Shown: piece by piece, positions 1 to 64,000 of the stretch
How the letters are laid out: the number at the start of each line of letters is the position of its first letter
Position numbering within the stretch: position 1 is the first letter of the stretch
The notes under the pieces: model-generated
Seen by the model: the letters and a program-made list of their open reading frames with translations, nothing else
The model's database searches: none
What the model was told of the DNA's origin: nothing
Translations under genes and position numbers: made by a program
From: Mustelus asterias
Taxonomy: Eukaryota
NCBI RefSeq assembly: GCF_964213995.1
Contig: NW_027590144.1
Location: 930,001-994,000, forward strand
Direction: 5' to 3'
Length of the DNA: 64,000 bases

Positions 1-11900: not shown

Positions 11901-12177
11901 GCTGTGACTCTGGAGTCACATGTAGGCCAAATGATGCAAGGGTGGGAGGTAAAGACGGCAGATTTCTTTCTCTGAAGGGCATTAGGGAACCAGATGGGTT
12001 TTTCTGACATTGGGCAGTAGTTTCGTGGTCACCAATAGACTCGTAATTCCAGATTTTGTTTTTATTGAATTCTAATTCCACCATCTGATTGGCGGGATTC
12101 AAACCCAGGTCTCCAGAACATGATTTGGGTTTCTGGATTAATGGTCAAGTGATAATAACTCTAGGCCATCGCCTCCC
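8916..12177 (-). mobile_element. Degenerate single-ORF APE-RT LINE (CR1/L2 group) with tRNA-derived 5' head
   Basis: Broken APE (VLWVGDF about 11345-11365) and RT (KAMGPDNIP, QGS..GP..F..FIN, FAD, QNLDNIHAW..KWQVTF); 5' end GGGAGGCGATGGCCTAG...GGGTTTGAATCCC (A/B boxes); no ORF1. Confidence 0.85.
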
Positions 12178-12358
12178 AAGCATTACTGATATTAGAAGGT
12201 AGACTCACAGTAAAATTAGATGTTCATTCACCTGCGCCTTTCAAAACAAAATGGCAGCAATATAATTTTTTTCACAACAAAAAAGACACAATCTTTTGCC
12301 ATGACGCAAATATATTGCTGGAAGGGTTTTGACAACTTTATTGAATACTTGATCCTAT

Positions 12359-13239
12359 TCAATTAAGGGGACAAGCCAACAGATTTCTCAACTGCTCCCT
12401 GAATTTCCCCTGGGTCACTGCATAAATGAATGTGTTTGTGCAGCAACTCAACAACTGAAGCATATTTGCACTTTCGCGAAGGATGAATTTGGCGTCACTG
12501 TATCCATTGATTTTAACATCCTTTGTAAATCGGTCATAAAAGAACTGTACAACATACGCCAACCACAAGAGGATGAAGCTACCTGAAATTGCAAACAGTA
12601 AAACAATGGACTTTCTTCTGTTCTCCATCTCTTTATCGCTCTTGTTCTCTCTATTGCTTTGGACTGTGAGTCTCCTGCGGGCTCTATTGGCCACAAGGAT
12701 GTGTCTGACGGTCAACACATTGAACAGAAGAATCATAACGAAAGAGAGGCATGGTGTTAAAATACGGTCAGTCCAATCAAACGCTGTCCACAAAGTCGAA
12801 GTATAACGAATGTCCTTTTGTCGGCAATACCAGGGGACATTGTCAAATATATAAATGGGTTCGTGTATAAAGTACCAAGGAATACTTTTCAGGAAACTTA
12901 AAAAACAAACCATTCCTATAACCACAGCTGCCATTTTTTCAGTGCAATATTTTGTTTTCAGCTTCTTGTAACAAATGGCCACAAATCGATCGAAGGTAAA
13001 AGCGACCGTTAACCAGACAGAACTGTCTCTTGCTGCATGAATTAAGGTGATGCTAAGACTGCAAACCGGAGTGATGGACAGAAAACTGCTGGGGAAATAA
13101 ATGCCAGGAATCCGGTTTATTATCACTGCGGTGACAATAACGAGCAGGTCAGTCACTGCCATGAAGACCAGATACCGAGTGATACACCTGGAGAGACCGC
13201 ACCTTCCTCGGTTCAGGATCACAATAGCCACCAAATTAA
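12359..13239 (-). CDS. GPR139-like class A GPCR, exon 2 (TM1 end to TM7)
   Basis: Acceptor ttcttgattacag ends at 13240; NLVAIVIL, MAVTDL, FTFDRFVAIC (DRY variant), IPWYF, CCTNTFIY (NPxxY variant). The ORF-track N-terminus MASVWSVFC... is intronic. Confidence 0.9.
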
Positions 13240-15084
13240 CTGTAATCAAGAAAAAGAGAGAGAGAGAGACTTTACAAAATACACTCCAAACAGAAGCCAT
13301 GTGCTTGTCTGGATTAGAGGTATCTCATAGTCGTGATGCTTGAAATGATTAAACAGAGACCATTGCAGGAAAACAAAGATATTTCAATGAATTAACATAA
13401 GTTCATTAAATATGCTTACGCATCAATATGTCAACACAGGCGATTATAGACTGGTGAAGAAAATATGTTAAAAAAACCATTTCATTGATATTTAAGATAT
13501 CTAGTTAACAGAACAGAATCAACAGAATGGCAACTGGAATTAAATTCAGAAGCACATTATAACAATTATAATAACGAATGGAACAAGCATGAGGGATACT
13601 GCAAAGGTACGATTCCAGAAACTAATATGAAGAGACCAGAGCCGTTTACATTGTGATGGCAATAGACCTTCCTTTTGGATGTGTCTTCATAGGCTTTATG
13701 GAGAAGATTGAAATACAAACCTCAGTGAGAATTACTAGACCTTCTTCAATACAATCCTTAGCTTCCAACCGAAATGCCGAAACGGAACATGACTTAGTAG
13801 CTTCTCATGTAAGAACTAAAGATCCTGCAACATAGCAATCTCTCAAAGCTTCCCAATATCGACCAAAAATATATATTCATGTCTTCAAGTAGGATTTTAA
13901 TTAATTAAGATGGATCTAAAAGAACGATGAACCGAAGTTACATATGACCGCTGGAAATAAATGCAGGATTTTTAACATGGGAACTTTCCGAGATTATATC
14001 CATAATCACGAGCTCAGAGGGACGGAAACTTCGACAAATCTTTCAGGTTTGTGCTTCCAAACAGAAGGTTGAGTGGACCGGCTGAAGTACTGACCATGAA
14101 CTGTCCTTGCGATAAAAGTAAGAAAATAGTCTCATGTTTGTTTCATCAATTTGAGAGAGGTTGATTGAAACAATTAGAGCGGGAAAATTCAAGGACGGCG
14201 CAAGCATCACAAAGACTATCCAAAGTGAATTTATTTCCAGCTGAAAATCCGAACAGTTGATAACTTTCAAAGAGAACAGAGATCAAAGCGGACTAAAGAA
14301 AGCAGAACATCGGGATGAATATTCCAGTAAATATGTGAATGCTGACACCTTCGGAGCTCAGATGGAGCAAAACACTATTAACTGCAATGTACCTGCAAAA
14401 CGTTCAACCCATAAAAGCAAAGGATAGTTTCATGTCTTACTTCATCAATGATAATTCGTTCATTCATTATGTATTTAGCTAAAACTTTGGTGATGAAATG
14501 TTTGGTTAATAAATATATGAAGGCGTATTTAGGAACCAAGACTCTAACTTAGTTGCATACTAAACCTAGCATATATGGTTCGGTACAAACAATGCCAATT
14601 TCATGTCATTTTGACAGCAACATGTATTATTTGTTTGTTCCTTTATTTCCATGCAATCTCTACAATGATGCCAATAGTTAATGCCGCTTTTCCTTTCTTC
14701 TGGCCTGTGCGGCTCTCAGTTAGACAGCTGGTCGCGTTCTGCAACAGGGATCACTCACAATATTTCGGACAGATTCACTTTAACGTTGGGCTGTATTTTA
14801 AATGACCAGTGGTGTTTCTATATGTCACAATGCCTATCTGCTGGAGGTCATGGCATTGCATTTCACAGACGCTGAACATTCTAAACACACAGTTTCATGA
14901 AACGGGAATTCAAAACCACAAGTCAGATAAACTATTCTCTTACCAATATACTCATGCACATTCTGCCTCAATTTGCCTCCCCGCTTCCATGTATGTTATT
15001 TCATTGGTTCACAAAACGCTTGGGCTGGAATGGTGGAGCGGGCTTGAGGGGCCAAATGTCAGAATAATTATATTATTTCCTATT

Positions 15085-15422
15085 TTCCCATGGCAAAGTG
15101 GTTGGGTTGCTGTTTCATAGCGCCAGGGACCCGGTTCAATTCCGGTCTTGGATGACTGTCTGTGTGGAGTTTGCACATTCCCCCTGTGTATGCATGTGTT
15201 TTCGCTGGGTGCTCCGGTTTGCTCACACAGTCGAAAAATGCGCAGGATTGGTCTACTGGCCATGGTAAATTGTACCTCAATGTACAAAGAAGTGTTGGTT
15301 TGCGGGATTATTGCAGTAAATGCGCGGAGTGAGGGAAAAGGGCCTGAGTGGGATGGTCCGTTGGAGAGCAGGTGCAGATTTCATTGGCCATAGAGACTCC
15401 TTCTGCACTGTATGGATTCCAT
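15085..15422 (+). mobile_element. HE1/V-SINE-like tRNA-derived SINE in the GPCR intron
   Basis: A/B boxes, core tgtctgtgtggagtttgcacattc, CR1-derived tail ctccttctgcactgtatggattcc. Confidence 0.85.
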
Positions 15423-15945
15423 GAAAAAGCTCTAACAACATGTATCCTATAATTTTCAATTGACCTCAATTCTGAATATATGTTGTGTGTTGAAGAGAAC
15501 TAGATAAAACCAATCCTCTTCCTGTCGAAACCTTTCCTGAAATGACGTCGGGATGGCTCAGCTCTAAATTGCAGGTGATGGCACCAAATTCCATTAATGT
15601 GTAATCTCTACGAACACATTGTTTATTAATTGCATCACTTCCTTCTCGCAAGTCTTAGGATTGCAAACTTGCCTTTTTGCTAGAATATCACTCTGGAGGG
15701 ATGCGATAGGGAAAGCCCGTTAGCGCCAAATCCAACCATAGATACAGATGAGCTCAAATGTGCCCAATCAGCAATTACTGGCATAATCGACTGAAAAAAA
15801 TACGATTCCAAGTCCTCCACCACCTGCAGCCAAAAACAAATGTGAGTTGCAGGACTTTTGCTGATTTCAGATTCAGAGGGGATTTAGTAACGTGGAAAAT
15901 GATATAATTCAATCGGAAAATGATCACCTTGCTGCAATATTTTAC

Positions 15946-16015
15946 CTGGAACAGCAACTGCTGCAAGAGCAGTGTAGTAAATGGCGTAAACCAGACCTCT
16001 TGGTGGCGCGTGCAT
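15946..16015 (-). CDS. GPR139-like GPCR, exon 1 (MHAPPRGLVYAIYYTALAAVAVP)
   Basis: 70-nt exon ending CCAG|GTAAAA; phase 1 joins exon 2 in frame (G+TT=Val, then NLVAIVIL), giving 316 aa. Confidence 0.85.
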
Positions 16016-19000
16016 TTTCAATGATAAGCAGCACTCAGTGATCCAGATCTCACAGACGCTCTGTTCGACATTGAAATCATCCACTATTATACCTGTTATC
16101 CAATCTCAGGAGTGTTAATTAGGCAAATCCACCTGTTGCATAAATTACAGTCACTGATCAAACATGTTTCACAACGTCAACACTTAGATTAGTTACAGTC
16201 GCTGAATAAACGTGTAAATGCTTTCGTTGCTTTATCTGTTTTGATACATTTGAATACCTAGATATCATGCCGCATGAAGGCAGAGTTGTGTGCTTTAATG
16301 AACAGATCCTGTCTTTGTGACTTAAGTGCTAATTAATCACACTGACATTGCAAATTACTCATCGATAACATGTCGCCAAAGTTAGAAGAACTGAATCAAA
16401 AACTCATTCAGCATCAGCCTGACATAGTCACATACACAGAATTTTAACATCAGTCAAAATCAGAACTCCTGCAGTACCATTCTTGGATAGACACTGTTTC
16501 ACGATTAGGAAAGAAAAACAACTTGATATTTTGGTAGATTTGGATACAGAAAGGAGCGTGTGATCCGGAGATTGTCGTTATTAAGGATGTTTTTTTCCTG
16601 ATTGTTAAGGTGCAGGGTGATATTGTAGTTTCTTTTCAGCAAACTGTTTCAATTGTCGCCATAAATAAAACATGACTTTGTTTATAAACCGTATCCAGAT
16701 GGTCCCAAGCTGTCTGAAAGTATTGTGGATTTCTTCCCTGACGGGACAAAGGACATACTTTTTTCTTAACTCACGAATGATTGTGATTTCGCAGTGGATG
16801 TGATATGCTTTTTTTCGATGCTTTTTCGGAAGATGCCTTCTGCAGATCAATTGCTAAGACTTAATCGTACGAGAAACGCTGCTTAACATGTCATAGTCTG
16901 ATGGGAATTTAAATATGATCGCATACATGGCCACGGGACTGATATTGGAATAGGGAATTAGAATAGATAGGTACTTGATGGCCGGCACAGGCAAGATGGG
17001 CAGAATTTCGTTTCCCTTGCTGTAAATCTCGATGAAATCTCTATGATTAATATGACACATTCTCATTTGTTTGCCATCTGTGCCACACAATACCAGGCAT
17101 TGACATTGACCAAAAAGTGAAATGCTGAAGACCGCCCTCCTGGAGTGAATGGAATTACCATCACTGCATCCCCCATTATCATGGAGAAACCATTGACCAG
17201 GTATTCAACTGGACCAGCCAAATAATTGCCCTGGTATTGACCTCTTTCATTCAATAATGAAGAAGGTAAACCCGGGAATGGTCTAGTTTCAACACCTTTC
17301 GAATCAGAATTTTTGTCAAACTCCCTCTCTCCCTCTGTGTCATTTGTTTACACCAATGGATGCACCAAAGAAATGTATTCACCAAAAGGTGCTTTGACAC
17401 ATCATGTGTTCATAAAATGGCCTTTTATGTTTCTCTTAATTTCTTGTTTTGGCAGCAGCGAAAACAATTGATAATGTGAGAGTAAATTTAGTTTATAATT
17501 ATTGTAATTATCATTCGAGAATTAAGGAACAAGCTATATTAATATGTTATAAGACTTACTCGTTCTAAAAAATCTTGTGCAAAATGAAGGACAGAGAAAC
17601 GAGACATTGATTCTAATGGGAGACAAACGCTGAGGCAGATGTTTGTATTGATGGAAAATCAGAAGTTCAGGAGCCAGTTCATGAGGGAGTCAGTGAAGAT
17701 GAAGGAAACATCAAATAAATTACACGAGAAGAGATTGATTCGTAAATACAGTCATTTATTGTGGAGTGATGGCAGACATGAGGTGAGAGGAAGATAACTA
17801 CTGAATTGGTGTGAACAAGAAGAAAATAGTTAAGTAAATATTTTTTTATAATACCTGTAAGTCATAGCCCAATGATATCATCGTAAACGCTTTGTCTCAG
17901 AAAGTAGTCAATGACCATTAATTCTGAATGAAATATATAGTTTGTATTAGAGAGAATAGCAGCTCCTGTGTGTATTATGGAGATTGGCACCCTCTGTGTA
18001 TATTATAGAGAATAGCAGTCCCTGTGTGTCAAACTAGGCATGGGCAAACATAAAGAGAACTGTGAACAGATCATGCCAGTATTACATAACTGACAGCTCC
18101 CTCGCTCCTGCTGCTGACCTTCTGGATTCCGGCCTCAATCCAGAGATTTGACACGTGATTTGAATGAATGCCCCAGTTGTCATTATTAAGGCAAGTTCAC
18201 CATTTATGTCTTCTTTGTTTCTATATTTTATCAGATGACGAAGCAGGGCGGGGGAAAAGAAAGGCAGAAAATTAGGCAGTTTCCTTAGCCAGCGAGGCAG
18301 ACGTTCCTCCAACATCATTCCAAGTTTGACATGGATGATCAGTGCTAAAATCAAATCTCTCTTCCCTTTTGATTTATAAAGCAAGTGCCGGTGACAGGGA
18401 CTGGGCAGACTCGAGGATGATTCAGTAACAGTGGCAGAGGCTGCCTTGAACTTAATAATAATGTAGCTACTTCTATTGATTGTTCCCTTGCATTGAAAAA
18501 GGCGAGGAAGCGGATTGGGTGAGATAAATTGTCGATTGCAATTGTCAGGCACATTACAATGGAACAATGATATTTTGGCCATAGTGCAGATTTATGCTCA
18601 ACACTGAGTGAGACAGGGCATTGTGTGCAGAAATAGTAATCGATACATCATGACAGCGGCCCGTGTTACTGCCGGTACCTGATGAAAGTCTTCATTGACA
18701 ACGGGGGGAGACAGTGAGGACATGGGAACTGCAGAGTGTTCTGACCCCTGAGGAGAGAATGACATGTTAGTCAGAGGAACAGATCGGAATTGGTTCCTTT
18801 AGAGCTTTTTCTGCAGTTTGGGAGATCTAGCACACATGCCAATTCCGACACTTCCGGAACAAAATCGCGTTTGTAACTAATGTCTGGTGCTCAGTATGGC
18901 TGGAGAGATAAAATATAGAATTCTCCTCAGGGCAAACTTCAGTTCCACGAAAATAAACGGCAATAGTGACTTTCTAATCAGAGATCAATCCAGTGACGTT

Positions 19001-19060
19001 AGCTGCAAAGCAAGAATTTCAAAGTAAAAGTGAACTCCTGTCTGATACCGTACAATTATC

Positions 19061-19099
19061 AACACATGTTCAGGTTCAGCCGGGCTCTGTGTTTCTGTG
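19061..19099 (-). other. Degenerate 23-RSS of V1
   Basis: CACAGAA + 23 bp + ACATGTGTT. Confidence 0.7.
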
Positions 19100-19405
19100 G
19101 GTTTCAGTGCGCAGTAATACACCGCAGAGTCGGTCAGATCTGTTTTAGACACTTTCAGTGGGACAGTGCGGTTTGTATCATTGAACTCCACTGAACAACG
19201 GTCCCCTGGGGATCTCTCTGTATTCCCAGTGTATTTACTTATCTTCTGAAGATATTCAAGAAATCCATTGGGATACAGACGGTACCAGAAAAGGTAATAA
19301 TAGTCAATGATTGTAGTTGTATAATTACAGAATAACTGAACATCATCTCCTTCACTCACGTGACTGCAGCTGGGGTCTGTGAAACTGAGTCTCCTCCACC
19401 ATGTC
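19100..19405 (-). pseudogene. TCR alpha/delta-type V pseudogene (V1)
   Basis: Acceptor cttacag; DSVSQTP, then a 1-bp frameshift, then EGDDVQLFCNY...LFWYRLYP...DSAVYYCALKP; possible damaged leader at about 19474-19530. Confidence 0.88.
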
Positions 19406-20324
19406 CTGTAAGAACCAAGAGTCATGTTAAATTCAACAATGTCAGTTCACTTTGTTTATAGACCAGAATACACCCGTCACCCTGGCCAATAATTTGAGAA
19501 ATAGTCCATGGGATCTAAACAGAAACACATTTCCCGCAACTCAGATTCTGAACGGGAACGCGATTGGCTCGATTGAATAAAACACTCTTTAATGAACATT
19601 CGGCACCTTCTATGGAGATCAGTTCCTTACCTTACTTGTAATTTGATGGGGAAACTGTCGGCGTATTTAAAGGCCTGGTGTTTGCCAAAGTCCCTCACTG
19701 GTTCCGGCGGGACCGATGATCTCACCATAACTCTTCCACTCTCATTCACCTAAGGAACTTTGCTACTCCCTTGCTCAGACGAAGTCGATCCGGATGATTT
19801 TGGCTTTCGGAATCAACATACATTTTACCAATCGAACTGTCGGATTGGATGTGGTGAATGGAAAGTACGCGAAACACACCGTCTGTAACTTGCGAACCTA
19901 CCGGTTGATTGAGCTGCCGCTGTGAGGAATAAGCACAAAGTCACAGGAGACATGTTTGCCGAGAGGTCGAGGCGGAAGTGAGCAGAGTGGATTGAAGCTG
20001 AAATTTGAATTGGCCGGAGTTGCGAAGAAGTTGCGTTACATTCGGGCCCCTGTTGATTGGTTCATTGCCATCCGCATCATCATTTTACATCCAATCAGCT
20101 TAAAACTGATGTTGTGTTCAATTCAATCAGTCAGCACACAGCTCCTTTGATCTCCTCTGCCTTCCGTCAGCGCGGGGAGAACGGAACAAACTGAAGTTGT
20201 TCACCTCTCAGCAGGGAACTGGACAAAATTGGCCCTTTGACCCCGAAGGCGGAGAAAGAACAGGAAAGTGCCCTGATGTTTTCCAGGATAAGAGCCAAAG
20301 CCGAAATTAAAAGAACAGCTCAGA

Positions 20325-20665
20325 TAAAAGCAAATTACTGCGGATGCTGGAATCTGAAGCAAAAGCAAAAGCAGCTGGAAAATCTCAGTAAGTCTGATAG
20401 TAATTGTGGGGAGAGAACAGAGCCAAAGTCTTGAGTCTGGAAGACTCTTCGTCGGAGGTCAAGACGATTGAAAATTAGCTGAGCTTCATACTGTTGTGGG
20501 AGCGGGGTTGGGGGAGCTCTGGGGGCTGGATATAGAGCCAGCGGCAGGTGGAGACAAGGGGGAGATTGACAAACATATCGTGGACAAAAGGAATATGGGA
20601 ATGTAGTGATTGTGGCTATGAATGGTGCTGATAGCGGCACCTTAACAGATTAGAATGTGTTAATG
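20325..20665 (-). mobile_element. Probable Penelope-family 3' terminal fragment (second family)
   Basis: gcggatgctggaatctgaa...gctggaaaatctcag...gagagaacagag; related pieces at about 49465-49512, 51880-51930 and 58795-58843. Family assignment from recall. Confidence 0.5.
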
Positions 20666-20861
20666 GCCGAGGCTGAGTGATACAATATCCATGACACGGA
20701 TCTGGAAAAGAAATGCAGCAGCGAGTCAGTTGCACCAGGTGCATTCAAAGAGAAAAAATAAAGAGAGAGTTTATGATCGACAGTTTATGGGCTCAGTCTA
20801 GGTTCCAGAACTCGAACAGTGTTTTAAATCTGTACATTGTATTACCTGTCGCCGCCACCAG

Positions 20862-23059
20862 AGTAAGAAGTCTCACAACGCCAGGTTAAAGTCCATCAGG
20901 TTTATTTGGTAGCACAAGTTTTCGGAGTGTCGCTCCTTCTTCAGATGAATGAAGAGGTGTGTTCACAAACAGGGCGTACATAGATTCAGACTCAATGTAC
21001 AAGATGATGATTGGAATGCGAGTCTTTACAGGTAATCAAGTCTTAAAGGTACAGACAATGCGAGTGTAGAGAGGGTTAAGCACAGGTTAAAGAGGTGTCT
21101 TGTCTCCAGCCAGGATAGGTAATGAGATTTTGCAAGCCCAGGAAAGTCGTGGGAGTTACAGGTAGTGTGACATGAGCCCAATATCCCGGTTGAGGCCGCC
21201 ATCATGTGCGCGGAACTTGGTATCAGTTTTTGCTCGGCCATTCTGCGTTGTAATCTGTCGTAAAGGCCGCCTTGGAGAACGCTTACCCAAAGATCAGAGG
21301 CCGAATGTCCGTGACTGCTGAAGTGTTCCTTGACAGGAAGAGAACCGTCCTGCCTGGTGATTGTCGAACAGTGTTCATTCACCCGTTGTCGTTTGCGTCT
21401 GCATGGTCTCGCCAATGTATCATGCATCGGGACATCCTTTCCTGCAGCCTATCAGGTCGACAATTTTGCTGAGCCGCAAGAGAATGCACCGTGTACCTGG
21501 TGGATAGTGTCCTCACGTGAGATGATGGCATCCGTGTCGATGATCCGGCACGTCTTGCATAGGTTGCTGTGGCAGAGTTGTGTGGTGTTGTGGCCACTGT
21601 TCTCCTGAAGGCTGAGTAGTTTGCTGCGGACAGTGGTCAGTTTCAGGTTGTGCGGTTGTTTGAAGGCAGGAAGTGGGGGTGTGGCGATGGCCTTGGCGAG
21701 ATGTTCGTCTTCATCGATGACATGTTGAAGGCTCCGGAGAAGATGTCGTAGCTTCTCCGCTCCGGGGAAGTACTGGACGACGAAGGGTGCTCTGTCAAAC
21801 GTGTCCCATGTTTGTCTTCTGAGGAGGTTGTTGCTGTTTTTCGGTGTGGCGCGTCGGAACTTTCGATCGATGAGTCGAGCACCATATCCTGTTCTTATGA
21901 GAGCTTTCAGCGTCTGTAGGTGTCTGTTCCGATTCCCCTCATCTGAGCAGATCCTGTGTATACGGAAGGCTTGTCCGTAGGGGATGGCTTCTGTAACGAG
22001 TTTAGGGTGGAAGCTGGAGAAGTGGAGCATCGTGATGTTATCCGAGGGCTTGCGGTACAGGCAAGTGCTGAGGTGACCGTCCTTAATGGAGATGCGTGTG
22101 CCCAAGAATGCAACCGATTCCGGAGAGTCGTCCATGGTGAGTCTGATGGTGGGGTGGAACTTGTTGATGTCATCATATAGTTGTTTCGGTGGCTGTTCGC
22201 CATGAGTCCAAAGGAAGAAAATGTCATCGATGTATCTAGTGTATAGCATCGGTTGAAGGTCCTGTGCGGTGAAGAAGTCTTGTTCGAACCCGTGCATGAA
22301 GATGTTGGCATATTGAGGTGCGAATTTGGTCCCCATGGCTGTTTCGTGTGTCTGGATGAAGAACTGGTTGTTGAAGGTGAAGACGTTGCGGTCCAGTATG
22401 AAGCGGATGAGATGTAGATCTGGAGATTGGCAGTTGACGGCGTTAAGTACAGCGTCACCTTGCTACATTGCGAGAACGTGCAGAGGCTCCGAAAATGGAT
22501 GAATGAAAACCGCTCGACAATCATCTGGCAGGAGTGTTCACTTCCTGTCGGGGAACACTTCAGCAGTCACGGTCATTCAGCCTCTGATCTTCGGGTAAGC
22601 GTTCTCCAGGGCGGCCTTCACGACACAACAACGCAGAACCGCCGAGCAAAAACTGATAGCCAATTTCCGCACATATGAAGACGGCCTCAACCGGGATCCT
22701 GGGTTTATGTTACATTTTCTGTGAACCCCCACGACTTGCCTGGTTTTGCAAAATCTCACTAACTGTCCTGGCTGCAGACAACACACACTTCTTTAACCTG
22801 TGCTTAACCCTCTCTCCGCTCACATTGTTTGTACCTTTAAGACTTGATTACCTGCAAAGACTCGCATTCCAACCATTACCTTGTAAGTTGAGTCTGTATC
22901 TATGTATGCCCTGTTTCTGAACACAACTCCTCGCTCACCGAGGAAGGAGAGACATTGCAAAAGCTTGTGCTATCAAATAAACCTGTTGGACATTAACCCA
23001 GTGTTGTGAGACTTCTTACCGTGCTTACCCCAGTCCAACGCTGGCAGCTCCACGTTATG
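20862..23059 (-). mobile_element. Penelope-like element (RT + GIY-YIG) with inverted 3' copy and 11-bp TSD
   Basis: RT MGTKFAPQYANIFM...RYIDD (21452-22336); GIY-YIG C-terminal part (RQRVNEH...PVKEHF); 22455-23020 is an inverted copy of the 3' end; gccgccaccag at 20851-20861 and 23060-23070. Confidence 0.92.
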
Positions 23060-23229
23060 GCCGCCACCAGTGGGCAGAGGGAGACGATGTGAAATTCGGT
23101 ACATTTATTGAAAAAAATCTGATTGAAGTCACAAATGCTGAAACAGAACATATTTTAACACGAATGTCAAACTTATATTTTAAAAGTGTATTATTAAGTG
23201 TTTTCAATGTTGCTATTTCTGTTGGTATG

Positions 23230-23428
23230 TTAGGCTGTCGGTTTGCTCAGTTTGCTGGACGACCTGTGAAGAATGCAGAGCGACGGTACAGTAATTCCTG
23301 TACCGGCCTTTATTGTTCATGATGGCACTACTTTCTCAGCCCTTACACCCTGCCGGAGATGTGGTGATCCTCAAGTTCAATCACCGCCAGTCTATTGTCA
23401 GCTGGGACAATGGTGACTTTACCTTACT
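23230..23428 (+). mobile_element. Short degenerate tRNA-like SINE (second copy at about 26215-26420)
   Basis: Both copies share gctcagtt..., aattcc.taccggc/agc, ttcatga, ctcaagtt.aatcacc.ccag and the end gactttacctt. Confidence 0.6.
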
Positions 23429-23537
23429 TCACATTTATTCGAAAAATAGACCAGTTCAAACTATAAAAATGATACTATAGGACTAATTTCAGGACCCTCA
23501 CCTTGTCACACCGAGGGGTGTCTCAGTGTGGAATTAT

Positions 23538-23815
23538 TGAATCCTACAGTGCAGAAGGAGGCCACGCGACCAATCGAGTCTGCACCAACCACAACCCCAC
23601 CCAGGCCCTATTCCCATAACCCCTGCATTTACCCGAGCTAGTCCCAATTTAGCATGTGCAATCCACCTAACTCGCGAATCTTTGGACTGTGGGAGACAAA
23701 GGAGAATCCGGAGAAACCCACGGGGAGAATGTGCAAACTCCACGCGACACAAGTCAGGAATCGATCAGGTGTCCCTGGCGCTGTGAGGCTGCAGTGCTAA
23801 CCACTGTGTCACCGT
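23538..23815 (-). mobile_element. HE1/V-SINE-like SINE
   Basis: Reverse complement of the SINE head and core with CR1-like tail. Confidence 0.85.
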
Positions 23816-24196
23816 TCCACCCTTAAGAAAGCTTTAGCAAGAATTAGAGAACAAAATGCGCGAAATCGTGTGCTTGCTGTAAACTCTCCCGAAAGCAAAG
23901 AACTATAATAGGAAGGAAAGAATAGCTGCTCTGGTTCAAGTGAACAATTGTGTCCTGGAATTACCAGTATACACCACCAGACGGCGGTATAAGACAATAT
24001 GTAATGTGAAAGGCTCAGGTGTGTGCTCAGAGGCTGTGTGGGTAGTTGAAGGGATACTCAGTTTCTTTTCTTAATTCAACATTAACATATTACCGAATTG
24101 AACCCGAAGCGTGTATTTGGCACCCGGTTAATTTTTCTGATCATAATTTTCATCCCCTGGATCTATGCAGATCTCGGTATTGCGTGTCAACTGAGA

Positions 24197-24529
24197 ATGT
24201 TGACGATTCACATCGGCTTTCTGCTGTTTTTCACTCTGATCTGCGCGAAGGTAACTGAGGAAGATGAGTTGCTGCAGATCCCTCCGCGGATGGTTTTCAG
24301 TGAAGCGGGAAACATATCCATGAACTGCACTATCTTCATTGCTTTTAGCGTCCTGCATTGGTACGAACAGCTCCCGAACCAGTCACTGCAGCATCTGATG
24401 ATGGCCACCAGAGGAACCGGTCAACGCGTGAGGATCACTGCTTCAATCGAGGGAGGCAGCAAATTCAGCATCCTGACTGTGGGAACCGCGCGAGTTACAG
24501 ACTCTGCCACATATCTCTGCGCCGTAAGG
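24197..24529 (+). CDS. TCR alpha-type V segment with leader fused in one exon (V2)
   Basis: MLTIHIGFLLFFTLICAKVTEE-DELLQIPP...ISMNC...LHWYEQ...DSATYLCAVR; open frame with Cys23, Trp41 and Cys104. Confidence 0.85.
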
Positions 24530-24570
24530 CACAGTGTGACAAACGCAGGGAGTTCCCGTGCACAAAATCC
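24530..24570 (+). other. RSS of V2 with 25-bp spacer
   Basis: CACAGTG (24530-24536) + 25 bp + ACAAAATCC (24562-24570). Confidence 0.8.
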
Positions 24571-25254
24571 ACTCCACCGTGTCTGGAATATTGACGTTTC
24601 AATATGCGTGGTCGTAAATTCCATGGGTCGGGAGAAAGAGATGAAAACACATCCAGAAACCGAAAATTTAAACAGGTTTAAATGAAGAGAATTGAAAATA
24701 TAGTCGTAAAATGAAGTTAACATGCAAAATCGGAATGAGTGAAAGATCCAGAATAGAGGTACAATAAGAATGCGTAAAGAGCACAGAAGATTTTGAATCA
24801 ATGGAAAGAGAAGAGGAGGAAAATAAAAAATAATGAGTGTGATGCATAGAGTTAAAAATCTGGTGAAATCATAACTGAAATGACTCAGAAATGATGTAAA
24901 ACGGCGTTTGTTTTAACTTCAGTCAAACTTCCTTGATAGTTCGACAGTTTATGGTTTGATAACCAGCTCGTGAAGATCTGTTATTGGATCTTGCCTCATA
25001 AATAAATTTACACCCTGCTCACTGTTCTGACAGTGTCAATTCTTCCGGCTGGAGATGCCCTGAGAGGGCACTGTGGTCCCACGTTCTTCCCTGTTATCAA
25101 CTGAAAATTATCGCTAAACAACTGGCGGTAACGCAGCCAGATGCAATCCCGAAAACATTATGTTCTCTCTGACCCACGATGTCTGCCCTGAGATATTTGA
25201 AATATTTTCCTGTTTCACCGCTTGAATCGGCAGTGGCCCGGGGTTCTTTTTTTA

Positions 25255-25630
25255 AGTCATTTGTGGGATATGGACGTCGCTGGCCGGCCAGCATTTATTG
25301 CCCATCCCTCGTTGCCCTTGAACTGTGTGGCTTGCTAGTCCATTACAGCGGGCAGCTGAGAGTCAACCACATTGCTTTCGCTCTGGAATCCCATGTAGAC
25401 CAGACCAGGTAAGGACGGTAGATTTCTTTCCCTCAAGGCCATTTGTGAACCAAATGGGGTTTTTCATCAATCGAAGATGGTTTCATGGTCATCAGTAGAT
25501 TCTAAATTGCAGATCTGTTTATTGAATTTAGATTACACCATCTACCGTGACGGGATTCGAATCCGCGTCCCCAGACATTAGCTGGTTTTCTGGATTAGTT
25601 TTCTGGTGATAATGTCACCAGGCCTCCCAT
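25255..25630 (-). mobile_element. tRNA-headed SINE, internal-deletion relative of the 8916-12177 LINE
   Basis: About 65 bp match the LINE 3' end, joined at ttgcccttg|aactg.gtggcttg to the LINE 5' head and core. Confidence 0.85.
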
Positions 25631-25689
25631 CATGCGATTTCTATAACGATTTGCTGGAATTCAGATGCACACAAACAACGAACATTAAA

Positions 25690-26110
25690 TTGTTTTTTCC
25701 GGTTTTCAGGATGTGTTGAGTGGTGTACAAATGATTTGATGGCACACCGAAGGTCTGGTGCTAAATCTACTGACCACCAATATATCTAGGAAAATAAATG
25801 CTGAAGAGAACGTTAGGCGTTTACAAAGAGAGATAGATACGTTAAATGAGTGGACACAGACCTGTAGAATGAAGTTTAATGTGAGCAAATGTGACATAAT
25901 TAATGTTGGCAGTAAGAAGTTGAAATAATATAAATACCCAAATAGTGAGAGATTGCAGAAGTCTGAGACTCAGGGGATCTGCGTGTCCTAGTGTGTGAAT
26001 CATAAACGCTAGTAAACAGACACAGCAAGTAATGAGAACATTGTCGTTTTATGCGAGGTGATTTCAATCTAAAAAATGGAGTTAATGCGTTAGTTGGCGA
26101 GGACATGAGT
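25690..26110 (+). mobile_element. Highly degenerate CR1 RT fragment
   Basis: LQREIDTLNEW...MKFNVSKC and RDL..LV-like remnants. Confidence 0.6.
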
Positions 26111-26483
26111 GGGATCATATCCGGCGTACTGTGGAGGAGGTTGTTTTTGTTACAATTTCACAACGGTTCCTTACTGTGTCTATCACTGTGGGGATTGGAT
26201 TCGTTTTTCCTTCGGGGGTCCTTTCAGCTCAGTTGGCTGCACTGTTGAATTATGACGGAAAGCAGCCACTTACAGTGCAGATTCAATTCCCATACCAGCT
26301 GAGGTTATTCATGAAGGTGCCGCCTTCTCAAGCTTACCCCTCGTTTTAGGTGTCATCTGAACCTCAGTTTAAATCACCACCAGCCTGTGGTCATCTGGGA
26401 CGATATCGACTTTACCTTTGTTGTTTCTGTCTATCGGTGTGACAGCGCCCTCTCCGGAGCACTAACTGGAACTCTTACTGTGG

Positions 26484-26521
26484 AGTTTTGGTATGGGACT
26501 TGCTATATCTGTAGCAGTGTG
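26484..26521 (-). other. RSS of V3 (22-bp spacer)
   Basis: CACACTG + 22 bp + ACCAAAACT. Confidence 0.75.
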
Positions 26522-27150
26522 GACTCCAAGGAACAGAAATATACCGCACTTTCAGTCATGAGTGTGTTGCCGATCGTCAGCTCGGTGATCTTGGCAGTTT
26601 TATTTAATGTAGCTGAAAAGCGGTCGCTAATGTCGGCGTGTCTGTACATTTTCACACCCAGAATGTGAAGCATGTACTGTGGAGACTGCCCGGGACTCTG
26701 ACTGTACCAGTACACATAAGGGTTGGAATCACTTGTCTTAAATTTGCAGGTTATTGTGACATTACGATCCTCTTCAACTGTTTATTCGGCAACCGGGTGC
26801 TCCACTGTGTCTTGGTGACTCCAGTCTAATGTAAAATTATAGTAAAGGTAAAAACAATTAGCAGCAGCCTAATATTTACAAACCAAATTGTCATTAAACC
26901 ATCCCTCATATTTTACCAGCAATGATATCCGGCTTAAAGGGAAGGAAATATTTCGAACTTGGAGAATAGGAGCAGGAGTATGCAATTCGGCACTTAGAGC
27001 CTGTTCGGCCAATCATTATGATTACGGCTGATTATCCAATTCCATAACCTGTTCTCACCTTCCCCCCATATCCTTTGACACCCTTTGCCCCAGGAGTTAC
27101 TTACTGAGAACTGAGATAATGACGAGAATCGAAGCGGGACGGTTCCCCAT
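26522..27150 (-). pseudogene. TCR alpha/delta-type V pseudogene (V3) with leader exon
   Basis: Leader 27150-27105 MGNRPASILVIISVL|GTAAGT; V exon from 26825 with in-frame TAA at 26782-26784; VTITCKF...YVYWYSQSPG...ESAVYFCSLES; a CR1 tail fragment lies in the intron. Confidence 0.88.
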
Positions 27151-27174
27151 GACCCTTCCTGAGTCTGTAACTCT

Positions 27175-27990
27175 GCAGTGATGGAAATCCTCTGTGAGAG
27201 GCAAAAATACAGGGGTTTTCAGTTCGGGACGTGTACCGGTGGGGTTCCAGAGGAATTAGTGCTGGGACGACAACTCTATACAATAAATGTTCATGACTTG
27301 GAGGGAGGAAGCATATATACTGTAGCAAAAGTTGCAGACACAAAAATAGGTGGAAAAAGCAAGTTACGACAGGGATATAAATAGTTGAGAGAGATATTGA
27401 TAGGTTTTTTAATTCAGCGGTAAGTTCGAAAAAGGAGTTTAATGTGGGGAAAAATGTTCATTTTGGAAGGGAGAACAAAAGAACAGAGTATTATGCAAAT
27501 AGGGAAACTGTGTAAAGCTGCCACACAAAGGGACTTAGGGGTACTTGTACATGAAATACAGAAAATGAGCAGACATATGCAGCAGGTAATCAGGAATGCT
27601 CATGGGATGTTGGTCTTTATATCAAGGGGGTTGGATTGTAAGAATAGGGAAGTCTTGCTGCAACTGTACAAGGTACTGGTGAGACCGCATCTGGCGTTCC
27701 GTAAGCAGCTTTTGTCTCTTTATTTGAGGACATATATTATTTCATTGGAGGTAGTTCAGAGAACGTTCACAAGGCTGATCCCCGGTATGGATGGATTGTC
27801 TTATGAGCAAAGATTAAACACGTTGGGACTCTACTCACTGGAATTTAGAAAAATGGGATGTGATGTCATTGAAACATATGGGATTATTGAGGGGCTTGAG
27901 AGTGTAAATGCTGAGAGGATGTTTCCCCTCGTGGGAGAGTGTAGGGACAGAAGGGATACACTCAGAATAAACGAGCGCTAATTTAAGACT
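27175..27990 (+). mobile_element. Degenerate CR1 RT/C-terminal fragment
   Basis: GVPEELVLG, QRDLGVLV, LYKVLVRPHL. Confidence 0.85.
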
Positions 27991-28034
27991 GAGATTATGT
28001 GTTCTGTTAGGGTCAACACCACTGGCATCTTCCA

Positions 28035-28205
28035 AAGTAAGAAGTGTCACAACACCGGGTTAAAGGCCAGCAGATATATTTGGAATCACGAGCTTTCGGA
28101 ACCCTGTTCCTTCATCAGATAAGTCACCCGGTTAACTTTGACCTGGTGCTGTGAGACTTCTAACTTTGCCTATTCCTGTACAACGCCGGCATCTCCACAT
28201 CATGG
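28035..28205. mobile_element. Short Penelope-derived inverted-repeat element
   Basis: Ends match the 20862-23059 element; inverted arms; probable TSD atcttcca (28027-28034 and 28206-28213). Confidence 0.75.
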
Positions 28206-28219
28206 ATCTTCCATAGTGC

Positions 28220-28795
28220 ATAGAAACATCGATATAGAAACATAGTAACTAGACTCAGGAGCAGGCCAGTCGGCCCTTTGAAACTGCCCCACCATTCATT
28301 TTGATCATGGCTCATCAAAGTCAATCTCCTGATCCTGCCCTCCCCAATATCCCTTTATCCATTTGGCCCCAAGAGCTATATCTACTTTCTTCTAGAAATC
28401 ACACAAACGTTTGGCCTCAAATTCTTTGAGTGGCAGTGAATTCCACACGTTCACCACTCTCCGGGTGAAGAAACTTCTCCTCACCTGAGTCTCAAAAGGT
28501 TTAAACCTTACCTCAGTCTGTGACCCCTAGATCTGGACTTCCCCACTATCGAGAACATTCTTTCTGAATCTACTCCGTCTAATCCTCTTTGCATTTTATT
28601 AGTTTCTATGAGGTCCCCTCTCACTCTTCTGAACTCCCGATACAATTACAGCAAAACATCCCTTTTCCTATACTCAAATACCCTTGCTATGACGGGTAAC
28701 ATACCATTTGCCTTCTTTACTGCCTGCTGTACCTGCACGTTTACTTTCAGCGACTGACGCACGAGGATACCCAACTGTTGCTGAGTACCCATCTC
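28220..28795 (-). mobile_element. CR1 3' fragment
   Basis: tagaaacat tail repeats, CR1 3'UTR and C-terminal ORF2 remnants. Confidence 0.8.
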
Positions 28796-28814
28796 CGTCA
28801 TGCTTTATCCCTTC

Positions 28815-28980
28815 AGAGGGATAACAAACTGCAAGCTCAAATGTGCAGATCAAAGTTTCGTAAAATTACAAAGATCACAGAGATACCGATTAGCAAAGTC
28901 CTGATTTCCGACATCGCTGTGTATTTCAGTGCCATGAGTCCCATTTTGCTGCAGAGACGTAGTGGGTCCCGGTCAAAATG
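28815..28980 (+). pseudogene. 3' relic of a V segment (V4), paralog of V3 in opposite orientation
   Basis: KITKITEIPISKVLISDIAVYFSAMS (Cys104>Ser) vs V3 KTAKITELTIGNTLMTESAVYFCSLES; CATTTTG-23-GTCAAAATG; downstream flank homologous to V3. Confidence 0.75.
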
Positions 28981-29481
28981 CCACAGCGACAAATCCAGTG
29001 ATTGCTCAGCAGAGGGCGCTCTCACACTGGTGAACAACAGCAATAGTTCACACTGCGGTGCGATAGCCAAAGGGATCGTTCATAACCTGCAATAAATACA
29101 AAGTACAACAAAAGCTAGTGAGGTCCACTCGTAGAACTACATTACTTTATGATCTCAATAGTCAACATATTAAGAATAGACTCCACAATTACAGCTGCGG
29201 AACCTTATTTGTTTTATATTAAATGTCCTTGTTGCTTTCAATTTAATTTCCTACTCCGTCCCTCCCATCTCCAGTTTCCACTTTTCACCGGTAATTTTAC
29301 GTTTTTCCAATATTTAGTTTAACGATTCAAAACCTAATTTTCTGCTCAGCATCTTAATTCAGTCTGGAAAAACTTCAGTGAGTCACAAAAGGAAACTGTC
29401 AGGACAAGCCATTGAATAACCAAATATACTATCCTCTTTTCTTCCTCCTCTTCTATTCTTCTCTTCCCCTCCGTGGGATTG

Positions 29482-29810
29482 TACGGTGGCACAGCGGCTA
29501 GCACTGCTGCCTCACAGCGCCAGGGACCCGTGTTCAATTCTGGCCATGGGTCACTGTCTGTGTGGAATCTGCACATTCTCCCTGTGTCTGCATGGGTTTC
29601 CTCCGGGTGCTCCGGTTCCCTCCACAGTCCAAAGATGTGCGGGTTAGGTTGATTCGCCATGTTAAATTGCGTCTTAGTGTTAGGGGGGGGGGGGGGGGGG
29701 GGTTAGCGGGATAAAAAGTTGGGTTACGGGAATAGGGCCTGGGTGGGATTGTGATCGGTGCAGACTCGATGGGACGAATGGCCTCCTTCTGCACTGTAGA
29801 GAGTCTATGC
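29482..29810 (+). mobile_element. HE1/V-SINE-like SINE
   Basis: cggtggcacagcggctagcactgctgcctcacagcgccagggacc head, core and tail. Confidence 0.9.
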
Positions 29811-30113
29811 TAAGTTAAATGCTTGAACCCAATTTGCCTCAATATTTTGGAGAAGGTAAAGAGGTCAATAATCATCACAAAATCATCGGCATGTGGAAGG
29901 ATTGGAGCTTGATATTAGTCAGAGGGCAGAGCGAGTGAGAGAAGGCGTGTTTCTGATGTGGGAAAGGATGTGAAAATGTGAACGAAAAACCCACTTTGAG
30001 AGCAGCTTTCTGAATTATTGCACTGTAACCATCTCAGCACTATGTTCATTTCATTTATGAGTGGAAGTGACACAGAATGGGTTTCCTAGCCGGCTGGTAT
30101 TTAATTGTAGTTA

Positions 30114-30535
30114 ATGAGAACTAGCTTTGCATATCTCCTGGGGACTGTTAACCTGCTGTCTGAACTTTGCTCCCGTGCTTTGAACACCTGAGTGTCGAGT
30201 TATTGGAAGCGCTGACATTATTCCCTCTTTGGAAAAATTCCAATCTCCGAAGATCATGGCTCATTGTAAAAACGATAACTAACCCCATTGTAGATGCTAA
30301 TTGTAAACAGAGGTGTCATTGAGATGAATCCTCCATACATTAGTAAAAGTGTTTATACTTCAAGATTGTTCCACTGAATGTACAGTGACAGCTGGTATCG
30401 TTGCTCTAATGCGACAGGAATACCTTTGAAGTATCTCGCCACAAACACACGTTCTTTCCTTTGAACTATGGTGGGAAGGATTCCATAACTGATGTTCAGA
30501 CGGTGGAAGGGCTGTATAACCGCTCATTCCTTCAC
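30114..30535 (+). pseudogene. Possible heavily decayed V segment relic
   Basis: Leader-like MRTSFAYLLGTVNLLS; VIEMNPPYISKSV..RLFH*MY..SWYR...PLKYL; ITDVQTVEGLYNR; no RSS. Confidence 0.4.
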
Positions 30536-30609
30536 CAACGGGTCCTCACTTTGCTCTTGAATTGGGAGTTTCTCTTCGAAAGACAGGGACGTTGCCAATG
30601 TGCCACAAA

Positions 30610-30940
30610 GCGGCACGGTAGCACAGTGGTTAGTACTGCTGCTTCACAGCTCCAGGGACCTAGGTTCGATTCCCGGCTTGGGTCACTGTCTGTGTGGAGT
30701 TTCCACATTCTCCTCGTGTCTGCGTGGATTTCCTCCGGGTGCTCCGGTTTCCTCCCACAGTCCAAAGATGTGCTGGTTAGGTTGATTGGCCATGCTGAAA
30801 TTGCCCCTTAGTGTCCTGAGATGTGTAGGTTAGCGGGATTCGTGGGTAAATATATAGGGATATGGGGGTAGGGCCTGGGTGGGATTGTGGTCGGTGCAGA
30901 CTCGATGGGCCGAATGGCCTCCTTCTGCACTGTAGGGTTT
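30610..30940 (+). mobile_element. HE1/V-SINE-like SINE
   Basis: Head with B box ggttcgattccc, core and tail gggccgaatggcctccttctgcactgtagg. Confidence 0.9.
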
Positions 30941-31257
30941 AAAAAAAAACAGCCTGGCGAGTCAATCAGCCACTCCGACATACAATACAGTAATTGTTCA
31001 ATAATTGCCACAGTGTTTCATGAGATAAATCTCGCAGTCACGGCTGAGCCACTCCCCTGATGGTAAGATTTAAATAAACGGATTGATCCTGAATGATCCA
31101 AATTCTGGAGCAAGCCTGAGTCACAATAATCAGAATCGGGTTTAACTGTCATCATCTGCTGTGTAAATGGAAATATTCCCCCCATAAAGCACTGACTGTT
31201 ACCCAGCTCTGACAGCCAGCTCACCGGCCTGCCGATTCAAACTGTCACTGGGAACAC

Positions 31258-31320
31258 CAGGAAGTGAAGTCAGAACATCCTGAGGCATCAGCAGATTATT
31301 GAGGGCGGGGTTTAGAACGG
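31258..31320 (+). promoter_or_regulatory. Putative V5 promoter (ETS motif and GC box)
   Basis: CAGGAAGTGAAG about 100 bp upstream of the ATG and gagggcggggtttagaac; both conserved in the V6 promoter. Confidence 0.55.
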
Positions 31321-31367
31321 GTGTCTTCAAAATCCCCAACTCCCTTTTTACAGAGTGGACAGAGACA

Positions 31368-31832
31368 ATGCGGCTGCTCAGCATCTGGGTTGTGTGGGCA
31401 ATATGTCTGACAGGTAAATGTGGACCAAACACATTTCAACTTTTTAAAAAATATTTTTGAAACATGATCTGAAACAAAATTTTCAACAGTGGTCGGTCAG
31501 ATATTCTTATATTTGTTTTTCAGATCTGATTCATGGAGATTCTGTCACTCAGTCGCCGTCCTCAGAAGTTAGGGCAGAAGGAGAAACGTTAACTTTACAT
31601 TGTAAATATGATACTGAAATGAGCTACTACTATCTATACTGGTACCGGCAGTACCCAGACTCACAGCCTGAGTTCATATTGTGGAAAGGCTCGGGCAGCG
31701 GTGAAGATAAAGCCTATTTTGCCAAAAACCGTTTCTTTGCTGAACTTCAGACCGAGAATAAATTTACCAGTTTATCCATCTCGGGTCTGAAGCTGACTGA
31801 CGCCGCCGCGTATTACTGCGCGCTTTCAGACG
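31368..31832 (+). CDS. Intact TCR alpha/delta V gene segment (V5): leader 31368-31413, V exon 31524-31832
   Basis: MRLLSIWVVWAICLT-G|GTAAAT...ttttcag|DLIHGDSVTQSP...LTLHCKY...YLYWYRQYP...DAAAYYCALSD; no stops or frameshifts. Confidence 0.95.
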
Positions 31833-31871
31833 CACAGTGATATAAAGCAAGCTCAGCCCTGTACAAAAACT
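31833..31871 (+). other. Canonical 23-RSS of V5
   Basis: CACAGTG + 23 bp + ACAAAAACT. Confidence 0.95.
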
Positions 31872-33691
31872 GCCTTTCACTGCAGAGTGCAGCTGCTGTC
31901 TGTTGGGGTCTGTGGAGGATTGTAGTAGATGCAGCCGCAATGTGCAGCGAAAGGAAACCAAACTCACCTCGAATGAAACTGTTCCCAGGAGAGACTGAGA
32001 AAACAAACTTCAGAATTCAATCAGACAAACAGATCATCGCAGAATCACATTAGAAGACACCCGTTCGAAATCCCGCCCTTAATAACTTGTTCTCTTCCCC
32101 CGGGATGCTCTTGCCTCACCTCCGTGTCTGTCTCTGGTTCTCTGAGGCCAGTTGGTGGTGATCTGGGGTTGATATTGAAAGAGAAGTGTCCGAGCCTGGC
32201 TACAGGCAGTGCCCTGACAGGGGAATCGCCGGACTTTCAGAGACTGGGGAGGAGGAAGTGGTGGCCGGGGAAGGTAAGTCTGGTCTGTAAATTATCATCA
32301 GAAAATTCCGGATTGTTCGTGTTGACAAGAACCACACCAGCTTCCAGGAAACATTCTGAAGCTCAGTGCTCACTGAGGAAAATCTCCTTGGGGTTGTTTT
32401 AAAGATGATAGTCACCCCTTTGCGAAATCTATTCAGTGTTTATAAGTTTTCTTTGATCCAGCAACGCACTCTGATTAAATAAATCGTGTTAACAGGCCGT
32501 GGTCTAAGGCTCCACGAAACTGCGAGAGAGATGGAGAGGGTTGTTCAATGTCACAGACAGTCCCGGAAAACACATCGAAGGAAAAAGAAGTAAATTCAAG
32601 TAAGGAAGTAAATTTCTGAATGCTGATTTCAGCATAACTGCACTGGATTTAACCAGTACAATTCCGTACGTTTTCCTGAATTTTGTTGTTATTGTAAAGT
32701 TCCAGGTGACTCTGCATTTGGAAGCGGAATTTTTACTTCTGTTTAGCAGTGAGAGCGCTGTCTGGATACTGGGAGTATGTTTTTTTTTGTGTTCTGGATC
32801 TGTTACTTCTCTGTAGCAGTGTTGGCTCCATAGCACAACAATGCACGGCGATGTCAGAGAGAACTTCTCCTGTGATATTTCAAGGGACAACTTTGTTTCC
32901 TTGTGAAAATCAGCAGCGAGTGTAACTCCGAGAGCTGTTTGCCTTCAGTAAATGTGTCAGAGCTCCCGCAGATACTGGAGGAACAGGTCAAAGTTGGGAC
33001 ACTGTGGTTGTCGTATGTCGGCAGTCCAGTGTTAATGAGGCGCTGTTCTTCTAGAACTTTGCGCTAACAATTCAGAATTTCCTGACGATAAACTACAGAC
33101 CAGGGTTACATCCACCCCGGACCTCCCAGTCCGACCAAAAGGACTTAGAAGCTTTGGAGAGAGTTCAAAGAATGTTCCCCAGGATGCTGCACGATCCCGA
33201 GGGCGTTGGCTATGAGGAGTATGAATAGCCTAGGACTGTTTTTACTGAAATACAGAGGCTGAGGGAAGACCTGGATTGGATCTACAACATTATTGGAGGC
33301 ACAGACAGGGTGGACGTGTCAATTACAAGGGGAGCACTGGTTCAAGGGGAAGTTTGAGGGAGATTTGTTCCCAGGAGCAGGCTGAGGGTAAGAGAGTGGG
33401 TTTTCTGACTGTAATTAATTATTTATTTTTTCAGTTAATTTTGGGTTTAAAATCGGAGGTTTTTTTCAAAACCGGAAGTCGGGCCAGGAGTGGCCTGGGG
33501 AAGTTTTTGGAGGGTTTAAAAGCGCACCAAGGTATACAGCGGGCAGCATCGTAGCGGGCAGCAGAGTGAGTGGGAAGTTCAGTGAGCTGTCAGGGCTTTG
33601 GCTCACAGGGCTTGGACGAGCAGGGGTGAGTTTTTGTTTCCTTACACTCTTATTAACTTTTCACTGTCTTACTTGACATAAAGTGTCCAGT

Positions 33692-34621
33692 ATGAGTGTG
33701 AAACCAGTGTGTTGTTCCCAGTGTAGGATGTGGGAGGTCCTGGAGGCATCTGGCCTCCCGGACATCCACATCTGTGAGGGGTGTGTCGAGCTGCGGTTCC
33801 TGAGGGACCGTGTTAGGGAGCTGGAACTGCAGCTCGAGGATCTTAGGCTGATGAGGGAGAATGAGGAGGTGATAGACAAGAGCTATCATCAGGTGGTCAC
33901 ACCAGGGCCACGGGAGGAGGCCAAGTGGGTGACGGCCAGGAAGGGTAAGGCTAGGGTGGTTGAGAGCACCCCGGTGGATTTGCCCCTGCACAACAAGTAC
34001 TCCTGCTTGAGTACTGCTGGGGGGGACAGCCCGCCTGGGGGAAGCAGCAGTGGCCGTGTCTCCGCAGTGGAGTCCAGCCCTGTAACTCAGAGGGCTAAGG
34101 AAAAGAGGAGGAAGGCGGTATTAATCGTGGACTCGATGGTGAAGGGAACAGACAGGCGTTTCTGCGGAGGTAGGCGAGATTCTCGCATGGTGGTCTGCCT
34201 CCCTGGGGCCGGGATCCAGGATGTCGCTAGTCGCGTCCCGGAAATCCTGAGGTGGGAGAGAGAGAAGCCTGAGGTAGCGGTACATATTGGTACCGCTGAT
34301 GTGGGTAGGAAGGGAGAAGGGGTCATGAAAAGGGAGTACAGGGAATTAGGGAGACAGCTGAGAAAGAGGAAAGCAAAGGTAGTAATCTCAGGATTACTGC
34401 CTGTGCCACGGGAAGGTGAGGGCAGGAATGGAGTGAGGTGGAGGATGCATGTGTGGCTGAGGGACTGGTGCAGGGGGCAGGGATTCAGGTTCCTGGATCA
34501 TTGGGACCTCTTTAGGGGCAGGGGTGATCTGTATACAAAAAACGGGTGGAACTTGAATCACACGGGGACCAATATCCTGGCCAGTAGGATGGCAAAGGCT
34601 ACTGGGGAGAATTTAAACTAG
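33692..34621 (+). CDS. CR1 ORF1 (Cys knuckle, coiled coil, esterase-like fold)
   Basis: MSVKPVCCSQC...CEGC; VCLPGA; VISGLLP; homologous to copy 1 ORF1. Confidence 0.9.
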   Translation: MSVKPVCCSQCRMWEVLEASGLPDIHICEGCVELRFLRDRVRELELQLEDLRLMRENEEVIDKSYHQVVTPGPREEAKWVTARKGKARVVESTPVDLPLHNKYSCLSTAGGDSPPGGSSSGRVSAVESSPVTQRAKEKRRKAVLIVDSMVKGTDRRFCGGRRDSRMVVCLPGAGIQDVASRVPEILRWEREKPEVAVHIGTADVGRKGEGVMKREYRELGRQLRKRKAKVVISGLLPVPREGEGRNGVRWRMHVWLRDWCRGQGFRFLDHWDLFRGRGDLYTKNGWNLNHTGTNILASRMAKATGENLN

Positions 34622-34626
34622 ATAGG

Positions 34627-37600
34627 TTGGGGGGAGGGGAGCTAGAAGAGTTGACTAGGATCAAGGAACTAATTGATGGGGGGGAGGATGCAGGGGTAAG
34701 GGGAAGTACAAAAATAATGGTAGAGGAGAGGGTGCAAGTGAATGAAGGCGGTAATTTAGGTAAGGGAGGAGAGGGAGTGGGTGTTCGCGACTCATCAAAG
34801 CGGGTCCAGATAAAAGCTGGAGTAAGGACACTTTGCCTGAATGCACGAAGCATTCGGAACAAGGTAAATGAGTTGATGGTGCAAATCAGCACAAGTGGGT
34901 ACGATCTGGTGGCCATTACAGAAACGTGGCTGAAAGGTGACCAGAACTGGGAGATGAATATCCAGGGGTATCAGGCGTTTAGGAAGGATAGACAGGAAGG
35001 AAAAGGTGGTGGGGTCGCGCTATTAATAAGAGATAATATCAGGGTAGTACTGAGGGATGGCATAGGCTCTGAGGAACAAAACGTGGAATCATTATGGGTA
35101 GAGATGAGGAATAGTAGGGGGAGAAAGACACTAGTAGGTGTGGTATATAGGCCTCCAAATAATAATGTTGAGGTAGGGAGGGCTATAAACAAGCAGATAA
35201 GGGATGCGTGTAAAAACGGAACGGCAATAATCATGGGGGACTTCAACATGCACATTGACTGGCAGACTCAAGTCGGTAAGGGTGGAATGGAGGAAGAGTT
35301 CTTAGAATGCTGTCGGGATAGTTTCCTTGAACAGCATGTTACGGAACCGACGAGGGAACGAGCTATTTTGGATCTGGTATTGTGTAACGAGGTAGGTAGA
35401 ATTAAGGATCTTATTGTGAAGGACCCTCTTGGGTCTAGTGACCACAATATGGTCGAATTTCTGATTCAGATGGAAGAGGAGAAAGTTTGGTCCCAAACCA
35501 GTGTCCTCTGTTTGAACAGAGGGAAATATGATAGGATGAGGGATGAATTGGCTAAGGTAGACTGGGAGAGCAGGCTGGCAGGTAGGATAGCTGAGGAACA
35601 GTGGAGGATTTTTAAGGAGATCCTTCTCAGTTCTCAGCAAAAACATATTCCAGCAAAAAACAAGGATTGTAAGAAAAGGGAGAACCAGCCGTGGATAACG
35701 AAGGAAATAAAGGAGAGTATTAAAATAAAAACAGCTGCGTACAGAGTGGCCAAAAATAGTGGAGAAACAAGTGATTGGGAAAAATTTCAGAAACAACAAA
35801 GAGAGACTAAGAAAGCGATAAAGAAAGGAAGGATAGACTATGAAGCTAGGCTAGCAATTAATATAAAAAATGATAGTAAAAGTTTTTATAAATATATAAA
35901 AAGGAATAGAGTGGCTAGAGTGAATGTTGGACCCTTGGAGGACGAGAGGGGGGAGTTAATAGTGGGAAATGAGGATATGGCTGAGTCTTTAAATAAGTTT
36001 TTTGTGTCGGTCTTCACGGTGGAGGACACAAATAGTTTGCCAAACATTAACGATAGAGGGTTGGCAGCAGGAGAAATACTTAATACAATTAATGTTACCA
36101 GAGAGGCAGTGCTGGGTAGACTAATGGGACTGAAGGTGGACAAGTCCCCGGGTCCGGATGGAATGCATCCCAGGGTATTGAAAGAAATGTCAGAGGTAAT
36201 AGTGGATGCGTTAGTGATTATTTATCAAAACTCGTTGCATTCTGGGGTAGTGCCGGTTGATTGGAAAACGGCTAATGTTACGCCGCTGTTTAAAAAAGGA
36301 AGGAGACAAAAGGCGGGTAACTATAGGCCGGTCAGCTTAACATCTGCAGTAGGGAAAATGCTGGAATCCATTATTAAAGAGGAGATAGCAGGGCATCTGG
36401 ATAGAAATGATTCGATCAATCAGACGCAGCATGGATTCATGAGGGGAAAGGCGTGCTTGACGCACATGTTGGATTTTTATGAAGATGTGACTAGGGCGGT
36501 TGATGGAGGAGAACCGGTGGATGCGGTGTTTTTGGATTTCCAAAAGGCGTTTGATAAGGTGCCCCATAAAAGGCTGCTGAAGAAGATTAGGGCACACGGA
36601 GTTGGGTGTAGTGTGTTAAAGTGGATTGGGGACTGGCTATCCGACAGGAAGCAAATAGTCGGAATAAATGGGTGTTTTTCCGGTTGGAGGAAGGTAACTA
36701 GTGGCGTGCCGCAGGGATCGGTACTCGGGCCGCAACTGTTTACCATTTATATGGATGATCTGGAGGAGGGGACGGACTGTAGGGTAACGAAGTTTGCAGA
36801 CGACACAAAGATAAGTGGAAAAGTGAATCGTGTGGAGGACGGAGAAGATCTGCAGAGAGATTTGGACAGGCTGAGTGAGTGGGCGAGGATATGGCAAATG
36901 GAGTATAACGTTGAGAAATGCGAGGTTATACACTTTGGAGGAAATAATAACAAAAGGGATTATTATCTCAATGGAAACAAATTAAAACATGCTACCGTGC
37001 AAAGGGACCTGGGGGTCCTTGTGCATGAGACGCAAAAGCCCAGTCTGCAGGTACAACAGGTGATCAAGAAGGCAAATGGGATGTTGGCCTATATCGCGAG
37101 GGGGATAGAATATAAAAGCAGGGATGTCTTGATGCACCTGTACAGGGCATTGGTGAGGCCGCAGCTGGAATACTGTGTGCAGTATTGGTCCCCTTATATG
37201 AGGAAGGATATATTGGCATTGGAGGGAGTGCAGAGAAGGTTCACCAGGTTGATACCGGAGATGAGGGGTTTGGATTATGAGGAGAGGCTGAGGAGATTGG
37301 GTTTGTCCTCGTTGGAGTTTAGAAGGATGAGGGGGGATCTTATGGAGACTTATAAGATAATGCGGGGGCTGGATAGGGTGGAGGCGGAGAGATTCTTTCC
37401 ACTTAGTAAGGAAGTTAAAACTAGAGGACACAGCCTCAAAATAAAGGGGGGTCGGTTTAAGACAGAGTTGAGGAGGAACTTCTTCTCCCAGAGGGTGGTG
37501 AATCTCTGGAATTCTCTGCCCACTGAGGTGGTGGAGGCTACCTCGCTGAATATGTTTAAAGCGCGGATGGATGGATTCCTGATCGGTAAGGGAATTAAGG

Positions 37601-37632
37601 GTTATGGGGATCAGGCGGGTAAGTGGTACTGA
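34627..37632 (+). CDS. CR1 ORF2: APE endonuclease + reverse transcriptase
   Basis: 1001-aa open frame; NARS, ITETW, GDFN, SDH, DFQKAFD, GVPQGS, FADD. Confidence 0.96.
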   Translation: MGGGELEELTRIKELIDGGEDAGVRGSTKIMVEERVQVNEGGNLGKGGEGVGVRDSSKRVQIKAGVRTLCLNARSIRNKVNELMVQISTSGYDLVAITETWLKGDQNWEMNIQGYQAFRKDRQEGKGGGVALLIRDNIRVVLRDGIGSEEQNVESLWVEMRNSRGRKTLVGVVYRPPNNNVEVGRAINKQIRDACKNGTAIIMGDFNMHIDWQTQVGKGGMEEEFLECCRDSFLEQHVTEPTRERAILDLVLCNEVGRIKDLIVKDPLGSSDHNMVEFLIQMEEEKVWSQTSVLCLNRGKYDRMRDELAKVDWESRLAGRIAEEQWRIFKEILLSSQQKHIPAKNKDCKKRENQPWITKEIKESIKIKTAAYRVAKNSGETSDWEKFQKQQRETKKAIKKGRIDYEARLAINIKNDSKSFYKYIKRNRVARVNVGPLEDERGELIVGNEDMAESLNKFFVSVFTVEDTNSLPNINDRGLAAGEILNTINVTREAVLGRLMGLKVDKSPGPDGMHPRVLKEMSEVIVDALVIIYQNSLHSGVVPVDWKTANVTPLFKKGRRQKAGNYRPVSLTSAVGKMLESIIKEEIAGHLDRNDSINQTQHGFMRGKACLTHMLDFYEDVTRAVDGGEPVDAVFLDFQKAFDKVPHKRLLKKIRAHGVGCSVLKWIGDWLSDRKQIVGINGCFSGWRKVTSGVPQGSVLGPQLFTIYMDDLEEGTDCRVTKFADDTKISGKVNRVEDGEDLQRDLDRLSEWARIWQMEYNVEKCEVIHFGGNNNKRDYYLNGNKLKHATVQRDLGVLVHETQKPSLQVQQVIKKANGMLAYIARGIEYKSRDVLMHLYRALVRPQLEYCVQYWSPYMRKDILALEGVQRRFTRLIPEMRGLDYEERLRRLGLSSLEFRRMRGDLMETYKIMRGLDRVEAERFFPLSKEVKTRGHSLKIKGGRFKTELRRNFFSQRVVNLWNSLPTEVVEATSLNMFKARMDGFLIGKGIKGYGDQAGKWY

Positions 37633-37971
37633 TCCACGTCAGATCAGCCATGATCTTATTGAATGGCGGGGCAGGCTCGAGGGGCTAGATGGCCTACTCC
37701 TGCTCCTGTTTCTTATGTTCTTATTTGCGGGGGAGGTGGTGGGTGCCTGGAACACGCCGCTGTTTTGGAAGCATGCACATTAGCAACATTTAAGAGGCGT
37801 CTGGATGGGTACCTGCAGGGAGTTTGTCTGCAACCCAGCCGGGAAAGTTTCCATTCATTAAGATGCAGCTCACCCCCGACAGGCTTCAGAGGACCGAGGT
37901 TTGTTGACGGTGGGAATGAGAAGGTCTGGTTGGAACTATGGTTCTGTGCTTTGTCTCTGTTCTATTTACAT

Positions 37972-39475
37972 TAGAACATAAGAACATAGAAACATAGAAA
38001 CATCGAAAAACTGCAGCACAAACAGGCCCTTCGGCCCACAAGTTGTGCCGAACACGTACCTACCTTCTCGACCTACCTATAACCCTCCATCCTATTAAGC
38101 TCCATGTACTCATCCAGGAGTCTCATAAAAGACCCTATTGAGTTCTCCTCCACCACCACTGACGGCAGCCGATTCCACTCGCCCACCTCCCTCTGTGTGA
38201 AAAACTTATCCCTAACATCTCCCCTGTACATGCCCCCCAGCACCTTAAACCTGTGTCCTCGCGTAGCAGACATTTCCAACCTGGGAAAAAGCCTCCGAGA
38301 GTCCATCCGATCTATGCCTCTCAACATCTTATATACCTCTATTAGGTCTCCTCGCATCCTTCGTCTCTCCAAGGAGAAAAGACCGAGCTCCCTCAGACTA
38401 TCCTCATAAGGCATGCCACTCAATCCAGGCAACATCCTTGTAAATCTCCTCTGCACCCTTTCAATCTTTTCCACATCTTTCCTATAGTGAGGCGAACGGA
38501 ACTGAGCACAGTACTCCAAGGGTCTGACGAGGGTCTTATATAGCTGCATCATTATCCCCGGACTCCGAATTCAATCCCTCGATTGATAAAGGCCAGCACA
38601 CCATACGCCTTCTGAACCATCTCTTCCACCTGCGGGGCCGATTTTAGAGTCCTATGGACCCGGACCCCAAGGTCCTTCTGATCCTCTACAGTACTAAGAG
38701 TCTTTCCCTTTATATTGTACTCCTTCATCCCATTTGACCTACCAAAATGGACCACGATGCATTTATCTGGGTTGAAGTCCATCTGCCACTTGTCCTCCCA
38801 GTCTTGCATCCTATCTATGTCCCTCTGTAACTTCTGACATCCCTCCAGACTATCCACAACCCCACCAACCTTCGTGTCGTCGGCAATCTTACCAACCCAT
38901 CCCTCCGCTTCCTCATCCAGGTCATTTATGAAAATGACAAACAGCAAGGGTCCCAGAACAGATCCCTGAGGCACACCACTGGTGACTGACCTCCATTTAG
39001 AAAAAGACCCATATATACCCACTCTCTGCCTCCTTTGGGCAAGCCAGTTCTGGATCCACCGGGCAGCAGTTCCTAGGATCCCATGCCCTGTTTCTTTTTC
39101 TAGAACCCTTGCATGGGGGACCTTGTCGAATGCCTTGCTAAAATCCATATAAACCGCATCTACCGCCTTCCCTTCGTCAATGTGTTTAGTCACATTTTCG
39201 AAGAACTCCACTCGGCTCGTAAGGCACGATCTGCCCTTGACAAAGCCATGCTGAGTTTTCTTGAGCATACTAAACCTCTCTAAATGCTCATCTATCCTGT
39301 CCCTCAGGATCTTCTCCATCAGTTTACCAACCACTGAGGTTAGACTCACCGGTCGGTAATTACCTGGGCTATCCCTATTCCCCTTCTTGAAAATAAGAAC
39401 CACATCCGCAATCCTCCAATCCTCCGGCACCTCTCCCGTCTCCATCGACGATGCAAAGATCACCGCCATGATCTT
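37972..39475 (-). mobile_element. 5'-truncated CR1 LINE
   Basis: RT ORFs 38552-39484 and 38073-38552; tail tagaacataagaacatagaaacat. Confidence 0.92.
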
Positions 39476-39477
39476 TA

Positions 39478-40200
39478 CGAACATAGGAACTAGGAGCAGG
39501 GGTGGTCCATCTGGCCCCTTGAGCCTGCTCCGCCATTCAATAAGATCATGGCTGATCTTTTTGTGGACTCAGCTCTACTTAATAGCCCGCTCGCCATCAC
39601 CCTTAATTCCTTTACTGTTCAAAAAATTATCTATCCTTGCTTAAAAACCTTCAATGAGGTAACGTCAACTGCTTCACTGGGCAGGGAATTCCACAGGTTG
39701 ACCACCCTTTGTGTGAAGAAGTTCGTCCTCAACTCAGTCCTATATTTGTTTCCCCTTATTTTGAGGCTATGCCCCCTAGTTCTAGTTTCACCCGCCAGTG
39801 GAAACAACTTCCCTGCTTCTATCCTATCTGTCCCCTTCTTAATCTTATATGTTTCTATAAGATCTCCCCTCATTCTTCTGAATTCCAATGAGTACAGCCC
39901 CAGTCTACTCAGTCTCTCCTCATAAGCCAACCCTCTCAACTCCGGAATCAGCCTTGTGAATCTCCTCTGCAACCCATCCAGTGCCAGTATATCTTTTCTC
40001 AAGTAAGGCGACCAAAAGTGTACACAGTACTCCAGGTGTGGCCTCACCAGCACCTTATACAGCTGCAACATAATTTTTAACTCCATCCCTCTCGCAATGA
40101 AGGACAAAATTCCATTTGCCTTCTTTATTACCTGCTGCACCTGCAGACCAACTCCTTGAGATACCTGCACAAAGGCACCTAGGTCCCTCTGTACAGCAGA
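39478..40200 (-). mobile_element. CR1 3' fragment (copy-2-like subfamily)
   Basis: VQRDLG...LQVQQVIKKANG...RPHLEYC and 3'UTR. Confidence 0.9.
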
Positions 40201-40372
40201 GTTTGTGTAGTTTGTGTTCTCAGCCACTCGTGGAACTGTTGAGTGACAGTTTGATCCGAGGTTAATCTGGTTTTTTCTCACTGTGTTTTAACGGCTGACG
40301 GCGGAGCTGTTCTCTGTTGCTGAAACATCCCGCGATTCCGAAGAACCCGCAGCAGATGGAGCTCTTATCTAG

Positions 40373-40411
40373 AGCTTCTGTAGCGCGGTGAGACTGTATT
40401 TTATCACTGTG
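40373..40411 (-). other. 23-RSS of V6
   Basis: CACAGTG + 23 bp + ACAGAAGCT. Confidence 0.85.
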
Positions 40412-40869
40412 AGTCTGAAAGCGCAGTAATACACAGCAATGTCACTCAGCTGCAGACCCAAGATGGTTAAACTGGTGACTTTATTCTCGGTCAGGAGATT
40501 AGCAGAGAAACGGATCTTAGTAACTCTGCTTTATATTCAAAGCCTCCGGAGCTTTTCCACACTATAAACTCAGGCTGATTATCAGTGCACTGTCGGTACC
40601 AGTATAATCTATAGCTTCTTTCTGTTGTATCATAAGTACAGGTCAATGCCACCGCTTCTCCTTCTGTTTTAATATGTGCGGGGCGCCGCTAGGTGACAGA
40701 ATCCGCATTAGTCAGATCTGAAAAAGGTGATCACATAGTAATAGGCCAGGCCAGAGCGTGGAAAGATTTCAACCCTGCTTGACAAATGAGAGAAAAAACG
40801 AAATGCACTTAATCCCAAATTACCTGCCAGAAATGCTACCCACACAACCCAGATGCTGAGCAGCCGCAT
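40412..40869 (-). pseudogene. TCR alpha/delta V pseudogene (V6), paralog of V5
   Basis: Leader MRLLSIWVVWVAFLA (40869-40824); V exon from 40717 with DSVT* (TAG 40689-40691) and a 1-bp frameshift near 40520; ends DIAVYYCAFR. Confidence 0.92.
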
Positions 40870-41111
40870 TGTCTCTGTCAGCTCGACAAAAGGGAGCTGG
40901 CAATTTGGTAGAATCTGTTCTAAATCCCGTCCCCACTTATCCGCCGAGTATCGGGATGTCAACATTTCACTTCCTGTATCGCTGGGGGCGCTGTGAGACT
41001 GGCGGTCGTGAGTCAGTTATGAATAATTTGAAACCCGTGTTGCATGACGGTCGTCACCCGTTCTGTGTTTGTGACTCCGGAATGAAAGAACAGCGTGACT
41101 CTGTTTCGGTA

Positions 41112-41471
41112 TATTCATTTGTGGGACATGGGCGTCGCTGACTGGCCAGCATTTACTGCCTATCCCTAGTTGCCCGATGGAAGTTGAGAGTCAATCACTT
41201 TGCTCTGATTCTGGAGTCCCATGTTGGCCAGACCAGGTAAGGATGGCAGATTTCCTTCCCTAAAGAACACTAGTGAACCAGATGGGGTTATCAGACAATC
41301 GGAAATGGTTTAATAGTCATCAGTAGGTTCTTAATTCCCGATATTCTTTTATAAAGTTTAATTTAATCCAGATTTTTTTCATTGAATTCTAATTCCATCA
41401 CCTGCCTTGGCGGGATTAGCTGAATTTCTGGATCAAGAGTCCAGCGGTAACACCACTCGGCCATCGCCTCC
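41112..41471 (-). mobile_element. tRNA-headed SINE related to the 8916-12177 LINE
   Basis: Head GGAGGCGATGGCCGAGTGG (A box), core ggcagatttccttccctaaag, LINE-type 3' end. Confidence 0.85.
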
Positions 41472-41845
41472 ACGATGTTAAACACTGTCTGGTTACATTG
41501 AGTCCATAGCTCGAGTTTTGGTTTTATTCTGGGCCAACTTGTACTCTTGAGTTCCCTTAGCTCCCTTGCAGAGACTGGTGAATCCCCTTCAAAGTTAAAG
41601 CTTTTTGTTCACACTTTCAAGGGACTTCAACGTCGCAACCGATGCTGGAATATGTTGCCCTACTTGATCTCGGGCAGGAATAAGCGAGCTTCCATTTTAC
41701 ACAGTTGCAATCTTGTTAGGGATCTTGAAGATGGTGTGATTCCCATGCCCCTATTGTGCTTCTCTTCGGGCGGTAGGGGTCGCGGGTTTGGAAGCTGCTG
41801 TCGAAGTGCATTCTAGAATCAGAGCAAAGTGATTGACTCTCAACT

Positions 41846-42025
41846 TCTGGCCTGGCCTATTACTATGTGATCACCTTTTTCAGATCTGACTAATGCGGAT
41901 TCTGTCACCTAGCGGCGCCCCGCACATATTAAAACAGAAGGAGAAGCGGTGGCATTGACCTGTACTTATGATACAACAGAAAGAAGCTATAGATTATACT
42001 GGTACCGACAGTGCACTGATAATCA
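41846..42025 (+). pseudogene. Inverted partial duplicate of V6 (intron end to FR2)
   Basis: Reverse complement of 40576-40755, including the same TAG. Confidence 0.9.
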
Positions 42026-42029
42026 CCCT

Positions 42030-43505
42030 ATGTGTGAAAAGAATTACCCTCTGGACCCTCTCCCCTCTCACCTTAAACCTATGTCTTCTAGTTTTAGACT
42101 CCCCTCCCTTTTGGAAAAGATGTTGACGAGCTTATCAAAGAACAAAGAGAATTACAGCACAGGAACAGGCCCTTCGGCCCTCCAAGCCTGCACCAACCAT
42201 GCTGCCCGACTGATCTAAAACCCCCTACCCTTCTGGGGACCATATCCCTCTATTCCCATCCTATTCATGTATTTGTCCAGACGTTCCGTAAAACTCACTA
42301 TCGTATCTGCTTCCACTACCTCCCCTGGCAGCGAGTTCCAGGCACCCACCACCCTCTGTGTAAAAAAACTTGCCTTGTAAATCTCCTTTAAACCTTGCCC
42401 CTCACACCTTAAACCTATGCCCCCTAGATTTTGAATCTTCCACCCTGGTAAAAAGCTTCTGACTATCCACTCTGTCCATGCCCCTCATAATCTGGTAGAA
42501 TTCTATCAGGTCATCCCTCAACCTCCGTCGTTCCAGTGAGAACAAACCAAGTTTCTCCAATCTCTCCTCAGAGCTAATGCCCTCCATACCAGGCAACATC
42601 CTGGTAAATCTTTTCTGAACCCTCTCCAAATTCTCCACATCTTTCTGGTCGTGTGTCGATCAGAATTGAACACTATATTCCAAGTGCGGCCTAACTAAGG
42701 TTCTATAAAGCTGCTATATCCATGCCCTCATTATTTTAGAGACCTCTAGAAGAACACCACTAAGCCAACTCAAGGGAAAAAAAGTCCCAGAGTATCCAGC
42801 CTCTCATTATAACTCAAACCATCAGGACCCCTTGGCATCCCAGTAATTCTTTTCTGCACACTTTCCAGCTTAATCATCTCCTTTCTATAAGGGTGACCAG
42901 AACAATACACAGCATTCCAAGTGTGGTCTTACCAATGTCTTGTACAACTCCAACAAGACGTCCCAACTCCTGTATTCCATGTTCTGACCAATGAAACCAA
43001 GCATGTGGAATGCCTTCTTCACCACTATATCCACCTGTGACCCCACTTTCAAGGAGCTATCAATCTGTACCCCGAGATCCCTTTGTTCTGTAACTCTCAC
43101 CAACACCCTACCATTAACTGAGTAAGTCCTGTGTTGGTTCGATCCACCAAAATGTATCACCTTGCATTTATCTAAATTAAACTCCATCTGCCATTCAACA
43201 GCCCACTGGCCCAATTGATCAAGATCCCATTGCAACCCGAGATAACCTTCTTCACTGTCCACTATGCCACAAATCTTGGTGTCAACTGTAAACTTACAAA
43301 CCATGCCTCCTAAATTCTCATCCAAATCATTAATATAGATGACCAATAACAGTGGACCCAGCACCGATCCCTGAGGCACCCCGCTGGTCACAGGCCTCCA
43401 GTTTGACCAAAAAAACAACCCTCTACAACCACCCTCTGTCTTCTGTCATCAAGCCTATTTTATATCCATTTGGCTACCTCACCCTGGATCCCGTGAGATT
43501 TAACC
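42030..43505 (-). mobile_element. Nested CR1 fragments
   Basis: ORFs 42402-42638 and 42885-43418; an inner element at about 42138-42715 has its own tail. Confidence 0.85.
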
Positions 43506-44289
43506 AAATTCTTTCTGCTTTTGTTTTTAAATGTTTACATTTTTAAACACTGAAACCTCTTGCCCTTGTTGGGAATATCAGTGCGGTTTGAGAAAAGCAA
43601 ACACTGATCCCACACTCAACACCCCCCAACACAGGACTGAGCAGAGAGTGTGAAATGTGACTGGTGTGAGTGTGGATTGTCTTTTAAAAGTGGGTAAGAA
43701 ACACTCCTCCATTTTCAAATCTTTACCTTGCTTATGTAGCGTCTTGGACTCCCCTGACACTCACTATCCATCTGAATTAATCTCTATTCCTCACTGTCTA
43801 ACTGTTACTCTCTGCATTGCTCCCTCTCCCTATCTCTCTGTTACTCTGCATCGCTCCATCTCTCTCTCTTCCTCTCTCTCTCTCCCTCTCTATCCCTCTC
43901 ATCCACCATGTTGTTTACCGTTAAGGGGTCTAATCACGGAGAATTCAAACACTCTTTCTGTTTCTGTCTTGGCAGAATTAGCAACATGAGTGCAAATTTC
44001 AAGACTGGATTCACACAACACAGACAGAACGCTGGTGAGCTCAGTACACGTGGTACCTGAATGTTACAATAAGATAGAATCTGTATTCAGACAACTGTCA
44101 CCCCACAGGGTCCAAACTTCACCGTGTTAATTTGATTTGATTTGATTGATTTGTATTGGGATGCAGTGAAAAGTATTGTTTCTTGTGCGCTATACAGACA
44201 AAACATTCTGTACATAGAGTACACAGGGAGAAGGAGAGGAAAGGGTGCAGAATATAGTGTTGCAGTTACCGATAGACTGTAGAAAAAGA

Positions 44290-46340
44290 TCAGCTCACAC
44301 ACACACTCTCTCTTANNNNNNNNNNNNNNNNNNNNNNNNNNNNNNNNNNNNNNNNNNNNNNNNNNNNNNNNNNNNNNNNNNNNNNNNNNNNNNNNNNNNN
44401 NNNNNNNNNNNNNNNNNNNNNNNNNNNNNNNNNNNNNNNNNNNNACATACTATCTCACACACGCACACACACTCTCTCTCACACACACACACACACTCTC
44501 TCTGTATCTCACCCGATGCTGTACCTGTCCTGGGTGTGTTTGATGTGTGGCAGCTTTTCCCTGTATCTATCCCCATGCTGTATCTGTCATTGGAATGTTT
44601 GATCGTCATGATGTGGAGATTTGATAGTTATTTGATAGTGACAGTGTAGAGGGAGCTTTACGCTGTATCTAACCCCGTGCTGTACCAGTCCTGTGTGTGT
44701 TTGATGGGGACAGTGTAGAGGGAGCTTTACTTTGCATCTCATCCCGTGTTTCAGTTACTGATAGACTTTCGAGGAAGATCAGGTCACACACACGCTCTCC
44801 TTACACACTCTCACACACACACACACACACATGCTCTCTCTGTCTCTCACACACACATACACTATCTCTTACGCACTCTCTCACACACACGCTCTTTCTC
44901 TCTGTCACACACACTTTCTCTCTCACACACATTCTCTCACACACACTTTCACGCTTGCACACTCTCACCCATGCATTCTCTCTCACTGACACACTCTCAC
45001 ACACATACACTCAGTCTCTCACACACACATACACTCACTCTCTCACACACATACACTCACTCTCTCACACAAACACTCACTCTCTGACACACATACACTC
45101 CCCTCTCACACACAAACACTCACTCTCTCACACATACACTCTCTCTCAAACATGCACTCTCTCACACACACACACACACTCTCACATACACACTCTCTCT
45201 CACGTACACGCTCTCTCTCATGTACACGCTCTCTCTCACGTACACGCTCTCTCTCACGCACACGCTCTCTCTCTCGCACATGCTCCCTTTTTCGCACACA
45301 CTCACTCTCTCTCGCACACACTCTCTCTCTCTCACGCACACTCTCTCTCACGCACACTCTNNNNNNNNNNNNNNNNNNNNNNNNNNNNNNNNNNNNNNNN
45401 NNNNNNNNNNNNNNNNNNNNNNNNNNNNNNNNNNNNNNNNNNNNNNNNNNNNNNNNNNNNNNNNNNNNNNNNNNNNNNNNNNNNNNNNNNNNNNNNNNNN
45501 NNNNNNNNNNNNNTCACGCACACGCGCTCTCTCTCACACACTCTCTCGCACAGTCTCTTTCTCACACACACTCTCTCACACACACACACTCTCTCTCGCA
45601 CACACTCTCTCTCACACACACACTCTCTCTCTCGCACACGTTCTCTCTCTCGCACACACTCTCTCTCACACACACACACTTTCTGACACACTCTCTCGCA
45701 NNNNNNNNNNNNNNNNNNNNNNNNNNNNNNNNNNNNNNNNNNNNNNNNNNNNNNNNNNNNNNNNNNNNNNNNNNNNNNNNNNNNNNNNNNNNNNNNNNNN
45801 NNNNNNNNNNNNNNNNNNNNNNNNNNNNNNNNNNNNNNNNNNNNNNNNNNNNNNNNNNNNNNNNNNNNNNNNNNNNNNNNNNNNNNNNNNNNNNNNNNNN
45901 NNNTCTCGCACTCACTCTCTCTCTCGCACACGTTCTCTCTCTCACACACACTCTCTCTCTCACACACACACTTTCTGACACACTCTCTCGCACACACACT
46001 CTCTCTCACACACACTCTCTCTCACACACACATTCTCTCACACACACTCTCTCTCTCTCACTCTCTCACACANNNNNNNNNNNNNNNNNNNNNNNNNNNN
46101 NNNNNNNNNNNNNNNNNNNNNNNNNNNNNNNNNNNNNNNNNNNNNNNNNNNNNNNNNNNNNNNNNNNNNNNNNNNNNNNNNNNNNNNNNNNNNNNNNNNN
46201 NNNNNNNNNNNNNNNNNNNNNNNNNNNNCTCTCTCTCTCTCGCACACACTCTCTCTCTCACACAATCTCTCTCACACACACATACAGATACACACTCTCT
46301 CTCACACACACACACATTCTCTCTCACACACACACACACA
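44290..46340. repeat. Compound (CA)n/(CT)n low-complexity region with N gaps and a few 69-bp satellite units (about 44500-44750)
   Basis: Direct inspection. Confidence 0.9.
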
Positions 46341-47690
46341 ATGATGGGGCAAAATGTAGAGGAAGATTTGAGCTGTATCTATCCCCGTGCTGTACCTGTC
46401 CTGGGTGTGTTTGATGGGGACAGTATGGAGGGAGCTTTACTCTGTATCTATCCCCGTGCTGTACCTGTCCTGGGTGTGTTTGATGGGGACAGTGGTGAGG
46501 GAGCTTCACTCCGGATCTAAACCCGTGCTGTACATGTCCTGGGAGTGTTTGATGGGGATAGTGTAGAGGGAGCTTTACTCTGTATCTAACCCTGTGCTGT
46601 ATATGTCCTGGGAGTGTTTGATGAGGACAGTGAAGTGGGCGCTTTACTCTGTATCTAACCACTTGCTGTATCTCTCCTGGGAGTGTTTGATGGGGACAGT
46701 GTCGAGGGAGCTTCACTCTGTATCTCACCCCGTGCTGTATCTGTTCTGGGAGTGTTTGATGGGGACAGTGTAGAGGGAGATTTACTCTGTATCTAATCCC
46801 GTGCTGTACCTGTCCTTGGTTTGTCTGATGGGGATATTGTAGAGGGAGCTTTACTCTGTATCTCACCCCGTGCTGTATCTGTTCTTGGAGTGTTTGATGG
46901 GGACAGTGCAGAGGGAGCTTTACTCTGTATCTAAGCCATGCTGTCCCTGTTCTGGGAGTGTTTGATGGGGACAGTATCGAAGGAGCTTTACTCTGTATCT
47001 AACCCGTGCTGTACCTGTCCTGGGCGAGTTTGTTGGGGACAGTGCAGAGGGTGCTTTACTCTATATCTAACCCCGTGCTGTATCTGTTCTGGGACTGTTT
47101 GATGGGGACAGTGTTAAGTGAGCGTTACTCTGTATCTAACCCCGTGCTGTACCTGTCCTGGGAGTGTTTGATGGGGACAGAGTAGAGGGAGCTTTACACT
47201 GTATCTAACCCCGTGCTGTATCTGTCCTGGGTGTGTTGGATGGGGACAGTGTAAAGGGAGCTTTACTCTGTATCGAACCCCGTGCTGTATCTGTCCTGGG
47301 AGTGTTTGATGGGGGCAGGCTAGAAGGAACTTTACTCTGTATCTAACTCCGTGCTGTATCTGTCCTGGGAGTGTTTGATGGGGACAGTGTAGAGGAAGCT
47401 TTACTCTGTACCTAACCCCGTGCTGTACCTGTCCTGGGAGTGTTTGATGGGGACAGTGGAGAGGGAGCTTTACTCTGTATCGAACCCCATGCTGTATTTG
47501 TCCTGGGAGTGTTTGATGGGGGCAGTCTAGAAGGAACTTTACTCTGTATCTAACTCTGTGCTGTACCTGTCCTGGGAGTGTTTGATGGGGGACAGTGTAG
47601 AGGGAGCTTTACTCTGTATGTACCCCCGTGCTGTATCTGTCCTGGGGGTGTTTGATGGGGACAGTGTAGAGGGAGGTTTTCTCTGCATCG
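46340..47690. repeat. 69-bp tandem satellite, about 19-20 units
   Basis: Unit ctgtatctaaccccgtgctgtacctgtcctgggagtgtttgatggggacagtgtagagggagctttact; period from 46382 to 46451. Confidence 0.95.
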
Positions 47691-48163
47691 AAACACTTGA
47701 TGAATCCACTCTTCGATCGATTGAATGTGAGAACAAAGAGGGATCTAATTTTACCCAGTCATTGGATGGAGCTCTTGGGGCTAAAGTGGGAATAGGATGT
47801 TGAATTTGATGATCAGCCATGATCATAATGAATGTTGGAGCAGGCTGGAAGGGCCGAATGGCCTCCTCCTGCTTCTAGTTTGTGTGTTTATAAATGATGA
47901 AAAGGCAGCAGCAGTGGGAGTTCAATATGTGTGGATATTTCACAGCTGGATTCACACAATACACACGGCAATGTCGCTGATATTTTGGAAATGCTGCAAA
48001 TGTTGTCAAACACAATACGCAGGGGACCTTAATGTTGCAATGTTACTCCCAAACTGTCATCCCACAGGGTCAACATTTCTGTACAATGTGAGTGAATCGT
48101 AAGTTAATATAGTTCAGTTTCAATGTTTAAAATAACCAGTCACTTTTCTGTGGCTGCTTTGGG

Positions 48164-48283
48164 GCTCAGAGCCTCGAAAGCTTGTGTGGCTTTTGCTACC
48201 AAATAAACCTGTTGGACCTTAACCTGGTGTTGTTAAACTTCTTACTGTGTTTACCCCAGTCCAACGCCGGCATCTCCACATCA
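48164..48283 (+). mobile_element. Penelope 3' terminal fragment with 9-bp TSD
   Basis: Matches 22960-23059; tgctttggg at 48155-48163 and 48284-48292. Confidence 0.8.
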
Positions 48284-48807
48284 TGCTTTGGGAATGTCAG
48301 TGGAATGTAGTTCACAGTAAAGTGTGAACAATTGTATTGGGGAATAATTGGAAGCAGTTTCCGTTGAGAGCTTCCTGCATTCTGGAAATGTGTGTGATCT
48401 ATTCAGGGATTGGAAATGATGGATGAATAAAGATACAGTTCTTTGTTACTGACATTAGATTGTGACTCTTGAAGTTTCACCAGTTCCATGTGCTGAGAGA
48501 AAGGAATGATTAAGCAACATCCAGCATTCAAATTCTTCAGATAAGTTTAAAAGGCAGTGAACGACTGAATACACAAACTCTGAGACAGACAGACACAACT
48601 GTATTCACAGCTTAAACTTCATGTTTGAATCTGCAGGGATGAGATCATGGTTGAAATAAGCAAGAGTCCACACTGGGATGCTGAGCAATTTGAGTTCTGT
48701 TTTTCCTAAAAAGTCAATCTAAAAATCTGCATTTAAAAATTCCTTGGACAGAGCAGAGGGGATTTTACTCTGTGTGTTGTGTTTGGGTTGGAAGTGTTTT
48801 CAGAGCA

Positions 48808-49840
48808 GGGTGGTACAATGGCACAGTGGTTGGCACTGCTGCCTCACAGCGTCAGGAACCCGGGTTCAATTCCAGCCTCGGATGACTGTGTTTTGAGTTT
48901 GCACATTCTCCCCGTGTCTGCGTGGGTTTCCTCCGGCTGCTCCACTTTCCTCCCACAGTCTGAAAGACACGATGGTTAGGGTGCATTGGCCGTGCTAAAT
49001 TCTCCCTCAGTGTAGCCGAACAGGTGCCGGAGTGTGGCGACTTGGGGGATTTTCACAGTGAGTTCTGTTTTTCCTTAAAGTCAATCTAAAAATCTGCAAT
49101 TAAAAATTCCTTGGACAGAGCAGAGGGGATTTTACTCTGTGTGTTGTGTTTGCAGTGGGTGGCACAGAGGTTAGCACTGTTGCCTCAGAGCACCAGGGAC
49201 CCGGGTTCGATTCACGGCTTGTTCACTGTCTGTGCGGAGTCTGTACATTCTCCCCGTATCTGCGTGGGTTTCCTCCGGGCGCTCCACTTTCCTCCCACAG
49301 TCTGAAAGACACGATGGTTAGGGTGCGTTGGCCATGTTAAATTCTCCCTCAGTGTAGCCGAACAGGTGCCGGAGTGTGGCGACTTGGGGATTTTCACAGT
49401 AACTTCATTGCAGTGTTAATGTAAGCCTACTTGTGACACTAATAAGTAAACCTAAACTTAAAACTGAAACAAAAACAGAAAATGCTGCAAAATCTCAGCA
49501 GGTCTGACAGCATGGGCATGCTCTGGGAACCTTAATTACAGAAAAACTGATATAGGAGAATGGTGGGACAGGAGGAGCTGGGGACGGCCCATAGGCAAGG
49601 TGGCACCATGGTTAGCACTGCTGCCTCTCAGCGCCAGGGGCCCGGGTTCAATTCCAGCCCTGAGTGACTGTCTCTCTGAGTCTCCACATTCTTCCCGTGT
49701 CTGCGTGGGATTCCTCCGGGTACCCTGGTTACCTACCACACTCCAAACATGCAAAGGTTAGGTGGATTGGCCAGGGTAAATTGCCCCTTAGAATCCAAAG
49801 ATGTGCAAGTTAGCTGGATTGGCCATGTTAAATTGCCCAA
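48808..49840 (+). mobile_element. Cluster of three V-SINE-like SINEs (about 48808-49058, 49158-49450, 49594-49840)
   Basis: Repeated tRNA-like heads and cores; the first two share a distinct 3' part and a duplicated flank. Confidence 0.85.
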
Positions 49841-50233
49841 TATCGTTAAGGGGTCGAATCACGGAGAATTCAAACACTCTTTCTGTTTCTGTCTTGGCAG
49901 AATTAGCAACATGAGTGCAAATTTCAAGATTGGATTCACACAATACAGACAGAACGGTCTTTATATAATGGCTTCTGCAAATGCTGGTGAGCTCAGTACA
50001 TGTGGTACCGAATGTTACAATAAGATAGAATCTGTATTCAGACAACTGTCACCCCACAGGGTCCAAACTTCACCGTGTTAATTTGTGCCTATGGGCCTTC
50101 CCCAGCTCCTGTTGTCCCACCATCCTCCGATATCTGTTTTCCTTTCATTCTGGCTCCCAGAACAACCCCAATTTTAATAGTTTCACATTGTGAGTGAGAC
50201 TGTGGGAGTGTTCTCTATCTGTGTGTGAGCAGT

Positions 50234-52795
50234 TCCAGCCTGTCCAGCACTGTCAGAATTTTATACCTTTCAATTAGATCCCCGCTCACTCTTCTACATT
50301 CCAGTGAATACAGGCCCAGCCGACCCAATCTCCCCTCAGACATCAATGCTGCCATCCCAGGAATCAGTCTGGTGAACATTCACTGCTCTCCCTCTGTGGC
50401 AAGTACATCCTTCCTCAGATAAGGAGAGGAACACTGTACACAAGACTCCAGGTGTGGTCTCACCGAGGGTCTGTCCAGCTGCAGTAAGACATCCTTGCTC
50501 TTCTACTCGAACCCTCTTGCAATGAAGGCCAACATCCCATTCGTCTTCCTAACTACTTGCTGTAGCTGCATGCTTGCTTTCAGTGACTGGTGTTCTCAGA
50601 TACCCAGGTCCCTTTGTACAACATTTCCCAATCTATCACCATTCAACTAATACTCTGCCATTCTCTTCCTCCGTCCAAAGTGGATAACGTCACATTTATC
50701 CACATTATTCTGCATCTGCCATGTATTTCCCCACTCACTCAACTTGTCTAAATCACCCCGAAGCCTCTTAACATCCTTCCCATCACTCACATTCCCACCA
50801 AGTTTCGTCTCATCAGCAAACTTGAGAATATTACGTTTGGTTCCCTCATCCAAATCACTGATGTGTTTTGTGAATAGCTGGGACCCAAGAACTGACCCCT
50901 GCGGGACCCCACTCGTCACTGCCTGCTACTTAGAAAAAGATTCATTTCTTCCTACTCACTGTTCCCTGTCTGTGAACCAATTCTCAATCCGTGCCATTAT
51001 ATTCCCACAATCCCATGCACTTTAATTTAGCGCACTAACCTCCTATGTGGCACCGCTCCATCCATTTGTGTACAGTGTAGATTTACCAGAATGATACCAG
51101 GACAGCAAGGGTGAAATCACAAGGTGGTAAAATAACACAAACGAGGATTGTATTCCCCGGTTTTTCGAATGATCAGCGGCTGATTATTTGAAAGGTTTCA
51201 GGAGAATAATGGAAACTGGTTGAACCATAGAATCCCAGTGCAGAAGGAGGCCATTCAGCCCATCGAGTCTGCACCGAATCTCTGACAGAGTATCTGAGCC
51301 AAACCCTTTCCCCTCCCCATTCCCCATAGCCCCACACATTTACCATGGCCAATCCACCTAATCTAAACATCTTTGGATTCTAAGGGGCAATTGAGCATGG
51401 CCAGTCCACCTAACCTCGACATCTTTGGACTGTGGGAGGAAACTGGAACACCCGGAGGAAAGCCATGCAGAATCGGGGAGAACGTGGAAATTCTACACAG
51501 ACAGTCACCCAAGGCTGGAATTGAACCCGAGCCCCTGGCACTGTGAGGCAGCAGTGCTAACCACTGTGCCACCGTGCCTATGGGCCTTCCCCAGCTCCTC
51601 CTGTCCCACCATCCTCCGATATCTGTTTTCCTTTCATTCTGGTTCCCAGAACAACCCCAATTTTAATAGTTTCACATTGTGAGTGAGNNNNNNNNNNNNN
51701 NNNNNNNNNNNNNNNNNNNNNNNNNNNNNNNNNNNNNNNNNNNNNNNNNNNNNNNNNNNNNNNNNNNNNNNNNNNNNNNNNNNNNNNNNNNNNNNNNNNN
51801 NNNNNNNNNNNNNNNNNNNTCAGTGAGTTTGTGTGTGTTTCACTATCTTCCTGTCTCTCAGTCCCCCAGTCCCAGAATCTGCTTCTCTTTACACAGATGC
51901 TGCCTGTCCTGCTCAGTATTCCGGCATTGACTATTTCACAATCTGAGGAGTTGTGAATGCTGCGATCATCAGCGAACATCTCACCTATGGAGGGAAGGTC
52001 AGTGATGGAGCAGCTGAAGATGGTTGGGGCCTCGGACACTCACCCTGAGGAACTCCTGCAGTGATGTCCCGGGACTGAGTGGATCGGCTTTGAGATAATC
52101 GGCACATTGGGGGAAAGCTTGGAAAGCAGAGGATGCTGATTTAAGGTAAATGGCGACAGCGGCAACATGAGGCAATATCTGTGGCTTTGGAGTGATCCTT
52201 GTTGTACCCCACTATTAGCTGCTTGCCCACCTGAATATCTCACTGTTACTCTCTGCATTACTATCTCATCCCTATCTCTCAGTGACTCTGCCTCTCCCCA
52301 TCTCTCCGGGGAAATTATAATGGGGAGCAAAAAAATGGCAGAAGAATTGAACATATACTTTGGTTCTGTCTTCACAAAAGAGGCACAGATAACCTGGCAG
52401 AAATGTTAGGGAACCAATGGTTTAGTGAGAGTGTGGAATTGAATTGAAGGAAATCGGTATTAGTAAGAAAATAGTGCTGGGGGAATGAATGGGGTTAAAG
52501 GCTGACAAAGCCCCAGGGCCTGATAATCTACATCCCAGAGTATTAAAGGAAGCGGCGCTGGAAATATTGGATGCATTGCTGGTCATCTTCCAAAATTCTA
52601 TAGACTCTGGAGCAGTTCCTACAGATTGGGGGGTGGCAAATGTAACCCCACTATTTAAAATCATCTTTTCACTTGCGTGTAATTTATCACAGAACACGGG
52701 CAGCATGGGCTTATCGAGAATGACGGGATAGTGTTGGGGTGGAGAAGTTATTCCTTCAAGTGGAAATCAGTGTCGTTTTGAAATGTGTTGAGGGT
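50234..52795 (+). repeat. Segmental duplication unit A (CR1 fragment, SINE, LINE RT piece, CR1 piece)
   Basis: Near-identical to 57186-59710. Confidence 0.9.
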
Positions 52796-53545
52796 TTCTG
52801 CCTCTCCCCATTCAATCCTTCCCAACCTCTCTATCGAGGCTCCTTCTCACTTTCTACCAGACAATAATTTGTGTTCGGGAGCGGGTGCAGAGGAGATTGA
52901 AATGAAACAGACAGACAGTTAACTCCAACACTGAGAAATGTGAAGTGATGCACTTTGGACAATAAGTTGAGGAGAGAATCCATAAACCAACTGGGAACAA
53001 GTTAAATCATGTGCAGGTAAAGGGAAACCTTTTATACCTCCATCAATCTGTGTCTCTCTCTTTTTCTCACTCTCTGTGTCTGTGTCTTCTGTCCATCTCT
53101 CCCTTTCTGGGAATCAGTGAAAAATATCCACAAATATTAGGCAGCCATTTGGCGTTTCTTCCCAGTGGCCATTTCGTGTGAACGCAGCACTGAAATATTT
53201 CTGACAGAGTTGTCTCTTCACTAAAGTAACGTTAGTATTTTAAATGTGACAGATACGCAGCTATGGAGACACAAACGAGGGCTGTATTCCCAGGAATTTT
53301 GGAGTGTCAGGGACAATTTGATCCAATTTGTCAGGAGTATAATGGAAAGTGATAGCACAGAGAGAGAGAAATGTTTCTTGCTGGTGATCCACCTCCTCCA
53401 GTCCCACCATCCTCCCATATCTGTTTTCCTTTCATTCTGGCTCCGTGACCATCCACAATTTGAATTGTTTCACCATTGGGAGCTGTGTCTTCATCTGCGT
53501 GGGCTCCAACTCTGGAATTCCTTTCCTGAACGTTTTATTAAAATA

Positions 53546-53745
53546 CATCCATGGGATGTGGGCCTGGCTGGTTCTGCCAGCGTTTACTCCTCGTCCCTAA
53601 TTGCTCATGAACTGAGTGGCTTGCTAGGCCATTTCAATCAGCATCTAAGAGTCAACCACATTGCTGTGAGGCTGGAGTCACATGTAGGCCCGACCAGGTA
53701 AGGACGGCAGATTTCCTTCCATAAAGGACATTAGTGAAGCAGATT
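53546..53745 (-). mobile_element. 5'-truncated copy of the tRNA-headed SINE
   Basis: Same junction (ttgctcatg|aactgagtggcttg) and core as 25255-25630. Confidence 0.8.
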
Positions 53746-54304
53746 GCTTTTCTCCATTTTAACACCTCCTTTTCCTCCAATTAAAATAGTTCGTAAAAGC
53801 CATCTGGCCAAACCTTTGGGACATGTGACCCTAAACTCTCCTGTGACTCGGGGTCAAATTTCTCACATTAAGGCTCCTGTGAAGCATCTTGGGATGATAC
53901 TGTTCAAGGTGCTATATAAATGCAAGTTGTTGTTGTGTGTGTCTGAGTGTCAGCTTCTGTCCATGTCCAGGACACTGCAGGTAACAGAGAATGATTCACT
54001 CTGGTCTGCGATTGTACATCTCGTGTGTGTCTCAGTATCAGCTCTGAAACATGTACAGCACTATCCCGTCCTGTTTCTGTGTCTCTCTGCCTCTGTATCT
54101 GTATCTCTCCCTCTCGCTCCATCTCTCTCCCCAAGACTGAAACAAACTAGAGTTTAAATCCCACACTGGGATGCTGTTCAATGTGAGTTCAGTTTTCCCA
54201 GAAATAAAAATCCTCAATTAAAAATTCCTTTCAACAGCAGAGGGAACTTTTCTCAAAGTGAATTTGCGGCTGTCTTGAATTTGAACCCAAGTTTTCAATA
54301 TGGG

Positions 54305-54995
54305 GGTGGCACAGTGATGCTGGGGTTAGCACTGCTTCCTCACAGTGTCAGGGACCCGCCTTCGATTCCCAGCTTGGCTCACTTTCTGACTGGAGTTTGA
54401 ACGTCCTTCCCGTGTTTGTGTGGGTTTCCTCCGGGTGCTCCGGTTTCATCCCACACTCCAAAGATAGAACAAAGAAAATTACAGCACGGAAACAGGTCTT
54501 TCGGCTCTCCAATCCTGCACCGACCATGCTGCCTGACTGAACTAAAACCCCCTACCCTTCCGGGGACCATATCCCTCCATTCCCATCTTATTCATGTCTT
54601 TGTCAAGACGCCCTTGAAAAGTCACTATCGTATCCGTTTCCACTCCCTCCCCCGGCAACGAATTCCAGGCACCCAGCACCCTCTGTGTAAAAAAACTTTC
54701 CTCCCACATCTCCTTTAAACCGTGCCCCTCGCACCTTAAACCTATGCCCCCGAGTAATAACTCTTCCACCCTGGGAAAACGCTTCTGACTATCCACTCTG
54801 TCCATGCCCCCTCATAATCTGGCAGACTTCTATCAGGTGTACAGGTTAGGTGGATTGGCCAAGCTAAATTGTCCCTTAGTGTCAGGAGGATTAGCTGAGT
54901 TAAATGTATGGGATTATAGGGATGGGGCCTGGGTGGGATTGTGGTCAGTGCAGACTCGATGGGCCGAATGGCCTCCTGCACTGCAGGATTCTATG
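54305..54995 (+). mobile_element. V-SINE interrupted by an antisense CR1 3' fragment (about 54466-54835)
   Basis: SINE halves flank the CR1 tail and ORF2 C-terminus. Confidence 0.8.
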
Positions 54996-55922
54996 AACCC
55001 TGTTCTGTATTTGGTTTGGGATTGTTTGTTGAAAAGTGTAGTTGAAGTGTTACTCTGTAATGCTGGAAGAACAACTTTTCCTGCTGGTTGGGGAGTCCAG
55101 GACTTGGGGACATTGGATTTCAAACAATGTTGAGGATTTTAGACTTGTAGGAGTGGAATTCAGAAACACTTTGCCACACCAGCTGTGATATTAGTTTGGA
55201 ACTACCTTCTATAATTCGCAGTTGATGCTCAGTCGCTTATTAATGTTTAACTCTGAGGTCGATAGATTATATTTTTATACAGGAGAAGCAATTTAAAATC
55301 AATGGGTCAATGTTAAAATGGATGCAGGAACAGAGAGACCTGGGCTTTCAGTTCAGTTTTACATCTTAAAGATTCAACCTGGGGCTCAGAATCTGTCAGT
55401 TGAATCTACTTTTCCCACCTGATAAAATGTCAACAATGTGACAAAAGGTGACATTCCTGCACAGTGGGGTTGGGAGGTTGTTTGAAAGGAGATTCAGATT
55501 GTATCAGAAAGCGTCAATTAGATTGTGTCTCTTTGGAGAAGGCGCATATTTCACAGGAAATGCCCCGAGATAAAGACTAGTTTCACCAATGTCTGAGTAA
55601 CTTTCAAAGTCTGCAGACGCATGAAGGGGGCAGAGATATTGTAATATTCAGAGCAGGAGATGGGGGACAATCACAGAATTGAAGATGTGAGGCCATCTCT
55701 TGTTTCCGAATGTCAGTGTTTAGCTTTAAAACTTTAGTCCTGGGCTAATAATTCCAAGTTTGCAATCCCACACTTTGCTGTTGTGAATTAGAGTTGTGAA
55801 TTTTCTGAAATTGGTTGTGTAATAAAACTCGGTGCAGGATGCAATGATTCCCATTCTGCCTGCTGCTGCAAAGCCCCCGTGTCTGTCTCAGTTTCATCGT
55901 ATTTATCAATGATTTGAGATCC

Positions 55923-56685
55923 TAGAATCATAGAATCCCTAAAGGGCAGACCATTCGGCCCATCGAGTCTGCATCGACCACAATCCCACCCAGGCCCGAT
56001 TCCCGTAACCCCATATATTTACCCTGTTAATCCCCTGACACTAGGGTCAATTTATCATGGCCAATCCACCTGACCCGCACATGTTTGGAGTGTGGGAGGA
56101 AACTGGAGCACCCGGAGGAAACCCACGCAGACACTGGGAGAACTCTACACAGACAGCGAGCTGAGGCTGGAATTGAACCTGGGTCCCTGGCGCTGTGCTA
56201 ACCACTGTGCCACCTTGCCATTCATCATAGAATCCCTAAAGTGCAGAAGGAGGTCCTTTGGCCCATCAAGCCTGCCCCCGACAACAAGACCACCCAGGCC
56301 TGAATCCCCCTAACACTAAGGGGCAATTGAGCACAGCCAATCAACCTAACCCGCACGTCTTTGGAGTGTGGGAGGAAACCAGAAGCTTCAAATGGCAAAG
56401 AGGTATTCCACTGCATAAGAGGCCATTCAGCTCATTGAGTCTGCACAGACTTGATGACAGAGTATCTTACCCAGGCCCTCAGCCCAGCCCTATCCCCATA
56501 ACCCCATTGCTAATCCATCTAACCTATATATCTTGCGAGTGTGGAAGGTAACCAGAGCACCCGGAGGAAACCCACGCAGACACGGGGAGAATGTGCAAAC
56601 TCCACACAGTCACCCGAGGCTGGAATTGAACCCGGGTCCCTGGCGCTGTGAGGCAGCAGTACGAACCACTGTGCCACCGTGCCGC
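55923..56685 (-). mobile_element. Three adjacent V-SINE-like copies
   Basis: Reverse-complement SINE cores at about 55923-56218, 56225-56380 and 56405-56685. Confidence 0.8.
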
Positions 56686-57185
56686 CCCAAAGTAAAATTT
56701 CTTAACTGAATGGTTCAAAGAGTGAAAGATGGATTTCAGTGTAGACAATTGTGTGGTCACCCACTTGAAAAAGGATAGAACAGATTGCTTTATGAATGGG
56801 GAAAAGCTGGAAAGAGTGGAGGCCCAAAGAGACTTGGGGCGGTCACATCAACATAGAAAATAGGAGGAGGAGGAGGCCATTCAGCCCTTCGAGCCTGACC
56901 CACCATTCAACACTATCATGGCCGATCCTCTGTCTCAATGCCATACCCCAGCGCTCTCCCCATACACCTCGACACCTTTAGAGTCTAGAAATCTATCTAT
57001 TTCCTTCTTAAATATATTCAGTGACTTGGTCTCCACAGCTTTCTGTGGGAGAGAATTCCACAGGTTCACCACCCTCTGAGTGAAGAGGTTTCCCCTCATC
57101 TCAGTCCCAAATGGCCTCCCCCGTATCCTGAGACTGTGACCCCTTGTTCCAGACACCCCCAGCCGGAGGAAACAATATCCCTGTA

Positions 57186-64000: not shown

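Follow-up and report, generated by a model that had tools for sequence, protein, structure and literature searches.

Introduction

Where the bodies of SINEs come from is stated to be an open question in a survey of Repbase (PMC5786205), whose passages on the subject trace such bodies only to the 5′ UTRs of RTE and Vingi elements and assume that the Pol III head was added later. A repeat-rich, eukaryotic stretch of 64,000 nt from the shark Mustelus asterias (contig NW_027590144.1, positions 930,001 to 994,000; hereafter the window) poses this question in a different form, since the head, body and tail of a short element can all be found here within one autonomous parent, apparently of a clade other than RTE and Vingi. 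Did the short element arise from the LINE by deletion, or did the LINE capture the SINE?

Here we describe the short element as real and well supported: it is SINE-like and derives, by internal deletion, from a shark LINE with a single ORF. Events of this class are already known; the new part is a parent that itself carries a tRNA-type head.

Results

The short elements consist of the two ends of a longer element

Three short copies lie in the window, on the same strand as the long form described below:

25255-25630, minus strand: S1, short element with head, body and tail (375 nt, junction at 25321)
41113-41471, minus strand: S2, short element with an extra 30 nt gone at the junction (41176/41175)
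53546-53751, minus strand: S3, short element with body and tail, 5′-truncated, junction at 53610 as in S1

S1 is composed of the first ~330 nt and the last ~65 nt of the 3.27-kb long form (12177-8915). Its positions 25321-25624 align with 11848-12167 of the long form (70.7% identity over 321 columns, E 7e-41) and its positions 25258-25321 with 8918-8981 (76.6% identity over 64 nt, E 8e-9), so that both ends are colinear with one autonomous non-LTR element; in a four-way alignment every block of S1 has its equivalent in the long form. Both segments include base 25321. The microhomology at the join, a point raised in the initial annotation, thus maps to one common T, which is no real microhomology, and ~2,867 nt are absent. 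The absent segment, first thought to be ~2.9 kb of coding sequence, comprises 31 nt of leader and nearly the entire single ORF, and the last four ORF codons are retained, as the opening of the short-element tail.

The junction is identical in two of the three copies, the alignment placing the joins of S1 and S3 at the same point, as originally proposed; the deletion in S2 is larger and nested. A structure of head, core and LINE tail had been ascribed to every copy, and this is wrong for S3, which is headless. The further loss noted for S2 is real and turns out to be two deletions, 30 nt over the junction and ~23 nt taking out the B box. Compared with the long form, the tails of S1 and S2 score 51 and 61 (maxima of 300 shuffles, 27 and 24, respectively), and that of S3 scores 16, which is below its shuffle maximum of 28 (300 shuffles) and not significant; the tail homology of S3 runs via S1, at 78% over 193 nt spanning the junction. 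The three elements tested showed no convincing target-site duplication, and internal T4 runs number 0 in all three short copies. Being shorter than 700 bp, non-coding and provided with a 3′ end common to a LINE, the short elements have these features of the SINEBase definition.

A recent inverted duplication (41812-42029 versus 40572-40755 plus 41180-41215, 97-99.5% identical) couples 36 nt of the S2 body to a 184-nt stretch upstream.

The long form is a single-ORF retrotransposon with shark relatives

The long form and its parts were delimited as follows:

8915-12177, minus strand: long form, a single-ORF non-LTR retrotransposon with a tRNA-like head; this copy is full-length and decayed
12090-12177, minus strand: tRNA-like head with A- and B-box-like motifs
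11848-12089, minus strand: body, common to the short elements and belonging to the 5′ leader of the long form, from the alignments
11817-11847, minus strand: leader found in the long form only, 31 nt from the deletion point to the likely start codon
8968-11816, minus strand: single APE endonuclease-reverse transcriptase ORF, with stops and frameshifts
8915-8981, minus strand: 3′ end common to the short elements, with the last four codons and the 3′ UTR
51987-52079, minus strand: reverse transcriptase (RT) fragment from a second copy of the long form, which a segmental duplication repeats near 58900-59000

The long form measures 3,263 nt, of which the body takes 240 nt; in this copy the body carries a 13-nt insertion near 11929-11941, with loose contig ends at 11929. 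Directly past its 3′ end stands T5A6 (8913-8903). The ORF begins with an ATG at 11816, ends in a stop at 8968 and matches Pfam Exo_endo_phos_2 (E 2.5e-7) and, below the cut-off, RVT_1 (E 6e-5); both of its ends align with single-ORF proteins of 940-990 aa on contigs of 3.2-4 kb. There is no ORF1 upstream, nor room for one. An in-frame ATG is present at 11870 in the long copy, and in S1 and S3 a stop follows the corresponding ATG. On the same strand, ~180 nt upstream of the head, ends an intact single-exon rhodopsin-family GPCR ORF (12359-13324, minus strand; 7tm_1 E 7e-21).

The close protein relatives of the long form are from sharks: proteins of Heptranchias, Heterodontus, Rhincodon and Pristiophorus contain pieces of its family (58-74% identity), and relatives outside sharks are mostly 23-36% identical, with one at 42% over a short stretch. 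In a quick tree (38 hand-chosen rows, from the APE to the RT start only, and without a named Zenon reference) the long form fell into a group of 28 rows (SH-aLRT 97) with Chilo, Loxostege and amphioxus proteins, apart from the CR1 elements of the window and outside the lepidopteran subclade. It has the features of a CR1-Zenon LINE, namely a single APE-RT ORF, no ORF1 and a length of about 3.3 kb, and we would place it in a Zenon-like branch of the CR1/Jockey group, “Zenon-like” being a label given here. The host range of Zenon is treated in parts of PMC10294476. A “CR1-Zenon like LINE” has been counted in the whale shark (bioRxiv 10.1101/443036); this RepeatModeler class, matched by name only, is probably the same family, and the passages concerned count it without giving a structure, a head or a derivative.

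Four organisms carry the long form as a high-copy family

Contigs with 80% likeness were collected from four of 21 listed sequencing runs (X1, X11, X14 and X18), which represent four organisms and four studies, X1 possibly being the window's own source. Each run yielded 79,000-99,000 matching pieces, with cover in every bin, and the depth of bins inside the long form was 691 to 1.3 million versus 1-42 in the unique flank, figures that are not copy numbers. The long form is thus a high-copy family in all four organisms examined. Loose ends pile up at 12177 in two of the four runs (639 and 529 reads in X1 and X11), fixing the 5′ boundary of the family there, and one X11 contig has the same head and 5′ flank as the window copy, which makes this insertion older than the divergence between organisms A and D.

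Just inside the LINE-only sequence, at position 11842 (6 nt past the boundary), 108, 94, 125 and 25 contigs of X1, X11, X14 and X18 carry T, at 87-99.7% of depth, where short-element sequence would give C; the farthest of these contigs lie 54, 71, 54 and 32 letters from the contig end. LINE-only sequence 37 nt past the boundary is present in 55-86 contigs per run, again in all four organisms. From the contigs at 11842 and their distance to the contig ends we infer that body and ORF are linked in many copies. Among the 32 contig pieces listed, of about 363,500, not one spans 11848, and no joint of the S1 type is among the 15 listed of 4,771, possibly because the tail of this copy is less than 80% like SINE tails; the loose-end consensus at 8970-8972 resembles SINE tails in three of the four runs.

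Could the long form nevertheless be a one-off chimera, or a nested insertion combining a LINE and a SINE copy? Only one full-length copy of the long form was read, with 70-80% similarity to the short elements; no target-site duplication was found, and 11848 is unbridged among the contig pieces listed. On the other hand, its ORF runs unbroken into the tail common to the short elements, its SINE part stops exactly at the body/tail boundary, its LINE part begins 31 nt before the ATG, and 25-125 contigs per run, in four of four organisms, extend over the LINE-only position 11842. We therefore regard such a chimera as highly improbable. That the long form might be unique to this locus had been allowed for at the outset, and the LINE-only sequence in all four organisms speaks against it.

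Searches of other collections gave no further copies. The junction motif had 0 matches in metagenomes and the body motif 0 in a collection of non-eukaryotic genomes; motif matches in three viral and 42 metagenomic loci are due to chance, with a real alignment at 0 of 45; a plasmid search for further copies returned 0; and no relative was confirmed when viral contigs and genomes were scanned at the protein level. Protein searches with a peptide spanning the body-ORF boundary and with translated SINE frames were likewise negative (0 of 25 candidates and 0 of 3, respectively).

The head is probably derived from a tRNA

Heads were scored with A- and B-box patterns that we take to represent the consensus. 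The long form has an A-box-like motif at 12168-12158 (+10, two mismatches) and a B-box-like motif at 12105-12095 (+73, one mismatch), a pair equalled or bettered by 78 of 17,276 window stretches. In S1 the B box has one mismatch and the A box is decayed; in S2 the A box is perfect and the B box deleted, so that no copy has both boxes clean. The T-arm (B-box arm) of the head scores 29 against the tRNA-Asp gene of the window (shuffles 15.4±2.7). ARAGORN calls the heads at a relaxed threshold only and makes antisense calls too, Rfam gives 0 matches at E≤1 over window positions 8000-60000 and only chance-level non-tRNA matches on two heads, and the heads fold no better than shuffled sequences (z-scores -1.0, -1.6 and +0.6). 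Taken together, a tRNA origin of the head is likely, not proven. The tRNA-Asp gene (5749-5821) and a tRNA-Gly gene (5956-6027), both on the minus strand, are adjacent.

With regard to known SINE families, the element is not SacSINE1 or another Deu-type SINE, as its head differs (SacSINE1 2-78) and its body is unlike the Deu alignment. Motif searches for three conserved SINE domains found no match in the body: the Deu motif occurs four times in the window at chance level, never inside these elements, and the Meta and UCON3 motifs, each one short motif, once each at chance level outside them, arguing against a MetaSINE or a UCON3-domain SINE.

Nested deletions favour derivation of the short form from the LINE

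One joint in X18 (organism G) connects 9001 with 11844 with seven letters between (depth 658; one row among 12 listed of 433), and is a second junction, in which more of the LINE is kept on either side. The long form, this X18 form, S1 and S3, and S2 thereby make up a nested series, each member lacking colinear sequence of the longer one. Deletion is favoured by this series, by the second junction and by the short form having no nucleotides of its own, whereas capture needs a break exactly on the body/tail boundary. The initial annotation, which had left the choice between deletion and capture, is upheld in its inference, and it is the deletion that these observations single out.

In sharks, then, the short form is in our assessment probably an internally deleted derivative (SIDE) of a tRNA-headed single-ORF LINE. 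The parent would be the high-copy 3.3-kb retrotransposon, whose 5′ leader would combine a tRNA-derived head with A and B boxes and a 240-nt body. Reverse transcription or recombination may have skipped from the final ~65 nt to the part of the leader that directly precedes the ORF; the deleted product would have retained a Pol III promoter together with the 3′ recognition end. With both kept, it could have spread in trans as an ordinary SINE on its parent's enzyme.

A SINE-first history, in which an ancestral SINE had the head and a slightly longer body, the LINE swapped its own 5′ end for that of the SINE, and today's SINE gained the LINE tail by a separate template switch, appears unlikely. 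A tRNA or a SINE must in any case once have supplied the tRNA head, and exchange of SINE modules is described as common (PMC5499810, PMC4824008). Moreover, lepidopteran Persaeus, which has the Zenon 5′ end, is described without a tRNA head (PMC6740152), and the shark head is thus probably a later addition in the shark lineage. However, this history takes two events with breakpoints within a few bases of each other, none of the three window copies combines the body with another tail, and the body matches none of the three conserved domains checked by motif.

The surrounding window

Immunoglobulin V-set segments lie at 18985-19446 (minus strand), 24086-24685 and 31448-31840 (both plus strand), three of three tested, with a possible further one at 28700-29095 (plus strand); one segment is followed by a 23-spacer recombination signal. 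These are likely T-cell receptor alpha/delta V genes, and the window is probably part of a T-cell receptor locus. Two CR1-type elements (827-4678, minus strand; 33677-37632, plus strand) have an open ORF1 with a GDSL esterase domain and an open ORF2 of 956 and 1014 aa; both ORF sets are intact, and the first element is flanked by a 320-nt inverted repeat (284-602 / 5056-5374, 90% identical). A segmental duplication (50234-52795 / 57186-59710, 97.7-98.9% identical) has an N gap in its first copy, and a tandem array with a unit of ~69 nt occupies 46342-47706 and 44445-44748. An RT fragment of another retroelement (20859-22566, minus strand; RVT_1 E 4e-6), which we take to be Penelope-like, has an inverted partial copy at 22461-23019 and is strongly depleted in C3 runs. 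A second tRNA-headed SINE family, presumably resembling HE1/V-SINE, is more abundant, with about a dozen copies:

15090, 23530, 29483, 30612, 48810 and 49158: second SINE family
49600, 51230, 54305, 55930, 56505 and 58180: second SINE family, continued

T4 runs are scarce in the long form

If Pol III reads the whole element, its sense strand should be without T4 runs. One such run is present in 3,263 nt, where shuffling of bases predicts 6.5 (p≈0.006) and shuffling of dinucleotides 4.7 (p 0.023); synonymous-codon permutation over 914 in-frame codons, in segments that exclude the frameshifted stretch holding the single run, gave 0 versus 3.6 expected (p 0.014). A4, C4 and G4 runs occur in normal numbers. 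T4 depletion was found in none of six control retroelement pieces, and 340 overlapping windows of the same length elsewhere, unmatched for T content, have at least six T4 runs each (median 16). The sole run, at 9904, is absent from the paralog at 51987-52079 and from its duplicate near 58900-59000, which together count as one copy in this comparison. Decay alone could create 1.6-4.9 T4 runs at assumed rates of 2-6%, and none of nine listed changes to A in family contigs creates one. The T5 at 8913-8909, just beyond the 3′ boundary and before A6, stands where a terminator would be expected; the boundary had been set before this T5 was considered.

The scarcity of T4 hints, tentatively, that Pol III may use the same head to transcribe the parent LINE itself. 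The full form of this idea, that of an autonomous LINE that amplified across sharks and is read by Pol III from end to end, purged of T4, with the body acting as a cap-independent leader and with one deletion yielding a complete SINE, is equally speculative; as eight ATGs lie upstream of 11816, translation of an uncapped RNA would need internal initiation. More probably, the deletion took place as proposed and Pol II transcribes the long form, from a promoter in the body or by host read-through, with the head as a passenger that pays off only in the short form and with the T4 scarcity due to chance or to avoidance of Pol II processing signals. This rival concerns transcription alone and is compatible with the deletion origin. 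In its favour, an uncapped Pol III RNA with that many upstream ATGs would be hard to translate, the T4 test is of one copy, and among the 56 run classes tabulated one control class, C3 of the Penelope-like fragment, gave a lower p; TTC:TTT is 19:7 in the long form and 22:1 in that control. LINEs are, in addition, defined as Pol II transcripts (PMC3531059). Against it stand the specificity of the depletion for T4, its survival of dinucleotide shuffling and codon permutation, its absence from all six controls and the lack of the single run in the paralog.

Discussion

SINEs had been taken in the initial annotation usually to share only the 3′ tail with their partner LINE, which understates the precedent: deletion derivatives of RTE, Ingi/Vingi, R2 and CR1-Zenon elements have been published (PMC5786205, PMC6740152). 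The closest likeness is with the Persaeus SIDEs of Lepidoptera, which arose repeatedly by internal deletion from a single-ORF Zenon element of 3.3 kb (PMC6740152). As in the shark, a parent of ~3.3 kb with a single APE-RT ORF gave rise to elements, there of 260-390 nt, that join the parent's 5′ end to the ORF end and 3′ UTR. As that source describes them, however, Persaeus elements have no tRNA homology or Pol III promoter, whereas the shark head has A- and B-box-like motifs; they include the ORF start and a variable middle, whereas the shark form has no middle and breaks upstream of the ORF; and they break at a 5-bp repeat, whereas the shark junction shares one T. The proteins of the shark element and of the lepidopteran parent are only about 30% identical.

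Bov-tA, AfroSINE, CoeSINE4 and SINE2-1_EC also take body and tail from one LINE (PMC5786205). The parents of these bipartite SINEs are RTE or Vingi elements, and the survey has the tRNA head joining after the deletion, the LINE being headless; the shark parent is Zenon-like and the autonomous element carries the head. For RTE-1_DAn and relatives, of the RTE clade, a LINE with a tRNA-like sequence is reported in a sentence that says nothing about its position, a promoter function or a SINE derived from it (PMC5786205). SacSINE1 and other DeuSINEs (PMC5499810; Deu alignment from PMC7245038) include tRNA-headed shark SINEs of similar length, and SacSINE1 has a different head and a tail that comes from L2-2_CM; the short element described here has no Deu domain. 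ZenoSINEs and bivalve SINEs, in the passages on them, use Zenon tails only (PMC6685494, PMC11481361). A literature search that covered few subscription papers found no paper on this family, which may already be named in Repbase or Dfam, and none on a Pol III-transcribed autonomous LINE; the sequence motifs of the family were absent from the paper texts and supplements searched.

A Pol III-type head on an autonomous parent with scarce T4 runs is more unusual than the deletion itself. Since both forms are abundant in sequenced sharks, the direction and timing of the derivation are directly testable. If the parent is transcribed by Pol III, the rule that assigns LINEs to Pol II and SINEs to Pol III would fail, and the family would offer a case in nature of a 3-kb Pol III RNA that has to be translated. 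A single internal deletion would then give a complete SINE, which would be a new route of SINE birth.

Follow-up and report, generated by a model that had tools for sequence, protein, structure and literature searches.

How do ribosomes reach ORF2 of a CR1 retrotransposon when ORF1 ends in a different, overlapping frame? The element E1 raises this question in the window, the whole 64-kb stretch of DNA analysed here. A sequence-only reading had proposed a -1 frameshift at a slippery heptamer.

Layout of the E1 element

E1 is a CR1 LINE of full length with slight decay, and its nearest named matches point to a cartilaginous fish as the host. Its features are as follows.

33692..34621, plus strand: ORF1, 309 aa, SGNH esterase type (PF13472 match, E 2.9e-9)
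34612..34618, plus strand: slippery heptamer U_UUA_AAC, formed by the last base of an Asn codon and the Leu and Asn codons of ORF1
34619..34621, plus strand: stop codon TAG of ORF1, adjoining the heptamer
34629..34639, plus strand: G-tract (G6, A, G4), candidate 3' stimulator, core at +11 to +14/+15
34612..37632, plus strand: ORF2 in the -1 frame, 1006 codons counted from the heptamer (ORF list, Pfam matches)
34717..34719, plus strand: first in-frame ATG of ORF2, located ahead of the endonuclease, where translation might re-initiate
37633..37724, plus strand: 3' UTR, with a tail of short TTCTTATG-type repeats at its end

E1 shows the ORF1 organization of the CR1 clade. A Cys motif (C-X2-C-X16-C-X2-C) is followed by a long helix (coiled coil), a disordered linker and the SGNH esterase. 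The structure model of a relative, P0002, also backs this architecture, and a profile built from ORF1 relatives matches 4C1B (E 8.9e-40). The esterase of the E1 copy is probably inactive, because the GDS motif reads VDS and block V has lost its D..H.

ORF2 begins with a linker of about 75 codons. It is followed by an APE-type endonuclease, whose first motif lies near 34840, and by a reverse transcriptase (about 36298-36945). The Pfam matches PF03372, PF14529 and PF00078 identify these two domains, which are those of the CR1 clade. A tail of short repeats without poly(A) is a CR1 hallmark. E1 has such a tail of TTCT..TG-type repeats at 37710-37724, as do E2 (the second CR1 of the window) and L002. 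In an ORF1 esterase tree of 55 rows, E1 and E2 cluster with turtle, squamate and bird ORF1s (SH-aLRT 98); this is a quick tree, with long-branch warnings on the readthrough rows.

The junction between ORF1 and ORF2

The heptamer is observed where the earlier reading had placed it. TTTAAAC occupies 34612-34618 in the U_UUA_AAC phase, and TAG comes immediately after. The -1 frame is indeed open into ORF2, with no stop from 34588 to 37632 (1014 codons, stop to stop). The ORF2 length, given before as 1001 aa, has to be corrected to the 1006 codons listed above. The absence of a start ATG in ORF2 holds for its very start and fails further on, where an in-frame ATG occurs 99 nt past the heptamer (34717). 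This ATG precedes the first endonuclease motif (+222) and follows out-of-frame ATGs at +58 and +70. For the E1 copy, the argument from a missing ATG is weak. An overlapping UAAUG stop-start is absent at E1, which reads TAG ATA there.

A single TTTAAAC match means little, because the heptamer occurs 21 times in the window, counting both strands. Nevertheless, both CR1s of the window that bear an ORF1 carry it at the last ORF1 codons. The features of E2 are as follows.

3701..3707, minus strand: heptamer, same as in E1, at the end of ORF1, followed by TGA (3698-3700)
3684..3694, minus strand: G11 run, spanning +7 to +17

Given the codon usage of each of five elements, an x-Leu-Asn end would be spelled T TTA AAC by chance with a probability of 0.003-0.042 per element.

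ORF2 could also be expressed from a separate RNA (by splicing or an internal promoter), or through polymerase slippage in transcription. Either leaves the phase-locked site for tRNA re-pairing unexplained, and slippage in the G-run cannot bypass the stop because the G-run lies behind it. Nothing in the sequences analysed spoke for either of them, and we give these explanations practically no weight.

Conservation of the heptamer among CR1 elements

We compared the ends of ORF1 among related elements. The survey agrees with the expectation of a conserved site: the exact heptamer is present in 10 of the 12 junctions, despite divergent ORF1s, and L005 and L006 are one base off. Among the E1, E2, L001 and L008/L010 types, ORF1 identity is 23-44% (44% between E1 and E2). 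Fourfold-degenerate third positions agree in 15/42 cases for E1/E2, 9/36 for E1/L001 and 4/16 for E2/L008, with a higher value for E1/L008 (12/21). By these counts, synonymous sites among these ORF1s are largely saturated, and the heptamer is still kept at the DNA level.

The conservation might be due to the protein or to chance. In this case, the C-terminus of the esterase would need Leu-Asn, and the heptamer, the frame and the G-run would be inherited by-products. The last residues do close the final esterase helix in the model (H290-308). However, TTA makes up 3-37% of the Leu codons in these elements, yet the same codons are kept. The fold itself has no need for Leu-Asn, because the solved ZfL2-1 esterase (of the 4C1B type, without LN) can be aligned up to position 307 of 311 and L2-like relatives have other end residues.

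The protein tails give a similar picture. The LN ending occurs in 21 of 29 close ORF1 homologues. Among all ORF1 tails (94 of 179 proteins were scorable), we counted 62 LN, 7 GN, 1 KN and 2 EN. All seven GN endings are QGN, compatible with G_GGA_AAC, a type covered here at the protein level. At the position before LN, residues with T-ending codons replace one another freely. A residue that cannot have such a codon stands there in only 1 of 53 distinct tails; for positions nearby, the figure is 73 of 424 (Fisher p 0.002, kinship of the tails ignored). From these sequences, the heptamer is conserved beyond what the protein needs. The tail, codon and junction comparisons largely refute the explanation by protein constraint or chance, which we regard as highly improbable.

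The named hosts of LN-ending ORF1s are skates, rays, a shark, an eel, a turtle, squamates and a swallow. The larger scans gave at least 96 loci, many of which are bacterial SGNH hydrolases without bearing on the question. The genome-contig scan gave at least 16 loci; among the matches listed, L081 alone has an ORF2 match. No relative turned up in three scans of viral contigs. The DNA comparison includes one lineage outside the vertebrate-type elements.

The ORF2 frame in related elements

Had the ORF2 frame been random across CR1 families, the proposal would have lost its ground. It is not random. In 5 of 8 junctions (E1, L001, L002, L008 and L015), no stop interrupts the -1 frame between the heptamer and the endonuclease. 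It is closed in E2, L013 and L042, the last two of which are decayed. Likewise, 5 of the 7 database proteins with F-K-L at the junction run through into the endonuclease. A sister lineage has ORF2 in frame after TGA-CTA/CCA, and there ORF2 is likely reached by TGA readthrough.

The accepted route in L1 and SART1 is different (PMC2881922, PMC5009743, PMC3894237). Following it, ribosomes would terminate at TAG and begin ORF2 anew at an AUG or non-AUG codon further downstream, with the heptamer and the G-run belonging to a re-initiation signal. An in-frame ATG does lie ahead of the endonuclease in E1 (+99), E2 (+55), L002 (+6) and L008 (+60), and 3 of 5 database proteins also have an in-frame Met there. 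Restart would account for the two intact ORFs of E2 in frame 0 as well. On the other hand, the position of the ATG is not conserved, and out-of-frame ATGs come earlier in E1, E2 and L008. In L001, P0226 and P0227, no ATG precedes the endonuclease; L015 also has no in-frame Met ahead of it. Restart explains neither why the -1 linker is free of stops nor why the X_XXY_YYZ pattern persists while X varies. We consider it unlikely, although it is the strongest of the alternatives.

The earlier proposal of a gag-pol-like fusion in place of L1-like re-initiation gains comparative support. It comes from the heptamer kept at the DNA level, the ends that fit alternative slippery heptamers, the open linkers and the families without Met.

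The G-run and the search for a stimulator

The G-rich tract had been placed 6-10 nt past the heptamer. Its actual place is +11, constant across junctions. In E1, a 10-nt spacer separates the heptamer from the G6 run (34629-34634), which starts at +11; A and GGGG come next. G occupies +11 to +15 in 10 of 11 junctions. All 6 of the 6 lineage representatives have GGGG at +11, compared with a per-position background of 0.004-0.025; the count is partly circular, since the 16 hand-picked loci had first been filtered for GGGG no more than 33 nt from a heptamer, at any position. The sense strands of CR1 are G-rich (GC skew 0.35-0.43), which would favor a by-product. Against this, the Gs at +11 and +14 fall on third codon positions of the -1 frame.

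A canonical -1 site has a stem-loop or pseudoknot about 5-9 nt downstream. We found no conserved local hairpin 3' of the heptamer in 8 junctions (z from -1.07 to +1.68). Neither was there a shared long-range pairing partner in 7 junctions, whose best partners lie at differing places. The usual structural stimulator thus appears to be missing. A universal G-quadruplex was rejected, being predicted in only 3 of 8 junctions (E1, E2 and L002). No Rfam family matched the element at E up to 1. We observed a weak recurrence of a long-range partner near -430 in 4 of the 7 junctions.

A model for ORF2 expression

We think it probable that -1 ribosomal frameshifting yields a 1313-aa ORF1-ORF2 fusion in E1. 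Most ribosomes would translate ORF1 and terminate at TAG, giving the esterase-type ORF1p. A minority would slip one base back, so that tRNA-Leu moves from UUA to UUU and tRNA-Asn from AAC to AAA. These ribosomes would bypass TAG and continue in the -1 frame. The putative product is a single ORF1-linker-endonuclease-RT protein of 309 + 1004 = 1313 residues. The frequency of slipping would then fix a low ratio of enzyme to ORF1p.

Two features probably make the ribosome pause in combination: the stop codon adjoining the shift site and the G-run at +11. The position of the G-run is observed; for its role, we infer a protein-binding site as most likely, with a G-quadruplex or distant pairing less so.

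The comparisons suggest that in sharks, reptiles and birds the copying enzyme of CR1 arises as a fusion protein, as in retroviruses but not in human LINE-1. A wider proposal is tentative, and we would rather doubt it than hold it. All LINEs with an esterase ORF1 might make their endonuclease-RT as a recoded fusion. In CR1, a protein (a host G-run binder or ORF1p) would trigger the -1 shift in trans at the G-run 11 nt downstream, and the sister branch would use UGA readthrough. If true, a cellular retroelement would use a frameshift that is stimulated by a protein and has persisted from sharks to birds, and host or element would have a dial on RT output.

Comparison with known systems

U_UUA_AAC is a coronaviral -1 site, as stated before; IBV is an example (PMC5009743). 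CR1 shares the heptamer and its phase with retroviral and coronaviral sites, where a structural ORF is also joined to a polymerase ORF in the -1 frame. However, CR1 is a non-LTR retrotransposon, its stop adjoins the heptamer, and we found no conserved local hairpin or long-range partner.

Another likeness is to PRRSV, whose frameshift is stimulated by nsp1beta/PCBP at CCCANCUCC, 11 nt 3' of the shift site (PMC5009743). The CR1 motif is likewise short and unstructured, at exactly the same distance, but it is G-rich whereas that of PRRSV is C-rich. Frameshifting stimulated by G-quadruplexes (PMC12809536, PMC5009743) also has a G-rich stretch just 3' of the shift site. In contrast, the conserved core in CR1 is a single G-run.

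As for retroelements, L1 and SART1 are also bicistronic LINE RNAs with low ORF2 output (PMC2881922, PMC3894237). Their ORF2p is a separate protein, whereas the two ORFs of CR1 meet at a slippery site, where they overlap in the -1 frame without UAAUG. ZfL2-1 shares the coiled coil and SGNH esterase of ORF1 (PMC3905857, PDB 4C1B), and the main text of its paper contains neither "frameshift" nor "readthrough". Penelope-like elements are target-primed retroelements in which a frameshift lies between the RT and an upstream ORF (PMC8557442). However, they belong to another class, and a pseudoknot is named there.

The translation of LINE ORF2 is treated as an open question in a review that lists re-initiation, IRES and 2A routes; an ORF1-ORF2 frameshift does not appear among the routes it names (PMC3894237). 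A CR1 frameshift is unreported in the literature searched, a search that the CR1/SART1 papers of 1997-2005 lie beyond. In the chicken genome model, CR1 accounts for 11.8% (PMC11835228). If the fusion is real, the true ORF2 protein carries a coiled coil and a membrane-binding esterase, which could tether the enzyme to the ORF1p particle. Annotations placing the ORF2 start at the first ATG would then be mistaken, and frameshifting would have a stimulator of a new kind, a short G motif without structure.

The second CR1 of the window

E2 departs from the pattern in its ORF2 frame. Its ORF2 (3697-827, minus strand) lies in frame 0, shifted by one base relative to sister families, and follows the TGA in frame. 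The -1 frame closes after 12 codons. The E2 family is known here from one DNA copy.

Both routes could be in use, or the E2 family could have switched to TGA readthrough in frame 0. The 956 codons without further stop after the TGA fit this possibility, as does the in-frame TGA-CTA/CCA of the sister lineages. The stop context, however, is TGA TTC rather than TGA C(T/C)A, and the heptamer and G-run are retained. Furthermore, P0224, P0226 and P0227, the closest relatives of E2 found, read F-K-L straight into the endonuclease, and E2 goes one base off across its 11-G run. We therefore judge a dual route or a switch to be very unlikely, and frameshifting remains our preferred reading. The A after the G-run was considered as a sign of an extra base in E2 and was discarded, since A occupies +22 in E1, E2, L008 and L010 alike. 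Among the runs listed, 20 of 23 (13 studies) contain the stretch or part of it.

The junction between ORF1 and ORF2 of E1

The window holds two full-length CR1 LINEs, E1 and E2. The remaining CR1 pieces in it carry no ORF1.

Features of E1 and E2 at and around the junction
In the window, + strand: E1, full-length LINE with ORF1 and ORF2
33692-34621, + strand: E1 ORF1, 309 aa, SGNH esterase
34612-34618, + strand: E1 heptamer TTTAAAC, phase U_UUA_AAC, stop directly adjoining
34588-37632, + strand: E1 -1 frame, open, 1006 codons counted from the heptamer
34629-34634, + strand: E1 run of six G, starting 11 nt past the heptamer
827-4627, - strand: E2, second full-length CR1, both ORFs intact
3707-3698, - strand: heptamer and stop at the end of E2 ORF1

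ORF1 of E1 ends AAT TTA AAC TAG, which sets the heptamer in the phase U_UUA_AAC, exactly as the sequence-only reading had described. The -1 frame is open into an ORF2 with APE endonuclease and reverse transcriptase domains, also as claimed, although it spans 1006 codons from the heptamer and not 1001 aa. The G-rich tract is present too, but 11 nt past the heptamer instead of 6-10. ORF2 had been said to lack a starting ATG. This needs correction: an in-frame ATG lies at +99 (nt 3' of the heptamer), before the first endonuclease motif (+222). Two out-of-frame ATGs, at +58 and +70, precede it.

At the TAG, the majority of ribosomes would terminate. A minority would slip from UUA AAC to UUU AAA and continue past the stop, giving a fusion of 1313 residues (309 + 1004). 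We consider it likely that -1 frameshifting yields this ORF1-ORF2 fusion.

The nearest named relatives come from rays, skates and a shark, suggesting a cartilaginous fish as host. The E1 esterase has lost the G of GDS as well as the catalytic residues D and H; the closest relative retains them. E1 ORF1 is in-frame and intact; in the esterase tree its branch is much longer than that of the closest relative.

Conservation of the ORF1 end

Leu-Asn (LN) is the C-terminus in 21 of 29 close ORF1 homologues. A further search, against cluster representatives, added 150 listed matches of 1265, for a pooled set of 179 proteins. Of these 179, 94 show the final esterase motif together with a tail of 20-45 residues: 62 end in LN, 7 in GN, 2 in EN, 1 in KN and 22 otherwise. 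The residue preceding LN takes 12 different values. E, Q, K, M and W, the residues without a T-ending codon, stand there in 1 of 53 distinct tails, compared with 73 of 424 across positions -4 to -11 (p 0.002 in a test that ignores relatedness). All seven GN ends, known from protein alone, read Q-G-N, which can be spelled CAG GGA AAC. The available part of PMC5009743 counts U_UUA_AAC, G_GGA_AAC and A_AAA_AAC among the most shift-prone heptamers.

Seven of ten proteins looked up carry a name, and the named ones that end in LN belong to a snake, a lizard, a tegu, the Komodo dragon, a turtle, a swallow and an eel. The alignment of the ZfL2-1 esterase structure (4C1B) extends to position 307 of 311, and other C-terminal residues are found in L2-like relatives, so the esterase fold does not need Leu-Asn. 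Inside the slippery branch, six proteins (P0094, P0151, P0118, P0148, P0123 and P0155) show F-F-R, E-N or S-N. Seen as proteins alone, these ends may be further shift-site variants.

Junction DNA and the -1 frame in relatives

Scans for relatives yielded at least 80 metagenome and at least 16 genome loci, many of them bacterial hydrolases or ending short of the junction. Heptamer-type junctions numbered 12 among the loci listed (10 loci, E1 and E2). They came from ORF1 stops, from 16 hand-picked candidates screened for GGGG within 33 nt, and by eye (L005, L017). The heptamer proved conserved in this survey, exact in 10 of the 12. Positions +11 to +15 are all G in 10 of the 11 junctions reaching that far, and +6 to +10 vary. 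The GGGG background in linkers is 0.004-0.025 per position. Synonymous sites are largely saturated among E1, E2, L001 and the bird-type loci, and the chance of x-Leu-Asn being written T TTA AAC is 0.003-0.042 per element. The CR1 junction signal is real and conserved.

An unbroken -1 frame leads from the heptamer to the endonuclease in E1, L001, L002, L008 and L015; E2, L013 and L042 lack one. Seven database proteins read F-K-L across the junction, five extending to the endonuclease motif, and all seven have Gly at the codon over +12 to +14. Presumably each stems from a gene model or element copy that carries an indel. In two stingray gene models, P0024 and P0221, an intact ORF1 passes straight on to the linker and endonuclease of the -1 frame, as it would if frameshifting were hard-wired; the annotation of one as 'hydroxyacid oxidase 2 isoform' is apparently mistaken. 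In L081 (2490-2630), a LINE in a bacterial genome bin (probably of host origin), ORF2 is open for more than 1000 codons and overlaps, in the -1 frame, roughly the last 45 codons of ORF1. The shift site there may be a G_AAT_TTT stretch close to where the overlap begins.

Re-initiation could supply ORF2 instead, since ATGs exist and L1 can dispense with one (PMC5009743, available part). An in-frame Met precedes the endonuclease in E1, E2, L002, L008 and three of the five endonuclease-reaching F-K-L proteins; L001, L015, P0226 and P0227 have none. However, re-initiation leaves the heptamer, its apparent covariation and the open linker unexplained, and we regard it as improbable.

E2 is the chief result against the frameshift reading. 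Its ORF1 is 44% identical to that of E1 and 11 G's span +7 to +17, but ORF2 is in frame 0 and the -1 frame closes after 12 codons. In the three database proteins nearest its ORF2 start (P0224, P0226, P0227), F-K-L leads directly into the endonuclease, and the E2 register is one base off theirs. The simplest account is that the G-run gained a base, through mutation or an error of assembly, in a family whose DNA is known from one copy. Runs filed under six organism codes contain at least 0.9 of the sampled words of the E2 junction region. This may point to a young family present in several species, or to related samples.

Candidate stimulator

No canonical structured stimulator was seen at the junctions analysed. 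In none of 8 junctions did the 90 nt 3' of the stop fold better than shuffled sequence (z -1.07 to +1.68), no long-range partner recurred convincingly among 7 elements (several were partial), and Rfam gave zero matches. A G-quadruplex is predicted in three of eight junctions. The conserved 3' feature is a single short G-run at a fixed distance. In the available part of PMC5009743, the PRRSV motif bound by nsp1beta and PCBP also lies 11 nt from the shift site, but is C-rich. We favor the CR1 G-run as a putative protein-bound stimulator, which would act together with pausing at the adjoining stop.

A candidate readthrough counterpart in the sister branch

A quick maximum-likelihood tree built from 106 esterase rows puts the LN, GN, EN and KN ends together to one side of its root (89 rows, SH-aLRT 96). 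The opposite side, less sure owing to long branches, has 17 rows, including 11 loci with ORF2 mostly in frame after the ORF1 stop. Among the loci listed, TGA is followed by CTA or CCA in 16 of 21 from this branch; UGA-CUA is a leaky-stop context. The endonuclease motif was located in 14: 11 in frame 0 (10 without a further stop), two in -1 and one in +1. The loci come mostly from a single cluster of related families; L014, which has TGA CTA, represents a second lineage.

Sister-branch examples with in-frame ORF2 (locus:position)
L014:2733
L018:2165
L021:833
L023:4207
L027:743
L029:1759
L057:415
Others

The ORF1 stop is here a candidate for programmed readthrough. Together, the two branches suggest that ORF1-ORF2 fusion by recoding may be general in esterase-ORF1 LINEs.

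Previous reports and other features

For certain insect LINEs whose ORFs overlap, frameshifting was proposed earlier; the CR1 overlap may have drawn remark in the same period. An earlier brief mention is possible, at a little under even chances. The literature searched, which lies outside the original 1997-2003 CR1 descriptions, gave no report of a CR1 frameshift. There is none in the available parts of PMC5009743, PMC2881922, PMC1965478, PMC3905857, PMC8557442, PMC5408684, PMC11835228, PMC3894237 and PMC12809536; the term 'CR1' is absent from the first 300,000 of the 449,034 characters of PMC5009743. The mechanism would be a known one found in a new setting; its candidate stimulator is unusual, and a sister lineage has a candidate counterpart in readthrough.

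Elsewhere in the window, long CA/CT microsatellite tracts (59640-64000 and 44700-46500) produce long ORFs that are spurious, and from ~63050 there is a gap of Ns. A single-exon rhodopsin-family GPCR ORF of 321 codons (12359-13324, - strand; PF00001, E 7.4e-21) lies amid repeats.
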